Below, piece after piece: positions 1 to 64,000 of a DNA stretch of 64,000 bases (position 1 is the stretch's first letter; each line of letters begins with the position of its first letter). The notes beneath the pieces were generated by a model that ran no database searches, had not been told where the DNA came from, and saw only the letters and a program-made list of their open reading frames with translations. The stretch is from positions 4,683 through 68,682 of the forward strand of contig JABXHQ010000004.1 of assembly GCA_013373545.1 (NCBI GenBank), given 5' to 3'. The DNA is from Gammaproteobacteria bacterium. GTDB lineage: Bacteria; Pseudomonadota; Gammaproteobacteria; Enterobacterales; Kangiellaceae. The translations under genes were made by a program, and so were the position numbers.

Positions 1-2
1 AA

Positions 3-1601
3 GAACTTATTGATGATGGAAAACCTGGGCGCGCAGCTAAATTACTAATCCCAGAGTACAAAGCCAATCGATTAAATCGCGAACTTAATCAAGTTTTAAT
101 TGCAGCCCTACTTGAACTTGAGCAGGCAGACAAAGCGAAAAGCATTATTACTCATACCATTAAACAACAGCCTGAAGAAGCGGACAATTGGGCTGACTTA
201 TGTGACTTTTATTTTTATCAAAGCGATGCGCTAAGTGCGCTAAAAATTGTTAACAAAGCCTTGCAAAGCCACCCTAAAAATCATCAACTGCAATTACGCA
301 AAATTTCGGCACTCGCTGACTTAAATTATTTATCAAAAATGCATGAGTGGGTTGATCAATGTATTGAAGCAACACCAGAGCACACCAAGGCACTGCTGCA
401 AGAACGAGCGATGATTTATAAAAACAGTGCGTTTTCGCCTTCAGACAATGAGCCGCAGGTACAAGATGCAATGGGCATGAGCTATGCCATCGAGCCGTTG
501 AATTTGGCCGTTAAGGATCTCACGACATTAATAAAAGCGACACCAGATGATGGAAAACTGTATCTGCAACGCGCCCATGTCTACAAGCAATTACAATATT
601 TTGATGAAGCTCAAGCCGACTTCAACCATGCAATTGAACACTTAAGTGATGCTCATCCAGAACAAGTTGAATTTATTCAACAGGAGATTGAATACTGTGC
701 TACTGGTGGTCAAAGTGAACGCGATGCACTGGCCAAAATGATTCGCGAAGAAATGAACCCAGTGTCAGTTGACTCAGCCATCTCCCTTGAACAACATAAT
801 GAAAATAATTTTATTGAAGCCGCTGCCGCGCAAATCGAAAGCGGTGGTAATTGGTTTGATTTATTAGAAGAAATTGGTGACGACCCGCTCAAACATACAG
901 CGCTAACCATTGCACAAGATATTCTAAAGGTAGGCAATGAACCGGAGTATGACTACCGTCCAACACAAAGCGAGTACTACACTTCAGCCGAGCAAAAATT
1001 TTGTAATCGAGTTGAGCAATTAATGGTCAATGAAGGCTTTGAGTGTCTCGGTGATTTTGAACCCAAGGGTTTGACGGCACAACTCGGTCGAGCAGTGATG
1101 GTGCGCTTTTTCCTTGCTGCAGACAAAAAAACTTATGCTATTTGCTACAAATTGATCCCATTACGTCCGCCATTTCTAACCTGGTTTATATTGTGGATCA
1201 CTGGAAAATGGAAAAAACCTGAAGTCATCGAGGTTTACAGCGTACAAGAGAATGGCGTCATTTGGTTAACCAATAACACCGGCGATAATAATCCATTTTC
1301 TGCTCAGCCACCGCAAATTCAGCTACAAGCGTTACCGAGTAAAACGACGCCGGAACAAGTATTGGCTGAACATCAGCAACAGATTACTCAAGCCGGCGCT
1401 GCAAATTTTACGGAAATCGAAAACGCTGAGGCAATTTTTGAAATTCATGATAAGATGCGCCAATACAAGCAGCAGTACCGTCAAAGCATCGATTTTGTCA
1501 CTGATGAAGAGTTGCAAAATTTACTGCAAAATCAATTCGATACTCTCGCCCCCCTAATTCGCCGTTATATCCGTTTACTTGTTAGTGATTCCGCCACATG
1601 A
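3..1601 (+). CDS. TPR-repeat protein; probably extends beyond the 5' window edge; interrupted by an in-frame TAA at 45-47
   Basis: TPR-like helices (e.g. 'LYLQRAHVYKQLQYFDEAQADFNHAIE'). The frame of the 261..1601 ORF stays open back to 48 with TPR-like sequence but has no ATG/GTG/TTG before 261. TAA at 45-47. Confidence 0.7.
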   Translation, partial: ELIDDGKPGRAAKLLIPEYKANRLNRELNQVLIAALLELEQADKAKSIITHTIKQQPEEADNWADLCDFYFYQSDALSALKIVNKALQSHPKNHQLQLRKISALADLNYLSKMHEWVDQCIEATPEHTKALLQERAMIYKNSAFSPSDNEPQVQDAMGMSYAIEPLNLAVKDLTTLIKATPDDGKLYLQRAHVYKQLQYFDEAQADFNHAIEHLSDAHPEQVEFIQQEIEYCATGGQSERDALAKMIREEMNPVSVDSAISLEQHNENNFIEAAAAQIESGGNWFDLLEEIGDDPLKHTALTIAQDILKVGNEPEYDYRPTQSEYYTSAEQKFCNRVEQLMVNEGFECLGDFEPKGLTAQLGRAVMVRFFLAADKKTYAICYKLIPLRPPFLTWFILWITGKWKKPEVIEVYSVQENGVIWLTNNTGDNNPFSAQPPQIQLQALPSKTTPEQVLAEHQQQITQAGAANFTEIENAEAIFEIHDKMRQYKQQYRQSIDFVTDEELQNLLQNQFDTLAPLIRRYIRLLVSDSAT

Positions 1602-2689
1602 AACCATTAAGCCAAAAAGTCGCTCAAACTTTAATCAAAAAAATCAAACAAGCGGAACAGTCTGCGGCGGAGAATGACAGTTTTGTTTATTGTGATGACT
1701 ACTTGGCTTTGGCACGCCTTTACAATAGCTTGGATAATTATCAAAAAGAAATTGCGGTATTAACGCGGTTTATTGATCTCGGCCGCGCAGCCAATGAAGA
1801 CCTGCCAATTGTCGAGCGTCAGTTATCAGAAGCTAAGGCGGCATTGCACGAACAGCGCCAGATTCAGAAAATCAGTGGCACCAATCCGATAGCCGCGACT
1901 CAGGATAAGTCACGCGAGAAACCGTCTGAGCCGTCGAAAGTACCGCCGCTACAACTGGAAAACGAAACCGCGGCAGATGCGCCGATATGGCCAAGTAATC
2001 GGGAGCAACCAGCGAGTCTTTCCGCGCGCGACATTATTAATGTACATGAGCAACCCCTCGACACCATTAAACTCGTCAGTATGTGCGCCGCTTATACAGG
2101 CAAGTCAGAAGAAGACGAAATTTTTGAGTTGGCGATTATTAGTTTCGAGTATTGTCAGAACAATGATACCGTGACGCGGATTTTAGATGAATATCATGGC
2201 ACGCGCCAAACCGCGAAAACGATTCCTCCTGAAGCCATTGCACGACTCAATACTCACAACCGCGGTAAAAGTCCTAAATACCTCGATGTGAACAAAGTTA
2301 ACAAAATATTTGAAAAAGCCGATGCGGTAATAAGCCATAATGATCCGCACATCGAGCGCCAATTATTTCTCTGCTTATTTCCTCACCTAAGCGCTGTTAA
2401 ATGGCGCAGTTCACAATCCGATATCCCTTGGCAAGCGCTTGGCTTTAGCGAAAAAGGATTATCAAAATTATTACATCGTTATCAATTCAAACGCCCCAAT
2501 CGAACACCAGTAGAACGCGCTAAAGCAATCATTCGATTGTTGTCACAATTTGAACCTGGAACGCAAACCAGCTTGTTTAAACGGTTATTGCACTGTCAGC
2601 CAATGAAACCTTTTGAGTGGACTAAAAGCCTTAAGCAACGTGCCGATAAATTGCAAAAAAAGCGTTTTTCGTTTGGCTTCAAACGTTAA
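1598..2689 (+). CDS. Protein with a helical N-terminus and a degenerate DEDDh (DNA pol III epsilon-like) 3'-5' exonuclease domain
   Basis: 'TG..EDEIFELAIISFEY', 'IPPEAI', 'ADAVISHN' and 'W.SSQSDIPW..GF' follow the DEDDh family layout, but the catalytic acids are replaced. ATGA overlap with the upstream gene. Confidence 0.65.
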   Translation: MKPLSQKVAQTLIKKIKQAEQSAAENDSFVYCDDYLALARLYNSLDNYQKEIAVLTRFIDLGRAANEDLPIVERQLSEAKAALHEQRQIQKISGTNPIAATQDKSREKPSEPSKVPPLQLENETAADAPIWPSNREQPASLSARDIINVHEQPLDTIKLVSMCAAYTGKSEEDEIFELAIISFEYCQNNDTVTRILDEYHGTRQTAKTIPPEAIARLNTHNRGKSPKYLDVNKVNKIFEKADAVISHNDPHIERQLFLCLFPHLSAVKWRSSQSDIPWQALGFSEKGLSKLLHRYQFKRPNRTPVERAKAIIRLLSQFEPGTQTSLFKRLLHCQPMKPFEWTKSLKQRADKLQKKRFSFGFKR

Positions 2690-2704
2690 CGGAGCCTCTC
2701 TCGA

Positions 2705-3547
2705 TTAGTGTTTATGAGGTATCGGCTGCTGCTGACCTGAAATTGAAAAGTAATCATACCCTGATAAAATTAATGCATCGGGAACGGCAATTGGCACATG
2801 AATCCCAATGGTTTTTTGCGGCTTTATAACCTGCTGTAAAATAGCCACACCTTGCGCTTGAATTAAAAACCAATACGGCGGTAACGCTAGGTTCACGGCC
2901 AGTTGTTTAAAATAATTTTTATGCACGTTAAAGTGTGCCATCTGCGGATCCGCATCACCAAAATGCAGCGCACTGATATTATCATTGCGCACATAAAAAA
3001 CGATGTTTTCAACCTCTGCTCTAGCAGGCCATCCAGCGTGGGGAATACGCACCGCACTGATAGCAAGATCCGCCACCGATAACGACTGAGGCGCTTGATC
3101 CTTGAGTAACGCCACGGGGTGTAGTTGTGATTCAATTTTTGCATAATCGGCCATGGCCTGAAGCTGCGTAACCGCCTGCTGTGGCGCCACCAGTTGCGTT
3201 TGTGGATATTGCGCAAGATAACGCGCTACATCGACCGCCGAAAAATGATCCTCATGGGCATGACTGATAAAAATAATATCGATATCGTTATAGGGCGGCT
3301 CGCCAAGAAAAATCGCTTGGCGAAACTTCTCCGGTACTTTCTGGTAGTGACCAAAGTCGTTATGGAAAAATGGATCAAATAAAACTTTTCGATTATCGAG
3401 CTGCAACAATACCGCTTCATTAGCTAAATAATTGACTGTGGCGTCATGTGCCAAACCACTGCTGTGTGCGACTAGCAATACCCAAGCGGCTAGCCACTCT
3501 CGATAACGACGCAATCCTTTCCCCTTAATTAACCACATTAACCGCAC
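2705..3547 (-). CDS. Secreted metallo-beta-lactamase-fold hydrolase (UlaG/Lactamase_B_3-like)
   Basis: HxHxDH motif 'SHAHEDH', downstream 'PHAGW', 'HFGDA', 'IGIH'; signal-peptide-like N-terminus. Confidence 0.8.
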   Translation of the reverse strand: MRLMWLIKGKGLRRYREWLAAWVLLVAHSSGLAHDATVNYLANEAVLLQLDNRKVLFDPFFHNDFGHYQKVPEKFRQAIFLGEPPYNDIDIIFISHAHEDHFSAVDVARYLAQYPQTQLVAPQQAVTQLQAMADYAKIESQLHPVALLKDQAPQSLSVADLAISAVRIPHAGWPARAEVENIVFYVRNDNISALHFGDADPQMAHFNVHKNYFKQLAVNLALPPYWFLIQAQGVAILQQVIKPQKTIGIHVPIAVPDALILSGYDYFSISGQQQPIPHKH

Positions 3548-3577
3548 CTCTTGCCATCTCGTCAGTCCACCGCAACT

Positions 3578-4183
3578 TTAGCTTTCAGTTGAATCAGAAT
3601 GCATCAGTTCATCTAAGGTAAGCGAATAGCTTGCAAAGAACGTCTTCATAAAATAATCCACTTCCGGCAACTTTAAGCCAATCAAACGCTGCTCAATCTG
3701 TTCCGCTGCTTTTTTAAACTCTTGATTACCGGCATTCAGCTCAAGCTGGCATTTGACGAATGCGGCTAACGTATCAGCTGCTTTAACCAGCTCATGGATC
3801 GAGTCATCAACATAACTTTCTAGCAGCAAAGGTTGAAAATCGGCTTGCAGCTCTGCCGGCAATAATCCGAACAGCTCTTGCTCTGCTTTTCGCTCTAAAG
3901 ATTTATAGGCTTTAGTAATGTCACTGGAGTGGTATTTAATCGGCGATGGCATATCACCGGTAATAACCTCACTAACATCATGATACAACGCGGTTACCGC
4001 CACTTGATTCGCGTCAATGTTACCACCAAAGAGGCGATTTTTAATAAGGGCTAACGCATGGGCGATGGTCGCAACTTCAAAAGAATGCTCCATAACATTT
4101 TCGCTAATGGTGTTACGTTTTAATCCCCAGCGCTGTAGCCAGCGAATTTTACTAATATAAGCAAAGAAATGACTTTTCTGCAT
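3578..4183 (-). CDS. yfbR: 5'-deoxynucleotidase, HD domain (YfbR)
   Basis: 'SHFFAYISKIRWLQRWGLKRN..ENVMEHS', 'LYHDVSE', 'KAADTL'. Start moved to the ATG at 4183 (MQKSHFF). Confidence 0.9.
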   Translation of the reverse strand: MQKSHFFAYISKIRWLQRWGLKRNTISENVMEHSFEVATIAHALALIKNRLFGGNIDANQVAVTALYHDVSEVITGDMPSPIKYHSSDITKAYKSLERKAEQELFGLLPAELQADFQPLLLESYVDDSIHELVKAADTLAAFVKCQLELNAGNQEFKKAAEQIEQRLIGLKLPEVDYFMKTFFASYSLTLDELMHSDSTES

Positions 4184-4447
4184 AAACCGTTCTTTTTCAA
4201 GAGTATCGACTAGTTCATCATAGTAGCGAAAAAAAGCCACCCTCGATAGCATCGCAGACATTGAATTTTAACTCATTAAAGCGCACCCTAAATAGCGACT
4301 TTGGTCGGCTTGCCAGTTAAATGTTTCAATTCGCCAAAGCAATCACAGCAATCTGACCGCCAATTGCGTATGTTGCAAGCGTGCGAAGTTAATTTAAATG
4401 GTCTAAAGTAATTGCCCGACGCGAATAAGATAGAGGAAATGTATTGT

Positions 4448-5053
4448 ATGTTAACCCGATTGCGCCCCGTACTGTCACTGCTTACCCTCTTTGCAGTTGG
4501 CCCAATTTTCGCGACTAACCAAGCGACGGACGCTGTGAATCAGGCTGCAGTCGATGGGAAAAATACTGTGGCAGAGATGAATCAAGTTCCAGCCTTGACG
4601 CAAACATTGGTGTTGTCCGTCGCACAACAAGCCGGCTTATTTTCAGTGGTCGATGCGCAGCTCGTGAATGCAGAATTTACTGAATTCGAACAAGACTTAA
4701 GCGCTCTAGGCGACAAACCTGCTAGTGAGTTTCTACTGGTGCGCATCTTTAACCAACAAGGCGCAGCGCTGGCGCAACATCGATTAACAGCGCTTTTAGA
4801 AAATCCGACTGAACCCAGCCAGCAACGCTTTAAACTGCGCCTGCCATGGCCATCCAACGCTTATGCAGTGCAAATTAGCACAAGCGCAGCAACATCTCCG
4901 GCTAGCTCTGGGGGTTTACCGGACGACAGTGTTGTGCTGCAACCTTTTTTCGCAGCACGTGCGTCAATTCTCGACACCCTCGACACTCAGAAAGTCGCGC
5001 CACCAAAGCAACCACAAGCCACCCAAGAGCCAGTTAACGACACGCAAAAATAA
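4448..5053 (+). CDS. Hypothetical exported protein
   Basis: Long ORF with signal-peptide-like N-terminus (MLTRLRPVLSLLTLFAVGPIFA) and GAGGA RBS upstream; no recognisable family. Confidence 0.6.
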   Translation: MLTRLRPVLSLLTLFAVGPIFATNQATDAVNQAAVDGKNTVAEMNQVPALTQTLVLSVAQQAGLFSVVDAQLVNAEFTEFEQDLSALGDKPASEFLLVRIFNQQGAALAQHRLTALLENPTEPSQQRFKLRLPWPSNAYAVQISTSAATSPASSGGLPDDSVVLQPFFAARASILDTLDTQKVAPPKQPQATQEPVNDTQK

Positions 5054-5134
5054 CACCGGTAGATTCATTATCGGTGCGACTTCTGCTAAACTCGCGCCTC
5101 CTCAATTACGTTCAATCAGCCCTCGCGAAACCCA

Positions 5135-5752
5135 ATGGATAGCGCCTTAATATTATTATTTATACCCACCTTTATGTTGATTTCTGCAACCCCCGGAATG
5201 TGTATGACATTAGCGCTTTCGCTTGGCATGCGCTTCGGTGTTCGAAGAACATTACCGATGATGGGGGGTGAATTAATCGGCGTTGGATTAGTGGCCGTAC
5301 TAGCGGTCGTTGGTGTGGCTGCATTAATGCTCAATTATCCGTTGGCGTTTACACTGTTAAAAACCCTCGGCGGCGCTTACTTGCTATATGTGGGCTACCA
5401 ACAATTTCAGAGCAGCGGTAAGCTAGCCCTCCGCGCGAATGAAACAGCCACAATCAGTGGCTGGCAATTAGCAATACAAGGTTTTGTAACCGCCGTTGCT
5501 AACCCAAAAGGTTGGGCGTTTACGGTGTCGCTGCTGCCAACGTTTATCAACCCAGACTTGCAATTAGCGCCGCAACTGACCCTACTCGTCGCGATAATTT
5601 TACTGTGTGAGTTTACTTTTCTGTTACTCTACGCGTCTGGGGGCAAGGTATTGCGCCGATTGCTCGAACAGCATAACCGTCTACAATGGTTAAATCGACT
5701 TTCCGGTGGCTTAATCATTCTGGTTGGCTTATGGATGTTACTGGGGCTGTAA
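5135..5752 (+). CDS. LysE/RhtB family amino-acid exporter
   Basis: 'SATPG', 'LKTLGGAYLLYVG', 'QGFVTAVANPK'; multiple TM helices. Confidence 0.88.
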   Translation: MDSALILLFIPTFMLISATPGMCMTLALSLGMRFGVRRTLPMMGGELIGVGLVAVLAVVGVAALMLNYPLAFTLLKTLGGAYLLYVGYQQFQSSGKLALRANETATISGWQLAIQGFVTAVANPKGWAFTVSLLPTFINPDLQLAPQLTLLVAIILLCEFTFLLLYASGGKVLRRLLEQHNRLQWLNRLSGGLIILVGLWMLLGL

Positions 5753-5832
5753 TCGATACTGGGCGACGCCTTTCACATCGATATCGATCCGAGCAGCTCC
5801 CAACCCTTTTGTTCAACTTTTGAGAACGTAAT

Positions 5833-6630
5833 ATGTCTGCCATTGATGTCATCCTTAATAATCTTCAAACTGAGCAACCCATTCAATTGGATGCCTCATG
5901 GCGACAAGGGCGAACCCTGTTCGGCGGTTTAAGTGCGGCAATGGTGTATCAAGCGACGCGCAATGATCTTGCCGATCCAACCGTACCACTGCGCGTCATG
6001 AATGTAAGCTTTATTGCCCCAGTGTTCACTGATAAGCCGGTCACTTTGACAGTCGAGCACTTACGTGACGGTAAGAACGTTACGCAAATGCAAGCGCGTA
6101 TGCAGCAAGATGATCACACGTGTGTGCTCGCGCAATTTTGTTTTGGCCGCTCGCGCGACTCCAAAATTGTCGTCGACAAGTCGCCACAATCGCCACTGCA
6201 ACCGCTTTCAAAGCCGGACTTTTTGCCTCCAATTCCGGGGGTAACGCCGAAGTTTTTGCAGCATCTGCAGTTATCCACGCAAAAAGGCCAGCTTCCGTTC
6301 ACCGGCAGCCAAGACTCTGATATTTCAGGCTGGATGCGATTTAAGAAAGCGCCAGCAAAGATGACCTTAGCGCATATGATTGCGTTACTCGATGCTTGGC
6401 CACCCACTGTTTTGCAGATGCTGCGCTGGCCCAAGCCAGCCAGTACCCTAAGTTGGCAGGTTGAGTTTTTAAGCTCAGAGATTAGCTTACCGCCTGATAG
6501 CTGGCTGGGATACGAAGCGATTACGCGCCAAGCGCGCAATGGCTATTCGCATACCGAAGCCAACATCTGGTCACCGAGTGGCGAACTACTGATGCTGAGC
6601 CGCCAAACCGATACAGTATTTGACCGCTAG
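5833..6630 (+). CDS. Acyl-CoA thioesterase family protein (double hot-dog, TesB-like)
   Basis: 'WRQGRTLFGGLSAA', 'LLDAWPP', 'STLSW', 'LSRQT'. Confidence 0.85.
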   Translation: MSAIDVILNNLQTEQPIQLDASWRQGRTLFGGLSAAMVYQATRNDLADPTVPLRVMNVSFIAPVFTDKPVTLTVEHLRDGKNVTQMQARMQQDDHTCVLAQFCFGRSRDSKIVVDKSPQSPLQPLSKPDFLPPIPGVTPKFLQHLQLSTQKGQLPFTGSQDSDISGWMRFKKAPAKMTLAHMIALLDAWPPTVLQMLRWPKPASTLSWQVEFLSSEISLPPDSWLGYEAITRQARNGYSHTEANIWSPSGELLMLSRQTDTVFDR

Positions 6631-6640
6631 CAGCACCTAC

Positions 6641-7192
6641 TCAAGCGTTAACAATAGCCAGCAGCTCATTTAACGGTGTCACGGCAAAGCCTTGATCATA
6701 GAAGTAAATCACTTTGCCATTTTCATCCAGCACGACCACTCGAGCATTGTTCGGATTGGTATTACCCGTCCATTGCTGCACCGTTTCACCATCGTCATAG
6801 ATAGTGATTACGCCGCCCCATAAACTTTTCGGGATCCCTTGGCGCATACCTTGATCAATTTGAGTAGAGAAAAACTGCGGAAACATGCCTGCAATCGTCG
6901 GTAATTCATAGACTTTTTTGGTCACGCCCTTCATATCCAAGCCAATTAACCAACGATCGATATCGAATTGAGCATTTTGCACATAACCAATTAATAAAAT
7001 AGTTTTCTCGCCAGCGAAGTCCTGTGGCATCGAATAGGCTTGGCCGCTTAGGCTGTTACCGCTCACACTTGGAAAACTATCCCCCACCACATCTTTATTT
7101 TGGTAAGTGGTTGAGCAAGCCGTTAGCAAAACCCATAAGGCCATCAAGCTGGTAAGCTTTAAAGGATTTTTTATTAGTAAAAGCGATTTCAT
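6641..7192 (-). CDS. Lipoprotein with a thioredoxin-like (ATP10-like) fold
   Basis: Lipobox 'LTAC'; 'GQAYSMPQDFAGEKTILLIGYVQNAQFDIDRW' resembles bacterial ATP10-like proteins; no CxxC. Confidence 0.55.
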   Translation of the reverse strand: MKSLLLIKNPLKLTSLMALWVLLTACSTTYQNKDVVGDSFPSVSGNSLSGQAYSMPQDFAGEKTILLIGYVQNAQFDIDRWLIGLDMKGVTKKVYELPTIAGMFPQFFSTQIDQGMRQGIPKSLWGGVITIYDDGETVQQWTGNTNPNNARVVVLDENGKVIYFYDQGFAVTPLNELLAIVNA

Positions 7193-7258
7193 TAAGAGAC
7201 TCTCCTGGTCGGTTCAACTACCGCCAAATAAGGCGATATTCTTTGACATAACAATTCC

Positions 7259-9601
7259 TTGATACTACGTTTAAATATGTCAACCAGAGCAATATTAGCA
7301 CTATTCTGCGATGGTCGACTTCTCATTACTCATAGGCAGAAGGCATTGCAATCCGATAACATAAAAAACTTGCTCGACGCTCAGCAAGACGTGCTCAAGA
7401 TCATCGTTACCGGAGGACCGCTTAACGATGTGCTGGTGCGTATCTGTGAAATGGTAGAAGTTGTTTTTCACGACCCCAAAGCTCACTGTTCAATTAATAT
7501 TATTAATGACAGCGGAAAAATTTGTGGTGGCGCTGCACCAACATTGCCAGAGGGATATCTCGAAGCGGTTCAGGGCATTGTTATCGGTCCCAAAACCGGT
7601 AGTTGTGGCACAGCGATGCATGAAAAGCGCTTAGTGATTGTTGAGAATATTTATCAAGACCCTCTATGGGAAGACTTTATTGAGCTTGCTAAAAATTTTA
7701 ATTTAAAAGCCTGTTGGTCGAATCCAATCATTGATTACAAGAATAAAGTACTGGGTAGCTTTGCGATTTATTATGACGACTTTAGTGCGCCCAGTGAACT
7801 GCAACTCGATATGCTCTCGCGCTTTACCGATTTATCTAAACTCGCGATTGAACGCCATTACAGCTCACAAGAAATTAGCTGGCTGATCTCAAAACTGAAC
7901 CAATCCAATGAACAGTTGAAAGCCTTTACGTCGGTACTGCCGGATCTCGCGTTTATATTGGATGAAGACTGCCGCTACCTCGAGCATTATGGCGGTAGCT
8001 CAGAGTTTTTATACGCTCAAAAAAGCTTATTTTTAAATCGCACGGTTGATGATGTATTACCAAAAGATGTTGCCACCCTGATAAAAAAATCCGTACATAA
8101 AGTTTTGCATACTAAATCCGATCAACAATTCGAATATCAACTTAACGTACCCGCCGGACTGTGTACCTTCGAAGCTCGAATAACCGAATTAAAATATTAC
8201 GAAAGCGACCAACCTAAAATGCGTCACGTGGTTTTGATCGCACGCGATATTACCGATAAGAAAAATGCCGAACAAGCAATTGAGAAGTTGGCGTTTTATG
8301 ATCCACTGACTGAGCTGCCTAACCGCCGCATGTTGATCGACCGCTTAAATGTCGTCCTCGACCGCATCAAGCGACAGAAAAAATTCTCTGCGTTGCTTTA
8401 CCTTGATCTCGATTACTTTAAACGTATTAACGACTCATTGGGTCACTCCGAGGGTGATGAAATTCTAATAAATGTTGCTAAACGGTTGCAGCCGATTTTT
8501 CGTTCTAGCGATACTTTAGCGCGCATAGGTGGCGATGAATTTGTTGTGTTACTAGAAAACACCGAAGATTCAGCCGAGCTCGTCAGTGAAGAAGCAAGTA
8601 TTGTCGCAAAAAAAATATTGGAAGCCTTTCAGCACCCCATCGCAACGGAAAAATCGGAATATCAGCTGGGAGCGAGCATCGGCATTTCGGTAATTTCGGA
8701 TCAAGTTGAAGCCAGCGATGACGTGCTTAAGCAAGCCGATGCTGCTATGTATCTGAGTAAAAAACAAGGACGCCACCAATTTACTTTCTTTGACCCATTT
8801 TTACAGAAGATTATTGACGAGCAACTCGAACTCGAGAATGACATTATTTTCGCATTAGCCAGCGGACAATTCACCGCTTTTTTTCAGCCGCAAGTAGATA
8901 TGACCGGCGCGGTTATTGGTGTTGAAGCGCTACTACGATGGATTCATCCAGAGCGTGGAATAATTCCGCCGTTGAGTTTTTTACCGGTCGCCGAGCAATA
9001 TGGTTTAATTACTCAAATTGAGCAGTGTGTTTTTGCCGATGCTTGTCGTTTGTATCAGGAGTTAGCTGAAAAGCAGCTAATTGATGATCAGTTCACCGTG
9101 GCGGTTAATATTAGCGCAATTGAGTTTCGCTCCCCTAAGTTTATTCAGAACCTACTCGATATTCTCGAGCAGTTTAACCTTCCAGCCAACCACTTTAAAT
9201 TAGAAGTGACCGAGTCTATGTTGGTGCATGATATTGACGATACGATTAGGCAAATGCAAGAGCTTAAGTCACATGGTTTTCGATTATCGATTGACGATTT
9301 TGGTACCGGTTATTCATCGCTGAATTATCTGCATGCTTTTCCCATCGACGAAATGAAAATCGACAAAAGCTTTACCGATAAAATGCTAGAGTCAAAATCT
9401 GGTCAAGCGGTCATTAATGCGATTATTTCTTTAGCGTTTAATCTAGGGATCAAGGTAATTGCGGAAGGCGTTGAAACGGACGAACAATATCAGCAACTCA
9501 AGAAGCGCTATGTTAGTGGTATACAAGGCTATTTTTTTGCTAAACCTATGGCAACGCCGGACTTGTTTAAATGGTTAACCGAGCAATCTTCAAGGTCCTG
9601 A
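7259..9601 (+). CDS. GAF-PAS-GGDEF-EAL diguanylate cyclase/phosphodiesterase
   Basis: GAF 'GSCGTAM...CWSNPI'; 'YDPLTELPNRR', 'RIGGDEF', 'VEALLRW', 'IDDFGTGYSSL', 'IAEGVET'. Start uncertain (a TTG at 7346 is also possible). Confidence 0.93.
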   Translation: MILRLNMSTRAILALFCDGRLLITHRQKALQSDNIKNLLDAQQDVLKIIVTGGPLNDVLVRICEMVEVVFHDPKAHCSINIINDSGKICGGAAPTLPEGYLEAVQGIVIGPKTGSCGTAMHEKRLVIVENIYQDPLWEDFIELAKNFNLKACWSNPIIDYKNKVLGSFAIYYDDFSAPSELQLDMLSRFTDLSKLAIERHYSSQEISWLISKLNQSNEQLKAFTSVLPDLAFILDEDCRYLEHYGGSSEFLYAQKSLFLNRTVDDVLPKDVATLIKKSVHKVLHTKSDQQFEYQLNVPAGLCTFEARITELKYYESDQPKMRHVVLIARDITDKKNAEQAIEKLAFYDPLTELPNRRMLIDRLNVVLDRIKRQKKFSALLYLDLDYFKRINDSLGHSEGDEILINVAKRLQPIFRSSDTLARIGGDEFVVLLENTEDSAELVSEEASIVAKKILEAFQHPIATEKSEYQLGASIGISVISDQVEASDDVLKQADAAMYLSKKQGRHQFTFFDPFLQKIIDEQLELENDIIFALASGQFTAFFQPQVDMTGAVIGVEALLRWIHPERGIIPPLSFLPVAEQYGLITQIEQCVFADACRLYQELAEKQLIDDQFTVAVNISAIEFRSPKFIQNLLDILEQFNLPANHFKLEVTESMLVHDIDDTIRQMQELKSHGFRLSIDDFGTGYSSLNYLHAFPIDEMKIDKSFTDKMLESKSGQAVINAIISLAFNLGIKVIAEGVETDEQYQQLKKRYVSGIQGYFFAKPMATPDLFKWLTEQSSRS

Positions 9602-10918
9602 ATTCACCATGGGTTTATTACAAGGCAATGGCTTTTGGCTCGAATCGGCAATGGAATATATTTTCAGCTGTGCGGCCAAATTTTCCCCAAACTCATTAAA
9701 CTGAATGCGCCCACTGAAACCAGAGTATTGAAGCTGGCCGTGCTTTTTATATAAAGCACTGATGTTTTGATAATCCTTGTGAGAAATAGTTTGACCGGTG
9801 CCGGTCAACGCTTGCATCGCGTCTTTATAATCAATATTAAACTCCGCCACTAGCGTATTCGCCATTGCTAATAGTACCACGGCATCGTGCACATAAGCGG
9901 CGTCAAACCCGGCAGAATCGCGATTCAGCAGCGCCTTGATAGAATCTCTTAAGGTAGGATTTAAATCAGCTGGTGATGCAACATAGGTGTAAATGCACTG
10001 TGCGATGGTCCCCAGTTCAGCATCACGAATATATTTCGGCTTTACCGTGTCAGCGGCTAAAATCAAGGGTAAGTCGCCACGCCAATGGGTTCGGATTTTT
10101 TTTAACATCGCATTCATCTGTGCGGTTGGAAGGGTGATAACAATGGCCGTCGCGCCACTGTCTTGAATTCGATTCACCTCTTCTTGTAAATTCATGCCCT
10201 CGAGATACACAAGGTGGCTTAAGCTTAAATGCTCAATTACCCCACCGGCAACGCCCGTCATTTTATTTTCTAAACCCGCTAATAACTCTTGGCTGTATAA
10301 ATCGCGCCCCGCTACCACGTACAGTTTGCGATGGTTCATTTGTTCGGTGAGAAACTGATGAATAAAAGTTACTTGTTGCTCATTGTTTGCAACCATGCGC
10401 CAAAACAGTTGCTGCTTACTAAGGTGTGCTAGCTCAACGGCTGAAGCGGCTTGAGTGATTAAGGGAATCTTCTTCGGTATTGCAACCTTCTTTAGCACAT
10501 CTTCGACACTGTTTGACGTCGCCGGACCGACCAGCGCTTGCACGTCATAATCGGCTATCAAAGTGTGAGCTAGCCGAGCCGACACCGGGGTATTTTCTTC
10601 ATCGTCAGCGCGCAAAACAACCAACCGCTTACCGCGGATCCCGCCATGTCGATTGATCCACTCAGTCGCCACATCGGCGGCCGCAATAATCTCTCCAGAA
10701 TAAACCGGGAAACTGCTGATAGGGGCAAGAATAGCAAAATGGATCGTATCCGTAGCCATTTTGTTATTGTCGGGCTGAGTGATCACCATTGAACCACGAT
10801 CCCGTTCTAATGGGATATTCATCAATTCCTTGATGGAAAGTGATTTAAGTTCATCTTCCGGCTCTGCAAACAACGGCATAGCGATTAATGAACTCAACAC
10901 GATCAACAGTATGCGCAT
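9590..10918 (-). CDS. Periplasmic binding protein type 1 (branched-chain amino acid/LivJ-like), orphan
   Basis: Signal peptide; 'INRHGGIRGKRLVVLRADDE', 'ALVGPATS', 'AAYVHDAV', 'YSGFSGRIQFNEFG'. Confidence 0.8.
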   Translation of the reverse strand: MRILLIVLSSLIAMPLFAEPEDELKSLSIKELMNIPLERDRGSMVITQPDNNKMATDTIHFAILAPISSFPVYSGEIIAAADVATEWINRHGGIRGKRLVVLRADDEENTPVSARLAHTLIADYDVQALVGPATSNSVEDVLKKVAIPKKIPLITQAASAVELAHLSKQQLFWRMVANNEQQVTFIHQFLTEQMNHRKLYVVAGRDLYSQELLAGLENKMTGVAGGVIEHLSLSHLVYLEGMNLQEEVNRIQDSGATAIVITLPTAQMNAMLKKIRTHWRGDLPLILAADTVKPKYIRDAELGTIAQCIYTYVASPADLNPTLRDSIKALLNRDSAGFDAAYVHDAVVLLAMANTLVAEFNIDYKDAMQALTGTGQTISHKDYQNISALYKKHGQLQYSGFSGRIQFNEFGENLAAQLKIYSIADSSQKPLPCNKPMVNSGP

Positions 10919-11016
10919 ATTAGGGTCACCGCAATCTAGCGTTCAGCTTTAAGTATCGCCACAAATACCAATTAGTGCAAATTTTGGCGCATCACTAGTT
11001 TGTCCCCCTCAAGCCA

Positions 11017-11913
11017 CTAGGCAGATGGTTGAAACTGCTCGCTGAGCGCTTGGTAGATAGCCCAAATACCTTCGGTCATCAACACGAAGTCGGCGTTGAA
11101 CTTAGTCGCGGCATCTTCAATATTTAACTCATCATTCTGATTCACCAACTCATCGCTAAACTTCAACGACTTGACCTGCATATCATCGTGTAAATTAAAC
11201 TTTGCAATATCTTTAAACTGCATTCCAAGTTTGCTGACCCAAAATCCATCGGCAACTAGGTCGGTTAATATTCCACTGTCAGATTCATTATTCTTAAATC
11301 GGGCCACGCGCTCATCGGCCGGATCTTTCAGCTCGTACTCTCCAGTTGGTTCAAAGCCTTGCGGGAAGCCTTCAACCAGCCATTGATTCATGATTTTGGC
11401 AGGGTTTTCTGTAGCATCGAATTTAACCGCACCTAACACGCCAACAGCATCGATCAATAAGCTGATGAAAGTATCGGCAATCGCGTGGGACCCTGCATTG
11501 ACCGCCATATAGCCATTTTTTGGATCAATATATCCGAGAATATGGGCCGAGCGAGTGAAGGCTTGAGGCAACAATCGAGCTAATATGTCTTCTTTTAACT
11601 GCTGCCGCTCTTTGCGAAACACCTTTCGTGCTTGTTCATGTTCGAGCGCTTCTACGCGTTCTTCTAAAGCTTCATTGATTGTACTAGGCGGAATTACTTT
11701 TTGTTCACGGCGCATACAGAACAATAAGCAACCATTCGCATTAATCACTAATTCATCTGACTTTCGGTGCAGTGGCGAAACAAAACCAACCGACTCTTTA
11801 GCTTGTCGAGCGCAGGGTTGAAAGCGAAAAGACTCGAGCTTTTCGACTAACAATTGCTCATTAATTGGACAAGACTCGGTAAATTGATAAAAATGAATAT
11901 TGCGAAACCACAT
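11017..11913 (-). CDS. rdgC: Recombination-associated protein RdgC
   Basis: 'MWFRNIHFYQF', 'ESVGFVSP', 'LLPQAFTR', 'ADFVLM'. Confidence 0.92.
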   Translation of the reverse strand: MWFRNIHFYQFTESCPINEQLLVEKLESFRFQPCARQAKESVGFVSPLHRKSDELVINANGCLLFCMRREQKVIPPSTINEALEERVEALEHEQARKVFRKERQQLKEDILARLLPQAFTRSAHILGYIDPKNGYMAVNAGSHAIADTFISLLIDAVGVLGAVKFDATENPAKIMNQWLVEGFPQGFEPTGEYELKDPADERVARFKNNESDSGILTDLVADGFWVSKLGMQFKDIAKFNLHDDMQVKSLKFSDELVNQNDELNIEDAATKFNADFVLMTEGIWAIYQALSEQFQPSA

Positions 11914-11990
11914 AACGCCTCTACTTCAACAGCAATAAAAATCGGCGCCCATTATGCCCATCTCAACCGTCAAATACGAGCCTCAACCGG

Positions 11991-12506
11991 TTATTTTTCG
12001 CTAGCCTTACTATCTTGTTGAATTATCGAAACAATGTTCTTAGCAAGGTGATTTGGAATCGGGATCGTCAAGTGGTATTGGGCAATTCGCCAGCAGCCAG
12101 ACTGCTTAACCAGCACGCCACTTCCCCGCGTTTCGCCATAACTTTCATTGTAGAGGCGCTCCACAAACCACGCGGTTGTCTGATCACTGGAAAGCTTAAC
12201 TTGGCGCCAAGTCACCCGATAGGTCCAGCCCTGCCCCTTGACGAAATAAGGCTCAGCAAACCGCTTAAACTCGGCTAGAGACCATATTTCATCGGCGTCA
12301 GTTCCAACAAAGGTCGCAGCAGGCATAAACAATTGAAAGTAAGTGTTAGCATCGGCTTTAGCCGCCGCGTGATGCAATTGGTCGAGCACTCGCGGTGGCT
12401 GTGGCAAACAAAGCGGTGCCGCACTTGGCGAAGTGGCTAAGGCCGTCGCTGCTGCGCTGACAAGAGCACCAATAACGAGAAAACGGGTGAATCGATCAAA
12501 CAACAT
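11991..12506 (-). CDS. SnoaL-like/NTF2 family exported protein
   Basis: 'LDQLHHAAAKAD..YF', 'FVGTDADEIW', 'YGETRGSGVL', 'WRIAQYHLTIPIPN'. Start set at ATG 12506. Confidence 0.8.
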   Translation of the reverse strand: MLFDRFTRFLVIGALVSAAATALATSPSAAPLCLPQPPRVLDQLHHAAAKADANTYFQLFMPAATFVGTDADEIWSLAEFKRFAEPYFVKGQGWTYRVTWRQVKLSSDQTTAWFVERLYNESYGETRGSGVLVKQSGCWRIAQYHLTIPIPNHLAKNIVSIIQQDSKASEK

Positions 12507-12565
12507 AGTAGGCTTCCTTATGCGAACGCGCGAGATTGCAACGACCGAGCTTGCCAAACTCGGGA

Positions 12566-13153
12566 TTAATCCAATGCGTCAAAAATGGCTTGTAAGCGCG
12601 CTCGCCAATACGGCGCTCCTTTCTTATTCGCATGAGCGATATTTCGTTGCGGAATGTTTTCCGGTGCCGACAAATCGCTTAGCGCTTGACTTAAACTGGC
12701 TTCGCGTAACAAATGAAGAATTGGGTACGGCGATCGATTGGTAAAGTTTTCAGCCGCATCAGGCGACGTTCCGGCAAAGCAGTAATCGGGATGAAAATGC
12801 GCGACCTGATAAATACCACTAAAACCTGCCTGCTCAATAAATTCATCACTGTAATCAATGAGCATCAGAAAATCATCGAACTCATGGAAACAATCGGGAA
12901 AAATAATCAGCGTCGTTTCTATCAATGAGTCCTGACTCAAACGCGTCGCTTCTTCAGACAGCTCACTTAACGCCCAAATTAAATTTTGCTCCAGCGACTC
13001 ATTGCTTGGCGCGCCTCCGACGATATGATAACGGACCGAACTTTCCTCATAGGGCTGTTTCGCGAAAGGACAAAAGCGCTCGCCGATAACTATTTGCGCT
13101 AACCATTGCTTTACTTGCCGCTCAATATTGCTGTCATTGACATTACTGCTCAT
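12566..13153 (-). CDS. DUF1415 family protein
   Basis: 'WLAQIVIGERFCPFA', 'QVAHFHPDY.F', 'NFTNRSPYPILHLLRE'. Confidence 0.85.
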   Translation of the reverse strand: MSSNVNDSNIERQVKQWLAQIVIGERFCPFAKQPYEESSVRYHIVGGAPSNESLEQNLIWALSELSEEATRLSQDSLIETTLIIFPDCFHEFDDFLMLIDYSDEFIEQAGFSGIYQVAHFHPDYCFAGTSPDAAENFTNRSPYPILHLLREASLSQALSDLSAPENIPQRNIAHANKKGAPYWRARLQAIFDALD

Positions 13154-13653
13154 GCTGGCTCACTTAGTTCGGTTATGGCAACTGGGGTCATTATGTGGCC
13201 AGTTCGCGACAAAAATTGGTCTACATCTTCACGTTGTAACACAAAGGTTTCACGATTATTGCCGGGATGCGCTTGCCAAGCACTTGCAGCTAGCAAGTCA
13301 CTATCAACTAATAGCTCTACCGCCTGAGCATTTGGATGACACAAAGCAAGCAAGCTTACATGTCCAGGCTTAACACCGAGATAATGTTCAAGTCTTCGCG
13401 GTGAAGCAAATCCTAGTCGAGAGACCGCGATATCTTTTGATAACTGCTTTAAGTCTACGCTCAGGTGCGGGCGGCATAATAATAAAAAATGACGCCTTCG
13501 ATAATTATCATTTAAAAACAAATTTTTAATCGCTACCCCAGCACGCTCAACTCCCAGGCGTGAAGCGGCCTGACAGTCTTCAAGCGGAGGGTGCTGATAA
13601 CATTGATAAGCAATGCGATATCGATTAAGAAAGTCAGTAATAGTAGCGCGCAT
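13150..13653 (-). CDS. ProXp-ala/PrdX-type aminoacyl-tRNA deacylase (YbaK superfamily)
   Basis: 'HPPL', 'KNLFL', 'RLGFAS', 'LGVKPGHVSLLAL', 'HPGNN..T'. Start set at ATG 13653. Confidence 0.85.
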   Translation of the reverse strand: MRATITDFLNRYRIAYQCYQHPPLEDCQAASRLGVERAGVAIKNLFLNDNYRRRHFLLLCRPHLSVDLKQLSKDIAVSRLGFASPRRLEHYLGVKPGHVSLLALCHPNAQAVELLVDSDLLAASAWQAHPGNNRETFVLQREDVDQFLSRTGHIMTPVAITELSEPA

Positions 13654-13657
13654 AACT

Positions 13658-15151
13658 CTATTGTAATGAAAACTTAAAAAACGCTGCAAGATCGTCTTTT
13701 AGTTTTATTAAGTCATGCTCACGAATATACATCATATGGCCAGACTCGTAGTAGGTCATTTGGATATTATCTTTTAACGCTGAAGGTAAACCCATATGAG
13801 AGAAGTTATATTCAGTAGCAAAAAATGGCGTCGCCATATCAAAGTAACCATTCGCGACAAATACTTTCATGTCTGGATTGCGCAACATAGCGTGTCTTAA
13901 TTTACGTGACATATCAAACTGGTCACGTGCCAATTCTTGAGTATTCCAAGACTCGATTAACCCGCCAAGAATGTAATAAACCAAATCGGATTTGAAGTTA
14001 AGCTCACTGCTCAAATAGTTCATCAACGATTCCGTGTAAGGACCATGGATTGCCATATAACTTGGGTCACGATACCCGGGCTGCTTCATTGCATCAATTT
14101 CTTCGGTAATAAAACGGCTGTCTAAGCGACCGATGGTTAGGCCTTCGTCGCGTCGCAAATGATGCACAAAAGTCGACATATCAATAATTAAATTATTCAA
14201 TAATATGAAGTCTTTACTTAATCCGGTCAGTTCCGCTAAACGAGTCGCCACATTCGCGCGTTTTTCTGGTGCTAAATTATCGCCTTGCAATAACGCTAAT
14301 GCATAATCGTTTAATGCAAACTGCTTGGCTTCAGCGATGGCCTGGTCAATTGAAGCAAACCTGTCCCCTAGTTTGTTGTGGTAATAAGCGGTCGCGGTGT
14401 AAGTCGGTAGCAAAGTAATTGGAGCTTGTAAGTTAACGCCGGCATCGAACTCGTCGAGCGTATAATTAAGAATGCTTGAAATTAAGATAATACCGTTAAA
14501 GTTGACCCCTAAGTTTTGTCCCATATGATAGGCGATCCCAGCCGAGCGCAAGGTTCCGTAACTTTCGCCAGCAAGGAACTTCGGAGAAGACCAACGTTCA
14601 TTACGGGTTAAGTACAAACGAATAAAATCGGAAACGGTGCGAATATCTTCCCAAGTACCATGAAAGTCTTGGTAATCGCCCTCGCCGCCCGGACGACTAT
14701 AACCGGTGCCAACCGGGTCAATAAATACGATATCGGTTAAATCCAGTATTGAATAAGCATTATCAATCGCTTGATAGGGTGGCTTTGGCATAAAACCTTC
14801 TTTATCCATCACTACCCGTTTCGGACCAAAAGTTCCCATATGCAGCCAAACCGAAGCAGAACCGGGTCCACCGTTATAGGCAAATGTGATTGGACGATTT
14901 TTCTTGGCATTTTTTTTGGTATAAGCAACATAAAAAATATTGCCGATTTTTTGATGCTGTTTATTGTAGATATTTGAGGTACCCGTCGTCGCAATGTAGT
15001 CTAGCGATTTACCACCAATTTTAACTCGGTGCTCAGTGACACGCTTGATTTCCTCAGGAAACGGATCCTGTACAGTTTTCTCTTCTTGCGCCCAGCCAAG
15101 GCTGTAGCTACACAGTAAAACAACAGTTATAAAGCGTTTAATTAACATCAT
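13658..15151 (-). CDS. Secreted serine carboxypeptidase, S10 family
   Basis: 'NGGPGSAS', 'FIDPVGTGYS', catalytic 'GESYGT', 'GYFDMATP', 'YESGHMMY'. Start set at ATG 15151. Confidence 0.92.
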   Translation of the reverse strand: MMLIKRFITVVLLCSYSLGWAQEEKTVQDPFPEEIKRVTEHRVKIGGKSLDYIATTGTSNIYNKQHQKIGNIFYVAYTKKNAKKNRPITFAYNGGPGSASVWLHMGTFGPKRVVMDKEGFMPKPPYQAIDNAYSILDLTDIVFIDPVGTGYSRPGGEGDYQDFHGTWEDIRTVSDFIRLYLTRNERWSSPKFLAGESYGTLRSAGIAYHMGQNLGVNFNGIILISSILNYTLDEFDAGVNLQAPITLLPTYTATAYYHNKLGDRFASIDQAIAEAKQFALNDYALALLQGDNLAPEKRANVATRLAELTGLSKDFILLNNLIIDMSTFVHHLRRDEGLTIGRLDSRFITEEIDAMKQPGYRDPSYMAIHGPYTESLMNYLSSELNFKSDLVYYILGGLIESWNTQELARDQFDMSRKLRHAMLRNPDMKVFVANGYFDMATPFFATEYNFSHMGLPSALKDNIQMTYYESGHMMYIREHDLIKLKDDLAAFFKFSLQ

Positions 15152-15377
15152 CACGGCCCCAAATGATTTTAAAAATGAGATACTAGCACAATCGTCGCGA
15201 GAATCAGCGACTAGCAAATAGAAAAAGATTAACAAATTGCAACTTGCCAACCACTACTTAATCGAGTAGTATCCTTTTCAACGAAACGCTTAACTTATGG
15301 AAATTGGCCAATCGCCACTTGCCATCAGGTAGGCTCAATTAATGTAATCTGTATTCAATCTATTGGAGTAACCCAAT

Positions 15378-15674
15378 ATGGCAGTGGTGACCTTATTTAT
15401 GTCTGACCGAGATCAATCGAAAACATTTACTGATAAAAAAGAAGCCGATCAGTATGACAAAATGCTTGAATTGGCCGAGAACGTTAGCGCGTGGGTCGAA
15501 GCGAAAATCGACGGTCTTACTGAGCAGCAAGTAGAGGCTATAGGTATGTTGTTTGCCGAGAATAAAGATCAATTAGCAAAAGCAATCAAAGGCAAGCCAG
15601 AAGTACTATTGACTGAAACTACAGAAGCATCGAATGAAGCCGACAAAGTTACGCCAATTGCCGTTAACGATTAG
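15378..15674 (+). CDS. yebG: YebG family protein
   Basis: 'MAVVTLF....KTFTDKKEADQYDKMLELAE' and 'E.IGMLFAENKDQL..AIKGKP'; GGAG RBS. Confidence 0.8.
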   Translation: MAVVTLFMSDRDQSKTFTDKKEADQYDKMLELAENVSAWVEAKIDGLTEQQVEAIGMLFAENKDQLAKAIKGKPEVLLTETTEASNEADKVTPIAVND

Positions 15675-15844
15675 TCAGTCTTTACGCTCCATTAATAAAA
15701 CTGCACAGTCACTGAATATCGATAAAAGCCTTAATAAGATCGCTATTTTTTGTGCAGTTTTCACTCAACATTGATTTTTTAAACAAATCAACTTATCTTC
15801 TTGATATTAGGAATGGAATACCGTTTCAATTTTCAAGAGGATTT

Positions 15845-16273
15845 ATGAGACTTTTAACCTCATTAATACTATTTGCGTTTTATAGCGGTTTTGCAATGAG
15901 CGCAGAACTTACCGGATTGTGGCTCGGCAGTTATTACTACGATAAACCACAAGCCGGTGAAGATCGTGCTTTCGACTTCTCAATCGTTTTTGAACAAGAG
16001 GCAAATAAACTCGCAGGCAAAGCATTAGAGCCACGTTATTTTGGCGATAATAATGAAGCCGCTTTGTTATCACGAATTGTCGGACTAACCGATGGCAAGC
16101 GAGTGTGGTTTAACAAAACCTATGATGGCAGTGCAGGACAAACACATACCGTAAAATACGACTTGGTCATTCAGGCCGATGAAACCATGATGCTGGGCAC
16201 CTGGCATATTCCCGGATCCGATCGCAGTGGCAAAGTTAAAATATACAAAGTTATCTCTGAAAAGGACTTTTAA
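15845..16273 (+). CDS. Hypothetical exported beta-rich protein
   Basis: Signal peptide (MRLLTSLILFAFYSGFAMSA); 'GLWLGSYYY', 'FNKTYDG', 'GTWHI'. Confidence 0.6.
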   Translation: MRLLTSLILFAFYSGFAMSAELTGLWLGSYYYDKPQAGEDRAFDFSIVFEQEANKLAGKALEPRYFGDNNEAALLSRIVGLTDGKRVWFNKTYDGSAGQTHTVKYDLVIQADETMMLGTWHIPGSDRSGKVKIYKVISEKDF

Positions 16274-16329
16274 GCCAGTTATTCCGTTATTACTAGCGTT
16301 ATCTCGACTCGTTTGCTTGAGCTCTGATC

Positions 16330-18768
16330 ATGCCAGTCGGTAAAGGCTTTATCTTATCTAAAGACTGGTACGACTCACGCCAACACGGACTGTGTTTCGA
16401 ATACTGGGTGAGTACTGACCAAGGTCCCTTTCAACTCATCTTTCAACAGCAGTCTTCAGTGTTTTTTGTTACCGAGAAAGATTTACCAACGGTCAAGCAG
16501 CTGCTAAATAAAGAGATTGAATCTGGGCATTGGCGTTACCAATCGCTAACTCTAAAATCCTTTACCGATGAAAACATGGTTGGAATTTATTTCACCCGCC
16601 AAAACGCATTTTACCGCGCACGTTCGGCGCTTAGAAATATTGATATCTACCCTCTCGAATCGGACATTCAACCACAACAACGTTTTTTGATGGAGCGATT
16701 TATAACTGCGGGCATTGACTTTGAGTATACTTCTGACGCACTCGATAAACAGCAACCTCAGCGCATTTATAACCCTCGTATTCGCAGCGGAAATCATCGA
16801 CCTCAGTTAAGTTTGTTATCACTGGACATTGAAACATCAATGGATGGCCGGCATCTATATTCTATAGGCCTGATGCTACAAAGTGAAAAGCAAACAGAGC
16901 GTCTTGTCTTAATGGTCAACCTAAACAATGAAAAAAGTGAAATCGACTACTTAACCTATTTCTCGAGTGAAAAGGATCTACTAACTCATTTTATTGAACG
17001 CTTTCAAATGCTCGACCCCGACATTGTAACCGGTTGGAATGTGATTAATTTTGACCTCCGGTTTTTACAGAAAAAATGCGAGCAACATGGCCTTGCTTTG
17101 CGACTCGGTCGTTTACAAACGCCACTGCAGTGGCGCACCGCGATGGACAACGAACAACACTTTTTAGTAGACGTACCCGGAAGAGCAGTACTCGACGGGA
17201 TCGAGACAATGCGCTCTGCTACTTATAACTTTGAAAGTTTTAGCCTTAATGCAGTAGCGAAGCAACTGCTCGGTAAAGAAAAGTTATTTCACGGAAGTAA
17301 TCGCGGCGACGATATTGAATATAATTTTCAGCATAACAAACCTCTGCTCGCAGAGTACAACTTAATCGATTGTGAGCTGGTGTTAGAAATTTTCGCTCAT
17401 TGCCACTTAATTAATTTTTCTATTGAGCGAGCGTTTCTTACTGGTTTAAATATCGATCGTTTCGGAGGTTCGGTCGCAGCGTTTGATAATCGATATCTAC
17501 CATTATTACATCGAAATGGCTATATCGCGCCAAATATTCCGCAAACGCCTGAAAATATTGGTAGCCCCGGAGGTTATGTAATGGATTCTAAACCGGGTAT
17601 TTACCATCACGTTTTAGTGCTCGATTTTAAAAGTCTGTATCCGAGTATCATTCGTACGTTTAATATTGATCCACAAGGGCTGATCGAAGGGCTAAAGATT
17701 GAGCCGCATACGGCAATTAAAGATCAACAGGAAACCAAAGTTCACGATCCTCGTTTAGTAATTAGCGGGTTTAATGGTGCAGTTTTTTCTCGGAATGAAA
17801 GTATTCTTCCACAATTGATCGAGCATCTCTGGCAAGCACGCGATCGCGCAAAGCGTGAAAACAATCCCGCCATGTCGCAAGCTATTAAGATATTGATGAA
17901 TTCATTTTATGGCGTACTGGGAACGCCCGGCTGTCGTTTTTTTGACTTTCGCCTGCCGAGCTCTATTACTCTACGAGGCCATCAAATTCTTTATAAAACA
18001 AAAGCGGTCATTGAGCAAAAGGGCTACCAAGTCATCTATGGTGATACTGATTCAGTGTTTGTTTGGCTCAAAGGTTTTCATCAAAAAATCAACCCAGATA
18101 CCATCAACGATATTGGTCAGTCGCTTGCCTCCGAGCTCAATCAATGGTGGCGCAATTTTATCAGCGAAGAGTATCAGCTAACTAGCCATCTTGAACTCGA
18201 GTTCGAAACTCAATTTCAAACTTTCATCATGCCAACGATTCGCGGTTCCGAGCGTGGTTCGAAGAAACGTTATGCAGGACTGCAAGTAAATGATGGTCGG
18301 GAAAAACTAGTATTTAAAGGATTAGAATCGGTTAGAACTGACTGGACTCTCGCCGCAAGAGAATTTCAAACGGAGCTTTATCGTCGAGTGTTTTACCATG
18401 AAGAATTTCAGTCGTTTATTGTCGAGACAGTCGCCAAAATTCAACGCGGAGAGCTCGATGAAAAATTAATGTATCGGAAGCGAATTCGCCGTAAACTCGA
18501 TAGTTATCAACGTAACGTTCCGCCGCATATTCAAGCCGCACGCAAAGCCATTGAACGAGATAGCAATTTACAGAAAGCGTTTAGTAAAGGCGCTTGGGTT
18601 GAGTACTTTCTTACCCATAATGGACCCGAAGCTCGTCAGCAACGACATTCATCACTCGATTACGATTTATATATAGAGCGACAAATACGACCGATTGCCG
18701 ACAGTCTGTTACAATTTTATCAGCTGCGATTTGACGATCTTATCAACCCGCAGTCGACATTGTTTTAA
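16330..18768 (+). CDS. polB: DNA polymerase II (family B)
   Basis: Exo 'LSLDIET'; 'VLDFKSLYPSII', 'KILMNSFYGV', 'YGDTDS', 'KKRYAG', 'GLESVRTDWT'. Confidence 0.95.
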   Translation: MPVGKGFILSKDWYDSRQHGLCFEYWVSTDQGPFQLIFQQQSSVFFVTEKDLPTVKQLLNKEIESGHWRYQSLTLKSFTDENMVGIYFTRQNAFYRARSALRNIDIYPLESDIQPQQRFLMERFITAGIDFEYTSDALDKQQPQRIYNPRIRSGNHRPQLSLLSLDIETSMDGRHLYSIGLMLQSEKQTERLVLMVNLNNEKSEIDYLTYFSSEKDLLTHFIERFQMLDPDIVTGWNVINFDLRFLQKKCEQHGLALRLGRLQTPLQWRTAMDNEQHFLVDVPGRAVLDGIETMRSATYNFESFSLNAVAKQLLGKEKLFHGSNRGDDIEYNFQHNKPLLAEYNLIDCELVLEIFAHCHLINFSIERAFLTGLNIDRFGGSVAAFDNRYLPLLHRNGYIAPNIPQTPENIGSPGGYVMDSKPGIYHHVLVLDFKSLYPSIIRTFNIDPQGLIEGLKIEPHTAIKDQQETKVHDPRLVISGFNGAVFSRNESILPQLIEHLWQARDRAKRENNPAMSQAIKILMNSFYGVLGTPGCRFFDFRLPSSITLRGHQILYKTKAVIEQKGYQVIYGDTDSVFVWLKGFHQKINPDTINDIGQSLASELNQWWRNFISEEYQLTSHLELEFETQFQTFIMPTIRGSERGSKKRYAGLQVNDGREKLVFKGLESVRTDWTLAAREFQTELYRRVFYHEEFQSFIVETVAKIQRGELDEKLMYRKRIRRKLDSYQRNVPPHIQAARKAIERDSNLQKAFSKGAWVEYFLTHNGPEARQQRHSSLDYDLYIERQIRPIADSLLQFYQLRFDDLINPQSTLF

Positions 18769-18777
18769 AGCCAAGTT

Positions 18778-19320
18778 TTAAAGCCAACGCCAGGGCTTAC
18801 TTGCTTGCTCGGTGAAAGGAATATCGACATCCACGGTTCCGTACCCATGTTCAATTAATTGAGTGCGAACTTGATTGCAAAAATCGAGCGTATTCATTCG
18901 TACCAGCGTTTCATGATTACCGCCCTTAAAAACGATCTCAAAGCGCTCAAATAATTCACGAGCAAACAACACATTCATCCCGTAAAGATGCCCGAATGGT
19001 GGCTCAGCGCCGACTTCGCAGTCACTAAACATATGCTCCAGAACAGCATCGCTCAGCAAGTTAACTTGTTTACAGCCAAGTTCCTTCGCTAATGCTTTCG
19101 GAAAGACTTCACAATCGGCCGGAATAACCATCATTACGCGGGTAAAATCGTTGCTACTGGCAAATCCAACTAACTCAACAACTTCAACCCGTGCCAGCTG
19201 ATTCAAGGGGATTTGCGCCAGCACAGCCGTCTCCGCAAGTGACTCTGTGCGCGGATGATGAAGCATCTGGTAATGTATATTTTCAGCATCTAAATACTGA
19301 AAGGCTGTTGGCATGGTCAT
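18778..19320 (-). CDS. YbaK/EbsC-family aminoacyl-tRNA deacylase-like protein
   Basis: 'MLHHPRTES', 'FSDCEVGAEPPFG', 'GGNHETLVRM'. AGGAGG RBS before ATG 19320. Confidence 0.8.
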   Translation of the reverse strand: MTMPTAFQYLDAENIHYQMLHHPRTESLAETAVLAQIPLNQLARVEVVELVGFASSNDFTRVMMVIPADCEVFPKALAKELGCKQVNLLSDAVLEHMFSDCEVGAEPPFGHLYGMNVLFARELFERFEIVFKGGNHETLVRMNTLDFCNQVRTQLIEHGYGTVDVDIPFTEQASKPWRWL

Positions 19321-19448
19321 AACACCTCCTTGATGTTTTTTCCGCCCGAACATTCATATTAGTGTTTTTTCACAAAAATTCGCAACGGATTTGCCACCTA
19401 AGCCAGTAAATTCAGCAAAAGACAGCTGTTTAATCTCCTCAGCCTTTC

Positions 19449-19470
19449 AAAACCTTATTTTTCATAAGGT
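19449..19470 (-). terminator. Possible weak intrinsic terminator after the YodC-like gene
   Basis: ACCTTAT-GAAAA-ATAAGGT hairpin followed by a short U run on the minus strand. Confidence 0.4.
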
Positions 19471-19539
19471 GGCGTTATAGGAAACCCAACTTGAAAATCT
19501 CAGCTCTGCAATAACCACAAAGGTTACCGTTCGGCCGTA

Positions 19540-19743
19540 TTAACTCACTTTCTGTAATTGTTGCTGGTGAAAAACCTGCTTCTTCAGGGTTGTCCCAACA
19601 AACCATTTACATAAGACATCGTCTTCTTGGAAGCCATTCTCAATCAGCTGGCCAGCTTCTTTTTCGGGTAGCTGGTTGACCATTGAATAGACGGTCATTT
19701 TCACTTCGCCGTTTTCGACTTGAACTATGTCACCAATTTGCAT
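19540..19743 (-). CDS. YodC/DUF2158 family small protein
   Basis: 'IGDIVQ....KMTV', 'VLCKWF.G', 'F....L'; GAGG RBS. Confidence 0.75.
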   Translation of the reverse strand: MQIGDIVQVENGEVKMTVYSMVNQLPEKEAGQLIENGFQEDDVLCKWFVGTTLKKQVFHQQQLQKVS

Positions 19744-19842
19744 GTCGCACCTCTCAATAAAATGAATTGCTCGAATTAAACCGGTTGGTTTGGGGGCTCC
19801 GTCCCCGATCCGCCAACAAATTACTGCTGTTTCGGTTGCATA

Positions 19843-20025
19843 TTAGGTATCCATATCAGGAGGACATTCTGGGAAAGCTTTACATTCGGTCACACCCATT
19901 CCAGCACCATTATCAGTGGATACTTGTACCTGGACTTCAGCATCGGTTTGCGTGTCGTCACTGGTTACTGAGCCGTCACCGTTTAATAATCCTAAAAGAA
20001 TCAAGAAGATATTGATATTAGTCAT
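19843..20025 (-). CDS. 60-aa acidic peptide with a hydrophobic N-terminus and C-terminal C-x5-C motif
   Basis: GAGG RBS upstream of the ATG; own sigma70-like promoter; sequence MTNINIFLILLGLLNG...GAGMGVTECKAFPECPPDMDT. Confidence 0.65.
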   Translation of the reverse strand: MTNINIFLILLGLLNGDGSVTSDDTQTDAEVQVQVSTDNGAGMGVTECKAFPECPPDMDT

Positions 20026-20099
20026 GATATTTACCTCACTTATAAAAAAATTTTACTACTCGCAGCGCGGTTAATTTTTAATCGTTTTGTTGCTGCTGA

Positions 20100-20128
20100 G
20101 TTATAAGTTACGGCATTTGAGATGTGAA
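20100..20128 (-). promoter_or_regulatory. Sigma70-like promoter of the peptide gene
   Basis: Minus strand TTCACA (20128-20123) - 17 nt - TATAAC (20105-20100); each hexamer is one mismatch from consensus. Confidence 0.65.
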
Positions 20129-20195
20129 TGCTGTGAAAAGTAAGCGCAATTAATGTGAATAATCCAATAATTTGCTTACCGAGACAGCTAAATGA

Positions 20196-22325
20196 CTATT
20201 TTTTCGGCGCTTTAGGTGCCAGCAACAGCAAATCGACCTCACCCTCAAGGGTTTGTGTGCCGATATACCATTGACCATGGTTGGGAACGGAAATGCGAGA
20301 GCCATTCAAATCGCGATCAATCAATTGTATTTGTTGACTGTCATGCGCTAGAAAGTAAAGGGTATCGTTTTGAGTAAAGTAGAGCCCCTGATCGGTGGCG
20401 CTCCAGCGACCAGTTTTGTTTATCGACTGCTCCACCGGAAAAAAGACTTTTTCGGCTTCCGGATCTTGCGGGACCCGCCAAAATCCATTGATCTTAAAGT
20501 TAGCCACGTAGGTTAACTCAGTACCCGGCGCTTCGAGCACGATAAAAGCATCATTCGGCAGTTTGGGCACTTCGTCATATTCGCCGTTGATTCCAATAAC
20601 GGTTTGCTCCCATTGCTCCATATGCTTAACCGCAACGAAAGCACTGGTACTATCACGGCGCCATTGAAAGTTTTTATAATAGCGATTCTGATCACCCCAG
20701 ATAATTTCATTACTTTCATTATCAATAATGAACCATCGACCACTGGCCGTGCCTCCCAAAAACTGCGAATTAGGAGAAAAGCTTAAATCGGTAAACTTAA
20801 GATTATTTTTTAAATAGGTAAGTTGCCGTGAATGCCCTTGTTCGTCACGGATCCAAACTTGATAGACCCCGGAGCGATTACTCACCCAAGCCAACTGCAT
20901 GCCATCCATGGAGACCGCGGGTAAAAAGTCTTGATAAGAAGAGCTTTCGACTTTCTCAACTTTCTCTTGTGACAGGTAGTGTTGCAAGAGGTCGCTCTTA
21001 AAATAACTACCTGAGGCATACACTAGACTGCCATCTTTAAGGACCATTGGCGCCAGAATAGGAGTCTCGGCGCGGGTTAAAATACTAATAAAACCGCGAG
21101 TTACATCGTATTCAAGGATCTCATTGGAGTCATTCTTAAAAATTATTTTTTCGTTACCAAACCACTCAACGGTATGTAATACCGAATCTACGGTTTCAAT
21201 CAGCTGGGTTTCCCACGTGCGCGTGTCGTAAAGCCATACCTCGGTTTGAGACCAGTTTTTGTTCCGCAGCACCGCCAAAGAAAGTCCATCTTGGCTAACA
21301 GAGAAGTAATAATCCCCTTTACCACTTGGGGGCGGCGAAGCGATTGGCCAGCTCTCTCCGCTACTGAAAGAGTGAGAATAAATAATAAACGGTTCGTTCA
21401 CCGATTTCGCACGGTTAAAATACATTCCTTGCTCATCGTTCCACAGGTGTCCTTGAGCCGTTTGTGAAAAAGTATTACAAGCCACCAATTGACGCTCATC
21501 GACGACCGCACGTTTAACCGCATCAAAACTGGCTATATAAAAGTGACAAGCCTGATCTTCAAAACGTGAAAAAATAAATTTGTTTTTTGCTGTCCAGCGC
21601 GGCAGCCTTTCGTAGCGATCCCCTTGACTTAATTTAATTAAATCTCCGGTTTTCATATCACGCACATAGACTTGCCAAAAAACCTGACCTTCTGGCTTAT
21701 GATTGAATAACATCCAGCGTTGATCCGCTGAAATTGAGGGGTAATTTTCGATCCCTTTAAAATGGCTTAAGGGCATTGCGGTTTCATATTCTTGTTGCAT
21801 GACTGCGCCACGCATAGATTCACGAAACCCATCGAACCAATACCAACCAAACAAAAAAACCGACACACTGGCGGCAATAAAGGCACCAAGTGCCCAAAAG
21901 TATTTGTCTTTAATTGGCAGTCCGGCAATGATGTCATCGTCGAGAAATTGCACCGGAGCGATCAACCGATAGCCGTGTCCCAGTTTATTCTCGATGTACT
22001 TTTTCTCTTTATCAGTATCATCGAACAGTTTACGCAAAACGGTAACTTGCTTGCGCGTAGATGAATCATCTTTATATTGATTGCCGTAAATAAACTTATG
22101 AATATCATTTAATGAAACATAAGAGTTGGAGTTTTCTAACAGCAATAACAATAGTCGAATGGAGTTGGGAGTGATGTTACGAACTTCGCCGCTCTCAGTG
22201 GTCACGGTCTTTTCATTAAAATCGATGACGCAATCGCCGATCTGGATCGGATGAGCGCTCCAGTCATCGAACAAATCGTGTTCTTGCTTGCTTTCTGTTT
22301 GTGAAGAAGGCAACTCTGTCATCAA
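20196..22325 (-). CDS. Membrane-anchored one-component regulator: OmpR/CadC-type winged-helix, single TM helix, periplasmic TolB-like beta-propeller (PD40-like repeats)
   Basis: wHTH 'STRKQVTVLRKLF...YIENKLGHGYRL'; TM 'YFWALGAFIAASVSVFLFGWYWF'; repeats 'YPSISADQRWMLF', 'FSVSQDGLSLAV', 'PAVSMDGMQLAWVSNRSG', 'LSFSPNSQFL'. Confidence 0.88.
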   Translation of the reverse strand: MMTELPSSQTESKQEHDLFDDWSAHPIQIGDCVIDFNEKTVTTESGEVRNITPNSIRLLLLLLENSNSYVSLNDIHKFIYGNQYKDDSSTRKQVTVLRKLFDDTDKEKKYIENKLGHGYRLIAPVQFLDDDIIAGLPIKDKYFWALGAFIAASVSVFLFGWYWFDGFRESMRGAVMQQEYETAMPLSHFKGIENYPSISADQRWMLFNHKPEGQVFWQVYVRDMKTGDLIKLSQGDRYERLPRWTAKNKFIFSRFEDQACHFYIASFDAVKRAVVDERQLVACNTFSQTAQGHLWNDEQGMYFNRAKSVNEPFIIYSHSFSSGESWPIASPPPSGKGDYYFSVSQDGLSLAVLRNKNWSQTEVWLYDTRTWETQLIETVDSVLHTVEWFGNEKIIFKNDSNEILEYDVTRGFISILTRAETPILAPMVLKDGSLVYASGSYFKSDLLQHYLSQEKVEKVESSSYQDFLPAVSMDGMQLAWVSNRSGVYQVWIRDEQGHSRQLTYLKNNLKFTDLSFSPNSQFLGGTASGRWFIIDNESNEIIWGDQNRYYKNFQWRRDSTSAFVAVKHMEQWEQTVIGINGEYDEVPKLPNDAFIVLEAPGTELTYVANFKINGFWRVPQDPEAEKVFFPVEQSINKTGRWSATDQGLYFTQNDTLYFLAHDSQQIQLIDRDLNGSRISVPNHGQWYIGTQTLEGEVDLLLLAPKAPKK

Positions 22326-22545
22326 TAGAATTCTCAGTTGGGGCCTAAATTGGCTACCAAATATGCAAATATTATTTTAATTATCAAAGAGATACACCAC
22401 TAGCGATGATTCTAGCATTGTTGCGCAGCGGAATTAACAGTAATTTTTAAGATTAAATCATTTATAAAGATTATACGAGAAGAAAAGCGACAGAGCGCAT
22501 AGAACTGATGTGAATATTCAACATCAAATATCTCAGGTGCGAGAT

Positions 22546-22830
22546 TTACGCAAATTCCTCGAGCATTAATAGCCACATTAGAAAAGTCATGACCACTAAG
22601 CCAATCACCGACCACGTCAAAGGCGTTGACATCTCCCCGAGAAAAGTTAACGAAGGCGCCCACTGTACCAGTGCGCTGACACCGAGTATTGCGCACACTA
22701 ATGCCGCCACGCCACACAAGGTTAGTATCCAGTAACGGCGCTTTAATTGTACATTAAGGCGCTGATTGAACGCGTCAATAAAGCCGCGATCAGACAAGGT
22801 TTGGTGATAAGCCAGTAATTTTTCTAGCAT
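22546..22830 (-). CDS. Small two-TM membrane protein, putative anti-sigma factor
   Basis: GGAGG RBS before ATG 22830; charged N-terminus and two hydrophobic helices; directly downstream of the ECF sigma. Confidence 0.6.
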   Translation of the reverse strand: MLEKLLAYHQTLSDRGFIDAFNQRLNVQLKRRYWILTLCGVAALVCAILGVSALVQWAPSLTFLGEMSTPLTWSVIGLVVMTFLMWLLMLEEFA

Positions 22831-22849
22831 CCTATTTTCCTCCAATCGA

Positions 22850-23407
22850 TTAAGCCACAGCTTCAGCATCTATAATTTGATGCAGTTTGCGTTTCGCCCG
22901 CGCAATGTGTGACTTTACCGTACCTAACGGCATTCCCGTCACTTCGGTAATTTCGCCATGGCTCATACCTTCACTACAATTTAACGTCAGGGTTAGCCGT
23001 TCTTCAACCGATAAATGGCTCATCAATTTCTCGGCCAAAATATCGGCTTCAACAGCATCTCGAGACTCTAATTGTTGCCAGCTAATATCACAGGGCGTTT
23101 CGTACTTTTCTGCACCAGTTGTAACCACTCGAATAAAGCGGTTGTATGCCAAACGCCTCAACCAACCGGCAAAACTACCGGTTCCTTTAAATTGCGCTAG
23201 GTTCTGATAAGCCAGCATGAAACTATCTTGCGCCACATCATCAGCTAAGGCGTAATCACCCGCTGATATACGGCGCAAAAACTGCCGAAGTGCTGACTGA
23301 TGATGAGCAACCAGCTGAGAAAAAGCCGATTGCTCACCGTTTAGTGCTCTTGCGATCAAGAGACGATCTCGTTCCATGCGCCAACCTATTGGTCGTGTTT
23401 CAATCAT
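22850..23407 (-). CDS. ECF (group 4) RNA polymerase sigma-70 factor
   Basis: Region 2 'ADDVAQDSFMLAY..L.QFKG..SFAGWLRRLAYN'; region 4 'GMSHGEITEVTGMPLGTVKSHIARAK'. ATG overlaps the upstream stop codon. Confidence 0.92.
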   Translation of the reverse strand: MIETRPIGWRMERDRLLIARALNGEQSAFSQLVAHHQSALRQFLRRISAGDYALADDVAQDSFMLAYQNLAQFKGTGSFAGWLRRLAYNRFIRVVTTGAEKYETPCDISWQQLESRDAVEADILAEKLMSHLSVEERLTLTLNCSEGMSHGEITEVTGMPLGTVKSHIARAKRKLHQIIDAEAVA

Positions 23408-23765
23408 TATAGCGATTTAATTTCCAAACCAATAGGAATCCAATGCCAACAAACATTGGAAACAAGGACAGCATCATAAACACTACTCGAGCGTCTGGCT
23501 CATCCATAATTAAGCCCGCACAAAAACCGGCTAACCCAATGGCCGTTGCGACTACGCCACGGCGAAGATCTTTAACTCTTGGCGAATGAGTTCCCGCCAA
23601 CTTTTCTAATAGCTCAGGGGTTAGGGATTGTCCTTGATCGATGGAATGCCTGATCGTCTGTTGAATACCTTCTTTATTCTTCTTTGAGTAATAGAAAAAG
23701 GTTATCAACACAGCCGCGATGGCCAAAAACATTGTAATAGGAATAAAAATTTCAACGGAATTCAT
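23400..23765 (-). CDS. DUF6249-like membrane protein
   Basis: 'IFIPITMF', 'TIRHSIDQGQSLTPELL', 'DLRRGVV..AIGLA', 'PMFVGIGFLL'. Confidence 0.7.
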   Translation of the reverse strand: MNSVEIFIPITMFLAIAAVLITFFYYSKKNKEGIQQTIRHSIDQGQSLTPELLEKLAGTHSPRVKDLRRGVVATAIGLAGFCAGLIMDEPDARVVFMMLSLFPMFVGIGFLLVWKLNRYND

Positions 23766-23836
23766 AGTAAGTCCTCATCCAAAAGTGATTCTATTTAAAT
23801 AGAGACACTGCGCCGATGATTTAGATGAGATAAACT

Positions 23837-23874
23837 AAAAAAAACCCGCAGGAGGAGAGCTCAACGCTGCGGGT
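23837..23874 (-). terminator. Intrinsic terminator
   Basis: Minus strand ACCCGCAG / CTGCGGGT 8-bp stem followed by a U run (A8 at 23837-23844 on the plus strand, first base shared with the stem). Confidence 0.8.
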
Positions 23875-24042
23875 GGAAAGATGAGCGAATGATTAGGGCG
23901 CAGGCGCAATCGTCCAAATCGGCCAAAAGGCAATTAATGCACTGTTCCGGCAACGGAACGGTTGTGGCCTTTCGACCAGGGAACCGACGAGGACGCCATA
24001 GTCGCTCAAAACTCAGGGTTGAGTCTGGAGTCTCATCCCTAA
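23837..24042 (-). ncRNA. Candidate free-standing structured non-coding RNA (family not recognised)
   Basis: Bounded by a sigma70-like promoter (TTGTGC-N18-TAGTAT) and a strong terminator; several nested helices, a GAAA tetraloop hairpin, 5'/3' end complementarity; no convincing ORF. Confidence 0.55.
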
Positions 24043-24109
24043 GAAACATACTACTACAACAAACACTACTTGCACAAGTAGCTTTTCAAGTATTTACATT
24101 AGGAATGTT

Positions 24110-24613
24110 ATGAGTCACACACTGAACATTGCCAAGGCCACGTCAGATAACCAGCTGAAAGCGATCGAAGCCTTGGCAGAGACTATCTGGGCGGAACATT
24201 ACACACCTATAATTGGCGCTGCACAGGTGTCTTACATGTTAGAAAAATTCCAAAGTTACCCCGCTATGAAGCATCAAATTGAGCAAGAGAATACGCTATA
24301 TTTCCAGTTGCACGCCCTCTCGGAGTTGGTTGGGTATTTCGCAGTTAAGCCAACGGCAGAGCATCTGTTTCTCAGTAAACTTTACCTGGCAAGCAATGCG
24401 CGAGGACAGGGTTTTGCTAAACAAGCCCTCGACTTCATCAAGCGCTTGGCTAACGAGCATGGATTATCCACAATAGTGTTAACCGTTAACAAATATAACC
24501 ACCTTGCCATCAATGCGTATCAAGCTCTTGGCTTTGAAAATGTAGCCGAAGTAGTAGCCGACATTGGCAACGGTTATATCATGGATGATTTCCGCTTAGA
24601 GCTACACTGCTAA
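24110..24613 (+). CDS. GNAT family N-acetyltransferase
   Basis: 'LSKLYLASNARGQGFA', 'LTVNKYN..AI.AYQALGF', 'IGNGYIMDD'. Confidence 0.88.
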   Translation: MSHTLNIAKATSDNQLKAIEALAETIWAEHYTPIIGAAQVSYMLEKFQSYPAMKHQIEQENTLYFQLHALSELVGYFAVKPTAEHLFLSKLYLASNARGQGFAKQALDFIKRLANEHGLSTIVLTVNKYNHLAINAYQALGFENVAEVVADIGNGYIMDDFRLELHC

Positions 24614-24691
24614 GTAAATACATCAAAGCCTGTTATTTCGGCTACACTTACTCAATTAGCCCATCAAATAAATAATATTGGCAGAGTATCG

Positions 24692-25489
24692 ATGAAGTCG
24701 TTCAACATTCTGGTTATAGATGATGCCAGCATGATCAGGGATTTGATTAAGAAGTTTGTGCGGGATTATTTTCCTGGCGCCAAGTTGTTCGACGCTCACA
24801 ATGGACAGTCAGGCAAGTCGGTTTTACTGCACCAAGAAATCGACCTCATTTTATGTGACTGGGAGATGCCTGAAATGAATGGCATGGAACTGTTACAATG
24901 GATCCGCCAAGAAGAGCGTTACAAAAACAAGCCCTTTATTATGGTAACCAGCCGTGGCGACAAGGAGTTTGTTGTCGAAGCTATCGAAGCCGGCGTTAGT
25001 GATTATTTAGTCAAGCCGTTTAATCGGCAACAGTTCGCTGAGAAGGTCGAGCGGGCACTAAAGCGTCATGGCATCGTTGGCCGTATGGCACAACCGAAAC
25101 AAGCCGCTTCTTCATCATTAGAAGTTTTAACCGGAAGTAAATCGCCTGCTAAAGCTAAAGCATCCGCCCCACTACCAAAAGGTGTTGCGTTAGTGCGTAC
25201 ATCCAGCGGACATGTAAAGTGTGCTGTGAAGAATCTTACCAAAACAAGTTGCATCGGCATATTTAAGAATGATGGTTACATTCCTGAAATTTTGGAACAA
25301 GTTGCGGTTGATATTGAATTTAAACAGCAAGGAGAATCGAAAGTTATGCGCATCAATGGTTTTATACTCGGTATTCAGGCCGCAGAAAACAAACCCGATG
25401 CACAACTCTTTCAATTAACCCTCACCCTAATGGATGAGGATCCTGAGAAGCACCGACTTATTGAAGAATATGTGGCACAGTTTAATTAG
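24692..25489 (+). CDS. Response regulator (REC) with a C-terminal degenerate PilZ-like domain
   Basis: 'ILVIDD', phospho-acceptor 'LILCDWEMP', 'MVTS', 'YLVKPF'; C-terminal beta-rich domain. Confidence 0.8.
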   Translation: MKSFNILVIDDASMIRDLIKKFVRDYFPGAKLFDAHNGQSGKSVLLHQEIDLILCDWEMPEMNGMELLQWIRQEERYKNKPFIMVTSRGDKEFVVEAIEAGVSDYLVKPFNRQQFAEKVERALKRHGIVGRMAQPKQAASSSLEVLTGSKSPAKAKASAPLPKGVALVRTSSGHVKCAVKNLTKTSCIGIFKNDGYIPEILEQVAVDIEFKQQGESKVMRINGFILGIQAAENKPDAQLFQLTLTLMDEDPEKHRLIEEYVAQFN

Positions 25490-28400
25490 TTTTTTTTAAC
25501 CTTATCCACTGCTCTGCTCGCTCACTTGCCTGACGACATAGATTTTGCCAGCCGGCTCTTAAATTATCTAAACCAATATAAATTGACGGTAAGATCAAAA
25601 GACTCACAATCGTTGAAAATGCCAAACCACCAATTACTGCTCGCGCCATCGGATAGTAGGAAGGAGAATTTGCTCCCCCGCCTATAGTTGTGTCTCCCAT
25701 ACTCAGCGGGATTAATCCTAAGATAGTTGTGGCAACGGTCATTAATATTGGCCGCAACCTATCACGTCCACCTTGAATTATCGCTTGCTCGCGAGAGTAA
25801 CCTTGCTTGCGTAAATGATTAATATGATCGATTAAAACAATTCCATTATTTACCACCACGCCCATCAATACCAAAATCCCGATAAACGCCATGATCGACA
25901 ATTGCGTTCCGGTAATGAAGAAAAACCAATATACTCCGACCACGGCATAAATAATCGATGAAATAACCGCTAACGGAAATAACAGTGATTCGAACAAAGC
26001 AGCCATCACAACAAAAATCATCATGACAGCAAGCAACATATTGAATACCATAATGTTATCGTTTTGTGCTTCTTGATCGAACGCTCGCCCCAAGGTCCAT
26101 TGATAACCATCTGGCAGAGCGAGTGACTTCATCACTTTTTCAATTTCCTTCTTCGCTTCATCAAGCGTAAAGCCATCATCGAGAGAAGCGACCACACCAA
26201 TACTGGTACGACGGTCCATTCTTCTAATCGAGTTTGCAGCTTGCTTTACTTCAAAACGTGCAACAGCGGATAGTGGAATTTGTTCACCATTGGGCAAAGG
26301 TAGCTGTAAAAACTTCAAGTCACTAACACTGCGTTCATATTGGTCACCATACTCAAGCATTACTTCGATTTCATTGTCTTTCCCGCGGAATGATCGTAAC
26401 GGTTGACCACGCATTGCTACGGCAATCAAGTTTGCAATTCTCGCTGGATCCATACCAATATTCTGGGCTTTTATGCGATCAACGATAATACGGAATTCGC
26501 GGTCTTTTGATGCGGCTTCGGAGCGTGCTTCGACAACACCATCTATTGAGCGAATCAATCGCTCAACATCCTCGCTCAAGCCTCGCAACACTTCGGTCGA
26601 CTCTCCAGAAACAAATACTTTGATTGCTTCTTGTTGCCCGCGATTGCGATCGAAACTTGGCCGCCCAATCGCTAACTCGGGCATATTTTCTTCAATAAAC
26701 TTTCGAATTTCCGTTACGCTACGCGTAACTTTATCGCCTTCAGTCAATAAAATGGTCGACTCCGCTCGGTTGTTATTATAAAAACTGTAAACCGATTCGA
26801 TATTCAGAAACTCTTTGTTGTCATATAAAAAGGCTTCCATTTTATCGACTTCTTTTTCAATCCGTTCGATACTGTATTGACTATCAATATTATAAGGAAG
26901 AAATAAACGGCGTTTGGTGTCATCTGAAAAATTATCTTTTTTAACAAAAACTGCAGGTATAGCAATGCTAACCAATGTTAACAAGGCAATAAAAGTAGCC
27001 CAGTAAGGCCGCGCTATCATCCAACGTAGACAACCTTCATAACGATCAGTCAAACGATTAATAATTGGACTGGCAGATTGCTTACTACTGATATTCAGCT
27101 TAATTAATAATAACGGTATAATGGTTAACGCAATAAATAATGATGCAGCTAATGCAATTACAATTGTTATTGCTACATGACTAAGAAAAATCGTAAAACT
27201 TACCTTCTCACCAATAATATTAGGTAAAAATACAATTGCCGTTGTTAAAGTACCAGCAAAGACTGCCACACCGACCTCTTTAACTCCATGAATAACTGCC
27301 TTGCGATTATCATCAGGATATTGGGCTTGATAGCGAAAAATACTTTCGGTTACCACCACAGCATTGTCGACCAGCATACCAATTGCCAGCATAAGCCCCA
27401 TCATCGAAAGTATGTTCAGCGATACTCCAAGAAAGAACATAGATGCCAAAGTAATGGCCAATGCAAACGGAACCGCTAACGCCACAATTAACGTTGTTGC
27501 AATATCACGCAGAAATAAATACAAAACGATAATCGAAAAGACAAATCCAATAAGACCGGAAAAGCTAATATCCTTTAACGACTGGGTAATACCGTCTGCT
27601 TGATTATCCATAACGAATAATTTAATCCCTTGAAAAGCGGGATCATTCTCAGCATTCTCGATGGCTTTAAGTACATTGCTGGCAACTTCTACCATATTTG
27701 CACTCGATTGGCGCAATATATCTAAACCGATGGCATAATCCTGATCAAGGTGGCGTCCTTCTTGTCGCTCTGGTTGTTGTAGCGTTATGGAAGCTATATC
27801 TTTTAATTTTACGCCTTGCTGATTTAGTATGATTTCTTCAAATGATTTCAAATCGGTGAACTCACCGAAAGGCTTTACCCGAAAGCGAGAGTTTGCGGCA
27901 GTAATTTCGCCGGCACTCACATTAAAATTTTCTTCACGCAGGCGCTGAGTTAATTGTTCCAAGTCAATTTTATGTGCAGCAACTCGCTCAGCATCCAATT
28001 GAATACGGACTTGTCGCTTATCAACACCATATAAGGTAACTTTTGAAACCCCATCAATTCGTTCGATGGGACGCTTTAATTTTCGGTCAAGTAAATCGTA
28101 AGCGTTTGATAAGTCTCTTTCGGATGACACACGGAGTGTCATCATCGGTTGATTATCGGTTGTAAAACTGACAATAAAAAATCGCTGCAAATCATCGGGA
28201 AGCTGATCACGAATCGCATCAATTTTTTCGCGCGCTTCAACACTCTTCAACCGAGGGTTTTCTGACCATGCGAACTGCATAAAGATCTCAACTCGATTGT
28301 CAGATGTCGTCGAGTTAATCATTCTAAGCGCGCTCATTGTCGATAGAACTTCCTCGACTGGACGAGTTATAACTTCTTCGACTTGTTCCGCAGACGAATT

Positions 28401-28556
28401 TGGATACGGAATAGATACGATAATCCCAGGAAAACTTATCGAAGGGAAGTACTCAAGCGGCAGCAAGCGCGAACCAATTAAACCGGTTACCACAAAGCAG
28501 AGAAAAAACATCATGGTAGTAACGGGGCGCTTTAAAGCTAATGTCGTTAATTTCAT
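25482..28556 (-). CDS. RND efflux permease (AcrB/AcrD/AcrF family), second subunit
   Basis: 'LPLEYFPSI.FP', 'IGMLVDNAVVV', 'GVVVNNGIVLID', 'RLRPILMT'; 1024 aa. Confidence 0.92.
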   Translation of the reverse strand: MKLTTLALKRPVTTMMFFLCFVVTGLIGSRLLPLEYFPSISFPGIIVSIPYPNSSAEQVEEVITRPVEEVLSTMSALRMINSTTSDNRVEIFMQFAWSENPRLKSVEAREKIDAIRDQLPDDLQRFFIVSFTTDNQPMMTLRVSSERDLSNAYDLLDRKLKRPIERIDGVSKVTLYGVDKRQVRIQLDAERVAAHKIDLEQLTQRLREENFNVSAGEITAANSRFRVKPFGEFTDLKSFEEIILNQQGVKLKDIASITLQQPERQEGRHLDQDYAIGLDILRQSSANMVEVASNVLKAIENAENDPAFQGIKLFVMDNQADGITQSLKDISFSGLIGFVFSIIVLYLFLRDIATTLIVALAVPFALAITLASMFFLGVSLNILSMMGLMLAIGMLVDNAVVVTESIFRYQAQYPDDNRKAVIHGVKEVGVAVFAGTLTTAIVFLPNIIGEKVSFTIFLSHVAITIVIALAASLFIALTIIPLLLIKLNISSKQSASPIINRLTDRYEGCLRWMIARPYWATFIALLTLVSIAIPAVFVKKDNFSDDTKRRLFLPYNIDSQYSIERIEKEVDKMEAFLYDNKEFLNIESVYSFYNNNRAESTILLTEGDKVTRSVTEIRKFIEENMPELAIGRPSFDRNRGQQEAIKVFVSGESTEVLRGLSEDVERLIRSIDGVVEARSEAASKDREFRIIVDRIKAQNIGMDPARIANLIAVAMRGQPLRSFRGKDNEIEVMLEYGDQYERSVSDLKFLQLPLPNGEQIPLSAVARFEVKQAANSIRRMDRRTSIGVVASLDDGFTLDEAKKEIEKVMKSLALPDGYQWTLGRAFDQEAQNDNIMVFNMLLAVMMIFVVMAALFESLLFPLAVISSIIYAVVGVYWFFFITGTQLSIMAFIGILVLMGVVVNNGIVLIDHINHLRKQGYSREQAIIQGGRDRLRPILMTVATTILGLIPLSMGDTTIGGGANSPSYYPMARAVIGGLAFSTIVSLLILPSIYIGLDNLRAGWQNLCRQASERAEQWIRLKKTN

Positions 28557-28565
28557 GATATCGTC

Positions 28566-31500
28566 CTATTGCTTGCGATCAACCAATGAATAAAGTACTG
28601 GAATAACCACGAGAGTCAGAAGCGTCGACACAATTAAGCCACCAATTACCGTGATGGCCATTGGGGCTCGAATTTCAGCACCCTCGCCTAACCCAAGCGC
28701 TAACGGTAGCATCCCAAGCGTCGTAGTCAAAGTGGTCATAATAATTGGTCGCAGCCGAGTAGAGCCGGCTTCAAATATAGCTTCCAGTTTATCTTGACCT
28801 TGGGCGCGTAACTGGTTGATTTTGTCGATTAACACAATTGCATTATTTACGACAATGCCCGCAAGCATTATCAATCCGATAAACACCACAACACTGATGG
28901 TCGATTGCGTTAAAAACAACGCATAAACTGCTCCCACCAACGCCAAAGGCACACTGAATATAATAATAAATGGATGTAACAGGGACTCAAATTGCGACGC
29001 CATTACTAGGTAAACTAAAAATATTGCCAGTGCTAACGCGACTTTAAGTGAATTAAAGGAAACTTCCATTTCTTCATTCTGACCGGCTACCACAATTTCG
29101 ACACCCGATACATCCGGTAATTGAGCTACTTCGCGCTGTAACTGCAACGCCGCTTCGCCCAGATCACCATAAGTTAAATTAGCCGAGATAATGGCAACAC
29201 GTTCCTGAGAGATACGATTAATTTCATTGGGACCGATAGCAACCTCAATTGTCGCAATACTCTCTAAAGTAATCGGCCTTGCTGCCAACGGATTAACCAC
29301 AAGATTGCGAATATCGTCAATTGAAGATCGATCGTCTTCTTGCACACGCACTAAGACATCTATTTTACGATCACGAAAGGCGTATTTGGTGGCCACATTT
29401 CCACGAATCTGAGCAACGACATTACGTGCAATGCTGGGCACATTTAAACCAAGTGCAGCGGCACGCTGATGGTCGAACTTGATCTGAATTTCTGGAAAAC
29501 CTTGCTGAATGGTTGACTTAATATCCCCAAAGCGGTCATTAGCTTCCAACAACTCGACTAACCGATCATTCTGCTCCTTAACTTTATCTAAGTTATAGCC
29601 ATAGATCTCAACTTCGAGTGGTGTTTTAAAGGTAAATAAAGCTGGCTTTTCAATCTTCACTTCGATATCTGGAATACTGGCTAATCGCTCACGTAACGCT
29701 GCCGTCACACTGGCTTCTTTCGCTTCGGTAAATGGACGCGAAATAACAACATTAACCTCAGCGCGATTCTCACCACCTTTCTCAGGACTCGAGTCTAGTC
29801 GATTACCACTACCTGTCACAGAGTAGGTATGAGCAATTCCGGGAATTTCGTTCGCCAAACGATGAACCGACATAACGATTTTGTCAGTCTCCTCGATTGG
29901 AGTTCCAGCAGGCGCTTGAATTTCAACAATTAACTCTCCTTGTGAAAGAGACGGAATTAACTCAACACCAATTTTACCTAGTAACGCAATACTGGATGCG
30001 AAGGATGCGATAGCCACAACCAATACTATAAATCGATGCTGTAATGACCATGGCAATAACTTTCGGTAACCATTTTCTAACCCATTGTAAAACCAGTTAA
30101 AAGGAACAACCAGAAGCTGCATGAACAGCCGAAGTAGAATACTGATGCCTTTAAATAATGCAGTAAACAAAGTGGCGAAAAACGGAATTATCACTTTAAA
30201 AATAAAGTGAAATGGCCACATAAAAATTCTTGCAACAATACCTCGTTCCTCGCGCTCAGCGACGTCCTCTGAACTTAACTGATACGGCTGTTTAATTCCT
30301 CCCCGAGCGGAAACCATGGGTATCACGGTGAGGGCCATTAGTAGCGAAATAATTAAAGCAAAAGTTACGGTTAGGGCTTGGTCACTGAATAACTGACCAG
30401 CGATTCCCTCAACAAAAACTAACGGTAAAAATACAGCAATCGTGGTCATTGTGGCAGCAAAGATTGCTCCAGCAACTTCTGAGGCACCTTCACGAGCAGC
30501 AGTGACTTGATCAAGCCCTTGCTCTTTTTTACGAGCTATGTTTTCCAATACGACAATCGCATTGTCGACTAGCAAACCAACAGCTAACGCTAAACCACCC
30601 AAAGACATAAGATTTAAAGTGATACCAAACTTATACATCAAATTAAAGCTTATGATCACTGAAATGGGTATCGCTAGAGATATAATCAATGTCGACTTAA
30701 AGTTACGCAAAAACAAATACAGAACAAGCATAGCTAACAACCCACCGATGAACGCATTTTGCAGCACTTCGTTAATTGCGTTTTCGATGAAAGTTGACTG
30801 ATTATAAAGTTCATCAACTTTTATAGAATCACTTAAGCTCTTCTTAATAAAATTTAAACGCGACGAAACTCTTTCGGCTACCGATACGGTATTGGCATCA
30901 CCTTCTTTATAAATGGCAATTTCTACCGCTTCATTGCCGCTAAAACGAGTTATCGCTTCACGTTCTTTAAATCGCTGCTGAACAGTTGCGATGTCCTTAA
31001 GAAATATCGGTTTTCCATTTACAATCGTAATGATTGAGTTAGCAATCTCGTCAATACTTTGATATTGATTTATCGTGCGTACTAAGAACTGCTGAGTGCC
31101 TTCATCGAGACGGCCTCCCGAAAGGTTTACGTTCTCAGCCTGTAAGCGACTAGCCACTTGCTCAATCGACAGATTTATTTGACTGAGCTTCTGTTGGTCG
31201 ACCAATACTTGAACTTCATCTTCAAGACCACCACTTACTTTAACCGCGGCAACCCCTTCAATGGACTCAATGCGTCGCTTGATCTCTTCATCAGCAAGGC
31301 GACGTAATTCAATTAACTCAGATTCGGTTAAAGTTTCTTTCTCATTATCGTCGAAAGTGAGCGATAAGCGAATGATAGGCGCTAGAGTTGGATTAAAACG
31401 TAATAAGCTTGGTCGAGGTACATCTAATGGCAAATTAACCACATCGAGTTTTTCACGAACATCCAAACCGGCCATTCCCATATCCGTTCCCCAGTTGAAC

Positions 31501-31793
31501 TCGAGAATAACATCGGATTGTCCAGCTTTTGATGTTGAGCGAATTTGACGCAAATTACGTACAACACCGATCGACTCTTCAATTGGCTTAGTTATTAAAT
31601 TTTCAACTTCTGAGGGAGCTGCACCTGTGTATTCAGTTCTAATAGTTAAGGTGGGATAGGAAAGATCAGGTAGTAATGTTAAACCTAATCTGCCTAACAA
31701 AACAAAACCGAAAATACATAAGGCCAGTGTAAACATGAAGACCGTAACTGGCCGTCTCGTTGAAGTCTCAACGACAGATGCAGTGAAGCTCAT
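28566..31793 (-). CDS. RND efflux permease (AcrB/AcrD/AcrF family), first subunit
   Basis: 'LLPDLSYP', 'VGLLVDNAIVV', 'GIVVNNAIVLID', 'RLRPIIMTT'; 1075 aa. Confidence 0.92.
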   Translation of the reverse strand: MSFTASVVETSTRRPVTVFMFTLALCIFGFVLLGRLGLTLLPDLSYPTLTIRTEYTGAAPSEVENLITKPIEESIGVVRNLRQIRSTSKAGQSDVILEFNWGTDMGMAGLDVREKLDVVNLPLDVPRPSLLRFNPTLAPIIRLSLTFDDNEKETLTESELIELRRLADEEIKRRIESIEGVAAVKVSGGLEDEVQVLVDQQKLSQINLSIEQVASRLQAENVNLSGGRLDEGTQQFLVRTINQYQSIDEIANSIITIVNGKPIFLKDIATVQQRFKEREAITRFSGNEAVEIAIYKEGDANTVSVAERVSSRLNFIKKSLSDSIKVDELYNQSTFIENAINEVLQNAFIGGLLAMLVLYLFLRNFKSTLIISLAIPISVIISFNLMYKFGITLNLMSLGGLALAVGLLVDNAIVVLENIARKKEQGLDQVTAAREGASEVAGAIFAATMTTIAVFLPLVFVEGIAGQLFSDQALTVTFALIISLLMALTVIPMVSARGGIKQPYQLSSEDVAEREERGIVARIFMWPFHFIFKVIIPFFATLFTALFKGISILLRLFMQLLVVPFNWFYNGLENGYRKLLPWSLQHRFIVLVVAIASFASSIALLGKIGVELIPSLSQGELIVEIQAPAGTPIEETDKIVMSVHRLANEIPGIAHTYSVTGSGNRLDSSPEKGGENRAEVNVVISRPFTEAKEASVTAALRERLASIPDIEVKIEKPALFTFKTPLEVEIYGYNLDKVKEQNDRLVELLEANDRFGDIKSTIQQGFPEIQIKFDHQRAAALGLNVPSIARNVVAQIRGNVATKYAFRDRKIDVLVRVQEDDRSSIDDIRNLVVNPLAARPITLESIATIEVAIGPNEINRISQERVAIISANLTYGDLGEAALQLQREVAQLPDVSGVEIVVAGQNEEMEVSFNSLKVALALAIFLVYLVMASQFESLLHPFIIIFSVPLALVGAVYALFLTQSTISVVVFIGLIMLAGIVVNNAIVLIDKINQLRAQGQDKLEAIFEAGSTRLRPIIMTTLTTTLGMLPLALGLGEGAEIRAPMAITVIGGLIVSTLLTLVVIPVLYSLVDRKQ

Positions 31794-31830
31794 GGAATTC
31801 CCCGTGGTTATAATTTTTATCAGTTGTTAA

Positions 31831-32925
31831 TTAGTTGTCTAGTTTCGCTATTTCTTTATTTGACTCTTTACGATTGAGCACATTGACTTTACTAGCATTT
31901 TTAAGGCTATTTTGGCCTGCTGTTACAACTAAATCACCTTGATCCAAACCAGAGGTAATCTCTACATAATTACTATTTTCAAAGCCTAACTTTACCGCTT
32001 GTTTCTCAGCTTTTTCCCCCGACACTACGAATACTGTTGGCTTGTCTTCTTCGGCAATTAAAGCCGCTTTACTTACCAATAGCGTGTCTTTGTGGTTTGC
32101 GTATACGACATTTACTCGGCCAAACATACCCGAACGTAATGTTGAGTCAGGATCGTTCACTTCCACCGTAACTTTGAAGGTACCGCTGGTTGCATCGACA
32201 ACGGGAGAGATCCGAAGTACTTGGCCGGCGAAAACTTTATCTAAGTTTGCATCCACTTTAACCTGTGCAAACTGTCCTTTTTGAATTTTGAACAACTCTC
32301 GCTCAGGTACATGGATGACCGCCAATAAGGGATCAAAGTCAGAGATACGAAATAGCGGGTCATTTAATTTAACCATGTTGCCTACTTTGATCATACGCTC
32401 TGAAACCACACCAGAAATAGGCGCTCGAATAGTACCGTAATCAAGTTGCAATTTGGCCAGCTCATAAGCAGCTTGCTGAGCTTGATAATCGAACTTCAAT
32501 CGCTCGTATACGTCAGAGCTCACCATTTTTTTCTCGTAGATGCGTTGGTTACGATCCAACTCCGCTTTGAGTCGCTTTAAGTTTGCTTGTGCTTGCATCA
32601 ACTCCAGCTGCATTTTTTCTGTATTTAAGCGTGCGAGTACTTGGCCAGCAACAACGCTATCGCCTTCTTCAACCAAGATATCCGTGATAATTTCACTCGC
32701 TTTCGCCACCACCAAAGCTTCTTCTTCAGCTTCTAGCGTTGTGGTATTGGAATAAACCGCATTGATATCACCGCGTACCACCTCTGCCACTTCAACAGGT
32801 ACAGCCGGCTCTTCTTTTTTCTTCGCTTCGGCTTCTTCTCCAAGCTTTACATCAGCACTGCAACCGATCAAAGCTACGGAGGCCAACAGCGTTGATAAAG
32901 CAAACGTCTTAATTCGAGATTCCAT
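31831..32925 (-). CDS. RND periplasmic adaptor (membrane fusion protein), lipoprotein
   Basis: Lipobox 'ALIGC'; 'VEEGDSVVAGQVLARL', 'IRAPISGVVSER', 'ISPVVDATSGT', 'LRSGMF'. Confidence 0.92.
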   Translation of the reverse strand: MESRIKTFALSTLLASVALIGCSADVKLGEEAEAKKKEEPAVPVEVAEVVRGDINAVYSNTTTLEAEEEALVVAKASEIITDILVEEGDSVVAGQVLARLNTEKMQLELMQAQANLKRLKAELDRNQRIYEKKMVSSDVYERLKFDYQAQQAAYELAKLQLDYGTIRAPISGVVSERMIKVGNMVKLNDPLFRISDFDPLLAVIHVPERELFKIQKGQFAQVKVDANLDKVFAGQVLRISPVVDATSGTFKVTVEVNDPDSTLRSGMFGRVNVVYANHKDTLLVSKAALIAEEDKPTVFVVSGEKAEKQAVKLGFENSNYVEITSGLDQGDLVVTAGQNSLKNASKVNVLNRKESNKEIAKLDN

Positions 32926-33364
32926 GGTTGATTCCTATATTTAATTGTCTGAGCGCTGCTCAATAGGTGTTATATTAACATATAACACTACATCACCAAA
33001 ACACAAGCTGATAAATGTAAATGACTGTTACCTTTTACGGCTCACACAGGTTAGCCAAGTTGGGTAAATCAGCCTGCGGTTCTTAAGCACTTTTTACGCC
33101 AAAATATAACCATTTGTTTTATAAGGAAATAGTTCCTTACTTATGGCGATACGGTCAGTTGTTAAGTGACCAATTTCGACACTTATTAGTCAGATACGAC
33201 GATAATCGTGTTTAGACGCGCGGAAATGTTAAAAAGTATGTCAAAGCAAGCTTAAGCACTAAGCTTTGCGGCAAGTCAGTTGTATTTCGAGAGAGAAACA
33301 ATTAGTTTGGTAGCCCCGTTATCAACCTAAATGAACAGCGTTTACTTACAAGGACATTTAAACC

Positions 33365-34909
33365 ATGAGTTTTCCTACTCCGACCGTAATCCAACAATGG
33401 TCCCAAGCAAGCGATTTTGACGCTGTGGTGTTAGTCTCGCCACAGACTCGATGTGAAATTAGTTCAGAGCTCAATAGCGCTATTGAGCAAGCCGCAAAAG
33501 CGGATGCGCGTATTGGTCAAGATACTGTGTTACTACACACGACGGCAGCTCCAGGACAACGATTAATCGTTAGCGCTCCAGCCAGTTTGCAACAAGACGT
33601 CGCAGATGTACGTCACTTTGGTGATGCCGCAAAAAAGGGAGTTGAGCTTGCTAAAAGCGCGGGTGCAAAAGCGCCACTGTTAGTGATCGAAGGCGTCCCG
33701 GCCGATAACAAATTTGCGCAAGCGCTTGCGGTAAGCTTTCTGTCAGCTTGCCAAGCACTTTGGAAGCCGCTGGAAGCGCGCGAAGCGCGTGCTGAAGCAG
33801 AGCTTGAGCCGATTACCACAATCGGCCTGTTTGATCCTAACCAAGCCGTCAATCTCGAGTTTCTAATGGCAACCGAAAGTGGCCGCCGCCTCGCGCGCGA
33901 TCTCTGTGGCACTGAACCCGAGCGCATGGCGCCTCCACGCTTTGCCGAGTACTGTGAAAAAGCCTTCGCAGGCAGCCCAGTAAGCGTTACTGTAGAGTCT
34001 AATCCGGATGATTTATTAAAACAGTATCCACTGCTTCACGCCGTTGCGCGAGCATCACTTAGTGTGGAGCGTCACCACCCGCGAGTGATCCATCTCGAAT
34101 ACCAAGGCGAAGGTCCGATCGAACAAACCTTAATGTTAGTAGGCAAGGCCGTCACCTATGATACCGGTGGAGCGGATTTAAAAGTCGGTGGACACATGGC
34201 AGGCATGAGCCGAGATAAAGGCGGTGCAGCAGCCGTTGCTGGTTTTATGCAAGCAGTCGCAAAGCTGCAACCAAAAGGTCTCAAAGTGATTGCAAAAATT
34301 GGTGCTGTGCGAAACAGCATTGGCGCTGATTGTTTTGTCGCCGATGAAATCATTACTGCTCACTCCGGCAAACGGGTTCGTATCGGAAATACTGACGCTG
34401 AAGGACGACTGGTTATGTGTGATCTCCTTTCGCACTGTCGAGCGCAAGCGCTCAATGAAGTTCGTCCAAGTCTATTTACCATTGCGACGTTAACCGGTCA
34501 TGCCGCCCTGACCGCAGGACCTTACACGATTTATGTAGAAAATGGTCCCGCCCGTGCAGAGCGTCTCGCCAGCCGCTTACAAGATAAGGGCGAGCTTTGG
34601 GGTGATTGCGGTGAACTTAGTCGTCCACGCCGTGAAGACTGGAATATCATTCGAGCGCGCAGCGAAGCCGATGATGTATTATCGAGCAACAATGGCCCTT
34701 CGGTCTCGATTGCTCGTGGTCATCAATTTCCGATGGCCTTCCTCAGCTTAGCATCCGGTCTCGATCAACATGGCCAATTTGCTGACACACCAATTCCATA
34801 TTGCCATATTGATATTGCCGGTAGTGGCGTTGAGAGTGGTGATTGGCAGCACGATAAACCAACCGCTGCGCCAGTTGTGGCACTTGCCAGTACTTTTTTA
34901 CTAAGCTAG
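33365..34909 (+). CDS. M17 family leucyl aminopeptidase
   Basis: Metal-binding motifs 'GKAVTYDTGG', 'RDKGGAA', 'NTDAEGR'; 'HIDIAGS'. Confidence 0.9.
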   Translation: MSFPTPTVIQQWSQASDFDAVVLVSPQTRCEISSELNSAIEQAAKADARIGQDTVLLHTTAAPGQRLIVSAPASLQQDVADVRHFGDAAKKGVELAKSAGAKAPLLVIEGVPADNKFAQALAVSFLSACQALWKPLEAREARAEAELEPITTIGLFDPNQAVNLEFLMATESGRRLARDLCGTEPERMAPPRFAEYCEKAFAGSPVSVTVESNPDDLLKQYPLLHAVARASLSVERHHPRVIHLEYQGEGPIEQTLMLVGKAVTYDTGGADLKVGGHMAGMSRDKGGAAAVAGFMQAVAKLQPKGLKVIAKIGAVRNSIGADCFVADEIITAHSGKRVRIGNTDAEGRLVMCDLLSHCRAQALNEVRPSLFTIATLTGHAALTAGPYTIYVENGPARAERLASRLQDKGELWGDCGELSRPRREDWNIIRARSEADDVLSSNNGPSVSIARGHQFPMAFLSLASGLDQHGQFADTPIPYCHIDIAGSGVESGDWQHDKPTAAPVVALASTFLLS

Positions 34910-34916
34910 CCTTAAA

Positions 34917-34946
34917 TCGTCGTGATACTCTTGGGTATCACGACGA
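34917..34946. terminator. Bidirectional terminator between the convergent aminopeptidase and dnaE genes
   Basis: TCGTCGTGATAC / GTATCACGACGA 12-bp inverted repeat. Confidence 0.75.
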
Positions 34947-34952
34947 GTTTAC

Positions 34953-37900
34953 TTAATACTCGAGCGTGGCCTTGGCACAGCCATCAATCCCTTCCAGTTG
35001 ATAAATCAAATCATCCGTCGGCTGAACCCGCCAAGCATCACCCAAAGCAATATGTGCTACATGCCCATTGAGGTAATAACGAAATTTAATTGGTGTCTGG
35101 CCATTTAAACACGGCTTTATAAAACGCAGCATTTGCTCCGCAATATTGGGCGCGGCTTGCTCGTTCTGTATGTCAATAATTAACCCTTTCGCATACTGTT
35201 CACGTGCAGTCACAAAGTCATAAAGAGCAACTGTGTTGATCCGCAGACCACCACTAAAGTCATCAAATTTCACATCACCTTCAGCAATGATGATGTTATC
35301 AACTTTGAGTTGCTCTTTATAATCTTCATAAATATTAGCGCCGACAAATAACGTAATACGCCCACTCTTATCATCGATGGTAACAATGGCAAAGCGATCG
35401 CCACGTTTATTGGTTCTTACCATCACGTCCATGACTAAACCCGATGTTTTTACGTTTTCACCACGTCGAGTCGGCTGTAATTGATTAATCCGATTGGGGA
35501 CAAAGCTTTTCAATTCAGCGAGATATCGGTCAATTGGATGGCCGGTTAAATACAGTCCAAGCGTTTCTTTTTCTCCCTGTAAAACCAGCTCTTCCGGCCA
35601 AGGTCGAACTCTTGCCCAGTTCAATTCACCCGTTGATGTGTCAGCGGTAAATGCTTCTCCAAATAAATCATCCTGCCCAATTGCAGCCGCTTTATTTTGT
35701 TGATCCGCTGCTTTAATCGCCTCGTCCAAACTCGCCATTAGCACGCTACGATTTGGTCCTAGCTGATCCAAAGCTCCCGCTTTGATAAGATTTTCGATGG
35801 TTCGGCGATTAACCTTACGTAAATCAACGCGACGACAAAAATCAAACAAATCGGTAAACATCCCATTTGCTTTTCGTTCATTAACAAAGCTTTCAATCGC
35901 ACCTTCACCGACACCTTTGATAGCGCCAATCCCATAGATAATGGTATTTTCATCTGTGACCGTAAATTTATACTCGCCTTGATTGACATCGGGCGGCATT
36001 ATTTTAATTTGATGCTGTAAACAATCATCGACAAAGGTCACCACTTTATCAGTGTTGTCCATATCCGCCGACATTACCGCGGCCATAAAGGCAGCCGGAT
36101 AATGGGCTTTTAAAAACGCCGTTTGGTAAGCAACCAATGCGTAAGCTGCAGAGTGAGATTTATTAAATCCATAGCCCGCGAACTTTTCAACCAAGTCAAA
36201 AATATTCATCGCTAACTCGGGATCAATACCTAAACCTTCCGCCCCCTCAGCAAAAATGGAGCGCTGCTTTGCCATCTCTTCCGGTTTCTTTTTACCCATT
36301 GCTCGACGCAGCAAATCGGCGCCACCGAGACTGTAACCGGCCAACACCTGAGCAATCTGCATTACCTGCTCTTGGTATACGATAACCCCATAAGTTGGCT
36401 CCAGAATCGGTTGTAGTGAATCGTGTTGATAATCCGGATGAGGGTAAGAAACTTCGGCACGGCCATGCTTTCGATTGATGAAATCATCAACCATCCCAGA
36501 CTGTAATGGTCCAGGTCTAAATAACGCTACAAGCGCGATAATATCTTCAAAATTGCTCGGTTGCAGTCGATCAATCAGATTCTTCATTCCTTGCGATTCC
36601 AGCTGGAAAACCGCGGTCGTATCAGAAGCCTTGAGCAAGTCAAAGGTCGGTTTGTCTTCTAATGGAATATGATTGATGTCGAGCGGCTCTTGATTTTTTT
36701 CCGCGCGCAAACGATTCACAATTTCCATTGCCCAATCGACAATGGTTAGGGTCTTCAAGCCCAAAAAGTCGAACTTAACTAAGCCTGCTTTTTCAACATC
36801 ATCTTTATCAAACTGGGCAACCAGCCCGCTATAATCTTCGTCACAGTAAATTGCGGTAAAGTCCGTGAGTGTTGTCGGTGATATAACAACACCTCCGGCG
36901 TGTTTTCCTGCTTGACGAATTATTCCCTCGAGTGACTTTGCCATCTCCCAAACTTCTTGCGCTTCTTCATCTTGCTCTATCGCGTCGACGAGCTCAGGCG
37001 CTTCTTCCAAAGCTTTAGCAAGTGTCATTCCGGGCGTTGGCGGAATTAATTTAGAAAGTCTATCGGCTAATCCATAAGGTTTACCTAAGACACGTGCAAC
37101 ATCACGTACCACCGCTTTTGCCGCCATCGTACCAAAGGTAATAATTTGCGAAACCGCATCACGGCCATAAGTCTCGGCCACATAATCGATAACGCGGTCT
37201 CGACCATCCATACAGAAATCAACATCAAAATCAGGCATCGAAACCCGCTCAGGATTCAAAAACCGTTCAAATAGCAAATCGTAAGCGAGTGGATCAAGAT
37301 CGGTGATTTTAAGTGCATAAGCAACTAAGGATCCGGCGCCTGAACCACGCCCCGGTCCCACCGGAACATCGTTGTCTTTGGCCCATTGAATAAAGTCGGC
37401 AACAATTAAGAAGTAGCCAGGAAATCCCATTTGATTGATAACGTTCAACTCAATCTCAAGCCGCTCATCATAAGCTTGACGCTGCTCGGCAAAATCGGCA
37501 GATTGAGGGTCAAACAACACACTTAAGCGCTCTTCCAAACCTTCGCGACTAACCTTACACAAGTACTCAGCTTCATCCATATCACCGGTGGGAAACTTGG
37601 GTAGATAATAGGTCCCTAGCTTTAATTTGACTGAACAACGTTTCGCAATTTCAACGGTATTTTCAATCGCTTCGGGTATATCGGAAAACAGCTCGATCAT
37701 TTCTTCAGCGGTTTTTAAATATTGCTGATCGGTAAATAACCGTGGCCGTTCCGGATCTTCAAGTACGCGTCCCATCCCAATACAAACCCGCGCTTCATGC
37801 GGAATAAAATCTTCTTGGGTTAAAAAGTGTACATCATTGGTAGCGACCACTGGCGTGCTAGAGCCGAGGGCAAGCCCAACGGCTGCATGAATATAATCTT

Positions 37901-38429
37901 CTTCATTCTCGCGCCCGGTTCGCTGCAACTCAAGATAATAGCGATTATGGAAAAAACTGTTCCAAAAACCCAGCAACTCGGCTGCTAAATCCATATTGCC
38001 GGCTAACAAGGCTCTTCCTACATCGCCTTCGCGACCACCTGAGAGAACGATCAAACCGTCGTTCCACTGCTCTAACCAGTCACGCTTTACGATGGGTTTA
38101 CCGCGCTGCTGATTCGTGGTGTAGGCTTCGGAAATAATTCGCTTAAGATTAGTGTAACCATCATCATTCATACACAGCAAAACAATGCGGAAAGGCTCTT
38201 TACCCGAGGCATCACATTCAACCCATAAATCACAGCCGATGATCGGCTTTAAGCCATTGCTTTGAGCTTCAGTATAAAACCGAACCAACCCACAAATATT
38301 ATTTTGATCGGTTAATGCTAGAGCAGGCTGCTCATAAGCCGCCGCTTGCTTAATAAGAGGCTTAATTCGACATAACCCATTGGTCATCGAATATTCAGTA
38401 TGTACACGCAAATGCACAAATGAGGTCAT
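34953..38429 (-). CDS. dnaE: DNA polymerase III alpha subunit
   Basis: PHP '[11 protein letters not shown]'; '[10 protein letters not shown]', '[11 protein letters not shown]', 'KFDFLGL', 'GYGFNKSH'. Confidence 0.97.
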
Positions 38430-38515
38430 AAACTTAGCCTAAATCGTAAAAGTTTGAATTCGCATACTAAGCCAATACCTTGCAGAAAGGTAGGCTTGAC
38501 ATTCGATTAAAGTCG

Positions 38516-38743
38516 TCAGATTGACGCCTTGGGTAAGTCGGCAATTTTAATAAAGCGCGGCTGTGGTTCGCCATCGACATCTACGCTCTGAGTAAACATA
38601 GTCAATGGACGTACAAACCACTGCTGATCACCATAAAGAGGAAAATACACAACCAGCATTTCTTCTGTCTCAGAGTGGCGAGCCATACCCATTACATGAT
38701 ACTCGCCGCCTTTAAAATGACGATAAATTCCCGGCTCAATCAT
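38516..38743 (-). CDS. DUF1653 family small protein
   Basis: 'GIYRHFKGGEY.V...ARHSET.E.LVVY..LYG....VRP..MF'. Start set at ATG 38743. Confidence 0.85.
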   Translation of the reverse strand: MIEPGIYRHFKGGEYHVMGMARHSETEEMLVVYFPLYGDQQWFVRPLTMFTQSVDVDGEPQPRFIKIADLPKASI

Positions 38744-38756
38744 CAGTATTCCCCCT

Positions 38757-39317
38757 TTATTCAAATAAGACTTTTTGTACCGGAGCGTAACTTTTACGGT
38801 GGATCGGCGTTAACCCGAGTTGTACGAGCGCGTTACGATGCTGCGCCGTTGGGTACCCTTTGTTCCGGTCAAAGCCATATTCTGGAAATTGCTTATGCCA
38901 TTCTTGCATTTCAGCATCACGGACCACTTTCGCTAAAATCGATGCGGCACTGATACATGGCTCAGTTAAATCACCTTTAACAATAGCCTCGGCTGGATAA
39001 GCGAAGTTGGGTAACTTGTTACCATCGACCAACACCTTAGCTGGCTCAATCGACAATCCCTCTACGGCTCTTTCCATCGCTCTCATAGAAGCTTGCAATA
39101 TGTTAATTTGATCGATTTCTTCAGCTTCCGCTCGCCCTAATGACCAAGCTAAAGCTTTTGATTTAATTTCCTGTGCTAACTGCTCTCGTTTTTTCGGTGA
39201 TAACTTTTTCGAGTCAGTTAAGCCTTCGATCGGCTGCTTAGGATCCAAAATAACCGCGGCAGCAACTACCGGCCCCGCTAACGGTCCACGCCCCACTTCA
39301 TCGACTCCGGCAATCAT
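38757..39317 (-). CDS. rnhB: Ribonuclease HII
   Basis: '[14 protein letters not shown]', 'DSKKL', 'VLVDG', '[13 protein letters not shown]'. Confidence 0.96.
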
Positions 39318-39319
39318 AA

Positions 39320-40465
39320 TTATTCCTCAATCAAATCAATAATTGCCTTAGCGGCGATATTATCAGCATCTTTTTTTAGGTCACGATGAATTTGTTCAAA
39401 GGCTGCTATCATTTTTGACTTCTTTTCACTTTCGGCAAGCAAACTTAAAACTTCTTCCGCTAACAACTGCGGTTGGCAGTTCTCTTGAATCAATTCTTTA
39501 ACTAAAGTTTTACCTGCTAATAAATTCGGCAAGGAAACATTTTTTATCTGTAGCATTCTTGAAAAAATGGCATAGCTAAACCGCGACATTTTGTAGCCAA
39601 CAACCATCGGCTTTTTCAATAATGCAGCTTCAAGCGTTGCCGTACCCGATGCTATTAACACCGCATCAGCGGCAGCCATCACGGCGCGAGCATTTTGCAC
39701 GGTGATACGCACATCAGGACAGTTAGGTAGCCGCGCCAAAATGGCTTCAACTTGATGTTTTCGCTTTTCATTAATCACTGGCAACACCAGCTGTAAATCA
39801 GGCTGTTGTTCTAAGCACAGCTGAGCTGCCGCTATAAAAGGTTCAACTATGTGGGCAATTTCACTGGAACGACTTCCTGGCAAAATCGCTAACACAGGTT
39901 TATCTGCCGCTAATTCAAGTGATTGCCGGTACGATTGAGCATCGACATCCATCGGGATCTCATCCGCTAACGGATGTCCAACGCAAGCCACTTTAATATC
40001 ATGCTTTTGGTAAAAAGGAACTTCAAACGTGAACAGCGCTAACATTAAATCTACCGCACGCTTGATCTTAAAAATTCGTTTAGGTCGCCATGCCCATACC
40101 GAAGGACTAACGTAATGCGCAGTTTTAATCCCACTTTGTTTCAGAGCTAGCTCAAAATCTAAATTAAATTCGGGAGCATCAATTCCAATAAAAACATCGG
40201 GAGGATTTTGCTGAAGTTGTTTAATTAATTGTTTGCGCTTCGCGCTCAACTCGCGATAGCGTTTGAGGATTGCCCAAATGCCCATCACTGACAGTCGCTC
40301 CATCGGATAAACCGACTCGACTCCCTGAGCTTGCATCAACGGACCGGCAATTCCTTTAATTGATAACTGCTCGCCGTAATGTTGCTTGAGTACACGGCAC
40401 AAACCGGCTCCCAGTAGATCACCTGAAGCCTCTCCTGCCACAATAAAGATTTCGCGCTTAGCCAT
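39320..40465 (-). CDS. lpxB: Lipid-A-disaccharide synthase
   Basis: '[10 protein letters not shown]', 'GIDAPEFN', '[10 protein letters not shown]', 'LPGSRSSE', 'SGTATLE'. Start set at ATG 40465. Confidence 0.96.
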
Positions 40466-40487
40466 GGAGTTTAATTCTATTGAGTCG

Positions 40488-41249
40488 CTAGCGAACAATG
40501 CCGCGTTCAGAATTGCGAATAAAGTCGACAAACACTTGAATATGAGGCTCACTAGAAATTGCCGCAATTTCAGCTATCGCCTGTTCTAATTTCAAACCTT
40601 TACGATAGAGTGCTCGGTAGGCATTTTTAACATCACGAATCTGTTCAGCAGAAAATCCGCGACGCTTTAAGCCCTCAGAGTTAATCGCTCTTGGTTCACT
40701 ATCATGAAGCATGACATAAGGAGGCACGTCTTGAGTGATGCGGCTGTTGATCCCGGCAAAAACATGGTCGCCGATTTTACAAAACTGATGAATACCCGTG
40801 AAACCACCTAAAATAACCCAATTGCCTACTTTAACATGGCCTGCAGCAGTAGCACTGTTGGCAAAGATAACGTGATCGCCAATGATACAATCATGAGCAA
40901 CATGAGTGTAAGCCATGAACAGACAGTCGCTACCAATTTGGGTGTAACCTAAGTCTTGGGTAGTACCGCGATGAACCGTGCAGCTTTCGCGAAAGGTATT
41001 ATTGTCACCAATAATGGTGCGCGTCGGCTCACCGGCGTATTTCTTATCTTGGTTTTCTTCACCAATACTGGCGAATTGAAAGATACGATTATTTTTGCCG
41101 ATCTCAGTCTCGCCATTAATGACGACGTGCGGACCCACTCGAGTACCCGAGTCAATTTTAACTCCAGCACCGATTATCGAATAGGGTCCAACTTCGACGT
41201 CACTGGCTAGTTCAGCTTTGGCATCAATTATCGCGGTAGGATGAATCAT
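40488..41249 (-). CDS. lpxA: Acyl-ACP--UDP-N-acetylglucosamine O-acyltransferase
   Basis: 'MIHPTAII', hexapeptide repeats, 'QDKKYAGE', 'HVAHDC'. Confidence 0.97.
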
Positions 41250-41710
41250 ATAACGCTCTTTTTGGCACACATTAAGTCAGCAGAACAGACAACCTGGTCA
41301 TCAACCAAAGCTTCCGCTTTGAATTTCCACATATCACGCTTGCGGCGCTCAACGACGACTTTCAAATGTACTTGATCGCCTGGCTCGACCGGCTTTTTGA
41401 AGCGCGCATTATCGATTCCTACAAAATAGTACAAAGAGTCTTCACTGGGAAGTTCACCCATGGTTTTAAAGGCTAAAATACCCGTTGCTTGTGCTAACGC
41501 TTCAAGAATAAGCACCCCAGGCATCACCGGCCGATGAGGAAAATGCCCAGTAAAACAAGGCTCGTTCACCGTAATGTTCTTAATCGCGTGAAGATGCTCA
41601 CCTAATTTATAGTCAATGACTCGGTCAATTAATAAAAATGGATAGCGATGTGGCAGGTGTTGCATCACCTCATGAATATCCATCATCGTAATTTCATTGC
41701 TATCACTCAT
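41246..41710 (-). CDS. fabZ: 3-hydroxyacyl-ACP dehydratase
   Basis: '[13 protein letters not shown]', '[18 protein letters not shown]'. Confidence 0.97.
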
Positions 41711-42746
41711 TGTTGTTCTCGCTTTGTTTAAGTTGTGCTAGTTCTTTTTCTAGTTGTTTAATCGAACGTGCCATATCGTCTAATTGACGCATTCTAGCGA
41801 CGCTACGTTTCCATTCACGATTTGGCATTAACGGTGTACCCGACGAATAAGCCCCTTTCTCCAAAGACTTACTGACTTGTGAACCCGCAGTAATATGCAC
41901 GCCATCGGCTAACTCAATATGTCCTAATATAGTCACTCGACCACTAATGGTACAGTACTCACCCACACTCGAGCTTCCGGCAACACCTGAGTAAGCGGCC
42001 ATCGCACTATGAGAGCCAAACTGAACATTATGGGCAAGGTGGCACATGTTATCGAGTTTGACATCGTTGCCAATAACCGTGTCACGGATAGCTCCGCGGT
42101 CAATCGTGCAATTAGCGCCACACTCAAAGTCATCGCCAATCACTACGCCACCTAGCTGAGGAATTTTTACCCAAGCGCCTCGTTCATTAGCGAATCCGAA
42201 ACCATCACTGCCAATGACACTACCGGAATGAATAATCCCGCGTGCACCAATCGTAACGCCATGATATATCGAAACGTTGGGATAAATGCGCGTACCAGTT
42301 CCAATTGATGAGCCTTTGCCAATAACGCAGTTAGCACCGATCTGTACATCAGCAGCAATTGAAGCGCCTTCTTCAATCACCACATTGGCGGCAATTTTCG
42401 CACTCGGATCGATTTTGGCACTCGCGGCAATAACTGCTCGACTGTGCTGTTCAGATGCTAAATCGGGTGTTGTATCAAGCAGTTGAGCCACTTTCGCAAA
42501 CCCCAAATAAGGGTTATCCATCACCAAAGCATTGCCACTATACGTCTCAGCCATATCGGGCGCTAAAATTAACGCTGAAGCTTGCGTTGAGGTCAAAAAG
42601 GCTTGGTACTTTGGATTGCTCAAAAACGCGATATCGCCGCTTTTAGCATCTTGAATGGTATTAATAGCAAAGACGCGGCAAGCCGCGTCTCCTTTAACTG
42701 TTGCGCCAATTTTCGACGCAATGTCACTTAATTGATAGCCCGTCAT
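41703..42746 (-). CDS. lpxD: UDP-3-O-(3-hydroxyacyl)glucosamine N-acyltransferase
   Basis: 'IGSDGFGFA', 'WVKIPQLG', 'TIDRGA', 'KLDN'; hexapeptide repeats. Confidence 0.96.
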
Positions 42747-42764
42747 TGAGGGATTCTTCCGCGA

Positions 42765-43268
42765 TTAGTTACCTAATGCATTAAGTTTAGCTAAAACTTT
42801 ATCAGAAATATTGCTTGCATCGCTCACATAGAGAAGTGCTTCACGATTTAAAATCAAATCGTATTGACCTTCTTTCGCAACGGCTTCAACTTGCTGAGAA
42901 ACCAAACCGAAAAGTGTACGACGCTCTTCTTGCGAACGACGGTTATAGTCTTCTTTAAAGGTTTTTTCTTTAAACGTAATTTGCGCTTGAAGTTCTTGCA
43001 GCTGACGTGAAATTTGCTGACGCTCTTGCTCACTCATAGTAGCTTCATTTTTCTGCGCATTTTCTTGAATGCTCTGACCTTTTTCAGCCAAAGAACGAAG
43101 CTCTTCAGAACGCTCTTTAAACTCGCCTTTTAGTTTCTCGTTAATCGCAACGTACTGTGGTGCACGTGTAAGAACGTATTGAATGTCAACCACACCAATT
43201 TTGTTAGCCGCATTTGCGCCTGCAATGGTCGTTACTAAAAGAGCAATTAAAACTAAATATTTATTCAC
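42765..43268 (-). CDS. skp: Periplasmic chaperone Skp/OmpH
   Basis: Signal peptide, 'KIGVVD', coiled-coil body, 'YDLIL'; lies between bamA and lpxD. Confidence 0.9.
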   Translation of the reverse strand: MNKYLVLIALLVTTIAGANAANKIGVVDIQYVLTRAPQYVAINEKLKGEFKERSEELRSLAEKGQSIQENAQKNEATMSEQERQQISRQLQELQAQITFKEKTFKEDYNRRSQEERRTLFGLVSQQVEAVAKEGQYDLILNREALLYVSDASNISDKVLAKLNALGN

Positions 43269-43312
43269 AACAAATCCCCTTAACTAGAATTTTAAAAAAT
43301 CTGAGAAGCCGT

Positions 43313-45799
43313 TTAGAAGGTTCTACCTATATTAAACTGGAACTCTTCGAAATCATCAAATTGTTGGCTTCTAAGTGGCCGGCCAATGCTGATCGAAATC
43401 GGTCCCATTGGCGATAGCCATTGAACAGAAACTCCAGCTGATACTCGATAAGTGCTCATGTCACTGTAATCAGGCATCACGCCAATACTTCCATTCGGAA
43501 AAGTCACTATCATACCATCATATCGGTCTACGTCGAACTTTGTATCCCAAACATTTCCGGCATCAACAAAGAAACTGGTACGGACACTGCGGTTGCCTTC
43601 TGCAAATGGTGTCGGGAAAATCAACTCTAAGGTTGCCGTCGCTTTTGCGTTTCCACCCGATGAGTAACGAGTGAGTTGTAACGCGTCATTTTCCTCAGGC
43701 AAAATCACCGGATAGCTTGTGCCGTCAGGTGCCGTCACAGTTGCCGTAGTCGGTGTCCGAATAATTTCACGCGGACCAACCGTATTGTTTTCAAATCCAC
43801 GCATCGAATCAGTTGAGCCACCATAAAAATTTTCAAAATATGGCAAGCTCTCACTCACGCCATCGCCATAACCATTTCCGTAACTCATTTTAAATGCGGT
43901 TTTAAAACTCCAACCTTGAGTAATTAAAAAGTAGTTAGAAAACTCATAACTCAATTTGTAGTACTCAAGATCCGAACCGGGCACTGACGCTTCTAAAGAA
44001 ATCTGATTTAAAGTCCCGGTATCCGGGAAAACACCACGATTTAAAGTATTTCTTACCCAACTGGTTTGCAATTCAACCAATTCGAAATCTAAGCTTTCAT
44101 CAACATAAGGGTCGAGATCAAAGCCGCGGAATAAATCAATGATCGCCTGAGAGCGTCCGCCAGACTGTGTATACGGGTAAGAATTTAACGTGTTCTTTAA
44201 GAAGTTTCCGCCAATATTAAAACGCGAAACTTCACTCAATGGTATACCTAAATTCGCACCTACCCCCAAAGAAGTTTGCGACGAACGGTTAATATTTAAT
44301 TCGCTGTAATCGGTCTCACGGAAAAATACATTATAACCAAGGCTCACACCATCAACGGTAAAATAAGGTTGAGTGTAGTTAAAGCTGTAATTTTGCACCG
44401 CTTTCGAATTATTCAAAGACACCGCTACTCGATCACCACTACCTTGGAAGTTGTCGTGGCTGACACTGGCTTGAATTGAGAGACCGTAAAAGCTACCGTA
44501 ACCAAGACCACCGGTAATCGTTCCAGCAGAACGTTCTTTAACCGTAAATTCGACATCAACTTGGTCATCAGTACCTTCAACTTTTGGAGTCTCTACGGTT
44601 ACCGATTCGACGAACGGCAAACGCTCCATTCGAACCTTTGAACGCTCAACCGACTGAGTAGAAAGAGCTTCACCTTCCATCATTCGCGATTCGCGTCGAA
44701 ATACATGATCATTGGTACTTTCATTACCCGAGAAAGTAATACGACGAACGTATGTTTTCTTTTTCGGATCAACATAAATAGTTAACGATACTTCTTTTTT
44801 ATCTTCATCGATATCAGGAACACTTAGAACATTGGCAAAGGCATAACCTTTATAGCCTAACCATTCCGCAATACGCTCTTCAGCAAAGCTTATCGCTGCA
44901 CCACTGTATGTTTCACCATTTCTAAGTGGAACCAAGGTACGCAATTGCTCTTCGGTGTAAATAAGTTCACCCGAGAACTTAATTTCTTTAATGGTAAACT
45001 TCTCACCCTCAGCCACATTAATAGTAATAAACATGCCTTTGCGGTCAGGGGAAATGGCTACTTGAGTCGAGGTTATCTGAAATTTTAAGTAGCCGCGATC
45101 AAGATAGAAATTACGTAACTTTTCAATGTCACCGGATAACTTCTCTCGCGCATATTGATTGTCACTGGTAAAGAATGAAAACATTCCGCCAGTCGTTAAC
45201 TCAAACTGCTCTAGCAACTCTTCATCGCTAAAGATTTTGTTGCCAACAATGTTAATTTCACGAATCGTCGCTGGTTCACCTTCATCGACGTCCATGCGTA
45301 CTTGCACTCGGTTACGTGACATATTGAGCGCGCGGGTTTTGATTTTTACACCATATTTTCCGTGAGCAAAATATTGATTCTCAATTTCTGAAGCAATCGC
45401 CTCTAATGCAGCAGCTTGATAAACCTCGCCTTTGGCAAATCCAGCGCTACGCATACCATTGAGTAGGTCTTCGGTTTTTAGTTCACGGTTACCTTCAATC
45501 ACAATGTCAGCAATAATCGGCCGCTCTTCAACATCAAAGATTAAGGTACTGCCCTCGCGGGAAACCTTTACGTATTGAAATGAGCCAGTGCTATTAAGAG
45601 CACGGATTAAGTTCGGCAAACGAGCTTCGTCGACTTGTTCTCCCACTTGCAGTGGCAAATAGGTGAAAAAAGTACCGATATCAATGCGTTGCAAGCCATT
45701 AACGCGGATATCTTCCACTTTAAATGCATTAAAACTGGCGAAAGCCCCACTACAAGCGACGACTAATATCGACTGTATGATTAATTGTTTTATTGTCAT
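43313..45799 (-). CDS. bamA: Outer membrane protein assembly factor BamA
   Basis: POTRA 'VEDIRVNGLQRI'; 'MRGFENNTVGP'; C-terminal 'FQFNIGRTF'. Confidence 0.97.
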   Translation of the reverse strand: MTIKQLIIQSILVVACSGAFASFNAFKVEDIRVNGLQRIDIGTFFTYLPLQVGEQVDEARLPNLIRALNSTGSFQYVKVSREGSTLIFDVEERPIIADIVIEGNRELKTEDLLNGMRSAGFAKGEVYQAAALEAIASEIENQYFAHGKYGVKIKTRALNMSRNRVQVRMDVDEGEPATIREINIVGNKIFSDEELLEQFELTTGGMFSFFTSDNQYAREKLSGDIEKLRNFYLDRGYLKFQITSTQVAISPDRKGMFITINVAEGEKFTIKEIKFSGELIYTEEQLRTLVPLRNGETYSGAAISFAEERIAEWLGYKGYAFANVLSVPDIDEDKKEVSLTIYVDPKKKTYVRRITFSGNESTNDHVFRRESRMMEGEALSTQSVERSKVRMERLPFVESVTVETPKVEGTDDQVDVEFTVKERSAGTITGGLGYGSFYGLSIQASVSHDNFQGSGDRVAVSLNNSKAVQNYSFNYTQPYFTVDGVSLGYNVFFRETDYSELNINRSSQTSLGVGANLGIPLSEVSRFNIGGNFLKNTLNSYPYTQSGGRSQAIIDLFRGFDLDPYVDESLDFELVELQTSWVRNTLNRGVFPDTGTLNQISLEASVPGSDLEYYKLSYEFSNYFLITQGWSFKTAFKMSYGNGYGDGVSESLPYFENFYGGSTDSMRGFENNTVGPREIIRTPTTATVTAPDGTSYPVILPEENDALQLTRYSSGGNAKATATLELIFPTPFAEGNRSVRTSFFVDAGNVWDTKFDVDRYDGMIVTFPNGSIGVMPDYSDMSTYRVSAGVSVQWLSPMGPISISIGRPLRSQQFDDFEEFQFNIGRTF

Positions 45800-45819
45800 A
45801 AAGACTCGTAAACTCCGAA

Positions 45820-47145
45820 CTACAAACGAGCAATATCGTTAAAAATTGCAATCGCCATTAACCCAAAAACCAACACCATCCCAATGCGCAAGCCATACTC
45901 TTGCGCGGCTTCCGACAGCGGTTTGCCTTTTATCCACTCAATTGTATTGAACAATAAGTGTCCACCATCAAGCATGGGAACCGGCAATAAATTAATTAAG
46001 CCCAAATTGACACTAATAATGCCAAGAAAACCTAAGAAATATGCCCAGCCCCCACGAGCTGAAGAGCCCGCTCCTTCGGCGATCGACAATGGACCACCCA
46101 AAGATTTGGTCGAGACCTCTCCAACCAATAATTTTTTGAACATTGTACCGGTTAATGCAATCACATCAGCGGTTTTGTCAAATGCAAGCTTCATGCTTCC
46201 CATAACGCCTGCGGACTCATATTCAAAATATGAGTAGACTTTGATACCCAAAAGCCAATTTTGTTCCACAGCTTTTGGCGTCACTTCAAGATTCACACTG
46301 CGACCGTCACGCAATACCGTCACAGCAATGGGCGCGGCAGACTTCACTTCGAGCATAAAGCGGCGGACATCGTTAAAATTGCTGATCGCTTGCTGGTTCA
46401 ATTGAGTGATCAAATCACCGCGTCGCATACCGGCCCGCTCAGCGGCACCACCCGGCTCAAGCTCATACACAAAGGCATCAATCGATTTAATTTGGGTTAA
46501 CCCAAGACTTCCGAGTGGATCCGGACGGCGGTCATCCACCTGCCAATCGTTAATATTTAATTCGACGGTGCGCATTCGATTGCTTTGCCAGTCCTTTACT
46601 TCAAGCGCAATAGTCCCTTCTTCACCCAAGCGCTCAACTAATGACCAGACAACTTCATTCCAACTGGAAACCGGATTGCCATCAACCGCAATAATCTGAT
46701 CGTTGCGCTGTAAGCCGGCCGCTGATGCAATCGATGGTTCGAGCGGTTTGTCGATAATCGGTTTGAACACCCAAGTACCGGACAGGTACATTACAAAGTA
46801 CACCACTACCGCCAAAATAAAGTTAGCCATAGGACCCGCAGCAACAATTACATTCCGCTTCCATAGCGCTTGACGATTAAAGGCCTGCGCGCGAACCGTC
46901 TCAGGCACATCACCTTCGCGTTCATCGAGCATTTTGACATAGCCACCCAAGGGAATTCCGGCGACAACATATTCCACGCCATCTTTGCCGACATGGCGCC
47001 ATAGCGGCTTGCCGAAGCCTACCGAAAAGCGCAGAACTTTAACCCCTAACTTACGCGCCGCTATAAAGTGCCCCCATTCGTGAAATGTCACGAGGATACC
47101 CAGCGCAATAAGGAAAAATAAGAGGTTAAATAAAAAGTCGGTCAT
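45820..47145 (-). CDS. rseP: RIP metalloprotease RseP
   Basis: 'HEWGH', 'FSVGFG', 'AAGP..N', PDZ domains, 'NLLPVPMLDGGH'. Start set at ATG 47145. Confidence 0.96.
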   Translation of the reverse strand: MTDFLFNLLFFLIALGILVTFHEWGHFIAARKLGVKVLRFSVGFGKPLWRHVGKDGVEYVVAGIPLGGYVKMLDEREGDVPETVRAQAFNRQALWKRNVIVAAGPMANFILAVVVYFVMYLSGTWVFKPIIDKPLEPSIASAAGLQRNDQIIAVDGNPVSSWNEVVWSLVERLGEEGTIALEVKDWQSNRMRTVELNINDWQVDDRRPDPLGSLGLTQIKSIDAFVYELEPGGAAERAGMRRGDLITQLNQQAISNFNDVRRFMLEVKSAAPIAVTVLRDGRSVNLEVTPKAVEQNWLLGIKVYSYFEYESAGVMGSMKLAFDKTADVIALTGTMFKKLLVGEVSTKSLGGPLSIAEGAGSSARGGWAYFLGFLGIISVNLGLINLLPVPMLDGGHLLFNTIEWIKGKPLSEAAQEYGLRIGMVLVFGLMAIAIFNDIARL

Positions 47146-47158
47146 GCCTTTCCTGTTC

Positions 47159-48340
47159 TTACAGATGCTTAATAAAGTCGCGAGCAAATTCGCGCGCGCG
47201 ATGATCCTGCTGTATCAGGCCATCAATATCAAGTCCAAATTGATTTTCCAGCGAATTAAGTGCTGCTTCGTTGACCTTGGCAATGTCGGTAAACTTAATT
47301 CCGGCGGCTAAAAACGCCGCAACGGCCACCTCATTAGCTGCATTTAAGACGGTTGCAGCAGAACCCTGTGCGCGAAACGCTGCAAATGCCAGCTGCAAAC
47401 ACGGGTAACGTTGATAATCCGGCTGCTCAAAGGTTAACTGCGCGATTTGACTAAAGTCGAGCGCCTCTACCCCGGCATCAATCCGCTCCGGCCAACTGAG
47501 GCCATATGCAATCGGTGTGCGCATATCCGGTTGACCCATCTGAGCAATCACCGAGCCATCCACATAGCTAACCATCGAATGAATAATGCTTTGCGGATGG
47601 ATCACAACTTCAAGTTGCTCACTAGACAAAGCAAACAAATGACACGCCTCAATGACTTCAAGGCCTTTGTTCATCATGGTTGCCGAATCAACGGAAATCT
47701 TTTGTCCCATCTCCCAATTCGGATGAGCGCAAGCTTGTTGCGGTGTGACTGCCGCTAATTCACTCAATGGCCACTCGCGGAACGGACCACCTGAGCCCGT
47801 CAGTAACACCCGTTGAATACCACTGGCATTGAACCCTTGTTGCGCATAATCACTGGGCAGACATTGAAAGATCGCATTGTGCTCGGAGTCGATCGGCAAC
47901 AATGTAGCACCCGAATCCGCCACGGCATTCATCATTAACTCGCCAGCAATGACCAGTGACTCTTTGTTCGCCAATAATAATTTTTTTCCTGCAGCGGCAG
48001 CGGCCAGGGTCGACTTAAGTCCGGCAGCTCCGACAATCGCCGCCATAACAATATCCACGCTCGGAGCCTTGGCTACTTCAACGAGCGCTTGCTCTCCTAG
48101 CTGAATATCACACTGAGGTGCCGCTTGTTCAAAACGCGCTTGCCACTCGCGGGTAAAGTGTTTCTCAGAGGTAATAATGACCACTTGAGGCTGGAACTGC
48201 GTCACTTGCTCGAGCAATAACGCAAGATTTTGGTGACCGGACAAAGCGAACACCTGATAGCGCTCCGGATGCCGGGCAATGACATCGAGCGTGTTCTTAC
48301 CGATCGAGCCAGTGGCGCCCAATACCGCAACTTGCTGCAT
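47159..48340 (-). CDS. dxr: 1-deoxy-D-xylulose-5-phosphate reductoisomerase
   Basis: 'LGATGSIG', 'LANKESL', 'PIDSEH', 'HPNWEMGQKISVDSATMMNKGLE'. Confidence 0.97.
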   Translation of the reverse strand: MQQVAVLGATGSIGKNTLDVIARHPERYQVFALSGHQNLALLLEQVTQFQPQVVIITSEKHFTREWQARFEQAAPQCDIQLGEQALVEVAKAPSVDIVMAAIVGAAGLKSTLAAAAAGKKLLLANKESLVIAGELMMNAVADSGATLLPIDSEHNAIFQCLPSDYAQQGFNASGIQRVLLTGSGGPFREWPLSELAAVTPQQACAHPNWEMGQKISVDSATMMNKGLEVIEACHLFALSSEQLEVVIHPQSIIHSMVSYVDGSVIAQMGQPDMRTPIAYGLSWPERIDAGVEALDFSQIAQLTFEQPDYQRYPCLQLAFAAFRAQGSAATVLNAANEVAVAAFLAAGIKFTDIAKVNEAALNSLENQFGLDIDGLIQQDHRAREFARDFIKHL

Positions 48341-49218
48341 TACATCCACCCTAACCAAGTCGCAAATAAGACAAAGAAAGGGGCTACCGCTAAGGTGCTA
48401 TCGAGCCGATCAAGAATTCCGCCATGGCCGGGTAATAGATTACTTGAGTCTTTGATTTGTACCTGACGCTTCAACAAGCTTTCGAATAAATCACCGAGCA
48501 CGGAGACCACGGCAATCAACAGAACAACTAAAGCGACCAAGCCATAATTGGGCACTGGCAAGGCTAAAAAATGTATGCCGAGCACTGCGACACAGCCGCT
48601 CAGGACCACGCCACCGAAGAAACCTTCCCAAGTTTTTCCTGGGCTAATAGAGGGCGCCAGTTTACGCTTACCCCATAACTTGCCAAATAAGTATCCACCG
48701 ACATCAGCGCCCCAGATCAGCAACAACATAAACAGTAGTAAAAACGCACCTTTATGCGGCTCAATTAATGTCGAAGCCCCCCGAATTGCGATGGCGGAGA
48801 CCCAAAAACCCAATATGATCACGGTGCCGAGTAATAACCGTGGCCAGCGCTGCTGCGCCCAGAATGAGCGATGGCGCTTCGATAATAGCATCATCAAAAT
48901 AGCGACGGCCCATGCCGCAATTGCGCTCCAATAAACCACTAAAGTTGATGTTAAATGCCACTCAATAAACCAGGTGCTTGGCCAGAATTCGAGTGCTGGG
49001 GCAAGATACCATACGCCCAAAGCAATCAAGGAAGTCACCATGGCATAGAACGAGCGATAAAGATTGTCTTGAATGTTCGCCAAACGCGCCCATTCCCACG
49101 CCATAACATACGCCACAATTACCAAAGCCGCCGCAAACTCAGGGAGTTGCAACACAAACAATAATACGGCTACCAATGGCAACAATAGTAGAGCTGTAAT
49201 CACGCGTTGTTTAAGCAT
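48340..49218 (-). CDS. cdsA: Phosphatidate cytidylyltransferase
   Basis: 'MLKQRVITA', 'WGADVGGY', 'ISPGKTWEG', 'GDLFES..KR....KDS..LLPGHGGILDRLDS'. Confidence 0.96.
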   Translation of the reverse strand: MLKQRVITALLLLPLVAVLLFVLQLPEFAAALVIVAYVMAWEWARLANIQDNLYRSFYAMVTSLIALGVWYLAPALEFWPSTWFIEWHLTSTLVVYWSAIAAWAVAILMMLLSKRHRSFWAQQRWPRLLLGTVIILGFWVSAIAIRGASTLIEPHKGAFLLLFMLLLIWGADVGGYLFGKLWGKRKLAPSISPGKTWEGFFGGVVLSGCVAVLGIHFLALPVPNYGLVALVVLLIAVVSVLGDLFESLLKRQVQIKDSSNLLPGHGGILDRLDSTLAVAPFFVLFATWLGWM

Positions 49219-49249
49219 TACCAAGATTCCCTGTTGGGTATTATTGTTA

Positions 49250-49972
49250 TCAATCCAATTGTTCGGCTGTCATGCCAAACCGGCGCTGGCGTTGAGCGTA
49301 TTCAGCTACGGCTAACTTTAATGCGCTCGCATCGAATTCAGGCCACAAAATATCAGAAAAGTAGAGCTCTGCATAAGCGCTTTGCCACAACAGAAAGTTA
49401 CTAATGCGCACTTCACCACCGGTACGGATCAGCAAATCAACCGGAGCCAAATCATGACCACTTAAATGCTGTTCAATATCCGCCTCAGTAATCGTGCGAC
49501 TTTCAGGATGGTCAATCAGCGCTTGATTGACCGCTTGCATGATATCCCATTGTCCACCATAGTTAGCGGCAATCTGCAAAACGATTCCGTCATTGTTTTG
49601 GGTCAGTTGTTGCGCTTTAGTGATGGCTTGTTGTAGTTTCGGCTCAAAGCGCGACACATCGCCAATCACTCGCAATTGCACATTATTTTTGTGTAACTGT
49701 TTTGACTCGCGGGTCAATCCAGTGACAAACAGATTCATTAAGAAACCCACTTCTTGCTCAGGACGCTTCCAGTTTTCACTGCTAAATGCAAATAGGGTGA
49801 GAACCTTTACGCCCATAGCGCCGCAGGCTTCGACCATTTCACGAGCACGGTCCATGCCCACTTTATGCCCTTGCACGCGCTTTTTACCCTGAGCCTGCGC
49901 CCAGCGGCCATTCCCATCCATAATGATGGCAATATGTTCTGGGACAGCTGATTTAGTTTCTTGATGCGACAT
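49250..49972 (-). CDS. uppS: Undecaprenyl diphosphate synthase
   Basis: 'HIAIIMDGNGRW', 'FAFSSENWKRP', 'IRTGGE.RISNFLLWQ'. Confidence 0.97.
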   Translation of the reverse strand: MSHQETKSAVPEHIAIIMDGNGRWAQAQGKKRVQGHKVGMDRAREMVEACGAMGVKVLTLFAFSSENWKRPEQEVGFLMNLFVTGLTRESKQLHKNNVQLRVIGDVSRFEPKLQQAITKAQQLTQNNDGIVLQIAANYGGQWDIMQAVNQALIDHPESRTITEADIEQHLSGHDLAPVDLLIRTGGEVRISNFLLWQSAYAELYFSDILWPEFDASALKLAVAEYAQRQRRFGMTAEQLD

Positions 49973-49988
49973 AATATTAAATACACAA

Positions 49989-50012
49989 ACGCCGCGTATT
50001 GTGACGCGGCGT
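49989..50012 (-). terminator. Hairpin/terminator after frr
   Basis: ACGCCGCGT / ACGCGGCGT 9-bp stem. Confidence 0.6.
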
Positions 50013-50033
50013 GATTAAATCGGACTGCAGAAA

Positions 50034-50591
50034 TTAAATTTCCATCAGCTCTTCTTCTTTCTCGGCAAGAATCTTGTCGATCTGGGTAACGTGCTCATCG
50101 GTCAGCTTTTGCACATCATCTTGGGCACGACGTTCTTCATCTTCTGAAATTTCTTTTTCTTTAACCAAATCTTTTAAAGTTGAGTTGGCATCTCGACGAA
50201 TATTTCGAACGGCTACTTTCGCCCCTTCTGCTTCACCACGAACGACTTTGATAAGGTCTTTACGACGCTCTTCAGTCAGAGGTGGTAACGGAATACGAAT
50301 AACTTGGCCAGCACTGTTTGGGTTTAATCCTAAATCAGAATTCAAAATAGCTTTCTCTACCGCAGCCACCATATCTTTTTCCCATGGCTGAACCTGTAAC
50401 GTCCGCGAGTCAGCAATCGAGACATTCGCCACTTGAGTAATTGGGGTTTCAGAACCATAGTAGGACACGGTCAAGTGCTCGATTAAACTAGGGTGAGCAC
50501 GTCCTGTACGAATTTTAGTTAAATCATGTCTAAATGCTTCAACTGATTTTCCCATGCGAGTTTTCGCATCGCTCTTAATATCATTTATCAC
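50034..50591 (-). CDS. frr: Ribosome recycling factor
   Basis: 'KIRTGRAHP', 'DLGLNP', 'PPLTEERRK', 'RNIRRDAN'. Confidence 0.97.
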
Positions 50592-50636
50592 AAGGCTTCC
50601 CCTTACGGTTTAATTCTTAGCTAGCATTGCTTTTTA

Positions 50637-51362
50637 CTAGCACTCAATCAGCGTGCCTTCTTGCTTGCCGGTGGCCACTCGTACTAGGGCGCCCGGATTG
50701 TTCATGTTAAAAACGCGAATTTTCTTTTGATGATCACGCGCTAAACAAAATGCCGTTAAGTCCATTACCGCCAGCTGGCGTTGTAATGCTTCTTGGTAGG
50801 TCAAAGACTCATACTTAACCGCATCAGAATATTTGTTTGGATCAGCCGAGTAGACACCATCAACTTTAGTGGCTTTACAGATTAAATCGGCTTCAATCTC
50901 AATACCGCGTAGACACGCAGCGGTATCCGTAGTGAAGAACGGATTTCCAGTTCCAGCACAAAAAATCACCGCTTGGCCCCGCTCCATAAAGCGCATCGCA
51001 AAGCGGCGATTGTAATCTTCACAAACACCGGTCAATGAAATCGCGGACATCACTCGCGTTTCAACCCCACTGCGCTCTAACGCATCTTGTAAGGCCAGCG
51101 AGTTCATCACTGTTGCTAACATCCCCATATGGTCGCCAGCAACGCGATTCATTCCTGCTCGAGCGAGCTTTTCGCCGCGAAACAGGTTACCACCACCGAT
51201 AACAATTCCAACTTGAATATCAGCTGCAAGAATATCTTTGATTTCTTCAGCTAAACGGTCGAGAACTTGCGGGTCAATGCCAAAAGACTCACTTCCCATG
51301 AGGGCTTCGCCACTCAACTTCAGTAAGATTCTTTTATAAGGTCGCGCATCCTGTGTTGTCAT
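50637..51362 (-). CDS. pyrH: UMP kinase
   Basis: '[11 protein letters not shown]', 'GGGNLFRG', '[13 protein letters not shown]', 'KVDGVY'. Confidence 0.97.
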
Positions 51363-51380
51363 CGGTGGTCTCCGTGATGA

Positions 51381-52259
51381 TTAGCCGCGCATTTGCGCAG
51401 CAACTTCCGCAGCAAAATCTTCGTCTTTCTTCTCGATACCTTCACCTACTTCAAAGCGAACGTATGATACAACTTCAGCCGATTTAGCTTTCAATAATTG
51501 CTCAACTGATTGTGAAGGATCTTTCACAAATGGCTGGCCGGTTAAGCTGATTTCGGCCGCAAACTTGCGAATTCGACCGCCAATCATTTTATCAACGATT
51601 TCAGCAGGCTTACCTTCCATATCAGGCTGAGCTTTGATGATCTCTTTTTCTTTCTCGATGATTTCGGCTGGAATGCTTTCTGGATTTAGGTAATCTGGCT
51701 TGCTCGCAGCAATGTGCATCGCTAAGTCACGACCTAACTCGTCATCACCGCCTTTCACTTCAACAACCGCACCAATACGGGCACCGTGCAAGTATGAACC
51801 TAATTGACCGTCTGCAGTTTCAACAATAGAAACGCGACGTACGTTCATGTTCTCACCGATTTTTGCTACTAAGTTTTCACGAACGGTTTCAACGCTCTGA
51901 CCGTCGGCATACTCAGCTGACTTTAGGCTTTCAACATCAGCGATTTTATTCGCTAAAGCAATGTCCGCAACTTTGTTAGCAAATGCAGTGAAATTCTCAT
52001 CACGTGCAACAAAGTCAGTTTCACAGTTGATTTCAACAACAGCAGCTGTTTTGGCATCATCCGAAGTGCGAATGATAATTAAACCTTCAGCTGCAACACG
52101 GCCTGCTTTTTTAGCCGCTTTTGCTTGGCCTGATTTACGCATGTTTTCAATCGCTAACTCGATGTCACCATCCGTTTCAACCAAAGCTTTTTTACATTCC
52201 ATCATGCCAGCGCCAGTACGCTCGCGAAGTTCTTTAACTAATGCAGCAGTAATTGCCAT
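51381..52259 (-). CDS. tsf: Elongation factor Ts
   Basis: '[19 protein letters not shown]', '[10 protein letters not shown]', '[10 protein letters not shown]'. Confidence 0.97.
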
Positions 52260-52331
52260 GACAATTCTCCAAAAAAATCGTTTTGCTCGTTCACAACGCG
52301 CAAATATTTAAATTCAGTAATGCAAGCTTAA

Positions 52332-52354
52332 AAAAGGGGGCGCCGCCCCCTTTT
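52332..52354 (-). terminator. Terminator/attenuator between rpsB and tsf
   Basis: GGGGGC / GCCCCC stem flanked by A/T tracts; U run on the minus strand. Confidence 0.7.
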
Positions 52355-52374
52355 AAAAGCCAGAAAAGTCGCGA

Positions 52375-53133
52375 TTAAGCTTCTTCAGCTTCCGAGTTGT
52401 CCGCAGCTTCTTCTACGAACTCACCTTCACCTGCTTGCTCTGCGATTTGTGCTGATTGACGACTGTCTAGAACCGTATCGGCAACCGCGCCAACATAAAG
52501 CTGGATAGCACGGATAGCGTCGTCATTGCCCGGAACAACATAATCAACGTTGTCTGGGTTGGAGTTAGTATCAACTACCGCCACAACTGGGATACCCAAT
52601 TTACGAGCTTCTGCAATTGCAATGTGCTCATGGTCGGCATCGATTACGAACAATACGTCAGGCAAGCCGCCCATATCTTTGATACCACCGATGCTTGACT
52701 CTAACTTTTCCATTTCACGAGTCTTCAACAACGCTTCTTTCTTCGTTAAACGATCGAAAGTGCCGTCTTGGCTCTGAGTCTCAAGCTCTTTTAAGCGCTT
52801 GATAGACTGACGAATGGTTTTGTAGTTAGTCAACATACCACCTAACCAACGCTTGTCGACGAAGAATTGACCACAACGCTTCGCTTCTTCGCTCACGATA
52901 TCACTCGCAGCACGCTTGGTGCCGACGAACAATACTTTTCCTTTACGTGAAGCAACGCTTGAAATGAAGTTCAAAGCGTCATTAAACATTGGAACAGTGT
53001 GCTCAAGGTTGATGATATGAATGTCGTTACGGGCGCCGAAGATGAATTGTTTCATCTTAGGGTTCCAGAAACGCGTACGGTGACCGAAATGAACGCCCGC
53101 TTGGAGCATGTCACGCATAGATACTTTAGCCAT
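52375..53133 (-). CDS. rpsB: 30S ribosomal protein S2
   Basis: 'AGVHFGH.TR.WNPKM', 'RWLGGMLTN', '[10 protein letters not shown]', 'NDDAIRAI'. Confidence 0.98.
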
Positions 53134-53153
53134 TAAATTTCTCCAAAAATCAA

Positions 53154-53241
53154 GGGTTTAACCTCCGCTAATCCCATAAGTCAACCGGCGAGACCTCGCG
53201 GTTTACCAGCACCCTAACTTATGTGTCGATTAACGTGTGTT
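53154..53241 (-). ncRNA. rpsB 5' leader (t44 / S2 autoregulatory element)
   Basis: Minus strand ACACACG..ATCGACACAT..GGGTGC...TATGGGA...GGAGG..TAAACCC matches the remembered layout of the enterobacterial t44 leader upstream of rpsB. Confidence 0.8.
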
Positions 53242-53544
53242 TTAAGTTATCCGAATGGATTCTCCATCCGGGCGCGCTTTATACCATATCTAGCGCGTTG
53301 GAACAATCAAAACTATCCTTCTGTCAATGGCGCTACACCGTCAAAAAGAATGAGCATAGCGCGTCGCGCTGCCAAGGATGTAGAGCCACTAGACTACGCG
53401 GTGAATGTCGTCATCCAACACATCCACGCACGAAAAAGGTGCAACTCCCCTTTTCACAGCTTTTTTCTCACAAACGTGAAGTTATGTTGAAAAAGCATTA
53501 AAATCGCAGCAACTTTGTTAATCAGCATGAGAAACCTAAGTTCA

Positions 53545-54312
53545 ATGGCTATTAAAATCAAAACACCACAAGAAATTGAAAAAATGCGTGTCGCCGGCCG
53601 ACTCGCTGCTGAAGTGCTGGAAATGATTGGCCCCTTTGTTAAAAAAGGAACCACGACTAACGAGCTCAACCAGATCTGCCACGATTATATCGTGAATCAG
53701 CAACAAGCGATCCCCGCGCCATTAAACTATAAAGGATTCCCAAAATCGATTTGTACCTCGGTCAACCATGTTGTCTGTCACGGCATTCCAGCCGATAAAA
53801 AGTTAAAAGATGGTGACATAATTAATATTGACGTTACTGTCATCAAAGATGGTTACCACGGAGATACCAGTAAAATGTTTACCGTTGGCAAACCCAAAAT
53901 TATGGCACAACGGTTAATTAAAGTTACTCAAGAATGTCTCTATTTAGGTATCGCGATGGTCAAGCCAGGCGTGCGTTTAGGTGATATTGGTCACGCTATT
54001 GAGCAACATGCGCACAAGGCCAATTATTCGGTGGTTCGAGAGTTTTGTGGGCACGGCATTGGCGCTGAATTCCACGAAGATCCGCAAGTATTACACTATG
54101 GTAAACCCAACACAGGGGTCGAGCTAAAAGCAGGTATGTGCCTAACCATCGAGCCGATGATCAACGTGGGCAAGCCGGAAATATCCATTTTACCAGACGA
54201 GTGGACCGTAGTGACGCGTGACCGCAGTTTGTCGGCCCAATGGGAACATACGCTACTGGTTACCGAAGATGGCGTTGAAGTGCTGACTAAACGTCAAGAA
54301 GAAAACTTTTAA
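53545..54312 (+). CDS. map: Methionine aminopeptidase type I
   Basis: 'IKTPQEIEKMR', 'VVCHGIP', 'IDVT', 'HGDTS', 'CGHGIG', 'TIEPM', 'AQWEHT'. Confidence 0.97.
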   Translation: MAIKIKTPQEIEKMRVAGRLAAEVLEMIGPFVKKGTTTNELNQICHDYIVNQQQAIPAPLNYKGFPKSICTSVNHVVCHGIPADKKLKDGDIINIDVTVIKDGYHGDTSKMFTVGKPKIMAQRLIKVTQECLYLGIAMVKPGVRLGDIGHAIEQHAHKANYSVVREFCGHGIGAEFHEDPQVLHYGKPNTGVELKAGMCLTIEPMINVGKPEISILPDEWTVVTRDRSLSAQWEHTLLVTEDGVEVLTKRQEENF

Positions 54313-56972
54313 TGGTTTCTCGTGTTATTCAATCATTGCCACTGCCGCCTTGTCCGACGCTACCCCAGTATGAATCAGAGCAGTGGCCGCAGGCACTCAG
54401 CCAATGCAAAACTTATATAAAAACGGCCGCGGATGTCATCGCGCAGGCGTTTGATCAGAAAGTATCGGTGCGGCATTTAGTCACCGCCCGGAGCTATGTG
54501 ATTGACCAAATCCTTGAGCAAATTTGGCACAGCTTTGCAATGCCCACCGCCACTGCGGCGTTAGTGGCGGTCGGTGGCTATGGGCGCAATGAATTGCATC
54601 CAATGTCCGATATCGACCTATTGTTTATTGTCGCTCCCAAATCACTGCAAAGTATCGAGGCAAAGCTACAACCACTGATTACTTTTTTATGGGACATTGG
54701 CCTAGATATTGGCCATAGTGTGCGCACCGTAAAAGAATGCGAACAACAAGCAAAAGCCGATATTACCATTGCGACCAACTTAATTGAGTCGCGTTTGATC
54801 TGTGGCGAAAAATCTTTATTTAGCGCGATGCGATTGGCAACCGGCCCCAATAATATCTGGCCCGCGCGAGCCTTTTACGAAGCGAAAGTGGCTGAGCAGA
54901 AAGCACGCTATCGCAAATACAAAGGCACCTCGTTTGAATTAGAACCGAACCTCAAAGGTAACCCAGGTGGTCTACGCGACATTCAATTAGTCGGCTGGAT
55001 TGCTAAGCGCTATTTTAGTTCCGAGTCTCTGCATGACTTAGCCAATCGCGGCGTTTTTACCTTACGTGAATACCGCACGTTAATGACCTCACAGTTGTTT
55101 CTCTGGCGCGTACGATTTGCATTACACACCATCACTAAGCGTGGTGAAGATCGTTTGTTATTTCAACATCAAAAGAAAGTCGCCGAATTTTTAGGTTTTA
55201 GTGATAATGATAACGCATTAGCCGTGGAACAGCTGATGCAAAAGTACTTCCGAGCAGCCAGTAAAATTCGTAATGTCACCGAGTTATTGCTACAGGTTTT
55301 TGAAGAAGTTATTTTAGATAATGGCAATAAAATAAAAATTGAACCCATCGATGAATTATATCAACTCGAAAATGACCGCATCGCGTTAAAGCAACCGGAA
55401 CTTATTACCACCCAACCCGAACTGCTGTTGAAAACATTTATTGTTGCTGCGGAAGTACCAGGCAACAAACATGTCAGCGCCACCACTTTACGCGCCATTC
55501 GTGATAACCGTCATTTAATCGATCAACAATATCGCGAAAATGAACAGTATAAACAGCTCTTTTTGCGTTTCTTTAGCATTAAGCACCAAGGTGATCGGCC
55601 TTTTTTCTTACTTAAACGCAACGGAATTCTCGCAAGCTTTGTTCCGTTGTTTGAAAAGATATCCGGACAGATGCAATTTGATATGTTCCATGCATATTCG
55701 GTTGATGAACATACCTTATTTCTGCTGAAGAACTTAACTCGATTTGCTAACCCAGAGTTTGCCGAAGAGTTCCCCTATTGCAGTCAAATTATGCAGTCGC
55801 TTGAACAGCCGGAATTAATTTTTCTCGCTGGGTTATTTCACGATATTGCCAAAGGTCGTGGTGGCGATCATTCTGAATTAGGTGCGGAAGACGCATTACA
55901 GTATTGCCGCTATCTGAATATGCCGGAGCAAGATTGTGAAACCGTCGCCTGGTTAGTTCGCTGCCATTTAATCATGTCGGTTACCGCACAGCGTAAAGAT
56001 ATATCTGATCCGGAAGTTATCGCACTATTTGCCAACCAGGTACAGACCCAAGCGCGCTTAGATCTCTTGTATATTTTAACTGTTGCAGACATTCGAGCCA
56101 CCAGCCCTAAACTGTGGAATTCGTGGAAAGATGCTTTATTGCGTGAACTTTACTTAACCACTTCTCGATTTTTGTCTCAAGACAGCCCTGAGCCGGTATC
56201 ACAATCAAAGCATATTGATGATATTAAAACCCAAGCTTTAGAGCAGCTGCTTGCGAATAAAGTCGCTGAAAGCGCAATACATTCGTTATGGCAAACGCTT
56301 GAAGACAACTATTTTAAGACCACGCCCGTGGATCGCATTGTTTGGCAAACCACCTGTGTCATTAAACACGCACACGGCAAAGGACCGCTGGTTGAAATAA
56401 AGCGGCATCACAATGAAGCGGGCACCGAAGTCTTTATTTACACGCCAGATCAACCCGGACTATTTGCAGCCATCACGGCTATTCTTAGTCAAAAGAATTT
56501 ACGTACTCAAGCCGCTGAATTGTTTACTAACAATGAAGGGAAATGTTTCGATTGTTTTGTAGTATTAGAAGAAAGTGGTAAGCCGATACAGTCCGCAACT
56601 CGAGTGCAAAGCATTCGCAAACTATTGCAAAAGAAATTAAAAAACATTGATGGTATGTCGAAAAAAGTTGAACGCCATGTTTCAACTCGAATTAAGCAAT
56701 TTAATGTTCCTACCGAAATTAAATATGCGCGCAACCGACGCTTGCGATATACCCAAATGGAATTGACAGCGCTCGACCAACCGGGTTTACTAGCGGCCAT
56801 TGGCGAAGCTATACGCCGCTGCGATATGTCGATTCACTCAGCGAGAATTGTCACACTTGGCGAACGAGTCGAAGATGTTTTTGAAATATCGACGATCAAT
56901 CGAGAGCCCCTCGACAAAGAACAAAAACAGCGATTACGTGAAGAATTGGCCAAGCAAATAGAGCAGATCTAA
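54312..56972 (+). CDS. glnD: [Protein-PII] uridylyltransferase
   Basis: '[18 protein letters not shown]', 'EPNLK..PGGLRDI', HD domain '[18 protein letters not shown]', two ACT domains. Confidence 0.96.
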
Positions 56973-57006
56973 ACACTTTACATTAACTTTGAAGAATAGG
57001 TTTCTT

Positions 57007-57831
57007 ATGTCTCAACTAGAACAGCTTATCGTCGATGCTTTCGACAACCGTGAGAAATTTTCCCCAAGCAATGCGCCGAGTGACGTTCGCAATGCGGTTA
57101 ACGAAGCTTTAGCACTGATTGACAACGGCAGCGCACGAGTCGCCGAAAAACAAAGCAGTGGATGGGTGGTCAATGAGTGGCTAAAGAAGGCTGTGTTACT
57201 TTCTTTTCGTTTGAACGACAATGAACCCATGTCGGCTGGCTTTACTCAGTTCTATGATAAAGTTCCGAGTAAGTTCAACAATATGACCGCTGAACAGTTG
57301 CAACAAACCGGTGTCCGCGTCGTGCCTCCTGCAGTCGCACGCCGTGGTAGTTACATAGCACCGAATGTGGTTTTGATGCCTTCTTATGTCAACATTGGAG
57401 CTTATGTTGACGAAGGCACCATGGTCGATACTTGGGCAACCGTTGGTAGCTGTGCTCAAATTGGCAAAAATGTCCACCTTTCAGGCGGAGTGGGTATTGG
57501 TGGTGTACTGGAACCACTGCAAGCAGCGCCTACCATCATTGAAGATAACTGCTTTATCGGCGCGCGTTCAGAAATTGTGGAAGGCGTAATCGTTGAAGAA
57601 GGCGCAGTAATCTCAATGGGTGTGTTTATTGGGCAAAGCACACGAATTTTTAATCGCGAAACGGGCGAAATTACCTATGGCCGAGTGCCAGCTGGCGCGG
57701 TGGTTGTTCCAGGAAGTTTACCTTCAGAAGATGGTCGCTACAGCTTGAACTGCGCCATTATCGTTAAGCAAGTTGATGCCAAAACGCGCGCTAAAACCGG
57801 TATTAATGAGTTATTGCGATTGGCAGAATAA
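57007..57831 (+). CDS. dapD: Tetrahydrodipicolinate N-succinyltransferase
   Basis: '[16 protein letters not shown]', 'YDKVPSKF', '[25 protein letters not shown]'. Confidence 0.97.
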
Positions 57832-57848
57832 CCAACCTTGTAAAATGA

Positions 57849-57873
57849 TTAACGCCGCTTAAGGCGGCGTTAA
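57849..57873. terminator. Bidirectional terminator downstream of dapD
   Basis: TTAACGCCGC / GCGGCGTTAA 10-bp inverted repeat between convergent genes. Confidence 0.75.
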
Positions 57874-57901
57874 CTTTGTATTGTTTATGCAGTCTTTTAA
57901 A

Positions 57902-59125
57902 CTAAAAGCAGATCCATACCGAGGTTGGCCGCTTACATTTTGCAAAGCTAAAACTGGTCGTCACCGTATATTCTTTTAACGGCAGAACTTCAGGTGCTTT
58001 TGGCAAAGTGGTTAAGCGTTGGAGCTCTTCGGTCACGGCAGCCAGTACCGCCTCATCGAACTCATCCCCACGATAGTTAACCGTAACCACTTGCCCATCA
58101 GCATTAACCGTTACTTCTGCAACTAAATCTTCTTTACTGATTTTACGCACGGTACGCGGCGGTCGTGGCGCGGCTTTATTCTCGATGCTACTTTTTAGCT
58201 CAGCTAGATAATCATCACGCAGATCCACCAGCAACGGTGATAACGCGTTAGCTTGTGACTTAGTGTTCGGCGTTTTTTCAATTGAGGCGACTTGCTGTGG
58301 CGGTGTCGACCGTGGCTTAGCTTTTGGTTTAGGCGTTGGCTTGGTTTCCACTACCGCGGGTTTAACCTCTGGTTGCTTGCGTGTTTCCAATGGCGTGGTG
58401 GTTGGCTTTTGCTGTGGTTTTGCTTGCGCAACCGTAGGCTTCGTTGTTGCGGATCGCGGCGGATTAACCACCGGACTTTGTTTCTGTGCAACCGCCGTCA
58501 CGGGCTCAGACACAGGCACACCACCGAGACGACTGGCCAATTGCTCGGCCCAACCTTGGCGCGCTTCCGACGCAATCAATACATTGTATTCTGATAATAA
58601 ATTATCTTGTATTGAACCCGTTAAATCACGGTAAAACGATTGTCCACTTAAGCGTTCACCAATCCAAGCATTAAGAATTAAGTTAAATAGGCCTTGATGT
58701 TCAATGTTGGTTTGCTCAACACCATTAATAATCAAACGAACCGAGTCTCCACTGGCAACAAACTTTAAGTTGTCAGCTCGTTGATACTCTTGGCGCACAA
58801 ACATCAAAATGGTTTGCATGTCTTCTTGATAAGCTTCCGTTGCACCAGGATTGTTCACCAAGACGCGCTCTAAAAAAACTCGCGCAAAAGTTCGCGGTGA
58901 CACTCGTTCCGCAACAAAGCGAAACTCCATGGTTCGGGTACCCTTTCCTTGTAACCATTTTTCAGGGCTATTTTGCCCAGATTCCGCATACACCCCAGCG
59001 ATGTACAAAGGTTCATTAAGGTGAGTATAAGTCGCGAGACCTTGCAGTTCAGTTGCCATGGCAAAGCTGCTGGAGAGCGCGATTACTAACCACAAACTAC
59101 GGGATAGTAAAAAACGACTAAACAA
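57902..59125 (-). CDS. Exported protein: chalcone-isomerase-like N-domain, Pro/Lys/Thr-rich linker, TonB-C-like domain
   Basis: Signal peptide; 'LYIAGVY', 'MEFRFVA', 'LFNLILNAWIG' resemble Chalcone_3; 'KPTPKPKAKP' linker; 'VAEVTVNADGQVVTV' TonB-C-like. Confidence 0.6.
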   Translation of the reverse strand: MFSRFLLSRSLWLVIALSSSFAMATELQGLATYTHLNEPLYIAGVYAESGQNSPEKWLQGKGTRTMEFRFVAERVSPRTFARVFLERVLVNNPGATEAYQEDMQTILMFVRQEYQRADNLKFVASGDSVRLIINGVEQTNIEHQGLFNLILNAWIGERLSGQSFYRDLTGSIQDNLLSEYNVLIASEARQGWAEQLASRLGGVPVSEPVTAVAQKQSPVVNPPRSATTKPTVAQAKPQQKPTTTPLETRKQPEVKPAVVETKPTPKPKAKPRSTPPQQVASIEKTPNTKSQANALSPLLVDLRDDYLAELKSSIENKAAPRPPRTVRKISKEDLVAEVTVNADGQVVTVNYRGDEFDEAVLAAVTEELQRLTTLPKAPEVLPLKEYTVTTSFSFAKCKRPTSVWICF

Positions 59126-59411
59126 TGAATGACTCCAATAAAAACAGTAAGTTAGAAGAGCAGACCGGATTTTCTTTCCGATAACAATATCGCCTATTGC
59201 GAACGCGCAAAATTATACACCAAAATGTACATTATTTGCACAATTTTGATGAAAAAAGTTATTTCATTGCACTTTTTTGGAGCAACCAGCAGTTCCACTC
59301 ACCGCGCTTCCCTAACCCGCCGCTCTTTTCTTTTACCGAACAGTAACTTAGGTTATAGTCATCCATCAAACCAACGTACTGCTATATCGGCGAATCAATC
59401 GGCTCAAGATC

Positions 59412-60440
59412 ATGAAAAGCAAAGCCACTTCTTTTGACATTGCACATCTTGCGGGAGTCTCTCAATCGACCGTATCGCGAGCGTTACGCAACAGCCCCTT
59501 AGTCAATCCAGAAACCCGTGAGCGTATCAAAGCCATTGCTAAGCAGCTCAATTATAAAGTGGATAAAAACGCCAGCAATTTACGTTCACAGCAGTCGCAC
59601 ACCATTGCGCTGTTACTGTTTGAAGATCCCACCAGTGACGAATCACAGATCAATCCGTTTTTTCTCTCAATGCTCGGTAGCATTACGCGCACCTGCGGCG
59701 ACAATGGTTATGACTTGCTCGTGTCTTTTCAGCGCCTCGAAGAAGACTGGCATGCGGAGTACGAAGATACCCACAAAGCCGATGGCATCATCTTGCTCGG
59801 CTATGGTGATTACAACGACTATCAAGAAAAGCTACAACAGCTCGAGCAAAATCAAACCCGCTACGTTTTATGGGGCGCACTGCAACAAGACCAACCGGGT
59901 GTTTCAATCGCCTGCGATAACTTTACCGGTGGATATGACATTACCCAACACTTGATCCGACTCGGTCGGCAAAAGATTGCGTTTATTGGTGGTGCTTCTG
60001 AAGGGAGTCCGGAGTTTTTCGATCGTTATAAAGGTAGCTGCCAAGCTCAACAGGATGCCCAGTTGCCAGTGCGTCGTTCTTTGCAAGTCGACGCGATTAC
60101 GACCGAGCAGTCGGGATACGCAGCTGCATTACAGTTATTAGCCAAGCAGCAACCATTTGATGCGATTGTTTGCGCCAGCGATCTTATTGCGGTTGGCGTG
60201 ATCAAAGCCTTACGTGATAAAGGTTTTAAAGTACCGCAAGATGTTGCGGTGGTCGGCTACGATAATATTCCACTTTCAGAATTTACGCGGCCCGCGCTAA
60301 CAACAGTACAGCAAGACACCAAACTAGCAGGAAAAATGTTAGTGGAAACGTTACTCGCATTAATTGCCGGTAAACCCGCTAGCAGTCGTTCACTTCCAGC
60401 GAAATTAATTGTCCGTGAGTCTTGCGGCCAAGCGCTTTAG
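59412..60440 (+). CDS. LacI family transcriptional regulator (MalR-like)
   Basis: HTH 'TSFDIAHLAGVSQSTVSRAL', 'AVVGYDNI', 'PALTTVQQD', 'LIVRESC'. Confidence 0.93.
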   Translation: MKSKATSFDIAHLAGVSQSTVSRALRNSPLVNPETRERIKAIAKQLNYKVDKNASNLRSQQSHTIALLLFEDPTSDESQINPFFLSMLGSITRTCGDNGYDLLVSFQRLEEDWHAEYEDTHKADGIILLGYGDYNDYQEKLQQLEQNQTRYVLWGALQQDQPGVSIACDNFTGGYDITQHLIRLGRQKIAFIGGASEGSPEFFDRYKGSCQAQQDAQLPVRRSLQVDAITTEQSGYAAALQLLAKQQPFDAIVCASDLIAVGVIKALRDKGFKVPQDVAVVGYDNIPLSEFTRPALTTVQQDTKLAGKMLVETLLALIAGKPASSRSLPAKLIVRESCGQAL

Positions 60441-60647
60441 CGAAACATTCAGTTCATCACATTTTTCGTTGATCGGAAAAACCCACTCAAGCAGGCGCGA
60501 CTGCTGCAATGCAAAACTCGTCGCGCTGTATCGATGAACTCAACTCATTTTCACTACCGCATTAGATAAAATGAAGTTTATTGATTGCGACTTGATGATT
60601 GAAATGTGTGGCGGAAAACTAAAAAATCACCGAGAAGAAAAAGAGCT

Positions 60648-60687
60648 AGAGAAAGCACACCGAGCTCGTTAATGGAATGCTTTCTCT
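60648..60687 (-). terminator. Probable terminator of the amylase gene
   Basis: AGAGAAAGCA / TGCTTTCTCT 10-bp stem followed by U-rich sequence on the minus strand. Confidence 0.5.
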
Positions 60688-60702
60688 CACTCCGACATTG
60701 AG

Positions 60703-62646
60703 TTATTCACTCAATTGAAAAATATACGACTGTAGTGGTTGTAAATCAACCTGTATTCGACCAATTTGATTATTTAGTCGCAACTTTTTATTTTTTTCAC
60801 CTGATAATAAGTCAATTAATCGATATTCATCACCCTGCAGTTGCCAATGTTGCAATATTTTTTCCGGGATTTGAAGGGTAAAAGAAAACGACTGCTCGGA
60901 ATCGAAATTACTAACGACAATAACTTTGTTGTCTGCATCAAAACGCGTAAATGCCAATACTCGCTCTGAATACCCGGGCGATTGCGTTAAATTAAACTCA
61001 TGTAAAGAGGCATAGTCACCACGAAACACCGCGTGATTAACCGTTAGATTGAGTAACTCTTGGTAAAAACTTCGCAGTTGCTTTTCCTTTGTAGTCAGTA
61101 ATGCCCCATCAAACGTGCCATTGCTGCGGAACCGCTGTAATGATGGAACCGCCCAATAATCAAAAATAGTTGTACGACTCGGATCACCAAACCCCGGATC
61201 ATCACTGGCCGGCTCTCCCAGTTCCTGCGCAAAATAAATTAACGTCGGTGACTCGCTAATGGTGGCAGATACGACCATCGCAGGTTTCGCAATCGTAGCA
61301 TCGCCGGCAAATTCAGGACTGGCAATACGCTGTTCATCATGGTTCTCTAAAAAATGCAGTAAATGACCGCGAATATCTTGATAACGTTTCTGGATCGTAA
61401 TTAAATCCGATGCCGCCGCGCGGTTTTGCATAACCGCTTTCATCGTGTCGTAGAAATCAACCTTGTCGTATAAGTAGTCCATTTTGCCCAAGTGAATGAA
61501 ATCGCGATATAGCGAAGGTTGATAGATTTCGGCTAATAACAGTGCCTCGGGATTAATTTGCTTAATATGACTATTGAGGTAGCTCCAAAATTCAACTGGC
61601 ACTAACTCAGCAACATCAAATCGAAACCCGTCAACCCCTTTGCTTAACCAAAACTCCGTGATCTGACGAAATTTGAGCCAAGCAGCCGGTACCTTTTGCT
61701 GCTGCCAAAATTGGTAGTGCTGCAGGGTATCAAGTGTGGCGTACTTAGGTGGTAACGTTACGAAATCTTTAGTACCGTCGGGCCTGATCCCATAATTTAT
61801 TTTAACTGTTTCATACCAATCATTTTGATCCGGCTGGGCCAAACGACTGCCATTCCCAGTCCACTTTGCCGGATACTCAGCAAATTTTCCGTCCGCCAAT
61901 GGATGTGCATGCCCACCTAGTGGCTGATACTTTGCGTCTTTATTGGGAACTTGAAATGCTTGCTGCGGGATATAGTAAAAATCATTATCGCGATGATATG
62001 CCACTGCCGTATTATCATCAGCACCAAAATCACGATGTCCTACTGGCTTCGATGTTGAGTGATAGTTGCGAGCCACATGGTTGGGCACAATATCAATCAT
62101 CACTTTTAGGCCGGCGGCATGCGTTCGCTCAATCAATGCGACAAACTCTTCCATCCGTTGCGACGGATCAGTGGCCAAATCTGGATTCACATTATAATAA
62201 TCCTTAATCGCGTAAGGAGAGCCAGCGCGTCCTTTCACCACATCGGGGTCGTCTGCAGTGAGATTAATTTCTGGGTAATCATTGATGACAGCATGATGCA
62301 ACACCCCAGTGTACCAAATATGGGTAACCCCCAATTCACGAATCGCCAATAAATCTGCGCGGGTAAAATCATTGAATTTCCCCACGCCGTTTTGTTCAAT
62401 GGTTCCCCAAGCTTGTGTTGGCGCTTGCTGATTACCATACAGCCGAGTAAAAACTTGGTAGATAACCGGCTTTCCCATGCGCGCAGCGTTATCACGAGCC
62501 GTGGTTAGAGAGGTTAATTCGGTTAACCGCGTTGCGGATACTTTGGAGCGATTACTTTGCTCCGATTCAGATGACTGGCAACCACTCAGGAGAAACCCAA
62601 GCAACAAGGTTAAAGCACACGCGTTGGGGTTGATAATTCGTTTCAT
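60703..62646 (-). CDS. GH13 alpha-amylase family lipoprotein
   Basis: Lipobox 'LLSGC'; 'IDIVPNHVAR', nucleophile 'GFRFDVAE', acid/base 'LAEIY', 'ENHDE'. Start set at ATG 62646. Confidence 0.92.
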   Translation of the reverse strand: MKRIINPNACALTLLLGFLLSGCQSSESEQSNRSKVSATRLTELTSLTTARDNAARMGKPVIYQVFTRLYGNQQAPTQAWGTIEQNGVGKFNDFTRADLLAIRELGVTHIWYTGVLHHAVINDYPEINLTADDPDVVKGRAGSPYAIKDYYNVNPDLATDPSQRMEEFVALIERTHAAGLKVMIDIVPNHVARNYHSTSKPVGHRDFGADDNTAVAYHRDNDFYYIPQQAFQVPNKDAKYQPLGGHAHPLADGKFAEYPAKWTGNGSRLAQPDQNDWYETVKINYGIRPDGTKDFVTLPPKYATLDTLQHYQFWQQQKVPAAWLKFRQITEFWLSKGVDGFRFDVAELVPVEFWSYLNSHIKQINPEALLLAEIYQPSLYRDFIHLGKMDYLYDKVDFYDTMKAVMQNRAAASDLITIQKRYQDIRGHLLHFLENHDEQRIASPEFAGDATIAKPAMVVSATISESPTLIYFAQELGEPASDDPGFGDPSRTTIFDYWAVPSLQRFRSNGTFDGALLTTKEKQLRSFYQELLNLTVNHAVFRGDYASLHEFNLTQSPGYSERVLAFTRFDADNKVIVVSNFDSEQSFSFTLQIPEKILQHWQLQGDEYRLIDLLSGEKNKKLRLNNQIGRIQVDLQPLQSYIFQLSE

Positions 62647-62763
62647 GATAATCCCTTTTTCGCCGCACTGCCGGCGCTCCAGCGGCACTGATGCTTAGTC
62701 AATATAGTTAGCACCGGTATTTAACAACTATGAACACAACACATGTAACCACTCAGTTAACCA

Positions 62764-63999
62764 TTATGGCGCCTCACTCGTCGGCGTTACAGCGGTTGAT
62801 GAGCGAAAATGAATCGTGATGAGACTAGAATCGATTGATATAGGCAGCGTAAACTTTAGTTGCTGATTGGTGGCATCATATTGAAATGCCAAAGCGCCCG
62901 CTGGGTAAGCCACAGCACTTGGCCGTTGCGTGACGCCATGCAAAATAAAGTTCAGTTGTTTTAGGTCAGATGGGTAAGCTCGCGGACTATTATCCGTAAG
63001 TTTAATCTGCCACTTTTCAGCCGCAGCTAAAAAACTAAACTGCAGCGCTTGATAATTTTTGTCCGCGAGAGAGTTCGCCGATTCACCATCGTCATTGAAC
63101 CAGAGATAAGTTGACTCTGTGACTGTTGAATCGGCAAAATAATGTATATCCATATTCGCGGTAGAATAGTCAGTCATGCGCGAAAATGTTGACACCATTG
63201 GAACAAAACTACCGGCTTTAACAAACACCGGAATGCCTTCGGCGCGCGTGGGATAGTTTACCGGCGCCCCCGCTTGAAAACGTTTGTCATTGTAAAAATC
63301 AAACCACACGCCGGGGGGAAAGTTTAGCTCAACGTCGGTGAGCTTAGGTGCGGTTAATGGAACCACCCAAAATGCATCCCCCCAAAAATAACTATTGCGG
63401 TCATTAAAACGGTTTTCTTCTGCAAAAAACACTGGTCGCATCAACGGCATCCCCGTTAATGAATTTTCGATAGCCAATGAATAATTGTAAGGTGTCATTT
63501 GGTAGCGCAAATTAATGGCATCGCGCGCACGCGCAATCACCGCTGCATCATGATAGACCGGCTCCGGTGCGATATGATCTTGCGCATGCGGACGAAAAAC
63601 GGGTTGGAACACGCCATACTGCAGCCAGCGTAGATAAAGCTCCGAATCAAACGTCTTCGCACCGGCAAAACCACCCAAGTCGGAGTGTGTATAGGCTAGC
63701 CCCATTAAACTCATTTGTAGCGATAGTTCAACTTGAGCAGACAAGCCCTCCCAGTTGCGCGCGACATCACCGGTCCAAGGTATAATGCCGTAGCGCTGGG
63801 TGCCGAGAAAACCGGAACGCATCATAATCAACGGCCTTTTGTTCGCGGCAAAGCGACGTTGTTGCTGATAAACTACTTTCGCCCATTGATGACCAAACGC
63901 ATTATGAATTTCATCTCCGCGCGCTCGTCGATTAAACTCTGACAACCAGTGTTGAGTTGCATCGGGATGAACCTCCGGCTCACCTAAGTCGCCCCATTG
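62764..63999 (-). CDS. GH31 alpha-glucosidase, 5' part outside the window
   Basis: Frame is open to the window edge and reads 'WGDLGEPEVHP' (nucleophile motif); 'PWTGDV', 'HSDLGGF', 'FQPVFRPH', 'PLMRP'. Confidence 0.92.
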   Translation of the reverse strand, partial: QWGDLGEPEVHPDATQHWLSEFNRRARGDEIHNAFGHQWAKVVYQQQRRFAANKRPLIMMRSGFLGTQRYGIIPWTGDVARNWEGLSAQVELSLQMSLMGLAYTHSDLGGFAGAKTFDSELYLRWLQYGVFQPVFRPHAQDHIAPEPVYHDAAVIARARDAINLRYQMTPYNYSLAIENSLTGMPLMRPVFFAEENRFNDRNSYFWGDAFWVVPLTAPKLTDVELNFPPGVWFDFYNDKRFQAGAPVNYPTRAEGIPVFVKAGSFVPMVSTFSRMTDYSTANMDIHYFADSTVTESTYLWFNDDGESANSLADKNYQALQFSFLAAAEKWQIKLTDNSPRAYPSDLKQLNFILHGVTQRPSAVAYPAGALAFQYDATNQQLKFTLPISIDSSLITIHFRSSTAVTPTSEAP

Positions 64000-64000
64000 T

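Follow-up and report, generated by a model that had tools for sequence, protein, structure and literature searches.

The locus holds two genes on the minus strand of the window, by which we mean the whole 64,000-nucleotide (64-kb) stretch of DNA that was analysed: a large gene for a transmembrane transcription regulator and, beginning 170 nt past its stop codon, a small gene for a 60-residue peptide. The positions, spacing and main features of the two genes (20196-22325 and 19843-20025) agree with a first-pass annotation of the same DNA, which had read the pair as a candidate receptor and its peptide ligand. The features are, in order of increasing coordinate:

19843..20025, minus strand: gene for the 60-aa pre-pro-peptide, recognized from its ORF, its homologs and synonymous codon variation
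19864..19884, minus strand: C-terminal loop C48-K-A-F-P-E-C54, which fits the invariant family motif; disulfide presumed
19978..20025, minus strand: conserved signal-peptide-like N-terminus MTNINIFLILLGLLNG (mean pairwise identity 0.61); cleavage and export presumed
20034..20037, minus strand: ribosome-binding site GAGG, 8 nt ahead of the ATG, with (A/G)AGG at the same position in 12/12 loci
20105..20159, minus strand: conserved promoter/operator-like block, from an alignment of 12 intergenic regions
20105-20110, minus strand: -10-like TAACTT within this block upstream of the peptide gene
20124-20128, 20133-20137 and 20155-20159, minus strand: TTCAC repeats within the same block
20145-20149, minus strand: degenerate TTGCG within the same block
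20196..22325, minus strand: transmembrane transcription regulator, an ORF of 709 aa with a TTG start
20199..21788, minus strand: predicted periplasmic tandem beta-propeller sensor, residues ~180-709, from the AF2 all-beta region and Foldseek
21834..21902, minus strand: single TM helix YFWALGAFIAASVSVFLFGWYWF, residues 142-164, from the sequence and AF2 helix 140-174
21963..22181, minus strand: OmpR/ToxR-type winged-helix DNA-binding domain, predicted cytoplasmic, residues 49-121, Pfam PF00486
22409..22417, minus strand: the regulator's own promoter, with an extended -10 TGCTAGAAT that is kept in the aligned regulator upstream regions

By its domain matches and predicted fold, the large gene encodes a ToxR/CadC-like one-component, membrane-anchored transcription factor with a tandem-propeller sensor. 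The 709-aa ORF opens with TTG; a start at the ATG one codon further on, at 22322, would give 708 aa, the length of the database copy. Residues 49-121 match Trans_reg_C (PF00486) in Pfam with E = 6.7e-10, and scans with Pfam and NCBIfam found no receiver domain (Response_reg). In the AF2 model (pLDDT 85.5), one long helix at 140-174 encloses the hydrophobic stretch 142-164, and residues 180-708 (~530 residues) are all-beta. The protein is thus of the CadC/ToxR type that the first-pass annotation had claimed, with a winged helix, one TM helix and a periplasmic beta region, and its predicted topology places the winged helix in the cytoplasm and the C-terminal sensor outside it. The further claim of a TolB-like propeller stands in part: PD40 (PF07676) matches residues 465-492 with 37 bits against a cut-off of 20.9, and TolB is among the Foldseek matches. 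However, because the best Foldseek matches to the all-beta region are tandem double propellers (LRP6 E3E4, beta'-COP, tricorn (1k32) and TolB (4pwz)), the sensor exceeds a single TolB propeller. The NCBIfam TolB-propeller match is weak, and with 49.6 bits against a cut-off of 343 for TIGR02800 we ruled out that the regulator is a TolB ortholog. Within the propeller, C259 and C282 (708-aa numbering) are the sole conserved cysteines and are invariant in 10/10 orthologs, and in a stretch of the form WPIAxPPPxGKGDY the most conserved positions are P326, P330, P331 and D337.

The small gene is a real, conserved coding gene under selection. Its product belongs to a family of 20 distinct peptides of 57-64 aa, all of which carry C-x2-[F/W/Y]-P-x-C at the C-terminal end, 0-6 residues before the stop; in the peptide analysed here the end reads C48-KAFPE-C54-PP, as had been described. 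A six-frame translation of the 64-kb window contains this motif a single time, and each related locus likewise has it once, where the syntenic small ORF ends; the Cys-loop pattern lies well beyond chance. The invariant Cys, Pro, Gly and Leu residues of the family use varied synonymous codons, and because such substitutions are of the coding type, we reject the explanation that the small ORF is non-coding. Mean pairwise identity among the 20 peptides is 0.61 in the N-terminus, 0.16 in the linker and 0.52 in the loop, therefore following a pre-pro-peptide pattern. Past residue 20 the net charge is acidic in every member, and the acidic spacer reported for the present peptide is confirmed (10 D/E against 1 K), whereas the G-A-G-M-G hinge reported beside it is kept in no ortholog. 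At one locus (L010) the peptide gene is duplicated in tandem, and the paralogs have a near-identical N-terminus and the same ECVEWPICPPDQ tail with a diverged spacer. Because AF2 predicts the peptide alone to be disordered (pLDDT 53, no strands), it would behave as a peptide rather than as a folded domain. Searches of the 20 peptides against Pfam and NCBIfam gave nothing at E <= 0.01; the best matches, CPCFC (E 0.02) and a frog-skin signal/propeptide family (0.095), were treated as chance.

The N-terminus of the peptide, whose hydrophobic character had been noted, is signal-like in that a hydrophobic run of 9-18 residues (9-15 in most members) is followed by P or G. However, 16 of the 20 peptides have no K or R among the first six residues, and export is for this reason not assured. 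Lipoprotein, Tat, prepilin and double-glycine leaders were set aside by inspection, since the N-terminus lacks a lipobox Cys, an RR motif, G-F-T-L-x-E and a GG leader motif, respectively. From the sequence features above we infer that the peptide is exported, cleaved after its N-terminus and closed by a disulfide.

Regulator and peptide gene form a two-gene module that is restricted to the marine bacterium Pleionea and close relatives and co-occurs strictly within this clade, of which Pleionea mediterranea DSM 25350, P. sediminis and P. litopenaei can be cultured. The small ORF lies downstream of every regulator ortholog examined (12 loci, regulator identity 40-100%), so that its conservation beside homologous regulators, on which the first-pass annotation had staked its proposal, is found; conversely, every peptide with genomic context examined in the databases searched adjoins a regulator ortholog. 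Word-indexed search, profile search and a full HMM scan all confine the peptide family to this group; the HMM scan covered 1.84 billion representatives and gave 10 matches, and a scan of metagenome contigs with a 7-sequence peptide alignment gave one locus. At three loci of remote wHTH-TM-propeller homologs (20-23% identity) there is neither room nor an ORF for such a peptide, and because these regulators share the architecture, the propeller has no general need of one. The resemblance to a peptide/receptor cassette that had been pointed out therefore extends to linkage in 12/12 loci of one clade but not to the remote regulators of this architecture.

Because the pairs all belong to a single clade with shared synteny and vertical descent, their adjacency by itself says little about coupling, and we considered that the two genes may be unrelated neighbours in a stable chromosomal region, with a different factor, for example a response regulator of the CreB kind, binding the TTCAC block. 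Synteny across the clade extends over the whole region from an RND pump through response regulator and GNAT genes to polB, which suits this explanation, as does the fact that TTCAC is known as the half-site of another member of the regulator family. The genes around the pair, which vary by locus, are those for DUF2158, a YbaK-like deacylase and PolB, together with ECF sigma, DUF3040-like and DUF6249 genes. At L005, however, the pair has outlasted the loss of its immediately flanking genes, namely the upstream ECF sigma genes and the downstream DUF2158 and YbaK-like genes. Likewise, at L009 the pair is kept while the upstream sigma genes are gone, the contig ending just past the peptide gene. 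Together with the persistence of the pair even at 40% regulator identity and the reciprocal association of all examined peptides and orthologs, this makes a chance neighbourhood very unlikely in our estimation.

The gap between the two genes is 113-357 nt across loci and holds, 5' of the peptide gene in 12/12 loci, a block of the form TTCAC-N5-TTGC-N8/9-TTCACAGC-N-TTCACA-N12-TAAnnT. The first-pass annotation had assigned the peptide gene a promoter and ribosome-binding site of its own; the GAGG site stands, but a promoter scan found no sigma-70 consensus ahead of the gene, and in its place there is this direct-repeat block, which shows no -35 consensus in the alignment of the 12 loci. At the present locus the repeats are spaced by N4 and N17, with N5 to TTGCG, giving an array of three to four sites directly next to the -10. 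The exact arrangement TTCAC-N4-TTCAC is unique in the window and is present in the peptide promoter of 8 further loci. The OmpR-family regulators CreB and BlrA have TTCAC-N6-TTCAC as their documented tag (PMC13214185); the peptide promoter has the same half-site but does not match this cre/blr tag. We regard the array as a plausible regulatory link to the regulator, for which the candidate binder could also be another winged-helix protein. Because the 5'-UTRs of the peptide gene, folded for six loci, have no common or significant structure, we rejected an attenuator; Rfam gave no match at E <= 1 within 18500-23500, and a terminator scan found none 3' of either gene. Four sequencing runs contain the sequence, all of them seawater DNA metagenomes, and none is an RNA run.

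Because the peptide gene always follows the regulator gene and its promoter has repeats suited to such a regulator, the two genes probably form a regulatory circuit. Our working hypothesis, which we hold tentatively and at somewhat less than an even chance, is that the regulator activates the peptide gene and that the peptide, once exported and closed by a disulfide, feeds back on the propeller. Specifically, the regulator would bind the TTCAC direct-repeat array, which would replace the -35 box, and activate the peptide promoter in a PhoB- or CreB-like manner. The peptide would then be exported by Sec and lose its N-terminus, and oxidation of both cysteines in the periplasm would create a 7-residue loop presenting the aromatic-Pro pair. 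Finally, the peptide, or its C-terminal fragment, would bind the propeller and alter the activity of the regulator, closing a feedback loop whose sign we leave as presumptive. Both the identity of the repeat-binding protein and the binding of peptide to propeller are presumed here. Autoinduction by the peptide would be compatible with the repeats in its promoter; against the circuit, the spacings of these repeats (N4/N17/N5) depart from the N6 spacing in the cre tag. The peptide might cross the outer membrane and serve as a cell-to-cell signal (quorum sensing), or it might stay in the periplasm as an MgrB-like modulator or redox reporter.

The conserved repeat block suits equally well another arrangement, in which the propeller senses something else and the regulator switches on the peptide gene without any action of the peptide back on the regulator. 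The peptide would then be an output, such as a secreted effector, an antimicrobial, a protease-inhibitor-like loop, a metal- or redox-active peptide or a signal to another organism. Transmembrane regulators commonly control adjacent genes, as in CadC-cadBA, PsaE-psaA and VtrA-vtrB. This explanation fits the data almost as well as feedback does: remote propeller regulators function without any such peptide, and P326, P330, P331 and D337 stay (nearly) invariant when these peptide-less homologs are added to the alignment. It leaves unexplained, however, why the regulator should have as its one conserved neighbour an acidic, disordered peptide of ~40 residues with a very small loop, and why selection should act on the loop and the N-terminus alone. 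An antimicrobial would moreover be unusual here: bacteriocins and RiPPs are usually accompanied by immunity, transport or modification genes, and none of these lies alongside the peptide gene in the examined loci. Neither a RiPP maturase, whose absence from the neighbourhood had been stated before, nor a dedicated protease or transporter was found adjoining the peptide gene among the annotated neighbours at this and related loci. We consider a pure output role somewhat unlikely.

A different fate of the N-terminus would also change the interpretation. If it is not cleaved, it would hold the peptide in the inner membrane as a ToxS-, TcpH- or MgrB-like partner rather than a diffusible molecule, and the anchored peptide would stabilise, inhibit or redox-gate the regulator via its periplasmic Cys pair. 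The N-terminal identity of 0.61 is above what is usual for signal peptides, and the regulator has an invariant periplasmic Cys pair of its own (C259 and C282), as is reported for CadC (PMC3096576). A downstream partner gene is a hallmark of co-component systems (PMC9214523), and MgrB provides a precedent for a small membrane protein with two essential periplasmic cysteines (bioRxiv 10.1101/438515). However, in most members the hydrophobic run, followed by Pro or Gly, is typical of the h- and c-regions of a signal peptide and rather short to span the membrane; the peptide lacks a folded periplasmic domain such as the lipocalin-like VtrC and ToxS have; and its gene lies apart from the regulator gene behind a promoter-like block of its own, with no overlap. 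An anchored partner is therefore distinctly unlikely in our view.

Returning to the feedback circuit, its boldest version is that a disulfide-cyclised, gene-encoded autoinducer is sensed in the periplasm of a Gram-negative bacterium by the propeller of the very transcription factor that activates its gene. We consider this version unlikely; as a quorum-sensing system it is weakened by the peptide-less remote regulators, by the confinement to one clade and by the fact that the conserved module contains no gene for outer-membrane export or processing. If true, two genes would suffice for a whole one-component circuit of peptide quorum sensing or autocrine signalling, with 'pherotypes' set by the fast-diverging positions of the loop. 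Signalling by ribosomal peptides is seen as a speciality of Gram-positive bacteria, and the known inputs of Gram-negative transmembrane regulators are folded partners (ToxS, VtrC) or small molecules. A propeller factor that senses the same 60-aa disulfide-loop peptide whose gene it controls would represent a new type of input for this class and offer a first way into the function of the wHTH-TM-propeller regulators, which are widespread but uncharacterised. Its small size would allow the module to be transplanted and tested. If the peptide is only an output, the operator-like array and the peptide family would still be new annotations for an unstudied marine lineage.

Among known systems, the module is comparable with the co-component systems ToxR/ToxS, VtrA/VtrC, TcpP/TcpH and PsaE/PsaF (PMC9214523, PMC10269533). 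They share with it an N-terminal OmpR-type winged helix, one TM helix and a periplasmic sensor, as well as a second gene on the same strand for a partner that faces the periplasm, in our case as judged from sequence. In contrast, the co-component partners are TM-anchored, lipocalin-like proteins of 130-180 aa encoded by genes that overlap or abut the regulator gene, and the sensors are small alpha/beta domains, whereas here a 60-aa disordered peptide with a C-x5-C loop is encoded 113-357 nt downstream under its own repeat-bearing promoter and the sensor is a tandem beta-propeller of ~530 residues. MgrB, a 47-aa membrane protein, belongs to the regulon of the system that it inhibits, and its two periplasmic cysteines are essential (bioRxiv 10.1101/438515); it links signalling to the periplasmic redox state and provides negative feedback on PhoQ/PhoP (bioRxiv 10.1101/438515, PMC10576120). 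Both MgrB and the present peptide are shorter than 65 aa with two conserved cysteines, but control by the modulated system and redox coupling are only proposed here. There is no sequence similarity between the two: MgrB possesses a full TM helix and its target is a histidine kinase, whereas the peptide has a signal-peptide-like hydrophobic segment and a long acidic spacer, and its proposed partner is a one-component regulator.

The Gram-positive Phr-Rap/RNPP and Agr cassettes likewise place a small precursor gene beside the gene for the receptor (here a candidate), and the precursors have an N-terminal export signal, a variable pro-region, a C-terminal active part and fast-diverging positions, with which the present family, including its duplicated peptide genes, compares well if export is as presumed. 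The receptors of those cassettes are cytoplasmic TPR proteins or histidine kinases, and there are dedicated genes for processing or import. Here, in contrast, the candidate receptor is a transmembrane transcription factor with a propeller, and a signal would have a Gram-negative outer membrane to cross. Sensing of cyclo(Phe-Pro) by Vibrio ToxR/ToxRS (PMC6934829, PMC3760244, bioRxiv 10.64898/2026.07.20.739674) resembles our proposal in that a self-made aromatic-Pro compound is perceived in the periplasm by a Gram-negative transmembrane winged-helix regulator. However, cyclo(Phe-Pro) is a free diketopiperazine and not a gene-encoded loop, and the sensor domain of ToxR bears no relation to a propeller; we take the likeness only as a lead.

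At the level of DNA, the CreB/BlrA tag shares with the peptide promoter the upstream TTCAC direct repeats, and its known binder is a winged helix of the same superfamily (PMC13214185); the presumed binder here differs in being membrane-anchored and not a phosphorylated response regulator, and the spacings are N4 and N17. With regard to export, the STa precursor (E. coli heat-stable enterotoxin) has a Sec signal and a pro-region ahead of a C-terminal mature part, which is oxidised in the periplasm, released via TolC-type export, closed by three disulfides and directed at a host receptor. STa has no homology to the present peptide and no adjacent receptor gene, but its precursor is a Gram-negative pre-pro-peptide of similar size, and because it leaves the cell, a route out of Gram-negative cells exists for such peptides.

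We compared the gene pair across 12 loci that carry an ortholog of the regulator, namely the window and L001-L005, L008-L010 and L015-L017, which are related loci from genomes, MAGs and metagenome contigs. The elements of the pair are the following.

20196-22325, minus strand: regulator gene, ORF of 709 aa
19843-20025, minus strand: peptide gene, ORF of 60 aa, starting 170 nt past the regulator stop codon
20105-20159, minus strand: operator-like block, from the alignment of 12 intergenic regions

All 12 loci have a same-strand ORF of 57-62 aa located 113-357 nt 3' of the regulator; thus, the small ORF recurs beside homologous regulators (40-100% identity), as the peptide ligand-receptor pair proposed in the first-pass annotation would have it. 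Database searches raised the family to 20 distinct peptides of 57-64 aa, and the C-x5-C tail is kept in every one as C-x2-[F/W/Y]-P-x-C, 0-6 residues from the stop codon; translating the 64-kb window in all six frames yields this motif only once. All 20 peptides also share a conserved hydrophobic start (consensus MTHINIFLFFLGL) and are net acidic beyond residue 20. Mean pairwise identity is 0.61 in the N-terminus, 0.16 in the spacer, and 0.52 in the loop. Because synonymous codons for the invariant Cys, Pro, Gly, and Leu vary between loci, with about half of the identical-residue comparisons using different codons (nine loci, first 13 codons), selection appears to act on the protein and not on the DNA. 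Based on these alignments, we conclude that the small ORF is a real gene under selection. Inspection of the ORF agreed with its earlier description regarding the GAGG ribosome-binding site, the ten D/E versus one K, and the C48-KAFPE-C54 loop; the G-A-G-M-G stretch, previously taken for a hinge, shows no conservation in the family alignment. The otherwise variable spacer holds a loosely conserved alternating motif, P-x-Y-Q-x-V/I-x-A/V-V-D/E, which resembles a short beta-strand and could extend a propeller blade or be a processing site. One MAG has tandem peptide genes (L010 5265-5447 and 5574-5753, and likewise in L011), the copies of which have near-identical N-termini, identical ECVEWPICPPDQ tails, and diverged spacers. 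A RiPP cluster is not supported: as already reported for the window, no modifying enzyme is adjacent, and a maturase is absent from every locus.

The regulator orthologs, at 40-100% identity, are set apart by a gap from remote homologs at 20-23%. Three remote homologs with the same winged helix-TM-propeller architecture (from soil/other metagenomes and a Roseateles genome) have neither a downstream peptide ORF nor space for one. Among 1.84 billion representative proteins, a full HMM scan gave ten matches, all of them family peptides, and the peptides have no Pfam or NCBIfam model in scans of both. Because the remote homologs lack the ORF and the scan returned only family members, the peptide is, on this sampling, an addition specific to Pleionea and close relatives (the clade) and not a general companion of the architecture. 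The window itself is from a Pleionea species of the Kangiellaceae lineage (Gammaproteobacteria). The surroundings of the pair comprise the following.

22409-22417, minus strand: extended -10 of the regulator gene, TGCTAGAAT, from the alignment of regulator upstream regions
22526-22547, minus strand: conserved palindrome AAATCTC-N7-GAGATAT upstream of the regulator gene; the extended -10 lies further downstream
22546-23765, minus strand: ECF sigma set (DUF6249 membrane protein, ECF sigma-70, DUF3040-like small membrane protein)
19540-19743, minus strand: DUF2158 gene, 67 aa, ~100 nt after the peptide gene
25482-32925, minus strand: RND/MFP efflux operon (HlyD-type membrane fusion protein and two AcrB-like pumps)

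The pair persists in L005, from which the upstream ECF sigma genes and the downstream DUF2158 and YbaK-like genes are gone; in L009, the sigma genes are missing upstream, and the contig stops just past the peptide gene, leaving the downstream side unreadable. The three-gene sigma set, which sits immediately 5' of the regulator in most loci and whose DUF3040-like protein may be an anti-sigma factor, is therefore outside the core pair. That the regulator and peptide genes are merely adjacent is very unlikely. Adjacency alone argues only moderately for functional coupling, because synteny across the clade extends to a wider region with the RND pump, response regulator, GNAT, and polB genes. Tight linkage of the peptide gene to the regulator and restriction to the clade are confirmed at the level of sequence comparison. 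No recognisable terminator separates the peptide gene from the DUF2158 gene (missing in L005 and L010), and the two may be co-transcribed. The RND/MFP operon is ~5 kb from the peptide gene, and an AcrB-like pump gene (PF00873) lies in the same place at the edge of the related loci that reach that far (L004-L007); its proximity may be coincidence.

The 12 regulator-peptide intergenic regions share one strongly conserved block, TTCAC-N5-TTGC-N8/9-TTCACAGC-N-TTCACA-N12-TAAnnT, in otherwise unalignable DNA, and it differs from the conserved region upstream of the regulator gene. TAAnnT retains the three most important positions of a -10 hexamer; 17 nt upstream there is no -35-like hexamer, the proximal TTCAC repeats sitting there instead, and a consensus scan found no sigma-70 promoter before the peptide gene. 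The window has a single exact TTCAC-N4-TTCAC, and eight other loci carry this sequence in the peptide promoter. Winged-helix activators of the OmpR/PhoB family act via direct repeats that abut the -10 without a -35. With its TTCAC repeats arranged in this way, the peptide promoter bears a conserved array fit for such an activator. Most simply, the peptide gene would be activated by a winged-helix protein, for which the adjacent regulator is the obvious candidate. A different regulator could also bind the block: the OmpR-family members CreB and BlrA have the documented tag TTCAC-N6-TTCAC (PMC13214185), although the spacings in the peptide block differ. PF00144 (beta-lactamase/PBP-like) genes lie near two of the three remote homologs (L012 812-2269, L014 1-761). 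CreB/BlrA respond to cell-wall perturbation and TTCAC is their half-site; this concurrence may be coincidental. In most loci, an ATATCTC element, absent in the window, lies 5' of the first TTCAC repeat. No Rfam family or conserved RNA structure was found in the peptide leader. It is possible, if doubtful, that the peptide is merely an output of the regulator; the operator-like block and the remote homologs without a peptide are both compatible with this.

In the regulator, residues 49-121 match the OmpR/ToxR-type winged helix (Trans_reg_C) and Pfam detects one PD40 repeat; NCBIfam gave weak matches to a TolB-propeller and a HilA/response-regulator output domain, and neither scan found a receiver domain. 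A confident AlphaFold2 model (17 homologs as input, mean pLDDT 85.5) has a small N-terminal domain, a single long helix (140-174) with the hydrophobic stretch YFWALGAFIAASVSVFLFGWYWF inside it, and ~530 all-beta residues. Its top Foldseek matches in the PDB are tandem double propellers (LRP6 E3E4, axonemal and SSU-processome WD-repeat proteins, beta'-COP), with TolB and tricorn ranked lower. Because of the all-beta region and these matches, we conclude that the regulator is a transmembrane transcription regulator with a predicted double-propeller sensor; the propeller of the first-pass annotation stands, but as a double and larger one than the single TolB-like domain suggested. C259 and C282, the only conserved cysteines, are invariant in 10/10 orthologs. 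The TTG start of the ORF directly precedes an ATG (22322-22325), and because the database protein has 708 aa, translation more probably starts from the ATG at 22322. In the complete genome of Pleionea litopenaei, CP133548 (L015 1697-3822), a poly-A run has lost 1 nt (A7), which breaks the regulator into ORFs of 113 and 589 aa, while a metagenome contig 99.7% identical to it (L018 1654-3819) has A8 and an intact ORF; a sequencing error or a strain/phase variant would account for the split. L015 and L018 each have an unbroken peptide gene.

In the proposed mechanism, the regulator would activate the peptide promoter via the TTCAC array, and Sec would export the peptide, with removal of its N-terminus. 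Across the family, the hydrophobic run spans 9-18 residues before a Pro/Gly, which is short for a TM span and resembles the h- and c-regions of a signal peptide. Export is, however, less sure because 16 of the 20 peptides have no K/R within the first six residues. The oxidising periplasm would then close the seven-residue loop between the two cysteines, exposing the invariant aromatic-Pro pair, and the peptide, predicted to be disordered alone, would dock on the propeller and change regulator activity, closing a feedback loop. Such propellers bind short peptides, as TolB does the colicin TolB box and as LRP6 does the disulfide-constrained peptides that occur among the Foldseek matches. A ~4.5-kDa peptide is too large for porins and the conserved pair contains no exporter gene; STa is a precedent for TolC-type export of periplasmic disulfide peptides. 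Quite unlikely, in our estimate, is a peptide acting as an anchored partner in the style of ToxS, TcpH, or MgrB: its unusually conserved N-terminus, the regulator's own Cys pair, and the precedent of MgrB, a feedback-loop protein with two essential cysteines in the periplasm (bioRxiv 10.1101/438515), argue for it; against it, the hydrophobic segment is short and a folded domain is lacking. The gene pair itself is confirmed and strengthened by the comparative data, and the ligand-receptor relationship is only partly supported. We regard the full peptide-autoinducer reading as unlikely; if true, it would be of high interest.

The regulator shows the features that define transmembrane transcription regulators (PMC10269533). 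Overlapping genes and a lipocalin-like partner are required for the VtrA/VtrC-ToxR/ToxS co-component superfamily (PMC9214523), and the pair falls outside it. Our literature searches turned up no peptide described as accompanying a transmembrane regulator of the propeller type, and no account of the Pleionea locus. The invariant aromatic-Pro pair parallels cyclo(Phe-Pro), which Vibrio ToxR senses through its periplasmic domain (PMC6934829; PMC3760244; bioRxiv 10.64898/2026.07.20.739674), a likeness that may serve only as a lead. The nearest analogy for the pair seems to be a cross between a Gram-positive pro-peptide pheromone cassette, given the precursor beside its putative receptor, the presumed active C-terminus, and the fast-evolving spacer, and an MgrB-type small-protein feedback loop.

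Follow-up and report, generated by a model that had tools for sequence, protein, structure and literature searches.

A conserved, structured RNA gene next to the DUF6249-ECF sigma operon of the Pleionea clade: a candidate trans-acting small RNA of a lineage-restricted family

The gap between a DUF6249 gene and a divergently oriented GNAT acetyltransferase gene contains, on the minus strand, a conserved gene for a structured non-coding RNA of about 206 nt (23837-24042; positions are those of the window, i.e. of the whole 64 kb stretch of DNA that was analysed). The RNA folds far better than shuffled sequences, matches no Rfam family, has no conserved ORF, and its gene is independent of the operon that lies downstream. 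The reading that we favour, and to which we give about an even chance, is that this independent gene encodes a regulatory small RNA that acts in trans, by pairing with its targets, and belongs to a new family confined to one lineage. An unrecognised structured non-coding RNA of about 200 nt with a promoter and a terminator of its own had been proposed in the original prediction; our results support this proposal, and the refutation tests that came with it did not refute it.

The identities assigned earlier to the two flanking genes were confirmed by Pfam. The DUF6249 gene occupies positions 23400-23765 (minus strand) and the GNAT gene positions 24110-24613 (plus strand), and the gap between them measured 344 nt. 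The DUF6249 protein of the window is 72% identical to its counterpart in Pleionea litopenaei, which assigns the window to a Pleionea-like member of the Kangiellaceae. At each Pleionea-clade locus the operon has the same order: DUF6249, then the ECF sigma factor, then a small membrane protein. The RNA gene is present as a single copy within the 64 kb window and no plasmid or phage match to its sequence was obtained; an origin from a mobile element or a repeat was rejected on these grounds. A literature search on DUF6249 and on Pleionea small RNAs returned nothing relevant.

To collect relatives, the DNA surrounding homologues of DUF6249 was retrieved from genomes, metagenomes and assemblies. 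In every Pleionea-clade locus found (about 12 orthologues) the RNA gene lies between a GNAT gene pointing away from it and the DUF6249-ECF sigma operon; the gap is approximately 340-650 nt long, and the same promoter block is followed, 205-469 nt later, by an intrinsic terminator. In Kangiella, Lysobacterales and other lineages the gap is short and the RNA unit is absent, and the covariance model finds nothing there. Judged from these sequences, the RNA family is restricted to the Pleionea clade of Kangiellaceae. Searching the related loci with the RNA by blastn and nhmmer recovered only the promoter block, plus the 3' end in one locus. Because direct sequence search recovered so little, homology of the RNA body rests on motifs, synteny and structure: the orthologous RNAs (205-469 nt) have diverged almost wholly in sequence and have kept their pairing.

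A full-length MAFFT alignment was unusable in the variable regions, and the modules were aligned separately. Independent folding of the orthologues, combined with dissection of their motifs, defined two architectures. Type B is represented by P. mediterranea (L017), P. sediminis (L004) and the metagenome-assembled genomes L001, L003, L105, L106, L108, L110, L111 and L117. These RNAs begin with P1, a long 5' hairpin. Every lineage has a wholly different P1 stem; the P1 apex, an AGGCA-GGGG-UGUCU hairpin, is invariant in all these RNAs except the divergent L106. P1 is followed by a UGGUGC junction and by P2, which has a covarying stem and, in most members, an apical UUAGGC. P3 is opened by UUGUGAG and closed by nnnCUCACCCUC, and its loop of 24-117 nt usually ends in CCCUGAAA; the 3' end is formed by a terminator with a covarying stem and the conserved apex GAACGAGCUC. 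Type A consists of the window RNA, that of P. litopenaei (L023) and, more loosely, those of L002 and L118. In these RNAs a short 5' hairpin with the loop (A)CUCCAGA takes the place of P1 and P2, and P3 comes directly after it. The stems under this loop are UGAG/CUCA in the window, GGAAAG/CUUUCC in L023, GCUUAA/UUAGGC in L002 and UGCCGA/UUGGCA in L118. The type A P3 helix is formed by UGAGCGA/UCGCUCA (window) or GUGAGUG/CACUCAC (L023), with 119 or 379 nt inside it; across the orthologues the P3 loop ranges from 24 to 379 nt. The window RNA is the most compact member of the family, save for three type B RNAs of 205 nt. The conserved elements of the RNAs are AGGCA-GGGG-UGUCU, UGGUGC, UUGUGAG, CCCUGAAA, CUCACCCUC and the terminator apex GAACGAGCUC. 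Homology between the internal domain of the window RNA and the type B P2 seemed plausible by eye and was not supported by the covariance-model search; the model of the type B 5' domain found no match in the window, L023 or L002.

Pairing in these RNAs is under selection. In the MAFFT module alignment of P3 and the terminator from 12 RNAs, 91.1% of the cells were paired and 11 of the 19 pairs had changed on both sides. None of 500 column shuffles matched this result, and sliding one partner by 1-3 columns gave only 30-41% pairing. For the type B 5' domain, 95.7% paired cells and 12 doubly changed pairs were obtained in a model-guided alignment, which is itself fitted to the structure. Covarying homologues, whose search had been recommended as a check, were thus found both in P3 plus terminator and in the type B 5' domain. 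The statistical depth of this comparison is modest, with about 12 sequences from one genus-level clade. All 11 RNAs folded better than their shuffles (z between -2.8 and -5.8), and in all 11 the DUF6249-sense strand outfolded the reverse complement (e.g. -105.5 vs -69.9 kcal/mol for L001). Folding of the sense strand, together with the conserved G-U pairs in P1 and P2 and with the U runs, fixes the transcribed strand.

The 206-nt RNA of the window folds at -77.0 kcal/mol, compared with -57.9 ± 4.1 kcal/mol for dinucleotide shuffles (z = -4.6; 0 of 200 as low), and with a second shuffle set the z-score of the fold was -4.9. In the best fold the RNA starts with a 5' stem-loop, SL1 (24013-24042, minus strand; UUAGGG.UGAG paired with CUCA.CCCUGA), which is also supported by the relatives; its loop, ACUCCAGA at 24031-24024, is a candidate seed. 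In one strain variant this hairpin carries a single G-to-U change at 24014, in a wobble pair. The next element is the closing helix P3, whose 5' strand UGAGCGA (24002-24008, minus strand) pairs with UCGCUCA (23882-23888, minus strand) with a probability of 0.65-0.77 and with support from covariation; the 3' strand is followed by the CU-rich single strand UCUUUCC. The 5' strand is homologous to the GUGAG-nnn of all orthologues, and the extension of the helix covaries. P3 encloses a variable internal domain (23889-24001, minus strand) that is common to no relative. Because no relative has this domain, its helices remain thermodynamic predictions, with the exception of the hairpin GUUCCG-UUGC-CGGAAC (23959-23944), for which the pair probability is 0.94-1.0. 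Other internal pairings predicted in the best fold are GGCGU/GCGCC, UCGUC/GACGA and a 12-pair helix, UGGUCGAAAGGC/GCCUUUUGGCCG. At the 3' end of the P3 loop stands the motif CCCUAA (23893-23898, minus strand; CCCUGAAA in most orthologues), conserved in 9 of the 12 RNAs. It is complementary to the 5' end of the RNA, UUAGGG, with which it may form a pseudoknot (UUAGGG:CCCUAA).

Of the six helices drawn in the original prediction, two are right, namely TGAGCGA/TCGCTCA, which is the P3 helix with the probability and covariation given above, and the hairpin GTTCCG-TTGC-CGGAAC. Three others are thermodynamically disfavoured: CGTCC/GGACG and TCGGTT/GGCCGA have pair probabilities of at most 0.02 and are displaced by other helices of the best fold, and the GNRA hairpin TGGTC-GAAA-GGCCA, with a probability of at most 0.02 as well, is absorbed into the 12-pair helix. 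The last one, the 5' hairpin ACTCA-ACCC-TGAGT (probability 0.2), is contradicted by comparison, as the relatives keep CUCCAGA in the loop. With -55.1 kcal/mol, the whole structure as drawn falls short of the best fold (-77.0 kcal/mol).

The 3' end of the RNA falls within the U8 run of an intrinsic terminator (23837-23874, minus strand). The stem (23874-23844), which has the apical sequence GAGCUC, pairs A/CCCGCAG with CUGCGGG/U (8 pairs) and is followed by the U8 run (23844-23837), so that the 8-bp stem and U run described earlier are present as claimed. The stem covaries across the 12 sequences: in the orthologues 8 of 10 pairs have changed on both sides, 95.7% of the cells being paired, and the apex (GAACGAGCUC or GAGCUC) is conserved.

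Upstream of the RNA a sigma-70-type promoter (24048-24077, minus strand) is predicted from sequence and conservation, with a -35 box TTGTGC (24077-24072), an 18-nt spacer and a -10 box TAGTAT (24053-24048); the boxes read exactly as had been proposed. The match to the consensus is weak (7 of 12 positions), and the promoter was not listed by a simple promoter scan. It is credible because it is conserved in the orthologues and not because of its consensus match: TTGYRY-N18-TAGTAT stands at a fixed distance in all of them, and an extended -10 element, TGCTAGTAT, is present in most type B orthologues. In the gaps of the Pleionea clade the consensus of the promoter block is ACTACTTGyATAAGTAGTGkTTGTTTTGCTAGTAT, and nothing else in the intergenic region is as well conserved as this block and the terminator. 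The RNA would start at 24040-24042. A sigma-54 reading of TGGTTGTTTTGCT was rejected, since the spacing from GG to GC is 9 nt and not 12.

The -35 box is overlapped by a palindrome, CTACTTGTGCAAGTAG (CTACTT-N4-AAGTAG; 24066-24081, minus strand), which has a conserved position in all orthologues and occurs as an exact copy nowhere else in the 64 kb window. The possibility that it forms a hairpin in RNA was rejected, as its asymmetries in the relatives are uncompensated; it should therefore be a DNA site and not an RNA helix. It is probably the binding site (operator) of a regulator, common to the RNA and the divergent GNAT gene.

When the whole window was scanned by cmscan against the 4227 families of Rfam 15, the RNA remained unmatched, the sole match being t44 at 53156-53257. 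A permissive scan of positions 23700-24200 (E <= 10) returned only chance-level fragments, the best with 23 bits against a threshold of 48.6, and no minus-strand match spanning the RNA body was found at this limit. Neither did any of the 12 orthologous loci match an Rfam family at the gathering score. The earlier statement that the RNA does not resemble 6S, SRP, tmRNA, RNase P, CsrB, GcvB, Spot42, RyhB/PrrF or common riboswitches is upheld by the Rfam 15 scan. A protein sponge of the CsrB/RsmZ type was ruled out: the window RNA contains only 3 GGA triplets, none of them in a repeated loop context, and has no Rfam match.

The DUF6249-ECF sigma operon has an ECF-type promoter, CATCTAA-N14-GTCTCT (23801-23827, minus strand), which is located outside the RNA and starts 10 nt after the U run of the terminator. 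A -35 box of the GCATCCAA type (at most 1 mismatch, within 140 nt upstream of DUF6249) was present in 89 of 93 loci, which come from many lineages, most of them without the RNA. These boxes are 33-104 nt, mostly 60-90 nt, upstream of DUF6249, and nearly all of them are followed approximately 14-16 nt later by a -10 element resembling GTCTCT, GACTCT or CTTCTAA, a pattern that we take to be the signature of an autoregulated ECF promoter. Elsewhere in the window the ECF motif gave one chance-level match with 2 mismatches (10203-10231), and the RNA's own promoter is without an ECF motif. When the folds were truncated before the 3' arm of the terminator, the 5' arm had no partner in the window and L023, and its partners elsewhere were non-homologous regions.

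The P. mediterranea orthologue is transcribed, and it is abundant relative to its neighbours. Two seawater metatranscriptomes yielded one contig each (L017 positions 2714-2870 and 2716-2868, at least 99% identity). Neither contig extends beyond the limits of the predicted P. mediterranea RNA (2703-2920), and the other 6.2 kb of the locus were uncovered: coverage of the GNAT, DUF6249 and sigma genes was zero, and the contigs end before the operon. The contigs have a depth of about 3.7 and are strandless, and their ends are assembly ends, not RNA termini. Thus, the transcript called for in the original prediction was seen for the P. mediterranea orthologue; for the window's own sequence, and also for L003, the search of RNA runs returned no run.

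In the mechanism that we propose, transcription would be started near 24041 by the sigma-70-type promoter, with a regulator probably binding CTACTT-N4-AAGTAG on the -35 box, and would stop at the strong intrinsic terminator (23837), which leaves about 10 nt to the -35 box of the ECF operon. The RNA is predicted to fold in three parts: the 5' hairpin with the C-rich loop ACUCCAGA, the closing helix UGAGCGA/UCGCUCA and the terminator hairpin with its U tail, the closing helix surrounding a fast-evolving, expandable internal domain. Three conserved C/U-rich segments would be available for pairing in trans, namely CCCUAA, the CUCCAGA loop and the CU-rich strand that links P3 to the terminator; they may pair with the purine-rich ribosome-binding regions of target mRNAs. 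The 3' end, a hairpin plus U8, could be a chaperone-binding module, and we can only infer that a chaperone such as Hfq probably helps.

Several observations are consistent with a trans-acting small RNA. The CUCCAGA loop is kept on four different stems; the gene has fixed synteny, a conserved predicted promoter and terminator, covariation and an expressed orthologue, and it is non-coding; and in a strain variant the 206-nt body has no changes, whereas the 30 nt upstream have 5, at 24062-24090. On the other hand, types A and B differ in their putative seed (CUCCAGA in the former, the AGGCA-GGGG-UGUCU hairpin in the latter), an unusual situation if all the RNAs had one set of targets. Within the 64 kb window the CUCCAGA loop has complements at ORF-internal sites only, and no target was found there; pairing with the start regions of the neighbouring genes was inconsistent across species, and when the whole RNA was used for duplex prediction with the start region of DUF6249, the long duplexes obtained were meaningless.

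Conserved loops and junctions carried by freely varying helices would also fit a protein-binding or tertiary-folded RNA. We consider it unlikely, although worth keeping in mind, that the RNA acts through its fold, either by binding a protein (e.g. an adjacent sigma/anti-sigma component or a global RNA-binding protein) or by virtue of a pseudoknotted tertiary core. Such an action would agree with the location of the conserved nucleotides in loops and junctions of an RNA whose helices vary in sequence and length (total 205-469 nt), with the conserved terminator apex, and with the fact that the only transcript assembled at the P. mediterranea locus fits an abundant RNA. It would also agree with the loop-to-loop complementarity of CAGGG and CCCUG, from which UUAGGG/CCCUAA of the window differs by a single compensatory change; the pseudoknot, however, rests on this one compensatory event, and three orthologues are without CCCUG. 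Furthermore, the 5' domain is not common to types A and B, the type B model misses the window, and repeated protein-binding motifs are lacking, with just the 3 GGA triplets in the window RNA. It is rather improbable that, instead of a simple pairing sRNA, the family represents a novel kind of folded regulatory RNA, in which a small, conserved core with a pseudoknot (YAGGG:CCCUR plus GUGAG:CUCAC) would be surrounded by a freely expandable periphery, and which would be coupled physically or functionally to the DUF6249/ECF sigma/anti-sigma envelope-signalling module. If this were true, the RNA could bind a protein of the module or a small molecule, setting the basal activity of the module.

The position of the RNA brings to mind a cis-acting leader (riboswitch or attenuator) of the DUF6249-ECF sigma operon, in which the sigma-70 promoter would be an upstream promoter of the operon and the terminator would be opened conditionally. 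As with terminating riboswitches and attenuator leaders, a structured RNA with an intrinsic terminator lies directly upstream of a co-directional operon; this holds for every Pleionea locus, and a mere 10 nt or so separate the end of the terminator from the operon promoter. Yet the RNA differs from those leaders by the conserved promoter that intervenes, and by having no conserved antiterminator, no fixed aptamer core and no Rfam riboswitch match. That the operon has its own ECF-type promoter past the terminator, found in those 89 of 93 loci and also where the RNA is missing, and that the 5' arm of the terminator has no conserved antiterminator partner argue against a riboswitch or leader. No aptamer-like core can be discerned in RNAs of 205-469 nt with non-homologous 5' domains, and the metatranscriptome contigs stop short of the operon, whose coverage is zero. 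Taking both sides into account, we regard a leader as improbable. Less probable still is a non-functional conserved spacer or a small-protein gene. Mechanical ORFs do occur on both strands (62 codons at 23861-24049, minus strand, and 74 codons at 23889-24113, plus strand), but these have no counterpart in the orthologous regions, among which no ORF is conserved in frame, and the ORF similarities seen among other orthologues trace to conserved nucleotide blocks in different frames. No Pfam match was obtained, and the first codon of the 62-codon ORF would fall within the -10 box. In a mere spacer, the compensatory pair changes and the excess folding energy would be unexpected.

Among known systems, the favoured trans-acting small RNA comes closest to the Hfq-dependent, trans-acting RNAs of Gammaproteobacteria, in particular to the envelope-stress sRNAs MicA, RybB, MicL and VrrA. 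The Pleionea RNA shares with them a single-copy intergenic gene that has a predicted promoter of its own and ends in a terminator made of a stem-loop and a U tail, and conserved C/U-rich single strands that could pair with Shine-Dalgarno regions; like them it is lineage-restricted, evolves fast outside the functional segments and adjoins an ECF sigma system. In contrast, neither its sequence nor the model searches relate it to any of them; at 205-469 nt it is longer, and it has more structure, with an internal domain that can expand and a 5' domain that comes in two alternative forms. A sigma-dependent sRNA of the MicA/RybB/VrrA type was rejected, because the promoter of the RNA is sigma-70-like with a palindrome and the ECF motif of the locus is found only downstream of the terminator. 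With the 'motif' RNAs of Rfam the family has in common covarying helices, conserved loop and junction nucleotides, helices of variable length and a fixed gene neighbourhood; it differs from them in being absent from Rfam 15 and in having so far about 12 known members, all from a single clade at the genus level.

Since bacteria commonly have lineage-specific sRNAs, the RNA family is unsurprising in kind; it is better supported than most such lineage-restricted candidates. For Pleionea and the Kangiellaceae, marine Gammaproteobacteria that have been little studied, it is a well-supported and as yet unnamed RNA family. Its gene model is directly testable and comprises a promoter, an operator-like palindrome, covarying helices, a terminator and evidence of expression for the orthologue of a cultured type strain, P. 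mediterranea DSM 25350. Its fixed place beside the widespread, uncharacterised DUF6249-ECF sigma module offers a handle on the regulation of that module. The family is also an example of an sRNA gene whose promoter, closing helix and terminator persist although the 5' domain is exchanged and the length increases from 205 to 469 nt.

Two strain variants of the RNA locus, both from the same seawater study, differ in where their changes fall. The first carries a single G-to-U substitution in the RNA at window position 24014 (C>A on the plus strand), which falls on a wobble pair in the 5' hairpin. The second has five changes, all within 24062-24090, a segment that takes in the spacer of the promoter, the middle of the palindrome CTACTT-N4-AAGTAG (24066-24081) and the region upstream, and none across the RNA body. 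In P. litopenaei (CP133548.1), the orthologous RNA is approximately 469 nt long (positions 2460-2928 of L023, the locus fetched from this species). The closing helix of this RNA encloses 379 nt, an expanded region; helix and terminator are kept, as are the promoter, the 5' hairpin with its CUCCAGA loop and CCCUGAAA.

The start codon of the GNAT gene lies 28 nt from the palindrome in the window (24066-24110) and approximately 13 nt from it in P. litopenaei (2405-2440 of L023). With such short distances the GNAT promoter must either overlap the promoter of the RNA or sit within the RNA gene; competition between the divergent promoters, or antisense overlap at the 5' end of the RNA, is possible. 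In other species the GNAT start codon is about 80-120 nt away from the palindrome. A candidate regulator acting on the palindrome could be the 709-aa protein encoded downstream of the ECF operon (20196-22325, minus strand), which combines an N-terminal OmpR/ToxR-type winged helix (Trans_reg_C) with PD40/Tricorn-like beta-propeller repeats. Its gene is syntenic in those Pleionea loci whose sequence extends downstream, and was not found in the Kangiella-type loci checked.

At the other end of the RNA, the apical loop of the terminator retains GAACGAGCUC across the orthologues, while the stem covaries freely. In the window the apex (23852-23862) contains the self-complementary GAGCUC. The conserved apex could serve as a loop for RNA contact or dimerisation; alternatively, it could act as a site in the DNA, some 45 nt ahead of the -35 box of the ECF-type promoter. 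This promoter, which precedes the DUF6249-ECF sigma operon (23801-23827, minus strand), is strongly conserved and consists of a GCATCCAA-type -35 box and a -10 element. Allowing at most one mismatch to the GCATCCAA type, the -35 box was present in 89 of 93 loci (set L001-L119, fetched around DUF6249 homologues), from Kangiellaceae, Lysobacterales, Luteibacter, Microbulbifer and others, and in nearly all of them a -10 resembling GTCTCT, GACTCT or CTTCTAA came after a gap of approximately 14-16 nt. The element has the appearance of an autoregulated promoter belonging to an uncharacterised ECF group in which DUF6249 is the first gene. Immediately 3' of the sigma factor gene, and overlapping it, is a gene for a predicted 107-aa membrane protein (22546-22869, minus strand), whose position suggests a candidate anti-sigma factor; in Pfam it gave a weak, below-threshold match to DUF3040 (E = 1.5e-4).

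Elsewhere in the window, a t44 RNA (RF00127) was detected at 53156-53257 on the minus strand as a full-length match scoring 68.9 bits (gathering score 44).
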